A DNA stretch of 55,643 nt, counting the filler, from Jimgerdemannia flammicorona (lineage: Eukaryota): assembly GCA_003990765.1 (NCBI GenBank). It is 3 parts of 3 records of this genome, joined end to end, with 100 filler letters (N's around TTAATTAATTAA, not from the genome) between each part and the next. Parts side by side here need not be neighbours in the genome. Positions count along the whole stretch, not along the records: positions 1 to 18,483 come from RBNJ01002203.1; 2 more parts are not named here. One strand, written 5' to 3'. Positions 1-55,643 of this stretch are shown here, piece after piece (the stretch's first letter is position 1; every line of letters starts with the position of its first letter). Both the position numbers and the translations under genes were made by a program. A model generated the notes under the pieces. It did not search any database. It was not told the DNA's origin and saw only the letters and a list, made by a program, of their open reading frames with translations.

Positions 1-1802
1 AAAAGAGAACTTCAGCTTGGTTCCATAGAGGGAAAAGAATGTCTTCCAGAAGTTGCTTGTGAACTTGGCATCTCAGTCAGATACAATGGTGCTAGGCATG
101 CCATGTAGTCTGAATACTTGATTGAGGAAAATCTCAGCAATGTCTGGTACTGTAGCAGTGGTCTTGGTGGGTGCAAAGTGGGCTTGTTTGTTTGGATAGT
201 CTACGAAACCACAATGGCATCCCATCCTGCCTTGGTTTTGGGGAGTTGGACAATGAAGTCCATTGCAATCTGATCCCAGTTGTGACTCGGGATAGGCAAG
301 GGTTGCAGGAGTCCTGCTGGTAGCATGTTACCACTTTTGAACCTTTGGTACATCTCGCATGAGGCCACAAAGTCTTTGATATCCTTGGTCATCTTTGGCC
401 AGTAGAACTCTCTTGAGAGGAGGTTGTAGGTCTTTTTGAAACCAAAGTGTCCTGCTGCAGGAGTATCATGGAGTTCCTGCATGATCTTGAGTCTCAGAGT
501 ATCATTATTGGGTACAACCACTCTGTCATGGTCCCTGTAGATAAGTCCATCATGGTAGGTGAATCTCTTGGCCATTTGCCTCATGGGTTCTGGGACCTCG
601 GCCTCTGGATCTTAGCAGAATTGAAGGAATTTCATCAGGGGGCTGTCTTGCTGGTAGCCATCCTTGATCATTTGAGTAAGGTCTCCAATTACTTCGATAA
701 TGAAGACAAGTTCATCTTCCATATAGCTGGAGAAACCATCAGCCATATGGTTGGTTTTGCCTGAGATATACTTGATTTCCATATCAAAGTTGGCAATGAT
801 TTCCATCCAGCAGGCTTATCTGTGGGTCAGTATGGGCTGTGTGTGAATATACTGCAATGCATGGTGATCAGTATAGGCCACAAATGGCTGTCCTAGGAGG
901 AAATGGCGCCATTCCTGGAGTACAGTAACAATGGCCAGAAGTTCCTTCTCATGGGTGGTATACCGGGTCTCAGCTGGCTTGAGCTTTTGGGAAAGGTAGG
1001 CCACTGGGTGGTCTTCTTGGCTGAGCACTGCTCCAATAGCAATATCAGAGGCATCTGTGGTCAGGGTGAATGGCCTGGTAGGGTCAGGTGCAATTAGCAC
1101 TGGGGCTTTGGTAAGGAGTCTCTTGAGATGGTCCATAGCCAGGGTGCATTCAGGGGTCCATTCAGCTTTGATGTTCACTCCTTTGCAGGCCAGGCTGGTC
1201 AATGGGGCTGTAATAGCAGAGTATCCTTAGATAATCCTTCGGTAATAACTGGCAATACCCAGAAAGCACTGGAGTAGCTTGAGGGTAGTAGGGATAGGGA
1301 TATCCTTAAGGGCTGATACCTTTTGGGGGTCCACATTGATATCTTCAGTAGAGATGATGTGTCCTAGATACTTGATCTGGTCTTGATAGAACTTACACTT
1401 GCTCATCTTGGCATAGAGCTGGTGTTCTCGCAGGAGGGTCAGCACTTGTCTGAGGTGAGTGTAGTATAGCTCTACTGTCTCACTATAGATTAGTATATCA
1501 TCAATATACACAAGGATACAGATGTTGAGAAGTGGTCCAAAGATGTCATTTATCAGATACTGGAAAGTTGCTGATATATTGGTCAATCCAAAAGGCATGA
1601 CTCAGAACTGGTAGTGTCCAAACCATGTTCGGAAAGCTGTCTTCTCATTGTCCTTCTCATCAATGAGAATCTGGTGGTAGCCATTTTGCAAGTCTAGTAG
1701 GAAAAAGGTCTTGGCCTTGAAGATTTGATGTAGCAACTTATCAATCCTAGGCAAGGCATACTGGTTCTTGATGGTGATCTTATTGAGGGCTCTGTAGTCA
1801 AT
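1..1802 (-). pseudogene. pol: A1 pol: RT (MPFGLTN, YIDD), RNase H (TTDASD), integrase N-terminus (ELHDTPAAGHFG, IAMDFIVQLP); several stops
   Basis: ORF fragments 1602-1817, 1227-1598, 816-1202, 612-806, 201-584 carry the canonical Gypsy motifs in RT-RH-IN order. Confidence 0.95.
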
Positions 1803-2617
1803 TGTAATAACTCTCACTTCTACCCCTCTCTTATCCTTTGGATAATTAGGGAAGTGGACTATTACTTAGGGACTTAGTACACAATATGTACCAAGAAGCC
1901 TTCAGTTTGAGGAAGCATTCGCTTATAAGTAGTTGTAGTGGCAGTGCCTTCTGTTTCAAAGGTCTTTCTCTGGCTTGCCTTCTGTTTCAAAGGTCTTTCT
2001 CTTGTATCCTATTTCAAGGGTCTTGTTCTTTGCTGTGCACAGACTGAATTCACTTTAGAATTCAGATTCAATGGGTTTACTTAAGTCTTTGGGAATTTAT
2101 ATACTGGTCTCAGTTCTGGCAGAAGTTAGCTAGGCTTCTGGAGTTTAGTCAGAAATACTAGAGTCACTTAGATGTCATTACTAAGACTCAGGGGAATGTG
2201 TGTGTGTGGGGGGAACTTGATTCTTGTATCAAGGACTGAACTAAAACTACTTTATTTCGGATGGAAACTGGGGGGTATTTATACAAGTTGGTTCATGATT
2301 TCTGACTAAGTATGAGTGACTAATTTGGTAACTATCATGAGGTTTGTGATTGCAACCTTTGGCAGGTGGTTTTTGGTAAAGAATATCTTTGTGATCAGGA
2401 CCTCAATTACTAGGCAATGATCAGCAGCTGTGGCAACTGTTGCTGTGGTGCCAGTTGTCAGGGATAAGCTAAATATCATTTTCTGCATCATTCGTTTGTA
2501 TCATTCATTCATTCATCATATGCCATGCTCGATCGTATGATGATGTCATCACCAGGTCATGTGATCATTTGTGATCGCTTGTCGTGTCCCATCTGTTTGC
2601 TCATTCATTCTATTACA
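1803..2617 (-). repeat. 3' LTR of A2
   Basis: Near-identical to 10176-10989; TG..CA ends with 7-bp inverted termini; contains a 31-bp tandem duplication (1946-2002) absent from the A1 LTR. Confidence 0.96.
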
Positions 2618-3458
2618 TTCTTCCCCCCTTAGAAATCAATGTCCTCATTGATTGAGAAATTGAGAACCAGGGGAGAGAAGATGGGAAATTCTGCTCAGGA
2701 TTGTTGGCATCTTCTTCAGTAGCAGGGGGGGTAGTGGTTGCTGATGGCTTGCTGTCCAGGATGGAGAAGTCAATGAGGTCTGCAAATGGTTCTTGTATTG
2801 GAATAGGTGCTGGTATAGGGGTTCTCCATCTGATGCAGTTGGGGCCATCTAAGTAGGGTTCATGATCTTCATGCCTGGGAATATCTATTTGGATAGGTGG
2901 TCCTTCAAAGAGGTCAGAGAGGCCTTGGAGCCATTGGTCAGGGTTGTCATTCAGGAGGAGGCTCTAGTGAGGCTTGATGTCAGTAGACTTGGGGGTGATC
3001 CAGGAGTTGGCTTCTTGGGCTACCTTGATCTCTAGTTCATCAACCTTGAAGAAGAAGAGGTTCTGGAAGTCCTTCAGTTAGACATAGTTGAGGTTGGGGA
3101 TTGCAAAGGGTGCATGGCACATGATTTGATGGACCTTCTTGGCAAGTCTTTGTTTGTGCCTATCCAGATGGGTCCAGTCAGATACCTGGTCAGTGGGTAG
3201 GCCATTTGTACGTTGGAGAAGCTGATGACTAATTTCATATTCATGCCAGATTTCTAGGTGGCTGGTAGCAAGGTAGGCCCTTTCGATAAGTTCGCAGTAG
3301 TCAAGGACATACTGTCCTAAGTCTGGGCTGGAGAGGTTAAGGGCCTCTGAGTGGTGGTTCCTTCCTTGGATAGCAATCTGGATGTGGCCAAAGAGGCAGT
3401 CAACCTGGCTTGAGAGGGGCTGGCTATGGCGGGCAGTTTGGCAGTGGGTAGCAGGCAT
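2613..3458 (-). pseudogene. Accessory ORF3 of family A (~281 codons, two internal stops), unknown function
   Basis: One frame from ATG 3458 through the PPT to TAA 2613-2615, with only TAA (3078-80) and TAG (~2965); N-terminal half aligns by eye with the U3 ORF of family B. Confidence 0.7.
2618..2630 (-). other. Polypurine tract of A2
   Basis: AAGGGGGGAAGAA on the minus strand directly before the 3' LTR. Confidence 0.9.
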
Positions 3459-3523
3459 TCTTGTCTTGTCCTTTTCTTTGTAAGGGGAGGGGGATGAGGG
3501 TTGCGGGGTATTCTTGCCTTGGG

Positions 3524-3531
3524 TATTTATA
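3524..3531 (-). promoter_or_regulatory. Putative internal TATA box for ORF3
   Basis: TATAAATACCC ~66 nt upstream of the ORF3 ATG; the same TATAAATACCC motif is in the family A (~2271-2283, minus) and family B (48118) LTRs. Confidence 0.55.
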
Positions 3532-4153
3532 CCTATTCATCCATCTGATGTGATCTTCCTTTGGTCATGCTTTCTGGCAATATACATGACCTGTTGCTGT
3601 AAGTGGGGCATGTGCTGGTCAAATGAGAATATCCTGATTTCAAAGATATCATTACTTGTAATTGTGGTTACACAGGGTTAACAGGTCTTGGTCCATTTTT
3701 TTTTTGTCTGGTTGACACATTTGCAAGGACTGGCCATCCTTGTCTAGGGTGAGGGCTCCCATTGTCATGGCTGGGGGTTTGAACCTCTCAGAAATAGACT
3801 TTCTTGTAATCCAAGGCAATTCCTAGTAACAATATCTGTCACGTGGATAGGCTTAGACTGGTTTCAATATTATCAGCTTTTCTAAGTTCCATATGAAGCA
3901 TCTGTCATCATCAAGCAGAGATGACACAGATGGCATGAAATGGAGTTGTTCAAATATGTTTTGCTGTACTGAACTAGATTGTTCTTTTGCTCAGGTATCT
4001 TCTTGTTGGTTATCCATAGTGCTTCTTTTTCTGCAATGTTCGGTATTATATGTTTCCAGATAAAATATGTAGTATTCTTCTGCTCACTATGGGCTCCAAT
4101 ACTTAGAGCTGTAGTTCTTTCCTTTGCTGGGGGGTGAGTGTTTCCATATAGTC

Positions 4154-7100
4154 CTAGAGGGCTTCACATGTATTCTTCAGGATCTCTTCTTTTTCCCAGA
4201 TGGCATTATGGGTGGGGTAACTCTTCCACTTAATCAGAAAGAACTGCTTGACTGATTTGGGATATTTGCAGACCTTGTGGTCAAGTACTTCCTCAATTTC
4301 GAATTCCTCATGATCATTGATCCTAATTGGAGGTGGTGGTGGAACTGTACACTTGAGGAATGGGTTCTTATGGTAGTCCACCAATTGGCTGATATGGAAT
4401 ACTGAGTGTACTTGGATATTGTGAGGGAGTTGCAACTTGTAGTTGACTTTGCTGATATTTTCCACAATCTTGTATGGTCCATTTCTTCTGGCATAGAGTT
4501 TCTTGGCTGGTTGTTGTACTAGGGTATCTGGGTGGAGATGGTCTATTCTAAGCATAACCATGTCACCAATATTGTAGGAGGCTTCTCTTCACTTCAAGTT
4601 CACATACTTGGTCTGGTAGTCTTGTGCTTCTATGAGAGCATCTCTTGTTATTTGGATAAGATCAGAAATGGTCTTGGCCAGATCTTGGGCTGCTGGGACT
4701 GCTGATTTCACAGTGGTACTTGGGGTCCTTGGGTATTGACCATGGTTCAGAAAGAATGGGGTCTTCTTTGTAGAGGTTTGCTGACTATTGTTGTAGGCAA
4801 ACTCAGTATGGGCTAGGTACTTGTCCTAATCATTTTGCTTGTAACAGCAGAAGATGCTAAGCATCTGTTTGAGAGTCCTGTTGATTCGCTCAGTTTGACC
4901 ATCAGTCTGAGGGTGGTAGGCAGTAGAGAACTTCAGCTTGGTTCCATAGAGGGAGAAAAATGCCTTCCAGAAGTTGCTTGTAAACTTGGTATCTCGGTCA
5001 GATACAATAGTGCTAGGCATGCCATACAGCCTGAATACTTGATTGAGGAAAATCTCAGCAATCTCTGGTGCTGTAGCAGTGGTCTTGGTGGGTACAAAAT
5101 GGGCTTGTTTACTTAGGTAGTCCATGAATACTACAATGGCATCCCATCCTGCCTTGGTCTTGGAGAGTTGGACAATGAAGTCCATTGCAATCTGGTCCCA
5201 GTTGTGACTCAGAATAGGCAAGGGTTGCAGGAGTCCTGCTGGTAGCTTGTTACTACTTTTGAATCTTTGGCATATCTTATATGAGGCTACAAAGTCTTTG
5301 ATGTCCTTGGTCATCTTTGGCCAGTAGAACTCACTTGAGAGGAGGTTGTAGGTCTTTTTGAAACCAAAGTGTCCTACTGCAGGAGTATCATGGAGTTCCT
5401 GCATGATCTTGAGTCACAGAGTATCATTGTTGGGTACAACCACTCTGTCATGGTCCCTGTAGATAAGTCCATCATGGTAAGTGAATCTCTTGGCCATTTG
5501 CCTCATGGGTTCTGGGACCTCGGCCTCTGGGTCTTGGTAGAATTGAAGGAAATTCATCAGGGGGCTGTCTTGCTGGTAGCCATCCTTGATCATTTGGGTA
5601 AGGTCTCCAATTACTTCAACCATAAAGACAAGTTCATCTTCCATATATCTAGAGAAACCATAAGCCACACAGTTGGTTTTGCCTGGGATATACTTGATTT
5701 CCATATCAAAATTGGCAATGATTTCCATCCAGCGGGCTTGTCTGTAGGTCAGCATAGGCTGTATATGAATATACCACAATGCATGGTGATCAGTATAGGC
5801 TACAAATGGCTGTCCTAGGAGGAAATGGCACTATTCCTGGAGTGCAGTGATAATAGCCAGGAGTTCTGTGGTATACCAGGTCTCAGCTGGCTTGAGCTTC
5901 TGGAAAAGGTAGGCCATGGGGTGGTCTTCTTGGCTGAGTACTGCTCCAATAGCAATGTCAGAGGCATCTGTAGTCAAAGTGAATGGTCTGGTAGGATCAG
6001 ATGCAATTAGTACTGGGGCCTCAGTAAGGAGTCTCTTGAGATGGTCTATAGCCAGGGTGTATTTGGGGGTCCATTCAGTTTTGATATTCACTTCTTTGTA
6101 GGCCAGGCTGGTTAATGGAGCTGCAATAGCAGAGTATCCTTAGATAAATCTTTGGTAGTAACCGGCAATACCCAGGAAGCACTGGAGTAGCTTGAGGGTA
6201 GTAGAGATGGGGATATCCTTAAGGACTGATACTTTTCGGGGGTCCACATTGATATCTTCAGCAGAGATGATGTGTCCTAAGTACTCGATCTGGTCCTGAT
6301 AGAACTTACACTTGCTCATCTTGGCATAGAGCTAGTGTTCTTGTAGGAGGGTCAGTACTTGTCTGAGATGGGTGTAGTGTAGCTCTACTGTCTCACTGTA
6401 GATTAGTATATTGTCAATATACACAAGGACACAGATGTTGAGAAGTGGTCCAAAGATGTCATTCATCAGATACTGGAATGTTGCTGGTGCATTGGTCAAT
6501 CCAAAAGGCATGACTCAGAACTGGTAGTGTCCAAACCATATTCAGAAAGCTGTCTTCTCAATGTCCTTCTCATCAATGAGAATCTGGTGGTAGTCATTTC
6601 ACAAATCCAGTAGAGAAAAGGTCTTGGCCTTGAAGATTTGGTGTAGTAACTCATCAATTCTAGGTAAGGCATACCGGTTCTTGATGGTGATCTTGTTGAG
6701 GGCTCTATAGTCAATATACATTTTCAGAGAGCCATCCTTCTTTTTGACAAATAGAATGGGGGCCCAAAATGGAGAGCGGCTGGGTTCAATGTATCCTTGG
6801 GCCAGTAGTTTGGTCAATTTGTCCTTGAGGGTCTTGAGCTCAGGTTGGGCCAGTTGGTAGATACTCTTGTATGGGGGTTCAGATCCTGGAAAAAGATCAA
6901 TTCCATGTTGGATTTGGCACTTGGGTGGAAGTCCTTGGGGTTCTTGGAATATATCTTAGAATTCTTCAAACAGTTCTTGAGCTTCTATTGAGATTGGGCT
7001 ACTTATAGCTTCAGTGACTTCTTGTACTGTACAGATGAAGTAGGTGTTTCCCTTTTTTCAAGAGAGTCTTTTCATTTGAATGGCAGAGATGATCTTGATT

Positions 7101-9285
7101 CCTTGGTGGCTGGTACCTTCCTGGGGTATCAGGGTGATCTTTCTGCCTCCATGGGTCAGGTTAACCTTGTTGGTTCTCCAGTTGATGTCTGGGTTGTGCT
7201 GGGTCAACCAGGCTTTTCCTAAGATAATATCTTGTCCTGGGAGGTCTACAATGCTGAAGTCCAACTTCTCTTGATATTTGCCAATCTTGAGCAAGAGATC
7301 TTCACAGATTTTGGTCAATGGTGCAGTTTTTCCATCACTAAAGGTGACACTTCTTTTCTTGGTGGTTGGTCTGCTTCGGGCTCCAATTCTCTTAGCAGTC
7401 TTGGTGCTGATATAGTTTCCAGTAACACTACTATCAAGCAAGACATTGACATTCTGTCTGTGGACTTGGCCTGTGAATTTAATGCAACTATCCTCCTTCT
7501 TGATAGTATTGAGCTCTTCATCCTCATTGTTGTCCCAATTGCTGTCAGTCTCCTTGAAGTCAGATTCTCCCCATCCTTCACAAGGAGAGTTGTCTTGTTT
7601 AGGTTCCTCAATCTGTTGAGCTTGGCATTTCTCGGATTGAATTTTGAAAACTTTGGAGAGGTATGCATGGCATTCACCAACATGTTCCATGCAGTACATT
7701 CAAATAAAATGAGGGCATCATCCACATGGTACATAACTATCTGCAATTCTCTTGTACCAGTTTTCATCATCTTCCTTCATGGTAGTGACCTTTGACTGAG
7801 GGGTTTGTTGGTAGATCCAAACCCTTTCTTGCCATGGTCTGTCTGGGAGAGTTCGGGGACTTCTTCAATGGTGAGATCTTGATGGATTTCTTCAATGATT
7901 GCTTGGGCAATCCTTTGGCCTGTTTTGACTTCAAATGATGTGTCTCCAAAATATCGCAAGATGACATGGATTTCACCAGTAAATTCTTGGTCAACTACTC
8001 CTCCTCCTAGCCCAATTTTGAACTCTTTGGCTAGGCTGCTTCACTCAGCAAGGCGGATGTATGTATCTCTGGGAGCTTGCATTGCAATTCCTGTTCACAC
8101 TGTAGCATTGGTACTTGGTGGGATGGTGAGGTCTTAACTGCTGTAAAGATCATATCCAGCATCAGTTGGGTGGGCCTTAGTGAGGATGGTGGTCTTGTAC
8201 CATATCTTCTATACTTTGATGACATTCTCAGAGTTCTTCTTTCCTAGATCTTCTCCAATGACAGTAATGTTCTGGTTACTGGGTTCGTCTGATCTGTTTC
8301 TCTTCTCGGGGCATCTGACTGAGATATGTCCTGCCTTCTTACAGATGAAGCACAATCCCTTTTTGTGGAGCTGCTTCTTTTCATCCTCAGTAGGAGGTCT
8401 GGGTCCTCTGGGATTTTGCTAGTTCCATTGATCATATCTTGGATCATATCTTGGATCATTCCTTTGATCATTTCTCCTGGTAGGATTCCTTCTATCTTGG
8501 TTATCCTTCTTGTGTTCTTGATTTCATGGAGCTTGTGCAGCAAGGATTTCGCAGGCTCTTCTTTGTACTTGGGCAAAGCACCATGAGTAGTGGGGACATC
8601 CTTGGGGAAGACCTTGTTCCTTGATCTTCTGGGTGAGCCAGTCTGGTAGGGCTGCAAAGAGATGATTGGCTCTGGTACCATTGATGGCCAAATTGTTCTC
8701 CTGGTAGGTAAGTCCAATGGTTTTGAGATAGGTATCTATTCTGGTGGCAAAGGTCTCTAGATCTTCTTCACCATTCTTGTGGAACTTCATCTGGGACAGT
8801 TTATTCCAAGTTTCTTGTATGTAGGCCGCATTTCAGAATTTGGTCTGTAGCAAGACCTTGAGTCCTGGGCCTGTTTTGTAGTTATCCCAACCTGGTCTAT
8901 TATTGGTAGGTACTTGTCCAATGACTTGGTGGTGGGCTTCCCAGGTTACTGGGTGTTGTTTCAAGATTCACCAGAATTTGGCTGCTGTTCCAGTGAAGAA
9001 TGTGGCTACTGTTTCCACTTGTACTGCTGATGTGACAAACAGTTGTTAGAGGGTGTTGATCTGGTTGTTGGTGAGCATTCCTATAGGCACTCAGTTGTCA
9101 TTCTATTGATTTGCTCAGTAGCCTGTGTCAACTGTATTGATGAAGTTTTCGATGTAACTGTTTTTTCCACTGAATGTTGGGATTCGCAGAGTCTTGGTTG
9201 ATTTGTTCTGTTCAGCAATCTGTCCTACAATCTCTGCTAGTACTGCTAGCTGGGTGGTCAGTGCTGTAATATTGGTATCTACCAT
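4154..9285 (-). pseudogene. gag-pol: A2 gag-dUTPase-pol: capsid, CCHC knuckle, dUTPase, protease, RT, RNase H, integrase, chromodomain; many stops and indels
   Basis: Motifs LLDSS (PR), IDYRALN (RT), TTDASD (RH), IVSDRD/TAYHPQTDGQTE (IN), EFEIEEVLDH...FLIKWKSYPTHNAIWE (chromodomain). Confidence 0.95.
7810..8230 (-). pseudogene. dut: dUTPase domain in A2
   Basis: AGYDL, GGVVDQEFTGEI, RIAQ and GKKGFGST motifs; boundaries approximate. Confidence 0.9.
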
Positions 9286-10163
9286 TGTGTTGACTATTGA
9301 TGGTGGGCCTGTTGGGGTAGATTCTCCTGAAGATTGTTCTGCTTGGTGGGGTTGTAGTGCTATATGACTTGGAGTTACTTGATTTCTAGATATTAAGTCA
9401 AAGAGTCCTGTAAGAGAGGGTAAACCAAACCTCTGTATAGGTGGCTGGGTTGGTTCAGGGGTCTGATCTTCTTGACCTGTGGTTCCTTGGTAAATTCCTA
9501 GGCCTGCTGTTCCTCATTGGCTATTGTCAGACTGGTAACCTGTAGAGTCTTCGTCTGACTCCCTTCCCTGATGAGATAGTGCATCCTCATACTGACTAGG
9601 TCTTTCAAAGAGGATATCAGTCTCTGGCTGAGTAGATGGGCCTGCTCCTTGTTCAGCAGTAGGGGATGGTTGGCCTGCTTGCTCGTTCTCATACCTAGTT
9701 ATGGCAGAGGTATAGTATACAACTAGCCTGTAGTAGAGGGAGGTCTTGGTAGGGGTATGATGATATCTGTCAGAGGCAATCCACTTGGCAGCTACTTCTT
9801 TTGCAGCAGGGGGTGTGATATAATCTAGAACATCCTGGGTGGCTGCAGCAGTAGATTCTGAGGTCCTAGTGGTTCCAATGTATCCTCAGAGGAGTTCGTC
9901 AAACCTATGGTGGCTAACTATATTTCTAAGTCCTGGGTGGTATATCCTAAAGGCCTGGTATAGATTCTTGTAAGCCTGGTCAATTACAAGCTAGCAGGTC
10001 TCTGTGTCTGTGGTTTCTTGGTACCACCTGGTCCTAATGGCAAGGGCTTCTCTGGCTCTGGTTTGAGAATCCACAGTTAATTCTGGGGTATACTCCTGTC
10101 CAAGGTTGGTCTTGTTTCAACTTCAGGAGTGTATTCTTTGGTACCTTCTTGGCTGGTAATCCA

Positions 10164-10172
10164 CTGCTACCA
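10164..10172 (-). other. Primer-binding site (initiator tRNA-Met type) of A2
   Basis: TGGTAGCAG 3 nt (ACT) after the 5' LTR; complementary to a ...CUGCUACCA tRNA 3' end. Confidence 0.8.
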
Positions 10173-10175
10173 AGT

Positions 10176-10989
10176 TGTAATAACTCTCACTTCTACCCCT
10201 CTCTTATCCTTTGGATAATTAGAGAAGTGGACTATTACTTAGGGACTTAGTACACAATGTGTACCAAGAAGCCTTCAGTTTGAGGAAGTGCTCGCTTATA
10301 AGTAGTTGTAGCGGCAGTGCCTTCTGTTTCAAAGGTCTTTCTCTGGCTTGCCTTCTGTTTCAAAGGTCTTTCTCTTGTGCCCTATTTTGAGGGTCTTGTT
10401 CTTTGCTGTGCACAGACTGAATTTACCTTAGAATTCAGGTTCAATGGGTTTACTTAAGTCTTTGGGGATTTATATACTGGTCTCAGTTCTGGCAGAAGTT
10501 AGCTAGGCTTCTGGAGTTTAGTCAGAAACACTAGAGTCACTTAGATGTCATTACTAAGACTCAGGGGAATGTGTGTGTGTTGGGGGACTTGATTCTTGTA
10601 TCAAGGACCGAACTAAAACTGCTTTATTTCAGATGGAAACTGGGGGGTATTTATACAAGTTGGTCCGCGATTTCTGACTAAGTATGAGTGACTAATTTGG
10701 TAACTATCATGAGGTTTGTGATTGCGATCTTTGTCAGGTGGTTTTTGGTAAAGAATATCTTTGTGATCAGGACCTCAATTACTAGGCAATGATCAGCAGC
10801 TGTGGTAACTGTTGCTGTGGTGCCAGTTGTCAGGGATAAGCTAAATATCGTTTTCCACGTCGTTCGTTTGCATCGTTCATTCGTTCGTCATATGCCATAC
10901 TTGATCGTATGATGACATCATTGCTGGGTCACGTGATCATTCATGATCACTCGTCGTGTCCCATCTGTTCACTCATTCATTCTATTACA
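10176..10989 (-). repeat. 5' LTR of A2
   Basis: Direct repeat of 1803-2617, followed on the minus strand by the PBS. Confidence 0.96.
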
Positions 10990-13565
10990 TCAATACACAT
11001 TCACAGAGAACCATCCTTTTTCTTGACAAATAGAATGGGGGCTCCAAATGGAGAGTGGCTGGGTTCAATGTATCCTTGGGCCAGTAGTTTGGTCAATTCA
11101 TCTTTGAGGGTCTTGAGTTCAGGTTGGGCCAGTTGATAGATACTCTTGTATGGGGGTTCAGATCCTGGAATAAGATCAATTCTATGTTGGATTTGGCACT
11201 TGGGTGGAAGTCTTTGGGGATCTTGGAATACATCTTGAAATTCTTTGAACAGTTCTTGAGCTTCTGTTGGAATTGGGCTGCTTGTAGCTTCAGTGACTTC
11301 TTGTACTATACAGATTAAATAAGTGTTTCCCTTTTTTTGAGAGAGTCTCTTCATTTGAATGGCAGAGATGATTTCGATTCCTTGGTGATTGGTACCTTCC
11401 TGGGGTATCAGAGTGATCTTTCTGCCTTCATGGGTCAGGTTAACCTCATTGGTTCTCCAGTTGATATCTGGGTTGTACTGGGTCAACCAGGCTTTTCCTA
11501 GGATAATGTCTTGTCCTGGGAGATCTACAATACTGAAGTCTAACTTCTCTTGATATTTGCCAATCTTGAGCAAAAGATCTTCACAGATCTTGGTCAATGG
11601 TGCAGTTTTTCCATCATCAAAGGTAACATTTCTTTTCTCAGTGGCAGGTCTGCTTCAGGCTCCAATCCTCTTAGCAGTCTTGGTGCTGATATAGTTTCCT
11701 GTAGCACTACTATCAAGCAAGACATTGACATTTTGTCTGTGGACTTGGCCTGTGAACTTGATGCAACTGTCCTCCTTCTTGATGGTATTGAGCTCTTCAT
11801 CTTCATTATTATCCCAATTGCTGTCAGTCTTCTTGAAGTCAATTTCTCTCCATCCTTCACAAGGAGGGTTGTCTTGTTTGAGTTCTTCAGTCTGTTGGGC
11901 TTGGCACTTCTCAGATTGAATTTTGAAAACTTTGGAGAGGCATGCATGGCATTCACCAACATGTTCCATGCAGTACATTCAGATGGAATGAGGGCATCAT
12001 CCACATAGTACATAACCATCTGCAATTCTCTTGTACCAGTTTTCATCATCTTCCTTCATGGTAGTGACTTTTTGACTGAGGGGTTTGTTGGTAGATCCAA
12101 ACCCTTTCTTGCCACAGTCTGTCTGGGAGAGTTCGGGAACTTCTTCAATGGTGAGATCTTGATGGATTTCTTCAATGATTGCTTGGGCAATCCTTTGGCC
12201 TGCTTTGACTTCAAATGATGTGTCTCCAAAATTTCACAAGATGACATGGATTTCACCAGTAAATCCTTGATCAACTACTCCTCCTCCTAGCCCAATGTTG
12301 AACTCTTTGGCTAGGCTGCTTCGCTCAGCAAGGTAGATGTATGTACCTCTGGGAGCTTGCATTGCAATTCCTGTTCGCACTGTAGCATTGGTACTTGGTG
12401 GAATGGTGAGATCTTGGCTACTGAAGAGGTCATATCCAGCATCAGTTGGGTGGGCCTTAGTGGGGATGGTAGCCTTGTACCATATCTTCTGTACTTTGAT
12501 GATATTCTCGGAATTCTTCTTTCCTGGACCTTCTCCAATAACAGTAATGTTCTGGTTACTGGGTTCATCTGATCTGTTTCTCTTCTCAGGGCATCTGACT
12601 GAGATGTGTTCTGCCTTCTTGCAGATGAAGTACAATCCCTTTTCACAGAGCTGTCTCTTTTCATCCTCAGTAGGAGGTCTGGGTCCTCTGGGGTTTTGCT
12701 GGTTCCTTTGATCATATCTTTGATCATATCTTTGGTCATTCCTTTGATCATTTTTCCTGGTAGGATTTCTCCTATCTTGGTTATCCTTCTTGTGTTCTTG
12801 ATTTCGTGGAGCTTATGCAGCAAAGATTTTGTGGGCTCTTCTTTGTACATGGGCAAAGCACCATGAGTAGTGGGGACATCCTTGGAGAAGACCTTATTCC
12901 TTGATCTTCTGGGTGAGCCAGTCTGGTAGGGCTGCAAACAGATGGTTGGCTCTGGTACCATTGATGGCCAAATTGTTCTCCTGGTAGGTAAGTCCAACAG
13001 TTTTGAGATAGGCATCCATTCTAGTGGCAAAGGTCTCTAGATCTTCTTTGCCATTCTTATGGAACTTCATTTGGGACAGTTTGTTTCATGTTTCTTGTAT
13101 ATAGGCCACATTTTGGAATTTGGTCAGTACCAAGGCCTTGAGTCCTGGGCCAGCTTCGTAGTCATCCCAACCTGGTCTATTGTTGGTAGGTGCTTGTCCA
13201 ATAACTTGGGGGTGGGCTTCCCAGGTTACTGGGTGTTATTCCAAGGTTCACCAGAATTTGGCTGCTGTTCTAGTAAAGAATGTGGCTACTGTTTCTACTT
13301 ATGCTACTGATGTGGCAAATAGTTGTTGAAGGGTACTGTTCTGGATGTTGGTGAGCATTTCTATAGGTACTCGGTTGTCATTTCATTGGTTTTCTCGGTA
13401 GCCTGTATCAACTGCATTGATGAAGTTTTCGATGTCACTGTTTTTTCCACTGAATGTTGGGATTCACAGGGTCTTGGTTGGTTTGTTCTGTTCAGCAATC
13501 TGTCCTACTATCCCTGCTAGTACTGTTAGCTGGGTAGTCAGTGCTGCAATGTTGACATCTACCAT
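10990..13565 (-). pseudogene. gag-pol: A1 gag-dUTPase-protease-RT start
   Basis: Degenerate CCHC knuckle (YFICKKAEHISVRC) in frame with AGYDL...ERSSLA...GGGVVDQGFTGEI; LLDSSATG protease; [14 protein letters not shown] start. Confidence 0.95.
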
Positions 13566-14444
13566 TGTGTTGACTATTGGTGGTGGGCCTGTTGGGGTAG
13601 ATTCTCCTGAAGATTGTTCTGCTTGGTGGGGTTGTGATGCTGTATGACTTGGAGTTACTTGATTTCCAGATATTAAGTCAAAGAGTCCTGTGAGAGAGGG
13701 TAAACCAAATCTCTGTATAGGTGGTTGGGTTGGTTCAGGGGTCTGATCTTCTTGACCTATAGTTCCTTGGTAAATTCCTAGTCCTGCTGTTCCTCATTGG
13801 CTATCATCAGACTGGTAACCTATAGAGTCTTTGTCTGACTCCCTTCCCTGATGAGATATTGTGTCCTTGTACTGACTAGATCCTTCAAAGAGGATATCAG
13901 TCTCTGGCTGAGTAGATGAGCCTGCTTCTTGTTCAGCAGTAGGGGATGGGTAGCCTGCTTGCTTGTTCTCATACCTGGTTATGGCAGAGGTATAGTATAC
14001 AACTAGCCTGTAATAGAGGGAGGTCTTGGTTGGGGTATGATGATATCTGTCAGAGGCAATCCACTCGGCAGCTGCTTCTCTTGCAGCAGGGGGTGTGATA
14101 TAATCTAGAAAATCCTGGATAGCTGCAGCAGTAGATTCTGGGGTCCTAGTGGTTCCAATGTGTCCTCGGAGGAGTTTATAGAACCTACAGCAGCTGACAA
14201 TATTCCTAAGTCCTGGGTGATATGTCCTAAAGGCCTGGTATAGATCATTGTAAGCCTGGTCAATTACAAGCTAGTGGGTCCTTGGGTTTGTGGTTTCCTG
14301 GTACTACCTGGTCCTAATGGCAAGGGCTTCTCTGGCTCTGGTTTGAGGATCCACAGTTGTTTCTGGGGGTTACTCCTGTCCAAGGTTGGTCTTGTTCTAA
14401 CTTCAGGAGTATGTTCTTTGGTGCCTTCTTGGCTCGGTAATCTG

Positions 14445-14453
14445 CTGCTACCA
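14445..14453 (-). other. PBS of A1
   Basis: TGGTAGCAG 3 nt after the LTR. Confidence 0.8.
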
Positions 14454-14456
14454 AGT

Positions 14457-15243
14457 TGTAATAACTCTCACTTCTACCCCTCTCTTATCCTTTGGATAAT
14501 TAGGGAAGTGGACTATTACTTAGAGACTTAGTACACTATGTGTACCAAGAAGCCTTCAGTTTGAGGAAGCACTCACTTAAAGTAGTTTGTAGCAGCAGTG
14601 CCTTCTGTTTCAAAGATCTTTCTCTAGTGTGCCCTATCTTTCAAGAGTTTTGTTCTTTGCTGTGCACAGACTAAATTCGCCTTGGAATTTAGGTTCAATG
14701 GGTTTACTTAAGTCTTTGGGGATTTATATACTGGTCTCAGTTCCAGCAGAAGTTAGCTAGGCTTCTGGAGTTTAGTCAGAAACACTAGAGTCACTTAGAT
14801 GTCATTACTAAGACTCAGGGGAATGTGTGTGTGTGGAGGGGACTTGATTCTTGTATCAAGGACTGAACTAAAACTGCTTTATTTTGGATGGAAACTGGGG
14901 GGTATTTATACAAGTTGGTCTGTGATTTCTGACTAAGTATGAGTGACTAATTTGGTAACTATAATGAGGTTTGTGATTACGACCTTTGTCAGGTGGTTTT
15001 TGATAAAGAATAACTTTGTGATCAGGACCTCAATTTCTAGGCAATGATCAGCAGCTGTGGTAACTGTTGCTGCAGCGCCGATTGTTGGGGATAAGCTGGA
15101 TATCATTTTCCGTGCCATTTCGCATCATTTGTCACTCACTATTCATATGTTGCACTTGATCGTATGATGACGTCATCACCGCCGGGTCACGTGATCATTC
15201 ATGATCGCTCGTCGCGTCCCATCTGTTCACTCGTTCTATTACA
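14457..15243 (-). repeat. 5' LTR of A1 (787 bp)
   Basis: Homologous to the A2 LTRs; TGTAATA...TATTACA termini. Confidence 0.95.
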
Positions 15244-18200
15244 ATATCTACCCCCCAGCATTTGGCTGTCAGAATCCAGTCAATCCTCATACCTAGTCCA
15301 TTCACCCAGTGTGTGTAGATCTTCTTTTCTCTCCACTATGTTCTACCTATATCTCCTAAGAAGCTAAGGTTCTCCACCTCCTTCCAAGCATCCAGACCCC
15401 CACTCCTCCCACCTGCACTCTTCTCTCTATCAGTTCTATCCAACCAAAGACTCTGCACCATATTAAAGTCACCTCCCAGAACATCTACTCCTTCCTCCAA
15501 GAAAATACCCTTCTCCAAAAGATCCCTAATCAACCCAATCTGCTCACCTCTAGCCATAGGGCAGTAGTAAGAGCCTACTCTCACTGGCTTCCACTCAGAT
15601 TGATGCCATTCTCCCCAGACCAAATGGTCACCCCAGCTCCTGATTCCACCCAAATCTCCTCTACCCCTCCTCACCAGAATTGCCACTTTGTCAATCCAAG
15701 CTGTAGCTCCTCCCCATTCTCTAGTCCACTCTATCTGATTCTCCTCATTCTCACACTATATGTATATCCTGCAGCAGAAAGAGATCAGCCTCCAATCCCT
15801 TAAGCCAAGTAAAAATGTTCTTATACTGCCCAGATCCCCTTAACCCATTCACATTCAGAGAGAAAATGTTAGTTATACTATTCATAATGAATAATATTAA
15901 ATATCAAGCTCATCCTCTACAAATCTGCATTCAACCTCTCCTGTACCAAGTCCAAGATATGTTCAGTAGCCAGTTTCTCCTCTTCAGCCATCTTTGCCTC
16001 CAGCCCAACCAGAAGCTCAGCTATCTCCCCATCCTCTTTATCCTCGAAGTCCTCATGATACTCCAGGCATGCCTCTTGCCAGAGTTGTAAACTATGCTGC
16101 TCTGCCCAATAGTAGGCAGCCCACTCACCAGCAACAACTGCCAGCTCAGCCTTCCTCTCCTCATCAACCTCATATCCCTCCTTCTTCAGGAAAATAGCAA
16201 GTACCTCTGCCTTCAGCACCTCCACCACCCCATCTCTATACAGAATCCATGCCCAATGCTCCTTACTTATTACTCTCAGATCCACATCCCCCAACTCCTC
16301 AGCTGTAAAGTTATCTATCATCTGGCTCATCTACAGCAGGTTTCCCACCTTCTTCCCTCCTGGTATCCCCAGTCTTCCCACATCCAGCATCATGATATCT
16401 GCCCCTACACTAGCAGTTCCTCCTCTGGGACATCCACCAGCTCATCCTCACTAATCACCACCACCTGTTCTCCTTTTGCCATATCAGGAACTCCAAAGTG
16501 TACTTGCTGAATGCTCCACATCAGCTCATTCTCTGCCACCCAACCCCTTGCAGCAAGACCTTGTCTGACTAGAGAGAGAGTATCTTTCAAGACTAGCTCC
16601 CAGACTTTGAATGTACCATCAGCAAAAGGGTCCTTATGCAGCATCTTTCTGGCCCCATCCAGGCCCTCCTCTACATCTTCTCCTCTCTTACTAGCCCAGA
16701 CACTCACCTCTATGTCCCCAGACTTCTCTGTGCTCCCAGCATTCTTCTTCGCCCCTTCTTCTATGCTCACCAGCAGCTTCCTCTGCTTCTTGTACCCTTG
16801 AGCTCTCCCCCACTACCTCTTGTCAGTGCAAATATATTTCCCATCTACAATCTCCAAATGTGTCAACTCTACATACAACTTCCAGGCCTTTGCCCTCTAC
16901 TCTACTGCCCCACTCATCTCCTCTAGAGCCTCCAACAAGTTCTCCTCCTCCTCTTCACTCTCTTTCACTCTTGACACCTTACAGATAAAAGCCCCCCACA
17001 TTATCACCAAAGGCCAGTCACTCATCTTCTCTGTGGCCTCTCTCCCAGCCAGTTTAATTCTGACATCCACATCTCCTATCCTGAAAGTGGTCCCCTCCTA
17101 CATCTGGAAACTAATATTGACCACATCACTATACTCTATCATCACCTCCTCCACCCTTCTCCTAGTCTCAACCTTTGTCACTATAGGTACCCCCTTTACC
17201 AGTAACTGAACCACTCTGGGGTCCCATCTCAAGCACTACACCATAGGGACCACTACCTTATCAATAGCTACTCTAGATTTCAATGCTTTCTCCAGCAGGT
17301 CTGCCTCCTCAAATCCCACTTCAACTCTCTTCAGTTCCTTCAGGAACTTCACCAAGGCAGCTCCAGCCACCTGTTCTGAGATAATCCCCAGAACCATCCT
17401 CACTTTCACAGCTAAGCCCCAGAAGCACAAGATTGCTACAAACTCTGAGATTGACTTCTTGAGTAACAGTGGCACCACTACCCCCATCATACCATTGGCC
17501 AGGTCCCCCTTCCTCTTTGGGCCCATCTGTCCAGCCATATCATCAATAGTTATATCTGGATTTTTTTCCAAATTCCCAGTCTCGCCACTATCAGCAGTCC
17601 CCCCCCCTACTCTCATCTACTGCTCCACTAGCCCTTCCCTCTACCAGCTGAGGTCCAGCACCTCCCACTTCTCCTTCCCTCTGCTTTCTCTTCCCCTCCA
17701 TCTGTCCACTATGAGATCCAATAGGCCATCCACTATTCTTCAATGTATTGGCAAAGCTCCTCTCTTGCTGCCCTCCTACCCCTCCCCCAGTGCTACTACT
17801 ACTGCCTGAACTGCCCTGCCCACTCAGACCACCAAACAACCCCATCACTAATCTATACCCATGTCCAACATATTGCCAGTTGAAGGCTCCAGGTCCACCT
17901 GACCTAGTATGTATATTAGCTTGCTTGTTGGTTGCCATTGTCTTAGTACCTTTCTCTAATAAATGCTTGAAAGTATGTTGTAAAAGTGTGTATAACATGA
18001 GTGGTAACTGCTCTGCTCTTCCTCCTCCTCACTCCCCTTCACTCTCATCACCTTGCTTAAGAAAGCCCCCCAAACCATCACCAAAGGTCAGTTATTAGCC
18101 TTCTCTGTAGCCTCCTTCCCCATCAGTTAAATCCTAATATCAACATCCCTAGTCCTGAACAAGATCTCCTCTCAGACCCGGAATCCAACATCAACTACCT

Positions 18201-18483
18201 CACCATACTTAGCCAAGACCTCCTCCACTCATCTCCTCATCTCTATAGCAGTCACTATGAGCACTCCTTTCACTAGAAGTTGCACCACTCTGGGGTCTCA
18301 TCTCAAGTACTATACCATCAGAACACACACCTCCCCAGTAATCAACCCTGTCTTCAGCATAGCTTCCAATGGCTCAGCCTCCTCAAAGCCCACCTCTACC
18401 CCTTCTAAGCCCTTCAGGAACTTCACTGACACTACTCCATCTATCTGCTTTGCAATCAGCTCCAGGACCATTTTCACCATCAC
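15244..18483 (-). mobile_element. Degenerate L1/Tx1-like non-LTR retrotransposon: ORF1 region plus AP-endonuclease start of ORF2, interrupted by A1
   Basis: ORF2 ATG 15885 reads MNSITNIFSLNVNGLRG...(fs)LLQDIH...VLGGDFN (APE motifs); upstream frame stops at 15917; RRM-like ORF1 segments (VQLLVKGVP...YGEVVDV). Confidence 0.8.
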
Positions 18484-18583
18484 NNNNNNNNNNNNNNNNN
18501 NNNNNNNNNNNNNNNNNNNNNNNNNNNTTAATTAATTAANNNNNNNNNNNNNNNNNNNNNNNNNNNNNNNNNNNNNNNNNNNN
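18484..18583. other. Assembly gap with TTAATTAATTAA linker
   Basis: 44 N + TTAATTAATTAA + 44 N. Confidence 0.98.
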
Positions 18584-18927
18584 AAAAAAACCCCCGCCAT
18601 GCCATAAGCCGTTTCATTTCTTTCTTTTATATGCATCATCTATTTTGCAATATCAATGTAGCAAAGCAACGGTACAACGTCGTATAAAAATTGGTATGCC
18701 AATATTCCTCCTACGATCCCGATAGCCAAACGACGTTTATACAGTAACAAAAATCGTCTACATTTTGGAGGGTTCTGCCGTATAAGAATATTCGCCATCG
18801 CCTACCAGTGAAACAGGAAAAAAAAGGAGCAACCTCCTTTTGTCTACTCATCTCATTATCCATGACTGGCTTCGAAATGCCTAATCACCTCACTCCCCCC
18901 AGGAGCCTCCTCAAATACACAGACAAA

Positions 18928-20289
18928 TTACACCATCTCGGACTCCCATTCACCCCTAACCCACAAGGCATCTCCTGGCCTCTGCACTGGCAACCTACTG
19001 AACCCCATCTCCCACAACCTAGCCCACAACCACCTCGGCGTCTCCAACTGAGCTGACACATGCAGCGCGCGCATCTCGGGACACCCACCCACCACGCGCG
19101 TCACAAACCCCGGGTCTACATTTTCGCACCTTGGCATCCGCAACGATCTGAGCTCGGGAGCCTGCATGGTCTTCGGGACGCCATCGCGACCCATCAGAGC
19201 CGTGCACCCCGACAGATCGAGCCTGCGCAGAACCGGCATGAATAGCCGTACGAGCGGAGCGAGGAAGTTGGTGTCCGTTAGCTCCGTCTCCAGGTCTTGT
19301 AGTGTTAGGTTCGTGAGTGTTTCAGCGCGGGAGACGATGAGGGTCACAAGGGCCCGCGCAAAATGGTCTGGTTCGGTGGGTAGAGTGCGTGCGCGGAACA
19401 GGGAGATGTCCGGGCGGTCTGGGTAGCCTTGTAGGTGAAGGGTTTGAAGGCCAGGAGCGCTAGTGGTCAGGACGGTGATGACGGGGAGAAGGTCGATCGT
19501 TGGGCAGCGCAGAATGAAGGTGCGGAGGGAGGGGTAATCGGGGAGGAGCGTCGGAAGTGGACTTGGGACGGAGCTCGTCGGGAAGGTTGTCCATTCGAGG
19601 ATCAGGGTTTCGAGGTTTATGCAGGTGGCGAGAGGCAGGAGGAGCGTTGGATCGCATTGCAGGTAGGAGAGAGTGAGGTGGCGTAGGGTTGGGGCGACGG
19701 ATTGAACGAGGGGCACGAGCGGGCTAGGCGAGGAGGGGGAAGGTGTCACAGTATCTGTGGCAGAGCCGCGAAGGTTTTGAATATTTATAACCGTTGATCC
19801 GCGTGCGGCCCTTGCGAGACGCTCAAAGAACCCCTTTGTCTGTCCAAGCGCGACCTTACTCTGCACGCCATTCAGATCGATCTTCAGGCATCTTAGGCCG
19901 GATCCCGAAAGCCCCTCCACAACCCTCACCATGGCATCCGCGCGTCCCTCCACAAATAGCTCCGGTACATCGCGCTTCCGGAACATGCCGCGCGGGAGGC
20001 CGACGGTAACCTCACGGATGAGGGAGGCCGTGCGGAAGATGTGTGCGCCGACGTCTGAGAAGATACGCGCCAGACGATCAAGATCGGCGTCTGTGTAATT
20101 GTCGAGCACTAAAGCGGACAAGCGTGGGCGAGCGACGATGAAAGAGAGCGCACACCCATTCCACAGACGGCAGGTTACGCTACAGGCGAGAAGATCGACT
20201 AAACTCGTGGGGGTATGGTTTCGGGAGACGATGAGGAAGATCTCGTGGAGGAGATCGGGAATGAGTTCGGGGTGTTGTGGTGGCTGCAT
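18928..20289 (-). CDS. F-box-like plus RNI-type leucine-rich repeat protein, 453 aa, intronless
   Basis: N-terminal LIPDLLHEIF...LLACSVTCRLWN; repeated LxxLxL units (LRHLTLSY, LETLILEW, LQTLHLQG, LRRLDLSGC, LRSLRMPRC). Confidence 0.85.
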   Translation of the reverse strand: MQPPQHPELIPDLLHEIFLIVSRNHTPTSLVDLLACSVTCRLWNGCALSFIVARPRLSALVLDNYTDADLDRLARIFSDVGAHIFRTASLIREVTVGLPRGMFRKRDVPELFVEGRADAMVRVVEGLSGSGLRCLKIDLNGVQSKVALGQTKGFFERLARAARGSTVINIQNLRGSATDTVTPSPSSPSPLVPLVQSVAPTLRHLTLSYLQCDPTLLLPLATCINLETLILEWTTFPTSSVPSPLPTLLPDYPSLRTFILRCPTIDLLPVITVLTTSAPGLQTLHLQGYPDRPDISLFRARTLPTEPDHFARALVTLIVSRAETLTNLTLQDLETELTDTNFLAPLVRLFMPVLRRLDLSGCTALMGRDGVPKTMQAPELRSLRMPRCENVDPGFVTRVVGGCPEMRALHVSAQLETPRWLWARLWEMGFSRLPVQRPGDALWVRGEWESEMV

Positions 20290-20492
20290 CTTGGAGTGAA
20301 CTCACATCAAGCCACCGAGTGTGACGTGGACCAAAAGATTGAAACACGTCATAAAGGGGAATTCAATTTATATTATGATGGCTTATAGTCACATACATGT
20401 GCCACATGGGCTATTACGATTAGCATTATTGAATTACATGGTTTGCAGGAAGGAATTTATATAGCCAAACATATCGACAAAAAAATTGTTTC

Positions 20493-21398
20493 TTACACCT
20501 GATCACGTCCACAAACCCCCAGATATTTCAGCCACCTCCTCACAGTCTTCAAACGTTTCTTCCATCTCACTCGCCTCCGCTTCTCCTTCTCCTCCATCCC
20601 ACTACACATCTCAAACGTCACGCTCACGACCTTCCCTTTCCTCTGCTCCGCCAACGCCCGTAATGCATGATCCATGATATCACAACACACGAACAATACT
20701 TCTCTCATCCTCGGCATCCCATCCATTAACAATGTCGCGACGGGATCGTCCGCCGCATACTCGGGGTCATTATAATCCACCGCGAACCCAACAACGCCTT
20801 CCTCCCACCCATCCAGTCGCCGCCGCGTCTCGAACGTCCACCCATCGCACTCCGCTTCGTACCGGAACAGTCCAAAATTCCACACCTCCACCGTCTCCAC
20901 ATCGCTCGCCAGAGTCGCTACCGTGCGCAAGAATGGTATTGAACGCCGACCGTCAGCCATGCTACACACGTCCGAAAAATCTAGAACGAGCGTCATGGGA
21001 TGCACCGCCGCGAGTAGCTCGACCACAGCAGATTCTACTTCGCCTTGGCCTTTGATGTCGTCGTCTGATCGCGCGGTGTATACAGTACCCACATGGATCG
21101 TTACGCGACGCACGGTGCGCACCAGAAACGGTGCCACGTGATTGGAGTCGCCCAGTAGCGAGGCGAGGTGCGTCATGGAGTCGACGTCGAAGTCTTGAAG
21201 GTCCAGATGGGCCAGCTCTGGGAGGAGAAAGTCGAGGACGGCGCGATGCCACGTGCGATTAACGAGCGCGCAGGTGAGGAGGGTGAGAAGTTGAGGGGTG
21301 ATCGCATCCGGGGTGGTGTGGAAGTAAGTGAAGAGGATTGGGAGAAGACCTGGCGGGAAAGCGACCACGTTTGGTTGTGTTCGTGATGCAGGGTCCAT
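20493..21398 (-). CDS. F-box-like protein, 301 aa, tandem paralog of 18928-20289
   Basis: FPPGLLPILFTYF...LLTCALVNRTWHRAVL; following segment (LDLQDF...LVRTVRRVTI) parallels the neighbour (LVLDNY...LIREVTV). Confidence 0.75.
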   Translation of the reverse strand: MDPASRTQPNVVAFPPGLLPILFTYFHTTPDAITPQLLTLLTCALVNRTWHRAVLDFLLPELAHLDLQDFDVDSMTHLASLLGDSNHVAPFLVRTVRRVTIHVGTVYTARSDDDIKGQGEVESAVVELLAAVHPMTLVLDFSDVCSMADGRRSIPFLRTVATLASDVETVEVWNFGLFRYEAECDGWTFETRRRLDGWEEGVVGFAVDYNDPEYAADDPVATLLMDGMPRMREVLFVCCDIMDHALRALAEQRKGKVVSVTFEMCSGMEEKEKRRRVRWKKRLKTVRRWLKYLGVCGRDQV

Positions 21399-21903
21399 AG
21401 CATGGTTTTGGATGGAATTTAGTCGTTTGGAGACGCATTTTATCTACCCCCACGACGGCGCCAAGACATTTTCATCGCCAAGAATTTTTCGTAAATTGGG
21501 AGACACGCCGTTGGATTCCGGATCGGGTTTCTATGTGCATCACGTAACGTATTTCGGAAGAGGTTCTCAGGCCAAGGATTGAATACCTTGGGGTCCACGG
21601 TAAAGTGTACCAGAGGAGGTAGTCACGTAAAATTTTTGGGAGAGAATTCGAACAAAAAACAATCAATCAAAGCGGTGGAAGAGAGTTTAGAGAGCCGAAC
21701 CACAACGAAACAGCACACGAGTTCAGAAAATGGTCCACGTTTTTTTGGTCTTGACGGGGAAGTGCCGTTTACAATCACGCTCCATGAAGATGGACAAATT
21801 GTTGTAAAAAAAAAGATATATATTATTGGGTAGCAGCAGTGACACGAACTAATTGGTATGTACGACAAAGAAATGTAAGCTACTATATAGGCTCCAATCC
21901 ACC

Positions 21904-21977
21904 TATCGTCCTCTCTCCATCATATCGTCCTCTCTCCATCATATCGTCCTCTCTCCATCATATCGTCCTCTCCATCA
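21904..21977 (+). repeat. 19-bp minisatellite x~4
   Basis: TATCGTCCTCTCTCCATCA in tandem. Confidence 0.9.
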
Positions 21978-22006
21978 CCATCTACACTCAACGCTCCTTC
22001 ATCCCC

Positions 22007-22300
22007 TCACCATCCCCACCCAGGCACTGCTGTCCTCAACAGATGCCTATCAAGCTTCTCGCCTGGCACATGCATGGTCATATACCGCGGGCACACAACC
22101 GCGCCCAAGAACGGGCCAAGGTCGACGGTAATGTTTCGGTGGGCCTGATAGGCGTCTTCGATGACATGAGCGTGCTCTGCAGGGAATTGCGTCCAGCCCC
22201 ACTTGCCCGGGACGCTGTGCAACCAGAGGATCTCAATGTCGGACCGGCGCCTGGCCTCGGTACTGGGCGAGTGGGGCGGAGTGAGAGGTGGGGTCACCAT
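22007..22300 (-). CDS. Small stand-alone WWE-domain-like protein, 97 aa
   Basis: WLH...WGWTQF....HVIEDAYQ...VDL....AVVCPRYMTM.....RHLLR follows the W..W..IE.AY....M.....R..R WWE pattern. Confidence 0.6.
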   Translation of the reverse strand: MVTPPLTPPHSPSTEARRRSDIEILWLHSVPGKWGWTQFPAEHAHVIEDAYQAHRNITVDLGPFLGAVVCPRYMTMHVPGEKLDRHLLRTAVPGWGW

Positions 22301-22969
22301 TGCAAATGCGGTGGAGTAAGGGAGGGAGAGGATTGAGGAAGGGTTTTAGTTCTGTGGGCCTTGGCGCGGGATTACTGGCGTGCAGCAGCGTGAGAGACAT
22401 GGAGTGGGGAGGGGGGTAGATTATCTTTTATTATCTTATCTATGTGGCATGCTGTTGGCCACGGGCTCGTGCAAGTTTCGGCCATGTGTTGTGAAATAGG
22501 CGAAATAGGTCAATGTCTCAATGTCTCTGGCCCTGGGTCACGATGACTGTCCTGTGCCACGTGGCCTGGCCTTATTACCCATCAACTTGATCTTGACAGC
22601 GTTGAACCACTAACCACAGCAATACACCTTCTGTAACATTGCATGATTGGCTATAAATGTTTATAAAAATAAATAGCCGCGCCCCCTCCCCCCTTTTTAT
22701 TTACCAATATTGGGAGCAATTTATTTTGACTGTTATGCACGGGGCAGATGACAAGCGTAGTTGGTGTGGCGCGTTGGGCACAAAAAAAAAAAAAAAAATC
22801 TTTCACTGACGAATCTCGTCATTTGATTTGAATGATTTGAATGACGTCCGCGCACACACCATTTTGAACCCCCACCAAAAGCTACCATTATCTCCTATTC
22901 GGTGTCCAAGAGTCCGAATTCGTTGAAGGATACTGAGGGACGTAATTAGAATTATATCTTCCGATTTCA

Positions 22970-23390
22970 ATGGCCCAAACACCGTCGGCCGACAAAACAA
23001 GGGCCCAGCGTCTCCTCCTCACCGCCGCCATGCTGGGTTACGAGCTCGGACTCGAAGACGAATCGGCAATTTTCCGAGCCGCGGATCCGCAACTGGCTAG
23101 GACGCCATCTGGCTAGGACGCCATCTCGCAGGACGGCGCAGGCGCAGGCGCAGGCGGGCGAACCACGAAAAGCCCGACTGCTGCTAACGGCGATAATGCT
23201 AGGATATGCGCTCGGGCTCGAGGACGACGCCGATATTCTCAGAGCTGCCAACCCCCGACGGACGAGAAAGCGGTCGTTGGCTTCTCGGAAAGGAAGGGAA
23301 ATGGAGTGGCGCCTGAGCAGGGAGAGCGGAAAGGTGGACTGGAAGAAGAGGAAGAACCAGATCGCAGACGTCGTCGGTTATCGATTTCAG
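22970..23390 (+). pseudogene. Unknown protein with two ~27-aa repeats, frameshifted by a 16-bp duplication
   Basis: RLLLTAAMLGYELGLEDESAIFRAADP and RLLLTAIMLGYALGLEDDADILRAANP; in frame once one copy of CTGGCTAGGACGCCAT (23093-23124) is removed; 3' end uncertain. Confidence 0.6.
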
Positions 23391-24469
23391 GTTTGCGTGT
23401 CAATCAAACGATGGGCACGCCTGCTAGGTTGTCGTGATGTAGGGAAGGAGCAAGAAAGTGCAGAAGCGAATGTCGAAGCGTGTATGTCAAATTGGAGTTT
23501 TTTTCTTCTTCCCCTTTCCTCATTCGCGATGCTGGTGAAAGTATTGCTTGTAATTATTTCCTATTTTTCTCGTCATTTTTCAACTCAAATTATCTCTGTG
23601 ACTAATTCAATTTTGAATAACGCCCTTACATCCGCAAGTCGAACCTTGTATTTTGAAATCGCCGTTGAAAGAAGATTATATTTCTTTGATAGATGTGCGC
23701 TCACGAATTGGAGTATCTTTTCGAATGGGATCGTTGGGGTTGACGCTACCGAGATGAGCTGGTTGCAGTTAATTTACCTTACGACCACCACTTTATCCCA
23801 TAAGTGAAAGCGGAAGGAACTGGTCGTCACGGTATATCGTTTGCCTGTAACCGATCCGAAATTCGTTATATTTTATGCTGCGGCTGGTCACTTCCAGTCA
23901 TTCTTATTCATCAGAGAATGCAATCGACTGCTCCGACCGGTAATGCTTCGATTTCCACTGTTTACAGATGCCAATGGGTCACGATGACAGCCGATACTAT
24001 GAGCTTCTCTTCATAAAATTGGCCAATATCAGATGTCGAGGTTCACAAAATAAAATAAAATAGTATCTCAACACGAAGAAATGAATGACCAAATGCTGTG
24101 CAGAAATGATATTTCAAATATGCGAGGACAGTCCATATCGCAGATTTGCAGGAGCTGCACCCAGGGGATTTTCGCAGAGAGGGTCAAAAGAGCAAATTTT
24201 TTTTTTGAAAGGCCCCACTTGCCACCGGTTTCGTTTACTGTAGATATGACCGCTTGGGCATTGGCATCAGCTGAGTGACTTCTGCTAATTCTCGGCCTAC
24301 TGTGCGGGTATTCGAAAAAGCTGTTGATACGTTCATCATTCTGTGCCTTGTCACTTGCAAGCCTTGCCTATTACCCTGGTAGCCACAAGGACTAGCCATA
24401 TACTGCGCCCTTGTATTTTGTATAAATACTCTAGCAATTTGTCTGAATAAATGACAGTTCGAAAGCTCA

Positions 24470-24865
24470 GTGAAAACAACTAAGCGCAGAATGACGATAG
24501 ACAGAACGACGATTAATGATGGCAAAGTGCAGAACGATGTTGCCAACCAAGTGACGATGATGGCGACTAAACACGGAATGATGAACAGAACGGCGATAAT
24601 GACGGCTAAGCACAGAACGATGTTGATGGCGACTAAGCGACGATGGTGGCGACTAAGCACAGATCGATGGACAGAACGGCGATAATGACGGCTAAGCACA
24701 GGACGACGTTGATAGCGACTAAGCGACGGTGATGGCGATTAAGCATAGAACAACGAATAACAACAGAATAAACCACGACGTAAGCACAGAACAAAGAATG
24801 ACGGCTAAGTGCAGAACGACGTAAGCACAGAACAATGAATGACGGCTAAGTGCAGAACGACGATG
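24470..24865 (+). repeat. Degenerate tandem repeat array (core GACTAAGCACAGAACGA), including a 41-bp near-perfect pair at 24775-24856
   Basis: Recurrent (G/C)TAAGCACAGAACGA and ATGACGGCTAAG units. Confidence 0.75.
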
Positions 24866-26622
24866 AACAACAATTCCGCCACGAATTCAATATCTTGGGC
24901 CTAATACCGCAGGAGGGCCTGAGATGCAGATTGGTGAAGATGGAATGTTGCGTCATGATATGAGGGTTATTATTTGTCTTGGTAAGATCGACGGTGTTGG
25001 ATTAATGGGTCAAAAGGAAATAAGCAATATGCTTGATCAAGCTCTCCTGCAGCCGAATGCAGATATAATAAGAGAGCTCTTCGACTTGCGTCTAGGAGGC
25101 CTGGTCGTGCGTAATTCTATGTTGAGGAAGTACGTTCTGGTTTTCTATGCGATACGGTGCTGGTCCGTGTGTTCTTCTCCATACCGGTTTGTCGCGGCTT
25201 CTCGTAATAGCCTGGATTATGGATCTTGAGTCTCGAACCCAACCTTTTTACGTGTCCTTGAGCATGAAGCAACTCTAGTTTTTCTACTAAGAAATTGACG
25301 GACTTTATTTGCTAAATGTAATGGATATTTATATAAACAAAAGAATACTGCGCGCTGACTGCGGATCATATGCTGCGGTCTGCTGACATAACTTTGTGTT
25401 TGTGCTTCCGGCGGTCAAGGGGCCAACTACGGGTCGCCCGTATTTATGCTACGTTTCCAGACTTTCGTAGGTAAAATCTTCTTGGTGGTTGTATAGTGCG
25501 TATGTGTCACGTGATCGGGTACATTTCGGAGATCGTATTGTTACGTAGAGAACGACGAGTAATTTAACCTATCCTTTCGATCCTGTATTTCGCCAACACT
25601 CTAGCTCATATTAATAATGTAAAATTATTCGAGTTTACTGTCTATGTTTTATTTGGTTTACGAGTGACGTGTAGAAAAAAAAAAAAAAAAAAAAAAACCC
25701 CCATACTAATACCATTGGGATCGACGGCCCTTCAGAGCATATCATCAATGGATCAAATCATGTAAGAGCGTCTTGGCAAGTACTGTGCCAGAAACAAATG
25801 ATCGCATATCTCACGTGGACCTCCAAGACCTTTTCCCCGCAGTTGTTCGCGACACCCATTAAGAAACTGCTTTGAATAACATACATTCCCCATTGTGCGC
25901 GACAACTCGCTCTCGTAAAGACAGGTACGGCACACATCGACCAATAAACGTTTTGAAGATTGAAAGTTTGGTACCTTTTTTTTTTCGTAACTGTATCCGG
26001 ATTAGCATATCCGGGGTAATTTTTGGTAGTATCATCAAAGATCCCCCTTCGACTTGGTGGGCGACTTAGGCGACACCACGCTTGCCTGGGTCTCCGCCAA
26101 TTAAGTACTCGTACCACGGTCTGCCCGGAACCATACTCGGCCGAATCAAGTATATACTTGTACTGCGGTCTTCCCGGCCTCACCCACCACCTCACCCATA
26201 GCTCAACACGGATTGGTGTTCTAAATAATAACCGTGGGAAACCGCGATGGGATCCAGATAGCCAGATCATGGGAAAGGAGCCAGTCTGTCGCCGCTCAGT
26301 CTGGCTGGTAGCTGCCCACTTAATTCAACAAACTCTGGCGAACGTCCCCGCTCAGTTTGCTTGTCGTCGTGGATGTCGTTCTGCATAAGTTCGGGTGGTG
26401 GGGCGCGGGTGTCTTGATGACCGAGATGGAGGCTGGGCGAGATCTACTGCGCCTTGTGAATGGGTGGTTGGCCAAAATCCAGGAATGAGATTGCCCGATG
26501 GGCCCCGATAACAGTATTGGTGCTAGGAAGCACAGGTTTATCTTGTCGCAAGACTTGCGTCCTGAAAATTCTATAAAATGGCAAAAGCCTGTCAACAATC
26601 GACCTTGATTAGATGCAAATCG

Positions 26623-26922
26623 ACGGACTGAACCTATGGGATCTGATCGATACTCTCAGCACATGAGATTGATCAGATCCCATAGGTCCAGTCCGTTTCA
26701 CATACTTCTCGCATACATAAGTGTTTATTTAAACGTCCTTGAAACTTGGAAAGCCATGTGCTGAGAGTGCTGTCTTGCGTCTATTAGTTCCCATGGGTTC
26801 AGTCCGTTGCACATACTTCTCGCTATTGATTTGTATCCACAAGTTTTATGTAAGACGCAGCATCGATCGACAGCACTCTCATCAAACACCATCCGATAGT
26901 TGAGCAAGTTTCAAGGATGTCT
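26623..26922. repeat. Cluster of interlocking inverted repeats
   Basis: 26-bp stem 26623-26648/26671-26696 with one mismatch; further inverted matches at 26756-26807 and 26852-26922. Confidence 0.85.
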
Positions 26923-27320
26923 TCTATAAACATTTGAGCCTCTTCGGTAAAGAAATTATCGCGAGTAGAAGAGTGGGAACCGATCCAGGGTCGACTGATT
27001 GGAACTTTGCTTCAATTCGCCGTGTGTCGAGTTCAAAGGCCGATTTCGGGAACAAAGATCCTCATGGCGAAACATGGTACGAGCGGAGTTAATCACATGA
27101 TATTGAATATAATCATCGCCTGTATCCTGATTACGGCAAGGTTCTAACACGAGGATACACGTGCGCAACAAACACTCAGTTCATTGCAATGTTTCATGTC
27201 CTGTTACATACACTGCAAAATACCTCCGATGGTTAGGTAATACTCATTAGGGCCTCTCTGTCTAGAAGCCATTTTTTTTTATTTTAAAGGCCATATAGGC
27301 ATAACATATCCACCGCTAAA

Positions 27321-27328
27321 TATAAATA
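27321..27328 (+). promoter_or_regulatory. Putative TATA box
   Basis: TATAAATA ~45 nt upstream of the ATG at 27372. Confidence 0.45.
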
Positions 27329-27371
27329 TGCCTTTCGCCCTGTAAAATTCTCATACAGTGGAACATGGAAC

Positions 27372-27881
27372 ATGGACAAGGCTTCGCAAACCACAAATTT
27401 CCGACCGATTCCCTCGAGGCCTCAAGAGCAGTTGCTATCCTCAACGCCCCCTCATTTTCAACCCTCGTGGCTCTTCTGCCCCTACCCGATGTGCCCAGAA
27501 ATTTTTCGTCACATGGACGCCCTTCAAGACCACCTCAAGTCGGAGCTCTACGCCCCAAATGGTGATTCAATGAATCAAGCAACGCCAAAGCCAGGGCCAC
27601 GTCTCCCTGCTAATTCGCCGTCTTCAGCGTCTCTTTCTCCCGCGAATGTCACTCTACAAACGTCCACCGCAACCACTCACATGCCCAGGCCTATTCCGTA
27701 TAAGAAATGTCCAGACTGCTTGAGGAGGAAGAAGCGATGTCACCTTCACTCTATCAGCACCATAAAAAGAAACTCTCCGGGAAAGACATGCGCTGAATGC
27801 AAATTGGTTAAGAAGGGCTGTCGAGGAGCACCCTGCACTCGTTGTACCCACCTCGGCAGGCTTTGCTGGGTCGACAGATAA
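27372..27881 (+). CDS. Small zinc-binding protein, 169 aa: C2H2-like finger, half Zn-cluster and C-terminal Zn(II)2Cys6-like cluster
   Basis: CPYPMC..F....LQDHL; CPDCLRRKKRCHLH; CAECKLVKKGCRGAPCTRCTHLGRLC. Confidence 0.7.
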   Translation: MDKASQTTNFRPIPSRPQEQLLSSTPPHFQPSWLFCPYPMCPEIFRHMDALQDHLKSELYAPNGDSMNQATPKPGPRLPANSPSSASLSPANVTLQTSTATTHMPRPIPYKKCPDCLRRKKRCHLHSISTIKRNSPGKTCAECKLVKKGCRGAPCTRCTHLGRLCWVDR

Positions 27882-29700
27882 AGAAAGGTGATCCTCGATC
27901 TCAAACATATTGACCTCCTACGGATTATCTTGTTCGCGTTTTAAGAGAAACCCCGTGATCTCGAATTCGCTTCGGATATTATTTATTGCATTTACTTGAT
28001 AAGGGATAAATTCTTCAATCTTATGCATAAGAAATATGTATATATATATATATGTGTAAAACCAGATGGATTGTATGCGTTATGAGCTCACATGTATTTA
28101 AAGTCAGAATTAAGAATTTTATATGCGTAAGGTTTATGCATATCCTTCTTCGGCCTGAGTTCGTGTGACACTGGGCATGGTTTACAAAAGTTAATTGGCC
28201 GCTGTCCCGTTTCATCGACTAAAATGTGCAAATTTGAACAGAGACTTCTAAAAAAAAAGGCTGACGTTTAGGTGGAAATGTGCACAGGCCATTACCGAGT
28301 ACACGGGTTCTCGGGCTCCGTACCCATTGGGTCGCTTTACGCCTTTAACAATCGGTCCGAACTTGTAAACCCACCAATCGTAACCTCAAGCCTCCCCACA
28401 GACGCTACATCCCAAACCCACATCACATACATGGCATACTTGGTATATGTACTGAAATGTATGGCGCAGGTACTTGATGGTACTCAATGTACAGTACAGG
28501 ATTTTATGATGTATATACTACCTGTGTAAGCCATGGTTCTAGTCCGGAAATGATTGTGTGAATAATATCACATCACATATATACATATATGAATCGGTCA
28601 ACTTAACACGAACGGATAGAAAATAATATCTCGCAATGTGCAGAACTCGGCAATGGCAACACAGTGTACAGTCACAACCTCACCACCGCCGCTTCTCTAA
28701 AGCCCGCCTCGTCCCCGTCAGCACCCAAAAGGTATATACCCATAGCAAGAGTTAAGGTGCTACCTATCCAACCACATGGCGAAATAATAAGAAAAGAAAA
28801 TAATGATAATAATAATGACGTATTTTGATAATATCAACATAATCAACTTAAGATTCCCTTCCCCCTATCATTAACAATATTAGAAATACATTCTGTTATG
28901 AATGTGGTTGTCTCCTATTTCTTCTCAAATTATCTACAGGCGTCTTAATTTTTGCTATTGGAGAGGTGCCGCTGTGTGAAAGGAAGAAAAAAAATCGTGT
29001 ATATAAATTCTTGGCTTCTTCGCCTTCGAAACACGGCGCGTCGTCGCCTTCGCAGCTGTCGTCGTCTTGATGATTATGCAGTACACGGGTACACGGGTCT
29101 GGAGATGGTTGCGCGGGCGTCACTTGGTTCGCCAGGATTATCGCTTTCGTCGAGCGCTGCCCCTCGTTTTCGCGTTCGGCGACCTCGCCCGGAACCTGGG
29201 CTTTCCAGGGCCGCGTATCCGGCGGTCCTTTGGTCTTTCTTAGTTTACTGAGCGACGGTTGGTGAGATGTAGAGGCGCGGCGGCGGCGGCGGCGGATTTG
29301 TCGACGTCGATAATTTGGGTTGGGGTGCTGAGAGCGCAGATAGAAAAGAACGCGAGCTGATGATGTCCCTGCTCCATGTAACTGTATATGTTGAGTTGAA
29401 AAGAGAAAAAGCAAGAACTTGGAGGTTCTTAATCAAAGTTGCTTAGATGAACATGGGACCGCGCATGTGCACTATCCAACCGAATTTTAAATATCCATTT
29501 GGCAATGTTCGTTTTCAACCGGCGTTATATATACACATTTACGCTAAGACGTTTGCGAGGTCAACGTATTTCATATTTTATTATTTTACATATTTTATAT
29601 ATTTTACATATTTTTCATATTTCCAAACTTCTGCATATGCCATTAAATTTCTTCCTCCTTCAGTATGCCGCATATATTTGACAATATCTCGGTTTGAAAT

Positions 29701-32361
29701 TCATAACCACATAATCGACTTTACTTCCCCCTCCTGCCATCCGAGATTTTCACCTGTCCATTCCAGAGTTCTTGACTGGCGCAAAAAATTCTCTGTACCC
29801 AACACCGCATCGGAATCGTCGTTGATCCCCTCCTGCTCCATAAATTTTTCCATCAAATATACATAGTTCAACCAGAAGGGAATCTGCGCTACAAATTCAT
29901 TCGTTCCTCGGATGAGCTTCGACTCCCTCGCCACGTACGCGCGGTTGATCTCGGCAATTCCCTGATCCTCGGATAGTGCCAATTGCATGTGTGCTTTGGC
30001 AGCACGCTGGTAGTTATCCAGGGGAAACGTGCATCCGCCGGCGTGCACAAAAGAGAAGATGAGTCGTGTCGTCATGATGGCGGCGTTGGAATAAGCTTGT
30101 TGAAATTGCCGCAGGACGTTGAGCGGAATGGAGGATGGATTCGGGTGGATGGGGGGGAGGAACGGGAGATATACGTTGAGGAGCGTTATGTGGTGCTGCA
30201 CCTGAAGGTTGATTGCGGTAATGAACGATTTGTGGGATGCAAATGGGGTGCCGGTGGAGGGAATCCGGAGGTCAGACGGGAGTTCATCTTCCCGACGCGA
30301 AATGGCCGTAACGAACCGTTGCGGATCCTCTTTTGTCGGGCCGGGTGAATTGTCGCCGCACCAGAAGTCAAAATAATTGCGGGAGATGGCAGAGAGTTTG
30401 GCCATAGAGAGTGCTTCGTGGAGGTGCTGTAACTCGTCCTCCGGCATGTCGGCTGGTACGCGAACGGTTAGGTTGCTTACGCCAAGGAGTGTATCTTCGA
30501 TTGTGGTGTGAGCTGGTAGTTTGGAAGCAGCAGCAATGATTTGATCCAGACAGGCGAGGACGTTCCATGAAAGGGCATCCTCGAGCTCTACGACTTCGAC
30601 AGTGGTCCGGTCAAAATTTCGTAGAGCTGTGTGGTAATTTAGTTGGGTCGTGACTCGGATGGCCATGCAGATGTAGTGTGAGGCAAGATCAAGATGGCCA
30701 TCATTGAGTAACTGGAACCTGGCCATGGCGTGAAGGGCATGAACCATGTCTGCGGATACATTGTTCGGTTCAGTCTCGAGAGCCGGTCGATCAGATTTCG
30801 TGCCCTCATGAAATATCTTGTGGCCAATTGGCAAGCGAACTCGCTTGTATTGAAATCAGTAGGCAAGTCTAGTTGGGTGGTATCAATGTGACATACAAGG
30901 ATGTGGTAAGCGTTTAATGCGCCAAGGGCATAGCCCAAGGCCATATAGTGAGAATAATGCGGTTCGTGAGTATAATCATGCTTGAAGAATAGTTTGCTGA
31001 TGGTCTTTCGAGGCAGGGATGGCGTGCACTCGACGCTTTGCAAGAAGATAAATTGCAACAATATTTCTTCCATCTCCGTGGTGATAACCATTATTGAGTC
31101 TGAGCGTGGATCTTGCAATTGAAAATTTGGCCCGCTATCCTGTTGCATTGTCACTGGTACCGATTGAACACCAGAAGGCCCTACAAGGTGAGTTAGAAGT
31201 TTGTAAACTGGCTCATGTTTGTGATTAACGCGCGAGTACTATTTTAGATCAATTTGATTGTTGGGTTCCCAGGAAGGGGCGTCGGATAGCCCTCCGGAGA
31301 ATCCAGTGGCACAAGCTCAAATATCAGTTTGTTCAGTGTTGGTACGAACCGCAACACCTCTCGTTTCTTTAGTGCGATACCCGGCCCTTGCATCTCGCTC
31401 ATTAGGCGCCCGACAGTATCATCCGCCGCGCGAATTATTTCGTCGCGTTTCCGCTTTGCGAGCCTTGATGACAGTTGGAATTCCGATCACAACGAACGAG
31501 AATACCATTTTATCAGATATAGAATTCCTATTACAAAACAATATGAGATATCGCGAATCCAGTGGGTAATTGATTTTTACCTGAAACCATCGTTCTCGTT
31601 CCCACCGCCGTCGTCTTCAACTGCGATCACGTTGTTAGTCGTTGTGACCAGACCGACCCCCTTACCTTCAGCTTGTCGATAGATGCACTTGGTATGAACT
31701 CGTCGACATCGGCAACATGGTCGTTGGCCATCGCATTTTGCTCGCTTGTGATGGCACCGTTTGCAAGCTTCGCGAGTTCGCATCTTTGTAGGATCCCAGA
31801 CACTTTGAAACCCCTCTCGTTCCTTCAGCGCGGCACCCGGCCCTTGCATCTCGCTCATTAGGCGCCCGACCGTATCACGGTACCCCTCCTCCGCCGCGCG
31901 AATTGTTTTGTCACGTCTCAAGCGAGCAAAATGCGATGGTCAGCAACCATGTTGCCGGTGTCAAAAAGTTCATGCCGCGTGCATCTATCGACAAACCGGG
32001 GGTAAGGGTGCCGGTCTGGCGGTTGTAAAGGTCGCAACGACGAACAACGTTATCGCGGTTGAGGCTGATGCGGCGCCAAGTTCTGATGTGGAAACGACGA
32101 CGGTGGGAACGAGGACGATGGTTTCAAGTAAGAATGAATCGCCCACTGGCTTAGCAATATTTCGTATTGTTTTGCAATAGGAATCCCACATCTAATAAAA
32201 TGGCACATTTTCATTCGTTGTTATGTGGATTCCTACCCTACACCAATTGTCATCAAGGCTCGTACTGTCTGAGACGAAGCGGAAACGGCACCGCGCGCAA
32301 GCCTCGCGAATTCGCGTCTTCGTAGGATCCCAGTTTGAAAACGCTTGTAGTTGTCTGACAT
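29701..32361 (-). pseudogene. Zn2Cys6 fungal transcription factor locus with duplicated zinc-cluster modules and a fungal TF middle-homology region; disrupted
   Basis: Intact ACKRCHHKRAKCDGQRPCCRCRRVHTKC (in 31577-31921); second cluster split by an inversion; YFMRARNLI|...MVHALHAMA...ICMAIRVTTQLNYH...SWNVLACLDQ with a frameshift near 30780. Confidence 0.75.
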
Positions 32362-33198
32362 GACCAAAGGCGAAGCTCAAACAATAAGGGCTAGAGATAT
32401 AATGTAAATTTTCCGATAGGCCAATCAGAAGGTAGGAAGCACAGCAACGCTATCAGTTTCAAAAAGAAGATCATACGAATGCGTTCAATCAAAATAACCT
32501 TATTCGTATTATATGTTATATGAACAAAAGAACATACCAATTCAGGATAATGATTTCCTCCGTACATTAATCAATTCAGGATAACATTAACCAATTCAGG
32601 ATATCGATTCCTCAATCTAGCTGTAAGTCATACTCGGAGTGCTACACGTTGATCCAAACAATTGTCCATATCAAGCCTTTTAGGAGACTCTGGCCCACAC
32701 ATATGCCACTCGCCAGACTCATCACTAAAGTAATTGATTGAAATTTAACTGCGGAATGCGGAACGATGATGTATGATGCATCGTTTATTTTTATAATAAA
32801 AAAACTTTTGAACATTGGAAATGGCAATGTGGGCTGAGAGTGGAATGGAATTTACAAATGTTGGTCCAATATTCCCTTCAAACATGAGAAAAAATGAGAA
32901 TGGATAAAAACATCGATATCTCATTCATAATTTTCACGCTGAGGAATTTTGCGGTCTATCATCTCATATCTACAATTTAAAGTAATTAATATATAAAATA
33001 TAAAATATAAGCTGCATTAGCAGCGTAATCTGAAAAATGGAAGACAATAATATGCAGAACGCAGGACGACAATTATCCATGATTATCCGCGGGGTGATCA
33101 TTATCCATGGTTATCTGCAGAATAACGATAGCCAGCAGAATTCCTATTACCCACAATCATCCGCAGAAGGATAACCATCCACAGGACGAACAGTAGCC

Positions 33199-33960
33199 AT
33201 GACTATCTACAGAACGACAATTGTCCATCACTACATTCCGCATTTCACCGACTGGCGGTGGTTCGCAGCACACTTCTCAGACCCCGAAGACCACGCTGCG
33301 CTCTTCGCGCTCTTCGAACTCACCAACCTTAAAGAACTTCAAAGGCGCCCAACGGCCTCCTTTTCTGCTCGCGCTTCTTTCAGTCCTGCGTCGGCATCCC
33401 CTACTTATATATTATCTGGGCCCCCACCTCCCCTCCTTGATCCACACCATGCGCCCCTCACTCACCTCCCTCGGCATCCGTGGAAACACCCCCGTGCTCT
33501 CAACCCTAACCCTGAACGCCGACACTAGTCTTCCACCACGCCCACCAACATACGTAGCCTCGATAAAGCAGCCTGGGCACCCCCATACTGGCGGCTCCCG
33601 GCAACAACCCAGGATATATCGATACTGGGCTCTCGGGAAACTGCCGAGTGCTGCACCCGGGCACTCCTCTTGCGAAGTCACCATCTGAGGAGCCTAAAAA
33701 TCGAGATGTGCGGCAGATGAACGACGACGTGCTCCGTGCCGTGTCGAGGCTATGTCGTGAGATCGAGGAGATACGCTTGGAGGATTACACGTCGGTCACA
33801 GGCCGGGCGGCCTGGGAGGACGGGACGCCCGCGGTTTGCGCGCGGCGGTGCTAAAGTGCGGGAAGCTGGTGAATGGATTCGTGGAGCGGATGGTAGAGGA
33901 GTGCGAGGCGATTGAGGAGGTGCGTATGTCCCATAGAAGCATCCAAGTCTTGGAGAACTT
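33199..33960 (+). pseudogene. Fragmented LRR (F-box/RNI-like family) gene
   Basis: LRR-like pieces in shifting frames: LFELTNLKELQ, PSLTSLGI, MNDDVLRAVSRLCREIEEIRLEDYTSVTG. Confidence 0.5.
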
Positions 33961-35651
33961 TTAAGCGGTATGTGTTTAAGAGAAATTACGCTTTGGGTGT
34001 TTGGGTGTGGGTTAGGCAGGAGGAAGTGTCTGAAAGTCAATATTTTAGAATACGATGTCCATGCACGCTTTTAGCAAGTTTGCAAAATGTAGGCCTTTCT
34101 TATGTTCGGTCTTCTTACTTTGGAATTTGTTGATATATCTATGAGCCCATGACAACAACGGATATGCGGAGGTTATACTTGGTATATTTCCACGCCCTGC
34201 TCATTAAAAAAAATAAAATAAAATAAAATAAAAAAAGTTACTCTCGTCCACGACTTGAATACGGGATACATGAACATCGCTCATGCCGCACATTATCTGA
34301 ACAGCTGCACAATCCTCTTTTAATTGTTCACTTTTGCGCGGAACTCGGTGGTGTGAGATTATAGTGACAAGCCCAAACATCATCACATGTTTTATGAGTC
34401 CAAGATACTCGGGCAACGTCACTCTTTCCAAGCTGGGGCCGACACACGGATTTTATCAAGCTGACGACTTCAAACGGATGGCAGGTGGAGCGGCTTGGTC
34501 GCAGGCAAATGAAAAGAATCCGTTGCCACGAACAAGGAAAGCGTGCAAAGATTTAAAATCGGTCGCCGTCCCGACAATTTACAACCTCGGTTCGGAGTCA
34601 TCTGTACAAATAATGGCGAATGTCTGTCTGATCTGGCCGATGACCTGTTGAAACTGCTGTAATGCGTCGGCTAGGTTGTGGAATTGAACACCACCAATTG
34701 TGGCGCCGTTCGAGAGACGAGACGACACGAGCAAACAAACTCGGTCAGAGGATTAAATCCAAACCCTCTATGTTGTTCCATATGGAATAGTCTCTCTTCG
34801 AAAAAGCGTCCTAACAACACTAGGAATTAAACGCAAAGAATCTCCAAATTGGAGGCACCTCCTTGTGCCTGCGAACCTCCTTATACCACTTCACTATAAA
34901 ATATTCTGGCCATTTCCTGTCTCGTTTCAAACGGATCATGCATGCATGCATTTTTGACATCCGCTGGAATATTATACCCTCGGATACCGGTGCTTATGCC
35001 TACCCAACGAGCTGTCTCAGACACCATTGTGCTTAGCTTACTGAAGGCCACCGAAATTATAATATGGTTTCTTTTGTTATCGTGTGTATCATCCTCATAA
35101 GAGCAGGAATTGTAAATTTACTCATCATTAATAATTCAAGCCTCTGAAGCGGGAGCGCCTGTTGGCTTTTCCGTTCTAGATATCACTCAACATCGCACCT
35201 CGTGATTGATGGACTTTTCGGCAAATTACATGAAGCCGACGCGTGTAATGCTTGTTAGGGAGGTCTGATATTCTTGGAATCTGAATAATTGGTAAGATGA
35301 TGGATATTGAGGCTGAGATATCGAAAAGCCGAAAAAGCTGTGAAAGACTCTGCGTTATTCGGTTCGGAGGGTTTAATTTATTGCATTCGGGATTTTGGTT
35401 TTGCGAGTAATGGGAAGTCAATAGGTGGGATCGATAGTGGATATTATCAAGCTAGCTACGACAGCCCTCAGCGCTGCCTTGCTAGTTATATGTGGGTTGG
35501 CTGCGGTCACAACGTAATTATGCAAGTCGACAAGATTCGCCTGTGAAGAGCTTTTTCGCGTTTTATCTGTTGTCTTTGCTCTGCTGACAATAAAAATGAC
35601 CAGAAAAAAAAAAAAAAAAAATCGTATGCAAGTAATCCGCATTATAACGCT

Positions 35652-36227
35652 TCATACAAATTGTATAATCTCCAAGTCTCCTGTTGCGCTATAAACTCTT
35701 TCACCGCCATCACAGACGATCCGCCTACTGAACCAACCCACCAACCACTCTTTTCCCGAGAAAAACGGCCCTCCATCCTTCTGCCACTCAAACCCCGCCT
35801 CCAGCAACACATCTGCTGATTCCCGTTCTATCGTCCCCAACGACACGGTCTCCAATCTTGGACATCCCCTGAGCATATGTCTCAGGAACTCCACCGATGG
35901 AATTGGATCCAGCTCGAACGACCTCAATCGCGGCCACACCGCCCCCCACTTCTCCTCTGTCGGCTCGACAACTGGGAGATCATCAGATTCTCGAGCTTCG
36001 CCGCTGACTCGGCCAGCAGGAAAACACCCTCGTATCGGAGTGCCACTGCCCGAGCCTTGTGAGCCTCGGCGCGGCGATCTTGGAGGAACACAACAAGCGC
36101 ATCTGTATACCTTATACCCACTCCCGCTGGTGAAGGTGAGGTCCCCGAGGAGCGAGCACGACGTCATCAACTCTTCCAGGACGTCGCAGAATCGTGTTCG
36201 AAGATGAGCGAGCGGAGATTGGCCCAT
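35652..36227 (-). pseudogene. C-terminal part of a decayed F-box/LRR paralog
   Basis: WPRLRSFEL...FLRHMLRGCPRLETVSL...LLEAGFEW resembles the C-terminus of 18928-20289 (PELRSLRM...FVTRVVGGCPEMRAL...LWEMGFS); an alternative LRR-like frame 35924-36121 suggests frameshifts. Confidence 0.55.
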
Positions 36228-36796
36228 CCGTGCAGCACGGTTGTGACGGCAACGGTCCTAATACTATTATTAATTTTGGACCGAAAACGTTCAATGACTG
36301 GCCATGACAACATAATCCATCACAATTCATTAACATGGCAGAAATAAGGCAGTTCTAAAAAGACCAGAGCGACTCCGAGGAACGATGGAAACCGTCTAGA
36401 AGGGCGGGCGGGTCGGTTTTGCGGAGCATCACGTATGGCTGTCTCGGGCGTCGGTAGAAACGGCGAGGCCGCGAATTGGTTGCCAAGGGCGGTACGGCGG
36501 TTCCACCGGTGCCCGCGTGTCGTGGGCCACGTTGTAGATAATTAGTTAAGTCGACAACGAAAGCCGAGCGTATGAAGAGCGACCCCACCAACATTCCAAA
36601 CATCTCTTCAAGCAGCTTTTAATCAAGCAAAGCAACATATCTCAAAAATATATTCCGTTCCCGTGTCTCACAAAATAACCTTCCCTATAAGAAATAAAAA
36701 AATTGACAAGTTCCTCCTATCTACCCACGCAGCTGCCGGTACCCGAGTAACACGTACGCTCAACCTTCCTCATTGGCCTTGATTACAGTTCGGAAA

Positions 36797-36983
36797 AGTT
36801 CAGCCCGTCATACCCAGCCTCGAAGTTCAGCCCGTAATACCCGGCCTCGAAGTTCAGCCCGTCATACCCGGCCTCAAAGTTTAGCCCGTCAAACTCGACC
36901 TCAAAGCTCAGCTCGTCATACCCGGCCTCAAAGTTCAGCCCGTCAAACCCGACCTCAAAGTTCAGCCCGCCATACCCGGCCTC
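36797..36983 (+). repeat. 27-bp minisatellite x7
   Basis: AGTTCAGCCCGTCATACCCGGCCTC(G/A)A units directly adjacent, no spacers. Confidence 0.92.
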
Positions 36984-37064
36984 TGGGAGATCCAGGAATT
37001 CGGAGAATTCAGCGAATTCGACGGGGGTGGCGGGAAGGGGGGCAGCGGGAAGGGGGGCGGCGGG

Positions 37065-37164
37065 NNNNNNNNNNNNNNNNNNNNNNNNNNNNNNNNNNNN
37101 NNNNNNNNTTAATTAATTAANNNNNNNNNNNNNNNNNNNNNNNNNNNNNNNNNNNNNNNNNNNN
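37065..37164. other. Assembly gap with TTAATTAATTAA linker
   Basis: Same structure as 18484-18583. Confidence 0.98.
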
Positions 37165-37180
37165 AAAAAAAAAAAAAAAA

Positions 37181-38671
37181 GAGAGTTACTTTTTTAGGGT
37201 AGCCATTACATAGTTCTGGAAGAGTTTTCTGGAAGTTCTGGATATTCTGGAAGACTATTTTCTTATGGTCAAGATCAATTTCATATGAAGTACATCCTCT
37301 ATGCTTATTGATTTCAAGATCAGGTTGATGTCTCAACCAAAGTCCTTTTTCAGACTAGTTCTGAATGTTCAGGATTCTCTATATTTCAGGAAGTTCAAGA
37401 AACTAAGACTAGCTTAGTTGAATCAGCATATTGCTGCAGACAATATCCAATTAGGAAATTTTATGATGGGGTTAAGAGTGGGATCTAATGGAGAGCAGAT
37501 TTACTTAAGAGTGGTTTGTGGATTATTAAATAGGTTTATTCACTATTCATGATATTGCTATACTAGGAGTTGGTTGTATGAAGGAATATTATAGGGAAGT
37601 GCTCAGGAGTTATGTTCAAATTGTTCAGATCTTTTCAAGTCTGAGATTCTGAGGTCTGGGTGAGGGGGTATTTATACTAGTGAGGGGCTATCTGGACTAT
37701 GCTAAATATGGATATAGCACTAAGTACTTTGCTGAGTTGGAATGCAGTCACATAGTACAAGTGTGATCTGATATGTCAAGAGATCAACTGACTGCTGAGT
37801 CAGTTCACAGTCATGTCATACAAGACTAATCTAACTATACTATAACTGCTAGGCTATTTATAGGTTTAGACACTGTCTGGAAAGTCTTTGATGATATTAC
37901 CATTGATGACATCATTGCTGGCAAAGTCTGAGCAGTTTTCTAACTTCTGATGTCATTAGTTTCAAAAGTATTGTCACTTCTATCTCTTATAAGATTAAGG
38001 CTGTCCTTGGTGGTGGTAGTTGTACTAGGATAATAGGTCTTGGTTCTTTTTTTTTTTGGTCTGCTGGTGCATTTGTGAGGACTGGCCATTCTCATCTAGG
38101 GCAAGGGCTCCCAATGTCATAGCTGGGGGTTCAAACCTCTTGGAAATGATATTTTCTATAATCCAAGGCAATTTCTAGTAGTAATATCTATCACATGGAT
38201 GGCTTGAGATTGGTTTTGACATTGTTGGCTTTCTTGAGTTCAGATAAAGCATCCATCACTCTCCAACAGAAGTGACACAGATAGAGTAAATAGAGTTGTT
38301 CAAATGTGTTTTGCTTCTGCTAAGTAATGAGGTCTTGTATAGTTACAGTGTATCTTGGTCTTGAGTTGATAAGTGTAGTTCGTGAACCTTTTGGTAGATG
38401 AGATAGAGTTCTTCTTGTCTCAATTTGAGTTTGGTACTTTCAGTTTTCTTTTGTAATTATACAGTACACTAAACTAGTTATAGTGGTTCAGAGTCAATCT
38501 TATGGTTATAGTACTTCTTCTAGTATTCTTGTATCTTGGTGGTGGGTTCTCGTGCTTGCTGGCATATTTTGTATAACCAGATGATCTCTTGTTTGTAGTC
38601 TTGTATGTGGTTTCCAAATTAGTTCTGAGGATGCCATGTGATTTTGGTGGCTTGGAGGTTGTGTGCTTATA
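37181..38671 (-). repeat. LTR of a family-B-related element (B'), ~1.5 kb, with different U3 content
   Basis: Starts TATAAGCACACAACCTCCAAGCCACCAAAAT (cf. 46570); 37181-~37915 is the reverse complement of ~47890-48600; the middle instead matches family A 3690-3970. Confidence 0.8.
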
Positions 38672-40300
38672 ATGATATTAGTAAGTTTTTTAGCTAGAAA
38701 GTGGGCCTCCATAGTAACTATATTCAGTTCAATACTCAGGAAGACAATATATATTAATGGTCTGATGATTTTTTGCAGTTATGTCATCCATTTAAGATAG
38801 TGATAGAGATGAAGGAACTGGGAGAGGTTGGAGGATATGAGAGAGAGGTCATTGGAAAGTAATGTGAGAATAAAATCATCCATATAATGAAGGAGATATT
38901 AGAGGCCTTAGTGATGGGCAATCTATATAAGTAGTTTAGCAAAGATGTTGAATAGGAATAGAGAAGAGCTGGTGCCAAATGAGAGATAATGGTCAAAGTA
39001 GTATTGTTCCAGCTATTTAAATCTAAGTAATTTCCAATCTAATGAGTAGATGTATATATATATAATGAAAAGCATCAGTAAGGTCAATCTTGGAAAGTAG
39101 ACAGTTCTGACCAAATTATCAAATAAGATCTAGACTATCATCAAAACATATATAGAATATATGATAGGATACTAGTATTGATGGAGAGGCCATATTGGGG
39201 CCAGGAGAGATCATAGATATATTGTTATTTGGATGATGAATTCTTCTTAGTGATTACACCCAGAGATAAGAAGTGAAATAGAGGGAATAGTGGGGTTGAG
39301 AATGGGCTACAGATGTGACCAGCTATTACTTCTCAGATAATATTCTTAGAGATTACTTTAGCATAAGTAGTTGCTAACTGATGGTTAATCTTAATCTGAT
39401 AACACTGGGTACCATTGAAGCCCATAAGAATTCCTTGGAAAATAGCATCAACAACAGTGTGAGCAAGGTTCTGGTCTGGGTATATAATGAGAACTATCAT
39501 TTAGATAGCTAGTTGGAGAGCAGAGGGAAGAGGAGGGAAGTGAGCTTGGATTTCACAGATAGCAGCAATAAGGAGAATAGAGAGAGGGTGATGAAGACAG
39601 ATATTCAGAGCTGACTGGAGAAGAGTATTGCTAGTGGGTATTGCATGGTCAGGAGTAAGTTCCTAGGGTTATTTTGAGAGATTGTTAGAATACTCTAGCC
39701 AAAGGTAGTTAAGACTACAATTTAAACATATATGAGTATAAATATATTTACACTAGTAGCAGTCAGAGTTCAATATTAGAATACTATTGAGAAGAGAGCT
39801 ATTGTAGTTGTAGTATATCAGTAAGAGTTTTGAGGGGCTGGAGCTGCAAATAGTATATATTGAGTAAGACATCTGGTACAAATGAGATGATGATTTGGAA
39901 AATGAGACTGTAATAGAGGTAGATACTAGCAGCTTTTGATGAAGGCTCAGAGACATAAATAGATAGAGTCATATTTAGCCTAATAGTGGTACTATATGGC
40001 TGAAATGCTATCATAGCTAACTTCAGCAATGTGTTTGTTATAAAAGACAATATAGTAGTCAAGTAGTATATGCCAAAGTGATATTGCTATCAGAGAGACA
40101 AAGTTGATAGTATAAGAGAGAAAAAGCATGAGTTCAGTCAGTTCTACATAGGTATTATGAATAATACTAAAGTATATAAGTAGACTGGAGATAAAGATAG
40201 GATATCTGAGAGATTCTTATATAGGGAGGTAGCTTTCTTGATAATAATGCATGTGTCCAATTCATAGATTGAATTAGCATAAGATATAAGTGTTAATAAC
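38672..40300 (-). mobile_element. Relic of a DIRS/Ngaro-type (tyrosine-recombinase class) retroelement, RT region
   Basis: Manual translation ~39500->38860: EVIAGHICSPF...LGVITKK...IYDLSWP..GLSIN; FDDSLDLI..FGQNCLLSKIDLTDAF; YYFDHYLSFG.SSS.FLFNIFA; LLHYMDDF; recombinase not visible; upstream limit uncertain. Confidence 0.75.
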
Positions 40301-42167
40301 TTGGAGTATGTAAGAAGAAATAGAATGAGTAATAGAGTGAATGAGTGCCATTCTACTGAGTGACCAATATATATATCTAAGTAGTATATATTTATTTTAG
40401 CAAATACTAGCTAGAGTACATCATTTGTATCAAATTGTTCTTTGCTTTGGTGCTAAATATCTCTAGTACTGAATATTTAGAACTGGTATACAAATGCAAT
40501 ATAAGATCTCTATACTCTACTTCTAACCTGCAACTATAAGTAAATTAATCATTGTATGTCCATTGACTTGTAATCTCAGTTGATATTACTTATTTACCAG
40601 AGCATATACTATTCTCATAGCTCAAAGGCCAAGAGACAATAAAAACAATAAAGGAGACAAATAATGTCAATTTGAAAAAAGGAATAAACTCTGAAATGAG
40701 TTCTCAAGACTACAAAAAGAATTTAAGAAACTCTCTAATAAAGAAATAAAAGAACTCATAAAGAAATGAGTATGTTTTTACTACAATAAGAGAGGATATA
40801 TATCTCATGAATACTCTAACAAGACCAATATAAACAAAGAACCATCCTCCTTATATACTATTATTATAATAAGAGATGATTTCAAAGAAACCTCTGAGAA
40901 AATTAAGGTCAAGAGATTCTACATTACTATGAAGATTCCAGATAAAGTATATGAATCTGATGCTGGCTATAATCTCTACTTTAGTATAGAAGTAATTATT
41001 AAATTAGGCAAGTAAGTAATTATCAATATAGATATTGAAATAGAAGTCTCCAAAGAAATCTATATCTGTCTTATAGAAAGAAGTAGTCTGGCTAAAAAAG
41101 AAAGACTCTATATAGCTAGAGGAGTTATAGATTAAGAATTTAAAGACAAAATCAAGATTCTACTATATGTATAATACTAAATAAAAAGCTATCAAATCAT
41201 ATATAGAAAATGAGTTACCTAAGTCATCATTGAAGTAATATATAATAATCTTGAAGTTGAAGAAATAAAGAATCTCAAGATTGAGATCAGAAATAATATC
41301 AATATATTATTGATAGATATATTCCTGCAGGATGATGCTCTCATAGAATTAAGATATATTATTTCAAATACATAGAAGAATGTCTTATATATGTTCTTAA
41401 ATTCAAGAAGTATAAACCAACTATTCCAGAATAATGAGATGAAGAAATCAAGAGCATCAATGATAAAGATAGAGAAGTATAAGATTAGGAAGAAGAAACT
41501 ACTCTAGAAGTAATTATTACCTAATAAGAAACCAATATAGAATATATCTATCTTTAAAGGAAAATTGAAGGAAATCCTATTAAAGTTCTTATTGACAGTA
41601 GAGTAAGTAAATTCCATCTCAATAAAGAAACTACTGACAAATTTCACCTTAAGATGTAGAGGAATCTAGAAGAAAACATTACTATATTCAGAAACAGAAT
41701 AATATAGAAACTCTCTAAGATATACAAGAGTATACTTCTATAACTTAGAGACTATAATATAAGACAAACTTTTTACATTATATATCTCTCTTTATAAATA
41801 CAACCTCATCCTCAAAAAATTCTAACTTACTTAGGAGAATTTTTATATTGATTGATAAACCAATTCAATCTCTCTAAGAGATATCAAGTTATAACCCAAG
41901 TATACCAAGAAGAAACCAAAGTCTAAATGTGATATTATTTCTACCATCTAGATAAAAAAGCTGATTTAAAAACTAGACTAGTATATTTATATATATATAT
42001 ATAGTTAAGAAGACCTTAGAAAAAGATGATGAAGAACTCTCTGAACTTTTAAAGGATAAAGATAATGAGAAAAACAATCTCCAAGAACTACTTAAGGAAT
42101 ATGAAGATATTTTCCAAGAATCTCAAGAACTACTATCAGTCTGAGCAGTAGAATATAGCATCAAGAC

Positions 42168-42472
42168 TAGTGCTCTCAAATAAATTAAATTAATTTAAAT
42201 TAAATTAAATTGAGGGTTATTTGAATCAAATTCAAATCAAATTGAGGATCTAATTTAAATACTATTTTTCAAAATATAATAACTCAATGAAAATATATTC
42301 AAATTTAATAATCATTAGCTTGTTAAATTTCTCCTATATAGAGAAATCTAACAAGTTAAAAATCATTAAATTTGGACATATTTTCATTAAGTTATTATAT
42401 TTAAAAAAAAATTGAGTTTGAATTGAATCTCAAATTGAATTAGATCTTTAATTTGATTTATTGGAAGCACTA
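42168..42472. mobile_element. hAT-like MITE, 305 bp
   Basis: Imperfect TIRs TAGTGCT..CAA.TAAAT.AAATT; 8-bp TSD ATCAAGAC (42160-67) / ATTGAGAC (42473-80); internal inverted repeats. Confidence 0.85.
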
Positions 42473-43743
42473 ATTGAGACTATTTCTGGTTCAGACTCTC
42501 TCTACTGTAGAATCTATCAACTAGCCCAACCTAAGCTGAAGATCCTTAAAGAATAACTAGCAGAATTAACAAGTAAAGACCTCTTCTATTTATCAAAATC
42601 ACTATATAGTGTACCAATCCTCTTTATTTACAAGAAGAATAAAAGTCTCTATATATGTATTAATTACTGAATACTTAATAAGATCTCAGTCAAGAACTAA
42701 TATATACTCTCAAGAATCAATAAACTACTTGACCAAGTATATAAGGCCAAGATCTTCTCACTTATCAATCTTACTTTTAGATATTATCAAATTTATATTA
42801 AGAAAGAAGACATTCCCAAAATAGTCTTTCAAATAAGATTTAGACACTATAAATTCTATATAATATTATTTGACCTTATAAATATATTAACAATATTCTA
42901 AATACTAATGAATGACATCTTTTGAAAATACCTCAGAGTGTTTATTCTGGTCTATTTGGATGATATTATGATATATAGTATAAGTAATATAATTTACTAA
43001 TAATATCTACAAATGGTTTTTGATATACTCTATAAATATATACAAGCTCTCAGCAAAAAAAAAAGAAATACCACTTCTTCAAGAAGAAAATCAAATATCT
43101 AGAATATATTATCTTAGAAAATAGTATTACTGTTGACCCAGACCTAAGCAATCTGCAATTGACTCATTCTAAAGACTTTTAAATCCCTATGAGAATTCAA
43201 TAAACTAGCAGAATATTATAGGAGATTTATTTAAGGATTCTCTGCAATTACTGTCCTACTCATAAGCCTTATTAAGAAGAGAGTCAATATTAAAAAAGAA
43301 TAGACAGAAGAATGCATCACAGTCATGAACACTCTTATGAGAATACTGACTAATATATATATTAATCCTAATTAGTCTTAACTCAACAGAACCCTTCATA
43401 ATTACTACTGATGCTTCAAATATTACTATTAGAGCTATCCTGACTTAATATGAATACCCTGTTACCTACTTGTCTCAGAAACTCAATAAATATAAAAGAA
43501 ACTATACCATATAAGATAAGAAACTTCTTACTATCATCTAATCTCTACAAGTATGAAGATATTTTCTCCTCAGTAAAATGTTCACCTTATGGACTAACTA
43601 TTAAGTTCTCTGATATATCCAGACATAGCTAATTCTTACAGAAAAACAGGCCTATAGATGCAAATCTTTATACCCTTTGATATTAAAATTAAGTATATTA
43701 CTAAAACTAAGAATAAAGTAGTTGATATACTTTCCTAGAGTAT

Positions 43744-44691
43744 TATAAGAGGATTACTTTATTAGAGTACTATTACATAGTTCTGGAAGGGTTTTCTAAA
43801 AGTTCTGGAAGACTATTTTATTTAAGATCAAGATCAATTTTGTATAGAGTATGTTCTCTATACTTATTGATTTCAAGATTAGATTGATATCTCAACCAAA
43901 GTCCCTTTCCAGACTTGTTCTGGATGTTTAGGATTTTCCATATTTCAGAAAGTTCAAAAACTAAGACCAGCTTAATTGAATTGATATATTGCTGCAAACA
44001 ATACCTAATTAGGAAATTTTAAGATTTAGTTAGAAGTAAGACCTAATGAGATATAGATTTACTTAAGAGTAGTTTATAAGTTATTAAATAGGTTTATTTA
44101 CTATTCATGATATTGCTATACTAGAAATAGTATGTGAAGGAATATTTGTGTAGGAAAGTATTTATCTGGATTCTTGTCTATATTTCTATCTGAGTTTCTG
44201 AGGTCTGGAAGAGTAGATATTTATACTAATAGGAGACTATCTGAGCTATACTAAATATAGGTATAGTACTTAGTACTTTGATAAGTTAAAATACAGTCAC
44301 ATAGTACAAGTATGAACTGATATATCAAGAGATCATTTAACTAATAAGTCAGTATGCAGTTATATAATATAAGACTAATCTAACTATATTAATAACTACT
44401 AATCTATCTATAGATTTAGATACTGTCTGGATATTCTTCAATAAGATCACTATTAATGATATTATCTCTAATGAAGTAGTTATCTAAAAAGGGTGGTTTT
44501 TGAATTATATCTCTCTGTTTATTTATATAGTAGTAGGTTAGAACTATATCACTATCTCATAGGATAGTATCATCTATCTCATATACTGAGTAGGGTATCA
44601 GTGGGTCAAGAAAGAGTATATTATCTTTACTTTTATTGGATTTACTATCAGCATACCTTTGATAGATTACAGTACTATATATTGTAGAGTT

Positions 44692-44729
<38 letters not shown>

Positions 44730-46299
44730 GATAAACTCAGTCAACAGACTGTACCAAAAACAATTTATTTGGACATACAATCATAGATACACTGCACCTA
44801 TACATAGAGCATCAATTAACTATTATCTTTTTTCATTATAATGACCCAGTCGATAGTAACTTTAAGGTCCTTCAGAGTGATGTTCTTATTGCTGAGATCT
44901 ATTTCCTTAAGATTACCACTGACTTTCTTCTTCTTCAGAATGAAATTTTTATCTTTTGGATTATGCTCCATCTTAAGTATATATAACAGTTTACCAATAT
45001 CAGTCATCTTATCTATCTTGATCAAGTGGGTTGAGCTGTCCAACCATTAAACCATAAAGATGATAAATTTGACTAGCTTATTCTCTATACTACAATGTTT
45101 GTCATTCATTTGTCTGCTGAACTTGATGAAATAATTGACCTTGGGTGTCTTGTTCTCAGTTACATCAGATATACTAGTTAGTTTCAGGTATAAATCATTG
45201 CAGAGTTATAGTATACTAGTAGCTGTAGTTTATTTTATTTATACTTAGGAGGTAGGGTTGTTAGTTCAATCTTGAGAGTTATTTGGAGATACAGGTTATG
45301 TTCTCTAATCTCTTCATTATAGTTGAAGTAATTAGGTATAAATGTAGGTTAGTATTCATACTAGTGGTTATTATCTCAATAGATCTCATAGATGGTTATA
45401 AACTGTTATAAGTTTATTAGTAAAGTTGGTGGAGTAATCAGGGTTGGCAGAGATCTTTAACTGGAGGTCATATCAGTATCAGAGAGATTATTGTCTTCTG
45501 CTTCATCATTGTTAAACTGAATTATATCATAGATATCCTTTATGATATATCCAACTTGGAATATTTGCAGGATGTAGTTATTAGAATATAGGAAGGATTT
45601 GTCTGTAGTTTGGACATACTTGATATACTTGTAATTGAGTTCTTATATTATATCATTGATTTGGCCATAGGACAGAGTGGCAACCATTTTAGTAGTAGTA
45701 ACTTAGAGGCAGAGAATAAAGGTACTGTACTTATAAAAGAGTTCTCAGTATTTGTAGATAATAAGTTTCTGGTATTGAGACATTTTGATAATATCTATAT
45801 TGTAGTAGTGGCTAACCATATCTTCTAGGAGATAGCTGATCTGGTAGTAGCTTGAGATTTGTCTAATTTGGTGGTCTTTACTAAGTATGTTCAGGATATT
45901 CTATTGGGCTTCTACAAAATAGAGAGATACTAGGCTATAGATATTTATAAGGGGTAGGAGAGGTGTGGCTAAGTTGATAATAATATTCCAAATATTAGCA
46001 TAGATACAGTTGTAGACTTCAGTGGTCATATTTGGTATATATTCAAGAGTTGTAGTTATTTATTTGATTTGTTGTAGTTCTCTATTTTGATATGTCTGTA
46101 TATTCAGTATATATATATGCTTTTAGTCCTGATTAGTAAGGTTCCATTTTTGTAAATATTGTATTCTGTAACTTTAAGTTAACTCAGCTTTGTGATCTGT
46201 GACTTCAGTTTGACTTAGCTTCATAATCTTATATGTAATTTCTGAATTTATTCTAAGAGTGATATGTGATTTTAGTAGCTTAGAGGTTGTATGCTTACA
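43744..46299 (-). repeat. Old solo LTR of family B, carrying a retroposed insertion
   Basis: Reverse complement of 46570-48606 with heavy C>T/G>A change; flanks AGTAT/AGTGC are consistent with a decayed 5-bp TSD; host pol continues across it. Confidence 0.9.
44692..45196 (-). pseudogene. Polyadenylated retrocopy (5'-truncated) encoding a possible ubiquitin-like domain
   Basis: Poly(A) 44693-44725, AATAAA ~40 nt upstream, stop at 44816, 11-bp TSD ATTGTAGAGTT (44681-91) / ATTGCAGAGTT (45197-207). Confidence 0.75.
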
Positions 46300-46683
46300 A
46301 GTGCTCAGAAAGATAACTTTATTGTAATTTGTAATATTATTACTAGTCTATTTGAAAAAGTCAAGAAAGAGTATACCAAAGATAACAATATATAAGAAAT
46401 TACTAAAAAAAAATCCTTAAAGAAGGCAGCAATATCATGAAAAAGATCTACAAAAATATATCTATTCAAAATAGATATATGTATCTTAATAATATAAGAA
46501 TCTAGATCTCTGATATCTCTATCTACATATAAATTCTATAAGAACTATATAATATACCTATAGCTAGATTGTAAGCACACAACCTCCAAGCCACCAAAAT
46601 TACACATCACTCTCTGAACAAAGCCACTGAAATCACATGCGACCTTCGAACAAATCTGGAAATCACCTGCTTGATCATGAAGC

Positions 46684-46721
46684 TGAGTCAAACCGAAGTC
46701 ACAGTACACAAAGCTGAGTCA
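46684..46721 (+). promoter_or_regulatory. Two TGAGTCA (Gcn4/AP-1-type) sites in a 31-bp tandem repeat in U3
   Basis: TGAGTCA at 46684 and 46715, retained in the 3' LTR; TGACTCA also at 47992. Confidence 0.4.
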
Positions 46722-46830
46722 ATACGAAGTCACGGAACACAAGATCTACATAAACGGAACCTTATCAATCAGGACCAAATGCATATATACTGAGCACCGA
46801 GACACGTCAAATCAGAGAACCAAAACAAAC

Positions 46831-47928
46831 ATGACCACTGAGATCTACAACTACATCTGCGCTGATATTTGGAATGCCATTGTCAACCGAGCCACACCCC
46901 CTCTGCCCCTCATGAATATCCATAGCCTGGTACCCCTCTACTTCATGGAAGCCCGATGGAATGCCCTGAACATGCTTAGCGAGGCCCACCAAATCAGACA
47001 AATCTCAAGCTACTACCAGATCAGCCGCCTCTTGGAAGACATGGTTGAACACCACCATGATACAGATATTACCCAGATGTCTCAACACCAGAAGCTCATT
47101 GCCCGCAAACATCGAGAACTCTTCTATGAGTACAACACCTTTATTCCCTGCCTCCGAGTCACTACCAGCGAAATGGTTGCTACTCTGTCCTATGGCCAAA
47201 TTGATGACATGATACAAGAACTCAACCACAAGTACCTCGAATACATCCAGACCACAGACAGAACCTTCCCGCACCCTGATGACCATATCCTGCAAATGCC
47301 TCAAGTCGGATACACCATGAAGGACGTCTACGATATAATCCACTTCGATGAAGATGAAGCAGAAGACAATGATCCCTCCGACGCAGACATGACCTCTAGC
47401 CAAGGATCTCTGCCAACTCTGATCACTCCACCAATCTTGCCGATGAACTTACAACAGTTCATAACTACATACGAGACTTATTGGGACAATGACCACTGGC
47501 ACGAATACCAACCTGTGTTCACCCCCGATTACTTCAATTATAATGAAGAGACCAGAGAACACAACCTATACCTGCAGACAACCCTCGAGATCGAACCAAC
47601 CACTCCACCACTCAAGTACAAGCAACATGAACCACAGCCACCAGCATACTATAACCCCGCAACTCATAGTGCTGTAACCTATAGAAGGTACGCAGACAGC
47701 GAATCCGATGAAAGTGAAGACAGTACATCCATCCTTCACCCACCAACACCTTATCCAGTATACGAAACAGACGATGCTATCCTGTGGGACGGAGATGAAG
47801 TCCCAATGTATTACTACCTCAGCCAACAAGGAGAAGTAATCTGCGAACTATTATTCCTAGACAACTACTTCATCAGAGATGATGCAATCAATGGTGATGT
47901 CATCGAGGACTACCCAGATAGTGCCTAA
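46831..47928 (+). CDS. LTR(U3)-encoded accessory protein, 365 aa, unknown function
   Basis: Intact ATG-to-TAA ORF inside the LTR; helical-looking N-half, acidic/Pro/Tyr-rich C-half; copies in the 3' LTR (ATG 55415) and the solo LTR. Confidence 0.8.
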   Translation: MTTEIYNYICADIWNAIVNRATPPLPLMNIHSLVPLYFMEARWNALNMLSEAHQIRQISSYYQISRLLEDMVEHHHDTDITQMSQHQKLIARKHRELFYEYNTFIPCLRVTTSEMVATLSYGQIDDMIQELNHKYLEYIQTTDRTFPHPDDHILQMPQVGYTMKDVYDIIHFDEDEAEDNDPSDADMTSSQGSLPTLITPPILPMNLQQFITTYETYWDNDHWHEYQPVFTPDYFNYNEETREHNLYLQTTLEIEPTTPPLKYKQHEPQPPAYYNPATHSAVTYRRYADSESDESEDSTSILHPPTPYPVYETDDAILWDGDEVPMYYYLSQQGEVICELLFLDNYFIRDDAINGDVIEDYPDSA

Positions 47929-48117
47929 ACCTATAAATAGTCTAGCAGTCATAGTATAGTTAGATTAGCCTTGTATGATGTGACTGTGAACTGACTCAGC
48001 AGTCAGACGATCTCTTGATATGTCAGATCACACTTGTACTACGTGACTGCATTCCAACTCAGCAAGGCACTTAGTGCTACATCCATATCTAGTATAGTCC
48101 AGATAGCCCCTCACTAG

Positions 48118-48125
48118 TATAAATA
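48118..48125 (+). promoter_or_regulatory. LTR TATA box
   Basis: TATAAATACCCCC, the same motif as in family A LTRs, ~480 nt before the LTR end. Confidence 0.65.
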
Positions 48126-48609
48126 CCCCCTCCCCCAGACCTCAGAATCTCAGACTTAAACAATCCGAACACAACTCCTGAGCACTTCCCCACAATACAC
48201 CTTCACACAAATACTCCTAGTATAGCAATATCATGAATAGCAAATAAACCTATTCCATAACCCACAAACCACTCTTAAGTAAATCCGCTCTCTATTAGGT
48301 CCTACTCCTAACCCCCTCACGAAATTTCCTAATTGGGTATTGTCTGCAGCGATATGCCAATTCAACTAAGCTGGTCTTAGTTTCTTGAACTTCCTGAAAT
48401 ACGGAAAATCCTGAACATCCAGAACTAGTCCAAAAAAGGACTTTGGTTGAGACGTCAACCTAATCGTGAAATCAATAAGCGTAGAGGATGTACTCCATAC
48501 GAAATTGATCTTGACCATAAGAAAATAGTCTTCCAGAATATCCAGAATATCCAGAAAACCTTTCCAGAACTACGTAACGGTTACCCTAAAAAGCAACCCT
48601 CTTACAACT

Positions 48610-48618
48610 TGGTAGCAG
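48610..48618 (+). other. PBS (initiator tRNA-Met type)
   Basis: ACT + TGGTAGCAG, identical arrangement to family A. Confidence 0.8.
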
Positions 48619-49568
48619 TAGTTTACAATCCAATTCTACTTCAAGATGCTTCCTCACCCTGCTACAAACCCCTCTGAGAATTCCTACAAGTTGGTATAAA
48701 GCCCAACCTCTGAACTGGAATTTATCCTGAACTATCTGACAATCTGGAGAGAATTGAACCTGACATACAAGGACAATTTGACCTCCACACCTGCAACAAG
48801 TGGGATAAACTTCATTCAAAGAAAGAAATACTCCAGTTAAATCAGCAAATAGGTGAAACCCTATTCACCGAACTTCTTGTACTACACCCAGCAAGTCAAG
48901 ATGAAGAAGGTCTTATTGAAGCCTTCTTTACTCTTCTCAACAAGAGTTTTGTCAGCTCTACAAATCCGAGCGACCTAGGACAACCAGCAGCAGTCTTTCT
49001 AGCCTTAGTTCCTCACGAAGCCCAAGCCTCTGTAGCCAAGTGGCTCAACTCTACCGACTTTCACCGCACCAGGACCAAGACCGCATTATACTACTGATTC
49101 CAGAACAGCAAGGCCTGCCATATTCTTAAGGAAGAAGCAAGAGAAACCCTTCATCAACTACCTGACCCCAAACCTGAAGCAGGCCCTGCTACAGCCCTAC
49201 CTGAATCTGAAACCAATACCGAACCTGAACTTGACTTTGAATTAAGTCTGTCTGAAATCAGATATACAACTGATTCTGTCTACTTTGATGCCGAGCAAAC
49301 CCAATTACATGGGGACCAAACCGAAGAAGAGGAGGAGTATCTTACTGAATTTGATCCCGGATACACCACCGAAGGAGACGCACCTCCATCAGGACAGAAT
49401 ACATCTACACAGCAACAAACAGCTATCTATCAAGCCCTCACTCCAGATCCACAACTACTACTCCAGCAGCTTATACAGACCCAAAGAACTCCATCACACT
49501 CTGCACCAGTACCTCAAGTAGTACCAGTAACACCACTACCAGCAGTCCAACTGCCTCCAGTAAACAAC

Positions 49569-52500
49569 ATGGCGAACCAACAGATTCTAGACCTCACAGC
49601 CCAAGTAGCTATAATGGCAGCAACCATTACTGCCTTAGCTGAACAGACCCGACCTACCAAAAATCTGAGCCTACCTACCTTTAATGGTACTGCACAAGAA
49701 GTCCAAAGCTTCATTAGTGTAGTTGACACCAACTTTGAAGCCAATCAATGGACCAATGAGCGAGTTGCTGACTGCGTTCTGATAAACAATCAAGACCACA
49801 CCCTGGAACAACTCTTTGCTACAACTACAGCCTATGTCTGCCGAGTTGTTACATTCTTCCAAGGACCCGCCGAAGAATGGTGGCGAACCCTTCCTGAAAA
49901 ACCCCTCACATGGGATACCCGACCTGCAGTAGTTGCTCAGAATGCAGCAAACAATACCCCAGGATATGGAGCCCATCCTGCAGCCCCTGGACTCAAACAA
50001 CTCATGATTGCTCAATATTGCAGTGAGACCATGATTGCCGAATCCTGAGTAAAACTCTGCAACCTCAAATTCGATGTACATGGCAAAGAAGAATTTGAAA
50101 CCTTCTGTACAAAACTCGAGTCACTCTTGAATACTGTTGGCCTAGGATACATTGCCAATGACAAAGCACGAAATGGTACAAGAGCAGACCATTTATTTGA
50201 TGCCCTGCCTGAATGGCTTACTAGAAAAATCCGAGAACAAGGCTGCCCAGTTGGTTGTGATCACCAACAATGGTGCCTGGCAAGAATCAAGACCATGGTC
50301 AAGTGAATTCTAACAGCTGGACCAATTCTGCCTCGAAGACAATTCAACAACAAGGAAAAGACTTGGACCAAGAAAGAAGAACCCAAGCATAAAGCATCTT
50401 GAGCTCCCTCTACATCCATCTCTTGGACACCCAGAAATCATGAACCCACCCAGCCAAGTACCTTCAAGAAACTTACTGAAGGCGAAAGGAATGAACTTCA
50501 AAGAAGCAGAGCATGCTTCTATTGCCAAAAGACAGGACATATGGCCAGTGCCTGCCCAAACCGAAAACCTCGAACAGCAACATGAGCAACTGTTACAGCT
50601 CTGCACCACCTCAACAACCTGACCACCAGAACACTAGACTTTGTCAAGTTAAGACAAACTGCTAAGGCCCCAACCAAAGGAAGTCAAAAAGCAGCCGGAT
50701 ATGACCTGTATGCAGCCGAAGAAGCTACAGTTTCCAACTGAGAAGTCAAACAAGTCTATACAGGAATCAGTATCCAAATCCCTAAAGGACATGTTGGAAG
50801 AATATGCTGTCACAGTAGCCTAGCATTAAAAAGACTCTCAGTAGAAGGAGGAGTCATTGATGAGGATTACACAGGCGAAATCATTGTCCTCATCCGAAAC
50901 CACAGTTGGATACCCTTCAAGATCCCTATTGGCTTCTGCATCGCCCAGATCCTATTCAAAAAAATCGAGTCAACCCTGACAGTCAAGGAAGTCCCTGAAC
51001 TACTACCCACCATCTGAGGATCCAAAGGATTTGGCTCATCAAACAAAGTCCCAGCCCAACCTACCATAAGTAAAGAAGAACAATTCTACAAGAAGATCGA
51101 AGATGGATATGTACCAAGTGGCTGATGCCCTCATGGTATTGGAATGTACTCTTCCCAAATGATTGATGATTGCTTCTCTTGTGTCAACAAACTGGCTCAA
51201 AGAAGAACCAACAGAAGAAAGGCTCCTACAACTGAAATTACCACCATTGGATCAGACAAACTGCTCACCCTTAAGGCTTTTGTCAACAGAGCACCTGTCA
51301 AGATTATAATAGACAGTGGTGCCTCAGGCAACTTCATCAATGAGGAAATAGCCAACAGACTCAAGGTCTTTACCTCTCCAGTACAGCAAACTCAAGCAGT
51401 TGCTACAGCTGATGGAACCTCACATGTTATTAGCAAAGAAGTCTGCAATCTACCCTTCCGAATTGGCGACTACCGAGTACATGTTACCCTCCAAATCGTA
51501 CCACTTCCTGACAATGAAATTATCCTTGGGACTCCATGGTTAAAACAAGAGAACCCCATGATCGATTGGGTAAACCATTCTCTAACCATCAAGAAAGGAC
51601 GCCACAACTTCAAACTACAAGGTGAAAAGGACCCACTCAACTCTAGTGACCCTGGACCGAAGATCACCCACATCAACAAGCTACAACTCAAGAAATTGGC
51701 CAAGAAATGCCCTCTCTTCGCCATCTCCATCCGACCATCCAAAGGAGAACCCGAGAACTCTGAAGAAGATTTTTCCAAAGTTGACAGCCATGTCAGACCA
51801 CTACTCCAGAAATTCTGAGACATATTCCCAAAGAAACTCCCGAAAGGCCTACCTCCCAAATGAGCAGTAGACCATGCTATCAAGACTATTCTAGATGCCA
51901 AACCAGCTTTCAAGTCAATCTACCACATGTCTCTGAGAGAAATTGATGCACTCAAGAAGGAAATCGATGAACTCCTAGAACAAGGATTCATTAGACCTAG
52001 TGTATCACCCTACGGTGCACCAGTCCTCTTTGTTGTAAAGAAAGGAGGAGACCTACGAATGTGCATTGACTACCGCAACCTCAATGAACAGACCATCAAG
52101 AACTGTTGCCCACTACCGAGGATTGATGAAATATTTGATAGACTTACCAACCCACAATTCATGAGCTCTTTTGATCTGCGAAATGGTTACTGGCAAATTG
52201 CCATGAAAGAAGAAGACATCTACAAGACAGCTTTCCGAACTCGCTATGGACACTTCGAGTTCCTGGTTATGCCCTTTGGCTTAACTAATGCTCCGGCAAC
52301 CTTCCAGACACTGATGAATACCATTCTGCATCCATATCTGGACAGATTTGTTGTTGTCTACATTGACAACATCCTAGTCTTCAGCAAAACCCTGAAGGAT
52401 CATCTTGAACACCTTGAACTAGTACTACTGAAACTCCAAGAAAACAGACTCTTTGCAAAACTCAGCAAGTGCGAATTTCTTCTGAAAGAAATCCAATTCC

Positions 52501-54701
52501 TTGGACACATTGTCACTCCGAATGGAATCAAAGTGGACCCCAGCAAAATCTCTGCAATCAAAGATTGGCCCAGACCAAAGAAGCTGAAAGACCTCCAGTC
52601 ATTCCTGGGATTAGCAAACTATTACAGGCAATTCATTGCCAACTTTGCCAAAATCACTACTGCCCTTACCCAAATGACCAAGCACAGCAAGAAACAAGAA
52701 CAACCGTGGACTATGAAACAAGAGAAAGACTTCAACAATCTTGTAACATGGGGACCCGAACAAGATACTGCCTTCCAAGCGCTGAAAGATGCCCTGATAA
52801 CCACACCAGTACTCCAAGCAACAAACTCTGCCCTACCATATGAAGTCACTACCGATGCCTCTGACCTAGCTCTTGGAGCAGTGCTCATGCAAGAAGGACA
52901 CCCTGTGGCCTATCACTCCCGCAAGTTCAACGATGCCGAAATCAACTATGCCACTCACGAGAAGGAAATGCTAGCCATTGTAGACACTCTGATCAAATGG
53001 CGACCATATCTAGAAGGAGCACACTTTACTGTATTGACTGACCACAAGTCATTAGTCAACATCAAGACCCAGGCTACCCTTTCTCGAAAGCAAGCCAGAT
53101 GGATGAAAGTTCTCACCAATTTTGACTATGAAATCCAGTACCACCCTGGCAAAGAAAACATTGTTGCCAATGCAATCTCCAGACCACCAATCGAAGAGGT
53201 TATCTAAACCCTGACCTTGGTTACCAATACTATCATGGAACAAATCATCGCAGTATGTGTAGATGATAAAGAAGCTCAAGCACTCCGAGAAATCCTGAAC
53301 AACGATGATGCTGACAAGCATACCCGGTACAATCAATACCAACTCAAGGACAATGCTATCTACTACAAGGACAGACTGTATGTCCCAAACAACCGAGACC
53401 TCCGAAGGACTATCCTATTCGAATGTCATGATGCCCCTACAGCTGGACATTTAGGATTTGATAAATGTTACAAAGTTATCTCCCGAAACTTCTATTGGCC
53501 CCGCATGGCAGATCAGCTCAAAACCTATATCACTTTCTGTGATGCCTGCCAACGAAACAAGTCCTCAACACTAGCAAAACCCAGCTTACTCCACCCTATC
53601 CCAGTACCATCTGCAAATTGGGAACAAATCTCCATGGACTTCATTGTACAACTACCCCGAACCAAGAATGGAAAAGATGCAATTGTTGTCTTTGTGGACT
53701 ATCTTAGCAAACAAGCCCACTTTCTGCCTACCACCACTACTGCAACAGCACCAGACATAGCCACACTCTTATTTGATAACATCTTCCACTATCATGGTCT
53801 TCCCAAGATCATTGTTAGTGACCGAGATCCGAAATTCACCAGCCACTTTTGGAAAGCCCTCCATGCACACCTTGGAACGAAACTTGCACTATCCACAGCC
53901 TTTCACCCTGAAACTGATGGCCAAACCGAAAGAATGAACCGAACTCTGGAACAAATGCTAAGGAACTATGTTTCCTATAGACAAGATGATTGGCATGAAC
54001 ACCTTACCACAGTTGAGTTTGCCTACAACAACAGCAAGCAAGCCTCTCTTGGAATGACTCCATTCTTCGCCAACACTGGACAAAACCCAGACACCTCTTT
54101 GACACTTATCCGAACCACCGAAGAACCCTCCACAGTCGAAGCTGTTGAAGAATTCCTGCTACGAATGCGAAATCTAAGCCAGATTGCAATCGAGAATTTA
54201 TCACGAGCCCAAGAACAACAGTCACAGTATATTAATCAACACCGCCGAGAAGAAACCTTTGATATCAGAGAAAAAGTTCTACTAGACATCAGAGGATACC
54301 GAGTTGACAACCTCAAGCACAGACCATCTACAAAGCTGAACAGTAAGTTCATTGGACCATTTGAAGTCATCGCACAAGTCTCTCCAACCTCCTACAAACT
54401 GGCGCTACCGGACACCATTAAGATTCACCCAGTCTTTATTGTTCAACGTCTCAAGCGATACAATGACAATGATGACAAACTATTTCCAAATCGAACCACC
54501 AAACCATCTGCACCTGTCATCATTAATGACTAAGAAGAATATGAAGTTGAACAAATCCTCAACAAACGTGGAAACAAGAACCATCCCGAGTACCTTGTCA
54601 AATGGAAAGGATACCCAATCCATGATGCAATATGGGAACCCAAGACCAATCTCCAGAATGCTACCGACCTAGTTCAGGAATATGATTCCTTGAACAACTA
54701 G
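49569..54701 (+). pseudogene. gag-pol: Element B gag-dUTPase-pol, with scattered premature stops (mostly TGA)
   Basis: LPTFNG capsid; CFYCQKTGHMASAC (~50514); IIDSGAS PR; RT/RH 51927-53207 (YIDN variant); IN 53217-54533; chromodomain YEVEQIL...YLVKWKGYPIHDAIWEP. Confidence 0.96.
50630..51043 (+). pseudogene. dut: dUTPase domain of element B
   Basis: AAGYDLY, SSLA, GGVIDEDYTGEI, IAQ, GSKGFGSS: all five trimeric dUTPase motif positions, some degenerate. Confidence 0.92.
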
Positions 54702-55112
54702 AACCAAATACTCTGCACCGATCTGTACATACTATATATTATCCTCCCGAACATTATAACTATCACGAACCACATCAGAAACTCAGCAAAACAAGACAAG
54801 AATACCAACCCTCTGGAAAAATAGCAAAACTGAAAGCAAGCCTATTCTCCCCGTACCACTGGCAGGAAACGAGGCATAGACATTTAAGAAGATTCCTTAG
54901 AGGAAATTCTCCAGCAGTGAATGATGTCAGAATCACTTCCGGCGCATGGCATTGAACACACGACCCTTTAACGTGTGAATCCAACGCATTAGGCAACTGT
55001 ACTACGAGCATGCCACTTTCTGAGAAAATGGACCTTACCGGACTTTTGACCTCCCAAATGTTGTAACAACACTGGAACAAATTAGAAGGCCCCGACGAGG
55101 ACGTCGAAAGCT

Positions 55113-55125
55113 AAGAAGGGGAGAG
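55113..55125 (+). other. Polypurine tract of B
   Basis: AAGAAGGGGAGAG immediately before the 3' LTR. Confidence 0.9.
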
Positions 55126-55126
55126 T

Positions 55127-55643
55127 TGTAAGCGCACAACCTCCAAGCCACCGAAATTATACGTCACCTTCTGAACAAGCCACTGAAATCACATGTGACC
55201 TCCGAACAAATCTGGAAATCACCTGCTTGATCACAAAGCTGAGTCAAACCGAAGTCACAGCGCACAAAGCTGAGTCAATACGAAGTCACGGAACACAAGA
55301 TCTACACAAACGGAACCTTACCAATCAGGACCAAATGCATATATACTGAGCACCGAGATGCGTCAAGTCAGAGAACCAAAACAAACAACAACCACAACTT
55401 CCAAACACACAAACATGACCACTGAGATCTACAACCGCATCCGCGCTGACATTTGGAATGCCATTGTCAACCGAGCTACACCCCCTCTGCCCCTCATGAA
55501 TATCCATAGCCTGGCCCCCCTCTACTTTGTGGAAGCCTGATGGAATGCCCTGAACATGCTTAGCGAGGCCCACCGAATTGGACAAATCTCAAGCTACTAC
55601 CAGATCGGCCGCCTCCTGGAAGACATGGTCGAACACCACCATG
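55127..55643 (+). repeat. 3' LTR of B (partial)
   Basis: Matches 46570 onward; has ~28 bp extra before the ORF ATG and a CGA>TGA stop at 55538-40. Confidence 0.95.

Follow-up and report, generated by a model that had tools for sequence, protein, structure and literature searches.

The 3' part of a Ty3/gypsy element in the fungus Jimgerdemannia flammicorona holds a long reading frame in the interval that separates pol from the 3' LTR, and a second family of elements from the same genome carries a gene within the U3 region of its LTR. Is the first of these frames a gene, how would it be expressed, and is it related to the second? We addressed these questions in a window of 55,643 nucleotides (the whole stretch of DNA that was analysed, made up of three genomic parts joined end to end), whose relevant features are collected in Table 1.

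Table 1. Positions of the family-A, family-B and B' features in the window.
Feature	Position	Strand	Remarks
Complete family-A element	1803..10989	(-)	Delimited by self-BLAST, sequence reading and Pfam
Family-A 5' LTR, TGTAA...TTACA	10176..10989	(-)	93.8% identical to the 3' LTR
Family-A PBS TGGTAGCAGTGG	10172..10161	(-)	Follows the 5' LTR
End of pol: integrase SH3 and chromodomain	4154..4588	(-)	Pfam SH3_Tf2-1 9.4e-19, Chromo 3.4e-9
Conserved non-coding 'U3-type' segment	3664..3965	(-)	Also in the B' LTR, partly in L001
TATA box GTATAAATACCC, putative core promoter of ORF3	3521..3532	(-)	12-mer identity with the LTR TATA
CATCCCCC, predicted start-site region or splice-acceptor pyrimidine tract	3489..3496	(-)	Function inferred
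ORF3, about 276 codons	2629..3458	(-)	Frame shared with L001; genuine stop TAA 2631..2629
Polypurine tract AAGGGGGGAAGAA	2618..2630	(-)	Opened by the AA of the ORF3 stop codon; same arrangement in L001
Family-A 3' LTR	1803..2617	(-)	Self-BLAST, sequence reading
TATA GTATAAATACCC of the family-A 3' LTR	2284..2273	(-)	12-mer match
B' LTR	37180..38671	(-)	B-type ends; A-type segment at 38315..38028
Family-B 5' LTR, 2037 bp	46570..48606	(+)	LTR TATA GTATAAATACCC at 48117
Family-B gene in U3, 365 codons, intact	46831..47928	(+)	TATATA at 46784, 47 nt before the ATG
Family-B 3' LTR, cut by the window end	55126..55643	(+)	Preceded by PPT AAGAAGGGGAGAG

The family-A element and its third open reading frame

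Self-BLAST showed that the leftmost 15 kb of the window consists of nested minus-strand Ty3/gypsy elements: 1802-2618 matches both 10175-10990 (93.8%) and 14456-15256 (85.8%), 4-1802 matches 4925-6715 (90.9%), and 6711-10989 matches 10990-15243 (90.5%). One family-A element, with LTRs of 814-815 bp, is inserted in the pol of an older A copy and is flanked by a 5-bp target duplication (ATTGA at 10994..10990 and 1802..1798). Pfam detected dUTPase, RVP_2 (aspartic protease), RT_RNaseH_2/RT_RNaseH, integrase, SH3 (Tf2-1 type) and chromodomain matches in family A, which is therefore a dUTPase-bearing chromovirus. The copy in Table 1 is complete but dead.

The first-pass annotation had described a frame of about 281 codons with two stops between the chromodomain and the 3' LTR. 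This frame, which we call ORF3, is present: a single minus-strand frame spans 3536..2613 and has 281 codons when counted from the Met at 3458. It lies on the gag-pol strand, between the end of the chromodomain (4154) and the polypurine tract (PPT) with the 3' LTR, i.e. in the position of a sense additional ORF (aORF). In-frame stops occur at 3080..3078 (TAA) and 2966..2964 (TAG), and the window copy is also frameshifted near 2670-2690; two stops and one frameshift make it a dead copy. The annotation had further held that the frame reads through the PPT, which proved to be a peculiarity of the window copy: it crosses the PPT only because of its frameshift, and in the frame shared with a related contig (L001, described below) ORF3 ends in ...VLNFSINEDIDF* at the TAA 2631..2629. 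ORF3 is upstream of the PPT and hence not within the LTR, unlike the family-B U3 gene.

Three diverged relatives of ORF3 were found. Two came from protein searches: P0002 (214 aa, 63% identity), which lies on a contig of 1181 bp, ends with that contig and has R and W at the positions of the two window stops, and P0007 (342 aa, 56% identity over 81% of the query), which is a database gene call. The third came from a metagenome scan that returned a single locus, the 1535-bp contig L001, with an intact ORF of 291 codons that is complete from stop to stop and begins MPAL... Its TAA overlaps the PPT (AAGGAGGGAGGA) and is followed by TGTAATAAG, an LTR start resembling the TGTAATAG of family A, so that the order of ORF, PPT and LTR is kept. 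The layout of L001 indicates that the internal position of ORF3 is old within family A. All three relatives (56-63% identity) are open wherever they cover ORF3, and the positions of its start and stop are conserved. Searches of viral contigs and genome contigs gave no further relative. Identity between the window copy and L001 was 70/80/54% by codon position, which is the signature of selection at the protein level, and 58% in the 200 nt upstream. From these comparisons it is virtually certain that ORF3 was a real, formerly selected accessory gene, placed outside the LTR.

The product of ORF3 is an orphan protein of about 280-290 aa, with a helical, near-neutral N-terminal part of about 130-190 residues and an acidic, proline-rich tail. 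With a pI of 4.9-5.5 the protein as a whole is acidic. Its first ~130 residues are close to neutral; the remainder, acidic and rich in proline, contains many bulky hydrophobic residues. The protein is not env-like in that no membrane segment was detected (maximum Kyte-Doolittle 19-residue mean 0.64-0.86 across all four proteins). At E<=1 no Pfam family matched any of three queries, namely the L001 ORF, P0007 and the N-terminal 152 aa of ORF3, and a PDB sequence search with the ORF3 protein gave no match. A Pfam match of the 116-aa C-terminal piece to MRPL52 (E=0.31) was rejected as it fell under the 26.6-bit cut-off; that family is unrelated to Tas/Bel.

Comparison with the family-B U3 gene

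The A and B elements are related: their pol sequences are 46-47% identical and they have the same PBS core, LTR ends and TATA. Wider similarity between the A and B LTRs was sought, but only two stretches matched: 18 nt at the TATA box and 31 nt covering the LTR end with the PBS. The family-B gene lies downstream of the PPT and is therefore duplicated in both LTRs; the copy in the 3' LTR has one stop within its first 76 codons. Downstream of the B gene, a search for traces of a former PPT or LTR start gave none. Like ORF3, the B gene abuts the PPT, has a TATA-like box some 50-70 nt upstream of the ATG, and encodes an acidic orphan protein with a helical N-terminal part and weak collinear similarity to the ORF3 product; in both proteins the first ~130 residues are neutral, the rest is acidic, and there is no transmembrane segment. 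It differs from ORF3 in being downstream of the PPT and in the length of its product (365 aa versus about 290). A HMMER library search with the B protein found 3 proteins at E<=0.001, and two of these (P0003 and P0004) were used; P0005, a tandem-repeat protein of 436 aa with 38 matched residues (E=3.5e-5), was dropped as unrelated.

The peptide blocks that the first-pass annotation had quoted as shared by the two proteins were found in their places in both families. The by-eye alignment built on them was recovered in the same register by hhalign, which paired A 96-152 with B 78-134 (score 22.8, P=0.03, probability 1.7%), but against chance it is borderline. BLASTP of ORF3 against the B protein gave a best HSP of E=0.64, with the main by-eye block at 12.7 bits (E=8.6). 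Smith-Waterman comparison of the N-terminal 175 aa, with empirical p values from 1000 shuffles each, gave p=0.011 with the L001 ORF (z=3.1) and p=0.029 with the window copy (z=2.3), and comparison at full length was not significant (p=0.069 and 0.083, respectively). In a tblastn search of the window with six A- and B-family proteins there were zero cross-family matches at E<=10. One tblastn match of the L001 ORF, at 35904-36206 (E=3.4), was discarded; it lies in a stretch that had no retroelement match in the other searches.

Profile alignment with shuffling had been suggested as a check, and its outcome was divided: none of the shuffles reached the observed score in either of two series, but hhalign gave P=0.03 and a probability of just 1.7%. 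When columns of the B alignment were shuffled at full length, 0 of 200 shuffles reached the observed score (mean 13.8, maximum 22.2; 11.3 for the reversed alignment), and with both alignments trimmed to the N-terminal part, 0 of 200 reached the observed 21.2 (mean 12.5, maximum 19.7). Column shuffling destroys helical periodicity, however, so these tests overstate the significance. The profiles were very shallow (Neff 1.5-1.6). Adding P0007, a third A lineage, lifted the hhalign result from a score of 17.9 (P=0.14) to one of 22.8 (P=0.03). A relaxed hhalign alignment added no confident columns beyond the 57-column core. The same ungapped block of 50-57 columns was chosen by three methods, and its distance from the start Met is almost equal in the two proteins.

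Structure prediction, the other check that had been proposed, was of limited use: the AF2 models of the two proteins (pLDDT 33 and 32) are too poor for folds to be compared, but their helix patterns agree best at an offset of +17. At this offset the helix strings of the two low-confidence models correlate with r=0.48; offsets 16 and 18 are also within the top four of 141, and there is a second peak at 45 (r=0.43). In the ESM Atlas the ORF3 and B proteins fell into unnamed clusters only, with none in common. Taken together, the alignments and the low-confidence models suggest that ORF3 is probably homologous to the family-B U3 gene, a reading that we hold with moderate confidence.

The region upstream of ORF3

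A TATA box had been reported 66 nt upstream of the ORF3 frame. The box is there, as TATAAATACCC at 3531..3521; 62 nt separate it from the ATG, or 73 nt if the count starts at the first T of the box. It shares its 12-nt type with the LTR promoters: the exact 12-mer GTATAAATACCC is present at six sites in the window, each in the sense of its element, namely in three A LTRs, in two B-type LTRs and once upstream of ORF3. With up to one mismatch it was seen 7 times where 0.23 were expected, and 0 of 100 shuffles reached 7. In the LTRs the 12-mer lies 480-490 nt before the LTR end, which is the expected place for an LTR promoter. L001 has TATAAAAG at the matching place, though its protein has diverged by ~40% and its upstream region is barely alignable. 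Spacing is also kept: CATCCCCC follows the TATA at a distance of 35 nt in A against 34 nt in L001. Both share the ATG context ACAA..ATGCCTGC. Candidate promoter elements, i.e. a TATA of the LTR type with spacing conserved in L001, are thus present upstream of the accessory gene and inside the element. We consider it likely, though by no means sure, that ORF3 had its own internal promoter, with a predicted start near 3495 (-).

Further upstream, starting 190 nt past the end of the pol frame, lies a segment of ~300 nt (3965..3664) that is 78% identical to 38315..38028 in the B' LTR (E=3e-56 to 1e-60). Its 3' part is recognisable in L001, where the B' copy matches at 73% over 94 nt (E=5e-13). Mismatches are spread evenly over the three codon phases (24/25/26), so the segment is non-coding; it was also rejected as an RNA gene, having no Rfam or tRNA match, and it shows no codon periodicity. 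The B' LTR resembles the B LTR over about 100 nt at its 5' end (69%) and about 740 nt at its 3' end (88%), and of the B gene it retains just the final ~17 codons, after which come the two TATAAATA boxes. Within the B' LTR, the segment lies upstream of this remnant of the U3 gene. The B LTR itself has no similarity to the A-type upstream segment.

Other readings of these data differ in how probable they are. That the ORF3 frame is no gene, and the pol-LTR spacer is open there by chance, is very improbable: two stops and a frameshift in the window copy and the lack of a Pfam or PDB match would fit it, but the frame is open in three diverged relatives wherever they cover it and complete from stop to stop in L001, its start and stop positions are conserved, and identity by codon position runs at 70/80/54%. 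Less improbable, though still rather unlikely, is that ORF3 is real but was expressed from a spliced subgenomic RNA of the LTR transcript, as is retroviral or errantiviral env, with the C-rich tract and AG as the acceptor and the TATA as incidental. In A as well as in L001, a pyrimidine-rich tract (CATCCCCC..CC) followed by AG does lie 15-35 nt ahead of the ATG and could equally well be a splice acceptor; sense ORFs that come after pol are usually expressed by splicing (PMC7264820). An exact 12-nt TATA of the LTR type at a conserved distance, with a segment upstream of it that elsewhere sits in U3, speaks instead for a promoter within the element.

It is quite possible, if less probable than homology, that ORF3 and the B U3 gene are unrelated orphans acquired independently at the 3' ends of their elements, and that their resemblance reflects chance and composition (helical, then acidic); the 300-bp segment would then be a regulatory piece swapped by recombination and unconnected with the genes. 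The BLASTP E of 0.64, the want of cross-family tblastn matches, the hhalign probability of 1.7% and the full-length Smith-Waterman values (p=0.069-0.083) agree with independent origins, as does the distribution of the parts, with the segment but no gene in B' and the gene but no segment in B; other LTR elements are known to have diverse and unrelated ORF3s (PMC5408684). Independent origins account less readily for the choice of the same 50-57 columns by three methods at nearly equal distance from the start Met, for two series of shuffles in which 0 of 200 reached the score, for the peak of the helix patterns at the matching offset, and for the climb of the hhalign score with added diversity.

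A proposed movable module and its significance

Our preferred explanation, which we judge probable on balance, is that of an ORF3 gene module with its own promoter that lies on either side of the PPT according to lineage. ORF3 is the third gene of a dUTPase-bearing chromodomain Ty3/gypsy family, and its module would comprise the 300-bp non-coding segment, the LTR-identical TATA and the conserved C-rich motif 35 nt further on. Transcription would begin at the internal promoter near 3495 (-), and the resulting short mRNA would end at the polyadenylation site of the 3' LTR.

The segment is outside the LTR in A and inside the U3 of a B-type LTR, i.e. material has crossed the LTR boundary between lineages. 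The shared upstream segment is the firmest evidence for such a crossing. The first-pass annotation had proposed a single gene family whose position had shifted across the boundary; the shift is borne out for the 300-bp segment, internal in A and in U3 in B', but homology of the proteins is at the level of a suggestion. Two observations count against the shift: with no gene in the B' LTR, the A-type segment is not seen beside an intact U3 gene, and B itself has nothing similar to that segment. We nevertheless consider it most likely that the module sits on opposite sides of the PPT in different lineages. U3 is delimited on its 5' side by the PPT. If plus-strand priming came to start at a new site upstream of the module, both LTRs would acquire it; with a new site downstream, the module would stay internal. 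Another possible route is that a U3-borne module was brought to a place before the PPT of an A ancestor, either through a template switch between co-packaged RNAs or by means of a nested LTR fragment.

The extra genes of LTR retrotransposons are known chiefly in plants and animals, and most are env-like; the textbook example of an ORF within an LTR is sag of MMTV. Among known categories, ORF3 comes nearest to the sense aORFs that separate pol from the 3' LTR, termed aORF-3S (PMC7264820), which it resembles in place, strand and conservation among relatives. The plant and insect examples described are mostly env-like, with transmembrane segments and spliced mRNAs (PMC7264820); ORF3 differs in having no membrane segment, belonging to no known family, residing in a fungal chromovirus and apparently having its own TATA promoter. 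Our literature search found no described accessory ORF, internal promoter or LTR ORF in fungal gypsy elements, and the main text of 'LTR Retrotransposons in Fungi' (PMC3248453) makes no mention of an additional, extra or third ORF or of dUTPase.

Two further systems offer partial parallels. In foamy viruses, Tas is the product of an internal promoter, and both this promoter and the LTR are activated by it (PMC8670036). Foamy virus tas/bet and ORF3 are both accessory genes downstream of pol behind an in-element promoter (putative for ORF3), and where the foamy virus product activates both promoters, the internal and LTR TATA boxes of the ORF3 element are identical over 12 nt. ORF3 has no sequence relationship to Tas/Bel by Pfam, its host is a fungus and its element has no env. 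In bdelloid rotifers, ORF3 genes are common to unrelated retroelements (PMC5408684), which likewise suggests an accessory-gene module moving between retroelement lineages. The bdelloid ORF3s described there have recognisable enzymatic or env domains (PMC5408684), whereas here the piece shared at the DNA level is a regulatory segment.

As to function, our best guess, by analogy with foamy viruses and from the LTR-like TATA, the upstream segment that elsewhere lies in U3 and the acidic tail, is that the ORF3 product was a Tas-like activator of the element's own transcription; it is a speculation, and unlikely enough to be put forward only tentatively. One could speculate just as well on a role in suppressing silencing or as a chaperone of replication. 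More doubtful again is the broadest form of the idea, that a portable cassette of fungal chromoviruses, made up of a U3-type enhancer, a TATA and a gene, can lie before the PPT (family A) or after it (family B), and that the acidic helical protein encoded by this gene activates the element's own promoters. If that were true, these would be 'complex' retrotransposons, and their Tas-like feedback loop would have an origin separate from that of retroviruses.

An orphan gene that has been under selection, is not env and has its own promoter would, in a fungal chromovirus, represent a new kind of accessory function for retrotransposons. Should one lineage have the module inside the LTR and another have it outside, these elements would give a direct view of a shift of the PPT-defined boundary, and such a shift would turn an internal gene into an LTR-borne one. 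ORF3 and its putative promoter also form a concrete, testable pair for what such an element needs beyond gag and pol.

Features shared by the two families

Family A (a dUTPase-bearing chromodomain Ty3/gypsy element) and family B (a related plus-strand element) have in common the PBS core TGGTAGCAGT, LTR termini of the form TGTAA...TTACA, and the spacing between the TATA box and the LTR end (480 nt in A vs 489 nt in B). Apart from these termini and this spacing, the LTRs of the two families could not be aligned.

Features of the window
Feature	Position	Strand	Remarks
dUTPase domain	7777-8040	(-)	family A, flanked by gag and protease; Pfam 7.4e-16
PBS core, A	10161-10172	(-)
PBS core, B	48610-48621	(+)
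RT relic	42461-43670	(+)
Inverted B-type LTR	43743-46335		gene copy full of stops, 66% identity to B; ~520-bp insert
U3 gene, B 5' LTR	46831-47928	(+)	365 codons
Second TATAAATA box, B	47932-47939
Second TATAAATA box, B'	37862-37855
gag-pol, B	48714-54533
U3 gene copy, B 3' LTR	55415-55642		first 76 codons

Decayed block and N runs

An AT-rich block (38700-46340, 26-36% GC) holds heavily decayed retroelement pieces, among them the inverted B-type LTR and the RT relic, and this decay looks like the product of RIP or a similar mutational process. There are also four N runs of exactly 44 each, arranged as two pairs with 12 bases between members (18484-18527 and 18540-18583; 37065-37108 and 37121-37164). 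One pair directly adjoins the end of the B' LTR (a separate B-type LTR), after a T run, and a coding-like motif in a tandem repeat (..RPQSSARHT.. repeated; 36707-37120 (+)) also adjoins N runs.

The U3 gene and the integrity of the family-B element

The B gene, which lies within the U3 of the LTR, is followed immediately after its stop codon by a second TATAAATA box, with the main LTR TATA 185 nt downstream of it; this second box is kept in B'. The gene is open throughout in the 5' LTR, gag-pol of the same element is split over several frames, the gene copy in the 3' LTR contains a stop within its first 76 codons, and identity between the 5' and 3' LTRs is no more than 88%. Taken together, these observations indicate either that the two B LTRs derive from different insertions or that the U3 gene copy has been kept open.

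Follow-up and report, generated by a model that had tools for sequence, protein, structure and literature searches.

A fungal chromovirus with an open reading frame inside its long terminal repeat and an ATG-poor extension ahead of Gag

Element B of Jimgerdemannia flammicorona (GCA_003990765.1) is an old copy of a Ty3/Gypsy chromovirus (Metaviridae) from a fungus, decayed by transitions; it stands out by what appears to be an extra gene within its 2-kb terminal repeat and by a long extension, free of start codons, ahead of the capsid gene. We estimate at about 0.7 the probability that this anatomy, with the coding status of both unusual regions (the pre-Gag extension and the accessory ORF), belonged to the active element. 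The element lies at the end of the window analyzed here, a stretch of 55,643 nt (filler included) in which three parts of the genome are joined. The original prediction listed four extras beyond a standard Gypsy element, namely a Met-free extension before Gag, a dUTPase between NC and PR, a Cys/His linker and a 3' accessory ORF; all four are present in the sequence, and they are unequal in novelty.

Organization of Element B

As expected of a chromovirus, element B has LTRs with TG...CA ends, a PBS 3' of the 5' LTR, a PPT 5' of the 3' LTR and the pol order PR, RT, RNase H, IN according to the Pfam positions on protein P0007 (Table 1). No tRNA gene was found in the window. The gag-pol of B is a single frame (48714-54701) without frameshift, closed by the TAG at 54699-54701 and interrupted by 12 internal stops (10 TGA, 2 TAA) in 1995 codons (48714-54698), compared with 93 and 127 stops in the other two frames over 48429-54760. 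Pfam domains follow in the order NC, dUTPase, PR, RT, RNase H, IN and chromodomain; the Gag core of B itself had no Pfam match, and Gag is only 32-35% identical between B and the second family of the window, family A.

Table 1. Features of element B and of family A in the window.
Feature	Position	Strand	Description
5' LTR of B	46570..48606	+	2037 bp, TGTAAG...CTTACA; repeat with 55127-55643
TGAGTCA motifs (two) in U3	46684..46690, 46715..46721	+	5' of accessory ORF, within a ~30-nt direct repeat
TATA-like CATATATAC	46782..46790	+	Candidate promoter element, 42 nt 5' of accessory ORF ATG
Accessory ORF within U3	46831..47928	+	365 codons, 43 kDa, pI 4.35, no hydrophobic segment
TATAAATACCC	48118..48128	+	Presumed TATA box of genomic promoter
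AATAAA	48243..48248	+	Candidate poly(A) signal in R, read from sequence
PBS TGGTAGCAGTAG	48610..48621	+	3 nt (ACT) beyond 5' LTR
Pre-Gag extension, gag frame	48714..49568	+	285 codons, no in-frame ATG, 3 ATG over all frames
Gag core	49569..50507	+	Begins at Met conserved between A and B
NC zinc knuckle CX2CX4HX4C	50508..50561	+	PF00098, P0007 residues 68-85
dUTPase	50661..51041	+	PF00692, E = 5.1e-30, P0007 residues 119-245, read-through translation
Cys motif (CPH...MY...CxxC)	51126..51182	+	Between dUTPase and PR
Aspartic protease (DSGAS)	51252..51602	+	PF08284/PF13975
Reverse transcriptase and RNase H	52038..53123	+	PF00078, PF17919, PF17917
Integrase (HHCC finger, core, SH3_Tf2-1)	53391..54461	+	PF17921, PF00665, PF24626
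Chromodomain	54540..54686	+	PF00385, E = 2.1e-17; same frame as rest of pol
Polypurine tract	55106..55125	+	Abuts 3' LTR; by reading the sequence
3' LTR of B	55127..55643	+	Only first 517 bp, up to window end
Element A1, family A, complete	1803..10989	-	9187 bp; 815-bp LTRs 1803-2617 and 10176-10989
Family A accessory frame	2613..3531	-	TATAAATACCC at 3531-3521, ATG 3458, 307 codons, 2 stops

The PF00692 match bears out the prediction of a dUTPase flanked by the CCHC knuckle and PR. Its motifs are recognizable yet decayed: two TGA codons fall within the domain, at 50739 and, at the motif V Arg position, at 51015, and a Cys occupies what we take to be motif 4, assigned by eye; P0008, an intact database relative, has the motifs. 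The motif V Arg position reads as a stop, a Cys and a His in three copies. A second copy (P0006) has Arg at the window's TGA 50046 and also at two window Cys codons. The comparison of the two LTRs of B (490/517 bases) gave 33 mismatches, 32 of which are transitions, and the CpG observed/expected ratio is 0.40-0.58 in B, whereas the window's gene region has 1.09. To judge from these substitutions, the stops in gag-pol are attributable to transition decay of an old copy. Contigs of four public runs were also compared with B: among the 12 of 23 indels listed, eight are uncompensated, all of them outside gag-pol and the accessory ORF, and the two pairs that do fall within coding sequence, 47728/47731 and 50563/50571, each leave the frame intact. 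Concerning the Cys/His linker, B has in common with A a Cys motif that separates dUTPase from PR; the richness of the linker in these residues is partly a matter of decayed Arg codons.

The lineage probably encodes one Gag-Pol polyprotein, composed of a long Gag N-terminus, Gag core, CCHC NC, dUTPase, a small Cys motif, PR, RT, RNase H, IN and chromodomain. Lowering dUTP during reverse transcription is the assumed role of retroviral dUTPases; the enzyme of B would likewise reduce dUTP where reverse transcription occurs, so that less uracil would enter the cDNA.

Family A and Database Relatives

Element A1 has a 5-bp target duplication (ATTGA), and it interrupts the RT of another copy of the family (A2). 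Family A also bears a chromodomain (PF00385, E = 3.4e-9), and the NC-dUTPase order recurs both in A and in an AT-rich remnant (40602-41252). The plan of B is shared by family A and by a third, remnant element in the window. The predicted sharing of PBS spacing and of a TATA motif by A and B was confirmed. The PBS of A is near-identical to that of B with the same spacer: in both, ACT stands between the terminal CA of the LTR and TGGTAGCAGT(A/G)G. The motif TATAAATACCC occurs exactly in the LTRs of both families (B, 48118; A, 2273, 10645 and 14900), inside A (3521) and in an LTR variant (37666). Together, these six exact sites belong to 13 with at most one mismatch, vs 1.0 expected, a number that none of 100 shuffles reached. 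The motif precedes the LTR end by 489 nt in B and by 481 nt in A.

A dUTPase (PF00692) was detected in 32 of 35 related database polyproteins. The closest relatives of the NC-dUTPase-PR part of B are P0008, P0009 and P0010 (32-34% identity), and in all three of these best matches the dUTPase is preceded by zf-CCHC or Gag and followed by PR. A zf-CCHC knuckle ahead of dUTPase scores in P0008 and P0009, and P0009 additionally has RT, RNase H, IN and chromodomain. These relatives, known here as proteins, resemble B in having dUTPase before PR, and P0010 also shares the Gag N-terminal region (a link that goes through family A). They differ from A and B by their M start and by Mets in the N-terminal region; moreover, by eye, the Cys motif stands before the dUTPase in P0009 and P0010, whereas in B it comes after.

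The Extension Ahead of Gag

The region before Gag is, as predicted, a Met-free in-frame extension. It has a single stop in B (1, 10 and 22 in the three frames), and both A copies behave likewise (3/12/21 and 4/10/19); none of B, A1 and A2 has a Met in it, vs four in P0008 and three in P0010. Scored for codon usage, the extension reaches +0.167 per codon in its own frame and falls below zero in the others, whereas three non-coding segments stayed at or below +0.06 in every frame. The extension of B is similar to that of A (z = 11-12), and that of A to the N-terminus of P0010 (z = 5.8); none of 300 shuffles reached the score in either comparison. Pairwise, B had no significant similarity to P0008 (z = 0.0) or P0010 (z = 0.8), and the link between them goes via A. 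On these alignments, the extension is a homologue of the N-terminal Gag region of intact P0010 and no added module.

What is unusual about the extension is its absence of ATG. B has three ATG in 855 nt, while gag-pol segments of the same size contain 12-27 and none of 86 has three or fewer; A1 has five in 831 nt, and none of 87 segments has five or fewer. Overall, 3 and 5 ATG per ~850 nt in the extensions compare with 8-27 elsewhere in gag-pol. Such a region fits a scanned leader that is translated from a non-AUG codon. Most ribosomes would scan the ATG-poor leader of 1.4 kb down to the Gag AUG at 49569, and a minority would initiate at an in-frame near-cognate codon, giving rise to an N-terminally extended Gag. 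Candidate starts in a context of A at -3 and G at +4 are, for B, CTG 48744 and, for the A copies, GTG 10074/14354. Near-cognate initiation by a minority of ribosomes is the account that we favor, by a little over even odds, for how the extension is translated.

The Accessory ORF in U3

The predicted 3' accessory ORF of B is free of stops from its ATG to its stop codon at 47928, vs 13 and 28 stops in the other frames, and lies wholly inside the LTR, 5' of the TATA motif at 48118. It restarts at 55415 in the 3' LTR of B, where it meets a TGA (55538-55540). Its codon score (+0.162) is like that of gag-pol and is reached in the correct frame only. Two relatives were found: P0004, with 90% identity and the same Met start, and P0002, with 67% identity, open over 247 residues, with the same C-terminal end and with two in-frame gaps of two residues relative to B. 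The search among 1.84 billion representatives returned no homologue outside the ORF's own family, no Pfam family matched, and the structure model (pLDDT 35) contains no confident fold. The stop density of gag-pol (11 stops in 1710 codons from 49569) predicts ~2.3 stops in 365 codons, so that finding the frame open in the B copy, taken by itself, would be no great surprise (chance about 0.1).

Family A has a comparable frame just 5' of its 3' LTR. The TATA motif of the LTR is repeated ahead of this frame, the duplicated TATAAATACCC standing 63 nt before the accessory ATG. Having crossed the PPT (2630-2618), the frame reaches its stop at bases 3-5 of the LTR. No significant similarity was detected between the accessory ORFs of A and B (z = 1.5, 30 of 300 shuffles reaching the score; hhalign E = 0.32), and a common origin is therefore unsupported.

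We interpret the acidic ORF of B as a probable accessory gene of the element. The plus-strand primer site would lie 5' of it, and the ORF would consequently be copied into both LTRs as a part of U3. Located at the 3' end of the genomic RNA, it would need its own message, which would end at the poly(A) signal of the LTR itself. Tentatively, and at somewhat less than even odds, this message may come from a promoter of its own, which in B would lie within the first 260 bp of the LTR and in A at the duplicated TATAAATACCC; production through splicing is conceivable and somewhat less likely. The CATATATAC site is kept in the 3' LTR copy of B, and the TGAGTCA motifs of U3 resemble an AP-1/Gcn4 site. 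The accessory protein lacks a membrane segment, for which reason an identity as Env was rejected; that it acts in regulation or in the handling of RNA is a guess.

Alternative Explanations

The extension could also be the ordinary N-terminus of a long Gag, whose ATG start in active copies has been mutated away here, with no special initiation involved. Intact P0008 and P0010 do start with M some 210-290 residues ahead of the Gag core and have internal Mets too, so that A and B may have lost an ATG start; moreover, every copy in the window is decayed and both A copies stem from one family. An initial M in gene-caller proteins is not necessarily an ATG, however, and a lost start does not readily explain zero Met in three copies of two families so divergent in Gag, nor an ATG depletion spanning all three frames, which is unexpected of an ordinary coding region. 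C-to-T decay of ACG would add ATGs and not delete them, and Met 49569 is conserved between A and B while missing in P0008 and P0010. We consider the lost start a serious competitor, with roughly one chance in three, and near-cognate initiation the better account.

Turning to the terminal repeat, its ORF might be a passenger, a captured or chance frame in U3 with no role in the life cycle. Its lack of outside homologues, domain and confident fold would agree with this, as would its dissimilarity to the frame of family A and the LTR variant at 37179-38672, which retains only the last ~16 codons, showing that the ORF is dispensable for LTR persistence. Nevertheless, codon usage equal to that of gag-pol in the right frame alone and a frame kept open where the others are riddled with stops speak against a passenger; relatives at both levels of identity keep the frame open with in-frame gaps (sharing the start in P0004 and the end in P0002), the listed indels inside the ORF are all frame-restoring, and family A has a frame of similar size and position. 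A passenger is thus unlikely. A far more remote idea is that the 2-kb repeat is no true LTR, the ORF being an internal gene 5' of gag, and that a tandem second element begins with the copy at the window end. The 3' copy covers just 517 bp, up to the window end, and any target-site duplication of B is outside view. Yet the purine tract adjoins 55127, the repeat opens with TG and closes with CA as part of the inverted pair TGTAAG/CTTACA, only 3 nt separate the PBS from 48606, and two more copies of the 2-kb unit in the window, on the minus strand (43743-46281 and 37179-38672), terminate at the identical base of the B LTR. We retain an accessory gene within a true LTR as our reading.

Comparison with Known Elements

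Betaretroviruses (MMTV, MPMV) encode a dUTPase in pro, and MMTV carries sag in U3. B resembles them in the order NC, dUTPase, PR and in a long U3 containing a whole protein-coding ORF, and the comparisons drawn originally, with betaretroviral order and with U3-overlapping retroviral genes, are both apt as analogies. B differs by its single frame without gag/pro/pol -1 frameshifts, by the lack of env and by its chromodomain integrase; no env-like ORF was found, nor any hydrophobic segment in the accessory ORF. The likeness is one of layout only, as the ORF of B has no Pfam match, and neither a sequence nor a fold relation to Sag, Nef or Bet emerged (0 Pfam families, matches to its own family only, and a model too poor for a fold search). 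The ORF of B is inside U3 as sag is, whereas the frame of A ends at the first bases of the LTR. Glyco-Gag of murine leukaemia virus is a CUG-initiated N-terminal extension of Gag, and foamy viruses have an internal promoter. The extension of A and B parallels the former as an in-frame, AUG-free coding extension 5' of the Gag AUG, and family A parallels the latter by its second promoter-like TATA motif before a putative 3' accessory gene; there is no homology and no evidence of a signal peptide.

Concerning fungi, dUTPase in chromoviruses has been published for PosPlaTy3-3, -4 and -5 of Postia placenta, for elements of Phanerochaete chrysosporium and for Tmt1 of Tuber melanosporum; that of PosPlaTy3-3 sits at the N-terminus of Pol, i.e., before PR, and for some fungal elements the legend of Figure 3 lists an "add. 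ORF" whose function is unknown (Novikova et al., 2010, PMC2864245). Compared by description, these are like B in being Ty3/Gypsy elements with chromodomain, in-polyprotein dUTPase and CCHC Gag, and the sections of that paper drawn on here mention neither an LTR-internal ORF, nor a Gag extension free of ATG, nor any Cys motif beside dUTPase. Regarding the proposal of an undescribed lineage, one part does not hold, since dUTPase in fungal chromoviruses, including its position before PR, is already known from those sections (PMC2864245) and common among the database polyproteins, and the extension is homologous to a Gag N-terminus; the other part may stand, as the LTR-internal accessory ORF, the promoter that it may have of its own and the lack of ATG in the extension are possibly new. 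According to the portions of two further sources used here, plant LTR retrotransposons have additional sense ORFs 3' of pol (PMC7264820), and bdelloid rotifer LTR elements have ORF3s that are described as separate transcription units with spliced messages, together with a dUTPase (PMC5408684). Like family A, they carry between pol and the 3' LTR an additional ORF whose function is unknown or not that of an Env, a position unlike that in B, and LTR-internal ORFs go unmentioned in these portions (PMC7264820, PMC5408684). The rotifer dUTPase lies between PR and RT, while that of B precedes PR (PMC5408684).

Structure and decay of element B

The region 46570-55643 is a single LTR retrotransposon on the plus strand, here element B, and the features that the original prediction described for it were confirmed: primer-binding site, extension, dUTPase, Cys motif and accessory ORF. 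Confirmation of the LTR boundary comes from the two minus-strand copies of its 2-kb repeat unit (43743-46281 and 37179-38672), whose match to B breaks off at 48603-48607. The LTR pair of B differs at 33 of 489 aligned bases, 32 of these being transitions, with 29 additional gap columns; the remainder of the 3' LTR and the target-site duplication of B fall beyond the window. ARAGORN detected no tRNA gene in the window.

Features of element B and of the complete copy A1 of the divergent family A
Feature	Position	Strand	Description
5' LTR of B	46570-48606	+	2037 bp, TGTAAG at start, CTTACA at end
Accessory ORF	46831-47928	+	ATG 46831 to stop 47928; 365 codons, all between LTR start and TATA motif 48118 (U3)
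Primer-binding site TGGTAGCAGTAG	48610	+	3 bases past 5' LTR
Purine tract	55106-55125	+	directly before second repeat copy
3' LTR of B	starts 55127	+	first 517 bp only, up to window end
A1	1803-10989	-	complete; 815-bp LTRs; 5-bp duplication ATTGA (10994-10990, 1802-1798)

Everything is encoded in one frame from 48714 to TAG 54699 with no frameshift, interrupted by 12 internal stops (10 TGA, 2 TAA) in 1995 codons; between 48429 and 54760 the two alternative frames contain 93 and 127 stops. Pfam assigned zf-CCHC, dUTPase (E-value = 5e-30), aspartic protease, RT, RNase H, integrase finger and core, and SH3_Tf2-1 to the read-through translation. The chromodomain follows (E-value = 2e-17), and a frameshift ahead of it was rejected, as it lies in the same frame behind a TAA.

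Decay accounts for the internal stops. The gene-bearing middle of the window has a CpG observed/expected of 1.09, but B has 0.40-0.58 and A 0.13; P0006, a database fragment of another copy, has Arg at the window's TGA 50046 and at two window Cys codons; and at the Arg position of dUTPase motif V, B has a stop, one A copy Cys and the other His. The preponderance of TGA among the stops, none of which is among the best-supported 40 of 1431 differences between public contigs and B, had raised the idea of TGA as a sense codon, which the Arg of P0006 and the three different states of the motif V position led us to reject. The sense strand of B (46570-55127) has TpG observed/expected of 1.51-1.56 and CpA of 1.05-1.08, and the plus strand of family A (1-15256, an element on the minus strand) mirrors it with CpA 1.47 and TpG 1.16. 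Either more C-to-T changes fall on the sense strand, or the original sequences had this bias from the start.

The accessory ORF and the 3' ends of families A and B

The 3' accessory ORF that had been predicted was borne out: its 365 codons in U3 contain no stop, where the other frames contain 13 and 28, and have a codon score of +0.162. A preceding peptide ("VKPKS...") was rejected as part of it; in the 3' LTR this peptide is shifted out of frame by an indel, which places the start of the ORF at ATG 46831. A single TGA (55538) interrupts the copy in the 3' LTR, at a codon that is CGA in the 5' copy. Database relatives are two fragments only, among 5.8 billion clustered proteins and among 1.84 billion representatives, and both keep the frame: P0004 has 90% identity and the same Met start, and P0002 has 67% identity over 247 residues, is open with two in-frame gaps and ends at the same point. 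A third match (P0005), a repeat protein with 38 residues matched, was judged spurious. When contigs of four public runs were compared with B, 8 of the 12 indel rows listed out of 23 were uncompensated, all outside gag-pol and the accessory ORF, and each of these two held one frame-restoring pair.

The predicted protein, rich in Tyr and Pro, is acidic (pI 4.35). As it lacks any hydrophobic segment, it is not an Env. It matched no Pfam family and resembled neither Gag nor the extension, AlphaFold2 gave no usable model (mean pLDDT 34.9), and the best score in an ESM Atlas search was 0.81, under the lead threshold. No relative was confirmed among metagenome contigs scanned with accessory-ORF alignments, or among viral contigs scanned with the accessory ORF and with a Gag alignment. 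A protein search with Gag returned one match, P0006. None of 20 public runs containing part of the stretch is an RNA run.

In family A, the complete element A1 is inserted in the RT of a second copy, A2 (10990-15256 plus 4-1802), and it is this nesting that gives the appearance of a 4.3-kb "tandem duplication" (6711-10989 against 10990-15243, with 90.5% identity). Between its chromodomain and 3' LTR, A1 carries a 307-codon frame with 2 stops, against 12 and 23, and a codon score of +0.087. The frame crosses the purine tract and ends at LTR bases 3-5, and an exact extra copy of A's LTR motif TATAAATACCC stands 63 nt before its ATG. An accessory frame thus lies before the LTR with a promoter-like motif in A, and another inside the LTR in B. 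The two frames show no significant similarity that would point to common descent.

An LTR variant at 37179-38672 has 704 bp (37915-38619, minus strand) in place of nearly all of B's accessory ORF, and 293 of these are 78% identical to the spacer of A between pol and accessory frame (3676-3965, minus strand). This A-like spacer inside an LTR shows that families A and B recombine at their 3' ends, and also that the LTR boundary has shifted relative to homologous sequence. The other minus-strand LTR copy (43743-46281) carries approximately 520 extra bp (44678-45198) at about codon 278 of the accessory ORF.

The extension before Gag

A and B share the first in-frame Met of gag (49569 in B), and the same frame is open for 285 codons upstream of it. 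The stops per frame in this extension are 1, 10 and 22 in B, and 3, 12, 21 and 4, 10, 19 in the two A copies. In this frame and no other, its codon usage resembles that of gag-pol (+0.167 per codon), and no frame of three non-coding segments of the element exceeds +0.06. The extensions of B and A are homologous (z = 11-12), that of A matches the N-terminal 290 residues of the intact database polyprotein P0010 (z = 5.8), and the N-terminus of P0010 matches that of a second relative, P0008 (z = 5.5), with 0 of 300 shuffles reaching the score in each case. Compared directly with P0008 or P0010, the B extension showed no significant similarity in the shuffle test. On these comparisons, the chain of homology makes the extension the lineage's normal Gag N-terminal region. 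The original prediction had listed it among four extras beyond a standard Gypsy; a Met-free in-frame extension is present, but it is not an added module.

What sets the extension apart is its scarcity of ATG. No Met occurs in it in B, A1 or A2, and 4 and 3 occur in P0008 and P0010. Counting all frames, B has 3 ATG in 855 nt, where equal windows of gag-pol have 12-27 and none of 86 has 3 or fewer; in A1 the count is 5 in 831 nt, and all 87 windows exceed it. The gag-pol of both elements is itself richer in ATG than its base composition predicts (115 against 67.6 in B, 49569-54701; 106 against 74.4 in A1, 4154-9285), an excess that would fit ACG-to-ATG decay and against which the extension stands out all the more. 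A start ATG of the extension may have been lost through the decay seen elsewhere in these elements. Out-of-frame ATGs are avoided as well, which is expected of a scanned leader and not of an ordinary coding region. The simplest reconciliation that we infer is that most ribosomes would scan to AUG 49569 and some would initiate earlier, at a near-cognate codon in the extension frame; CTG 48744 in B and GTG 10074 and 14354 in A, each with A at -3 and G at +4, are candidates.

dUTPase and Cys motif

The dUTPase predicted between NC and PR is indeed there, and the order NC, dUTPase, PR occurs at three sites of the window: B, family A and an AT-rich remnant (40602-41252). It is, at the same time, already known in fungal chromoviruses. 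Novikova et al. (2010; PMC2864245) describe dUTPase domains at three positions in these elements, one of them the N-terminus of Pol, as in PosPlaTy3-3, and cite older reports for Phanerochaete and Tuber. A set of 35 polyproteins related to the NC-to-PR part of B included 32 with PF00692, 9 of which also had a chromodomain. Among six polyproteins examined, dUTPase precedes PR in the three best matches (P0008, P0009, P0010), and PR precedes dUTPase in P0014, P0018 and P0023, as read from the sequence.

A Cys motif (CPH...MY...CxxC, 51126-51182 in B) lies between dUTPase and PR and is common to B and A; a similar one, located by eye, stands before dUTPase in P0009 and P0010. The motif positions, as compared by eye, would fit an older Cys motif with dUTPase inserted before it in some elements and after it in others. 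Of the predicted Cys/His linker, the shared motif stands, but part of the Cys/His richness is decayed Arg. In repeats decayed by transitions, Cys, His and stop codons are often former Arg codons, and "Cys/His-rich" motifs should be compared with less decayed copies.

A possible expression plan

Element B belongs to the dUTPase-bearing fungal chromoviruses, a known kind. The proposal of an undescribed lineage holds only in part: dUTPase chromoviruses were already published, but in the literature searched, with subscription journals largely outside it, we found no description of an LTR retrotransposon with a coding ORF within its LTR, of an ATG-cleared in-frame Gag extension, or of this combination of features.

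LTR retrotransposons are usually viewed as gag-pol machines, and accessory genes and layered translation are counted as refinements of retroviruses. A tentative reading, to which we give roughly three chances in ten, is that a fungal chromovirus lineage independently evolved the expression plan of complex retroviruses, with a U3 accessory gene under its own promoter in family B and two Gag isoforms. The accessory gene of family B would have been drawn into U3 when the plus-strand primer site shifted upstream, every B LTR, solo copies included, would be a small gene, and the longer Gag isoform would start at a non-AUG codon in the AUG-cleared leader. If this is true, an LTR-borne gene and an AUG-free Gag extension arose outside animals, and the solo LTRs of the family are potential protein-coding units dispersed in the genome. 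Annotation of fungal genomes would then be affected, as such LTR-borne ORFs get masked as repeats.

Other observations

Parts of B are present in soil and root metagenome runs from 13 studies (X1-X20). In one run (X1), 9110 contig pieces match B at 85% likeness or more, which indicates that the B family is abundant in a soil-dwelling organism. The metagenome shares of B are small (at most 0.29), and no habitat claim is drawn from them.

The region 37179-46281 is a mosaic of two minus-strand B-type LTR copies with a plus-strand Gypsy remnant bearing dUTPase (40722-43652) between them. Its GC content of 0.25-0.37 and CpG observed/expected of 0.01 reveal decay far beyond that of B or A, which may reflect a different or much longer mutational history, possibly RIP-like. 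The stretch 15300-19000 is CpG-poor (observed/expected 0.13), has a very strong GC skew (-0.40 to -0.52), ends in an N run near 18535 and contains an internal repeat (16942-17409 against 18016-18483, 71% identical); no Gypsy similarity was seen in it. CpG is normal (observed/expected 1.09) in a host gene region that extends over 18928-36257, with long ORFs at 18928-20301 and 20493-21443 (minus strand) and, by eye, a fungal Zn2Cys6-type transcription factor signature near 29701-31939; these features favour a fungus as the source. Tandem repeats occur at 24538-24709 (86-nt unit, 2 copies) and, beside an N run, at 36768-37010 (27-nt unit, at least 7 copies).

Follow-up and report, generated by a model that had tools for sequence, protein, structure and literature searches.

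A probable protein-coding gene in the U3 region of a Ty3/gypsy chromovirus long terminal repeat

Retrotransposon long terminal repeats (LTRs) are regarded as control regions without coding content and are masked during annotation. Can such a repeat nevertheless carry a gene of its own? The question is raised by a stretch of 55,643 nucleotides (filler included; hereafter the window) from Jimgerdemannia flammicorona (GCA_003990765.1), in which an open reading frame (ORF) of 365 codons for an orphan acidic protein runs from ATG to TAA at 46831–47928 (+) within a stop-to-stop frame of 46687–47928. The ORF lies inside the 5' LTR of a Ty3/gypsy chromovirus (46570–48606, +, 2037 bp with TG...CA ends, aligned with the 3' LTR), where it is free of stops and takes up 1098 of the 2037 bases (54%).

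The limits of this LTR were set by several signals. Similarity between the 5' and 3' LTRs begins at 46570 and 55127, with 88% identity over the 517 nt visible; the 3' LTR (55127–55643, +) is cut by the window end, and its visible part, the first 517 nt, covers 76 ORF codons. At the other side, two further LTR copies end their alignment at 48606 (LTR positions 2034–2038), where the terminus ...CTTACA is followed two bases on by a primer binding site (PBS)-like sequence starting TGGTAGCAG (48610–48621, +), which we take to be a match to the 3' end of the initiator tRNA. A tRNA scan of the window gave no tRNA gene. A polypurine tract (PPT; 55113–55125, +) stands directly 5' of the 3' LTR start, and contigs of the public runs X1 and X2 have the same tract ahead of the LTR.

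Within the LTR, a TATAAATA box at 48119–48126 (+), the likely promoter of the genomic RNA at the end of U3, lies 190 nt past the ORF stop, and an AATAAA poly(A) signal at 48243–48248 (+), marking the end of R, follows about 120 nt past the box. Both are kept in all three full LTR copies of the window. Read from the sequence, as is the PBS, U3 would thus extend to about 48150, R to about 48265 and U5 to 48606. Because the TATAAATA box and AATAAA are both downstream of the ORF, the ORF is placed in U3, and it would therefore be duplicated at both ends of each new insertion. It was found within three independent LTR copies, namely the 5' LTR, the 3' LTR and an old solo LTR. The first-pass annotation had described an ORF that fills over half of the LTR and lies in U3, that is interrupted by a stop in the 3' LTR and that is still traceable in the old solo LTR. 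All of this holds: the 3' LTR has a CGA to TGA change at codon 42 relative to the 5' LTR, and the whole ORF aligns to the solo LTR with the same start and stop positions and 11 internal stops. A second TATA-like element, CTATAAATAG (47931–47940), occurs immediately past the ORF stop and is kept in a variant LTR described below. An Rfam search of 46300–49300 returned no match.

The element that carries the LTR is a dead dUTPase-bearing Ty3/gypsy chromovirus (Metaviridae). Its coding region (48714–54698, +) holds gag with a CCHC knuckle, dUTPase, protease, RT, RNase H, integrase and a chromodomain in a single frame of 1995 codons, with 12 in-frame stops (10 TGA and two TAA) and zero frameshifts. 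Pfam matches fall in one frame in the order RVP_2 (2.8e-12), RVT_1 (9.1e-35), RT_RNaseH (3.3e-34), Integrase_H2C2 (3e-20) and rve (1.5e-08), and a Chromo match (2.1e-17, 54534–54698) lies C-terminal to the integrase. The element has direct LTRs with TG...CA ends, a PBS following the first of them and a PPT preceding the second, and its 3' end lies beyond the window. Its dUTPase (Pfam PF00692; 50742–51014, +, 4.9e-19) sits downstream of the CCHC knuckle of gag and upstream of the protease, and a dUTPase is also found in a second gypsy family of the window (12234–12812, -, 4.2e-17). That family occupies 1–15256 (-) as a tandem array in which 6711–10989 and 10990–15243 are 90.5% alike; with LTR copies of about 817–836 nt at 1802–2618, 10175–10990 and 14456–15256, it appears to have the layout LTR-internal-LTR-internal-LTR, as after unequal recombination. 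dUTPase has been reported in fungal elements of this chromovirus type (PMC2864245).

An open frame of this length is not expected of the LTR by composition. Dinucleotide-preserving shuffles of the LTR never gave an ATG-initiated ORF of 365 aa (0 of 2000; mean 81, largest 214). Base composition by codon position resembles that of the RT and integrase, with G at 0.27/0.10/0.14 compared with 0.28/0.11/0.15.

Variation among related copies was examined by aligning contigs of three public runs (X1, X2 and X19) to the LTR at a likeness of at least 80%; the aligned pieces numbered 4271 from a soil metagenome and 470 from 'organism A', both apparently DNA, and 461 from a run guessed to be RNA. The variants were drawn from metagenome contigs and contigs of other organisms rather than from a tree of copies, and the 40 best-supported of 418 variant places were listed. 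Among these 40, 26 fall inside the ORF, 17 of them at third codon positions, and 18 of the 26 are synonymous, where 8.6 would be expected for changes of the same types (P about 1e-4). Read in the other frames, the same 26 listed variants give only 3–6 synonymous changes, apart from the antisense frame that shares wobble positions, which gives 15 and has no long ORF. At six of the 26 listed sites the window differs from at least 90% of the depth in X1 and X2, and these six (four non-synonymous, two synonymous) are probably decay private to the window copy; the other 20, which are polymorphic among copies, comprise 16 synonymous and four non-synonymous changes. No net frameshift occurs in the ORF among the listed variants, and four indel places (five rows) fall in the non-coding part of the LTR. 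An antisense ORF of 147 aa (47005–47448) was also considered and rejected, only six of the 26 listed variants being silent in its frame.

The old solo LTR (43743–46281, -; flanking 5-bp repeat GCACT/ATACT), in which the ORF is decayed, offers a deeper comparison. It aligns to the ORF over its full length with a 516-nt poly(A)-tailed insertion as the sole indel, and the two differ at 277 of 1098 bases (25%), 205 of these differences being C>T or G>A, mostly at CpG and CpA. The change types that are not due to this decay are biased towards silent sites: between the 5' LTR and the solo LTR, 12 of 33 transversions are synonymous (5.2 expected, P=0.003), as are 25 of 39 T>C and A>G changes (12.5 expected, P=1e-5). 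As a control, the decay-type C>T and G>A changes of the solo copy are near neutral, with 86 of 205 synonymous and 76.4 expected (P=0.08). The insertion itself (about 44679–45197, -, inside the decayed ORF) carries a long tail of A residues, is flanked by a short repeat, and looks like a SINE or other retroposed sequence.

Homologous proteins were sought at E <= 0.001 among 5.8 billion proteins, by near, shorter and longer length classes, and among 1.84 billion representatives. Hits passed for one of 369, one of 25 and none of 947 candidates in the near, shorter and longer classes, respectively, and three passed among the 1.84 billion representatives. The family members in public protein sets are two fragments only: P0001 (247 aa) is open, has 67% identity to residues 115–364 with two whole-codon gaps and ends at the matching place, and P0002 (128 aa) is open and 90% identical to residues 1–128. 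Public protein sets hold open frames only, and there is therefore a bias toward open copies. P0003 (E 8.5e-6) is a repeat protein aligned through a single repeated 38-residue helical stretch at 34% identity, and in its own Pfam hits no stretch passes the threshold; we judged it uninformative. At the nucleotide level, scans of metagenome, genome and viral contig collections recovered no related locus, the best word share of the LTR stretch in sequencing runs was 0.27 (a soil metagenome), and run X21, raw WGS reads with the species label of X2, contributed one read aligned to the LTR.

Taken together, the length of the frame, its codon-position composition, the silent-change biases and the open homologues argue for purifying selection on the ORF protein during replication of the family, as far as sequence comparison can tell, and we consider the ORF likely to be a genuine protein-coding gene of the retrotransposon family, borne in the U3 of its LTR.

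This selection does not extend to the copy in the window, which is an open but decaying relic within a dead element. In gag-pol, 10 of 45 CGA-type codons have been converted to TGA and two of 83 CAA-type codons to TAA; at these rates, an ORF with four CGA and 13 CAA codons has a chance of roughly 0.25–0.37 of remaining open, so that the open frame of the window copy is unremarkable, and selection on this copy after insertion was rejected on the same figure. At seven of the first 76 ORF codons, the 5' LTR departs from a reading that the 3' LTR shares with P0002. The 5' LTR copy thus holds private replacements in at least seven codons, counted over the first 76 codons compared, and about 9% of the residues in that stretch are already lost. 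The description of the gene as intact in the first-pass annotation is therefore right for the stop-free frame of the 5' LTR but not for its protein sequence, given these replacements, nor for the element, given the 12 stops in gag-pol. In the small sample available inside the ORF, the 5' and 3' LTRs show 16 differences in 229 nt, nine non-synonymous and seven synonymous.

The decay has a clear signature. The CpG observed/expected ratio is 0.02–0.04 in old solo LTRs and 0.4–0.58 in the element, compared with about 1.0 in host-like ORFs, and since the CpG loss is limited to repeats, it is the repeats that decay via C-to-T change. Over the ORF stretch of the old solo LTR, 70% of cytosines in CpG and 56% in CpA are changed, against 17–28% at CpT and CpC. 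This pattern points to a C-to-T mutation process that would be targeted at repeats. The host-like ORFs elsewhere in the window have a fungal look, and one has a cysteine pattern that may be read as Zn2Cys6-type.

A further LTR of the window shows that the ORF is not a fixed part of this type of repeat. The variant at 37179–38669 (-) matches the ORF-bearing LTR only over the first ~50 nt and the last ~737 nt, and this shared end includes the last ~20 codons of the ORF and its stop. Its middle ~700 nt are unrelated to the ORF-bearing LTR and have no long frame. Because this variant keeps only the start of ~50 nt and the last ~737 nt, the cis functions of the LTR must lie outside the ORF. Within its middle part, 38028–38315 (293 nt) is 78% like a segment (3676–3965) of the second gypsy family that lies past pol and ahead of that family's 3' LTR, which suggests an exchange of U3 between gypsy families, and U3 as a whole appears as a mosaic, exchangeable block. 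Loose contig ends that match the variant were found in runs X2 and X19. The window contains four runs of 44 N in two pairs (18484–18583 and 37065–37164), with a linker of the TTAATTAATTAA type inside each pair, representing scaffold joins; because one N run adjoins the end of the variant, its 3' limit is uncertain. It had been proposed that every solo LTR would deposit a protein-coding gene. This is too broad: LTRs such as the variant have no ORF to leave behind, and the ORF-bearing solo copy has been wrecked by C>T and G>A decay.

Three other explanations of the ORF have to be weighed against a gene in U3, and the variant LTR bears on more than one of them, being itself a point against a gene that belongs to the LTR, as an LTR of the same type without it. 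The ORF could lie in a very long R or leader instead of U3, with the genomic RNA starting at an upstream TATATA and the ORF forming its first cistron. There is such a TATATA, together with two TGAGTCA repeats, just 5' of the ATG, and an R of 2023 bp has been claimed for the plant Retrosat2 by in silico annotation (PMC3485330). We nonetheless find this arrangement improbable, since a canonical TATAAATA followed by AATAAA ~120 nt on stands 3' of the ORF in all LTR copies, and since the variant retains this downstream promoter block while lacking the upstream TATATA region. That the ORF is a host gene or a fragment of one, passively carried and with no role for the element, is also conceivable in that outside sequence does enter U3, as the 293-nt piece of the variant, 78% like another gypsy family, demonstrates. 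Against such a passenger, only P0003 passed E <= 0.001 besides P0001 and P0002 and was uninformative, the protein matches no Pfam family, and the bias towards silent change among copies indicates constraint while the ORF was carried by the element; we give a host origin of this kind even less credence than the long leader. A captured host gene fragment had been named in advance as one outcome that would undo the first reading, and neither the protein searches nor Pfam brought one to light; in the searched protein sets, the ORF protein has no host homologue outside the element family.

It might finally be argued that the open frame has no function, having either arisen by chance on a T-poor strand or survived as a dead relic in which regulatory constraint on the DNA preserves the frame. 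The coding strand is indeed poor in T (0.21), which lowers the frequency of stops, and CpG deamination yields stops only at CGA, of which four remain in the ORF, so that open frames persist under this type of decay. The remaining evidence speaks against such a frame: none of the 2000 shuffles reaches even 215 aa, the silent excess is specific to the ORF frame, and a homologue at 67% identity is open over 247 codons whereas the solo copy, diverged by 25%, has 11 stops. Of the three alternatives we hold a non-functional frame to be the least probable, and we return to the reading of the ORF as a gene of the element in U3.

What the protein might do can be approached from its composition. Pfam assigns it no family at E <= 0.01 and no DNA-binding domain, the best match in a PDB sequence search has an E of 0.35, and the best score in a protein atlas (0.81) is under the level of a lead. 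The protein has 62 D+E against 18 K+R overall, and its C-terminal 200 residues contain 42 D+E, 6 K+R, 28 aromatic residues (Y+W+F) and 20 prolines. In tiles of 40 residues, the C-terminal half has a net charge of -7 to -10 with 5–12 W/F/Y/L, and its aromatic motifs are well conserved between the window ORF and P0001. No transmembrane segment was found, the highest 19-residue Kyte-Doolittle mean being 0.86. The first-pass annotation was thus correct in calling the C-terminal half acidic and the protein not Env-like. In the structure prediction that it had advised, AlphaFold2, run on a three-row alignment, gave a mean pLDDT of 31.5 and a pTM of 0.17, without a confident fold, and its model has helices over residues 3–141 (pLDDT near 30–40) and little order beyond.

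Activation domains typically contain acidic stretches with aromatic and leucine residues scattered among them. Since the C-terminal half has stretches of this kind, we rank first, with low confidence and on the basis of composition, an activator-like or host-factor-binding accessory protein. Such a protein would combine a helical N-terminal region of ~140 residues with an acidic, aromatic-rich C-terminal half, and would act in trans for the element. Transcriptional activation specifically we think unlikely, Pfam having found no DNA-binding domain. The transactivator or silencing suppressor suggested at first pass accordingly has composition in its favour, with no known domain and no confident fold to set beside it.

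The LTR also contains elements from which the ORF may be expressed. A 31-bp tandem repeat in two copies (46680–46742, +), with TGAGTCA in each, is a candidate upstream activating sequence and is kept in the 3' LTR (55240 and 55271); we take TGAGTCA to be an AP-1/Gcn4-type site. A TATATA element (46784–46789, +), a candidate promoter of the ORF, lies 42 nt 5' of the ATG, a spacing that is about 70 nt in copies without the 28-nt deletion that the 5' LTR leader has relative to the 3' LTR. The leader before the ATG is A/C-rich with A at -3. A TGACTCA site (47992–47998, +) occurs 120 nt 5' of the main TATA box, and is noted as a lead only. Over the whole window TGASTCA occurs 11 times against 11.3 expected and shows no enrichment, so that the idea of a separate promoter draws on position.

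We propose that each LTR could be a small transcription unit, in which the two TGAGTCA repeats and TATATA 5' of the ATG would drive an mRNA of ~1.4 kb that terminates at the LTR's own AATAAA, while transcription of the genomic RNA would begin at the TATAAATA box, about 1.3 kb downstream. An own promoter with termination at AATAAA is favoured here because a retrovirus-style intron of 6.5 kb is unlikely in a fungus. Provided that the gene is real, this arrangement seems plausible to us, if somewhat more doubtful than not. Going further, each LTR might be a self-contained gene whose trans-acting product activates LTR transcription or antagonises repeat silencing, a tentative proposal that we regard as rather unlikely in this full form.

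Among public runs recorded as RNA, none contains the ORF stretch. Run X19, which is small, from another organism and labelled as RNA by a guess, has an uneven summed contig depth over the LTR: 0 over the first 235 nt, 5–19 over most of the ORF with 0 over 47512–47814, up to 7631 at 48118–48622, about 7 just past the LTR and 0 deeper in gag. In X1 and X2, all LTR bins over 46603–48622 have depth, which ranges about 4-fold in the former and about 12-fold in the latter. The X19 depth would be compatible with one start close to the ATG and another close to 48150, but given its guessed RNA label and its other source organism we do not count it as evidence of expression; its peak at 48118–48622 could be LTR-initiated RNA or a strong-stop-like product.

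The closest known parallel is sag of mouse mammary tumour virus (MMTV), an ORF of ~320–365 codons in U3, present in both LTRs and at the 3' end of the genomic RNA, with an accessory role. Sag is a type II membrane glycoprotein with a signal-anchor segment. The ORF of the window is likewise located in U3 and likewise doubled in both LTRs. The two have, however, no sequence relation (no Pfam family and a best E of 0.35 against the PDB), and the window protein is strongly acidic and has no hydrophobic segment. They also differ in setting, here a fungal host and a non-infectious Ty3/gypsy chromovirus, in which a long splice like that of sag would be unlikely. In the literature, of which open full texts were covered in part, sag was the only precedent found for a protein gene in an LTR.

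Orphan, fast-evolving additional ORFs are on record for Ty3/gypsy elements, among them plant aORFs, ORF0 of Retrosat2, RIRE3 and RIRE8, ORF1 of Ogre and brtn of Boty from Botrytis (PMC7264820, PMC3485330). The window ORF resembles aORFs and ORF0 in being a lineage-restricted orphan alongside gag-pol. As described there, theirs are internal, placed either ahead of gag or behind pol and outside both LTRs, whereas the window ORF is wholly within 46570–48606, so that solo LTRs retain it, unlike internal aORFs. A variable U3 is known from crapaud, a chromovirus of Podospora, whose LTR subfamilies vary in U3 before the TATA box, share their 3' half and include recombinant LTRs (PMC10787394). The ORF-bearing and ORF-less LTRs of the window show the same pattern of a variable U3, but the variable U3 described there for crapaud is <200 bp and non-coding, and here it is ~1.25 kb and protein-coding. 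In overall structure, with the order gag-CCHC, dUTPase, PR, RT, RNase H, INT and chromodomain, the element resembles the dUTPase-bearing fungal chromoviruses, such as Tmt1 of Tuber and elements of Phanerochaete and Postia. The descriptions consulted for these mention no LTR-borne ORF, and a figure legend lists an 'add. ORF' for an element (PMC2864245). Our literature search, in which subscription journals were partly covered, found no report of an LTR-borne protein ORF among LTR retrotransposons other than retroviruses.

If the proposal is correct, no accessory gene encoded in U3 would have been described before this one in an LTR retrotransposon outside the retroviruses, with two gene copies in each full element and one left by each solo LTR. 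Dating by LTR divergence presumes neutrality, an assumption that fails for LTRs that are coding. A selected protein gene in U3 would mean that fungal retrotransposons evolve accessory genes there, as complex retroviruses do, and solo LTRs could then seed orphan genes genome-wide. In a fungus with strong CpG depletion of its repeats, the ORF is a concrete candidate for a regulator, or a factor countering host defence, that is encoded by a transposable element.
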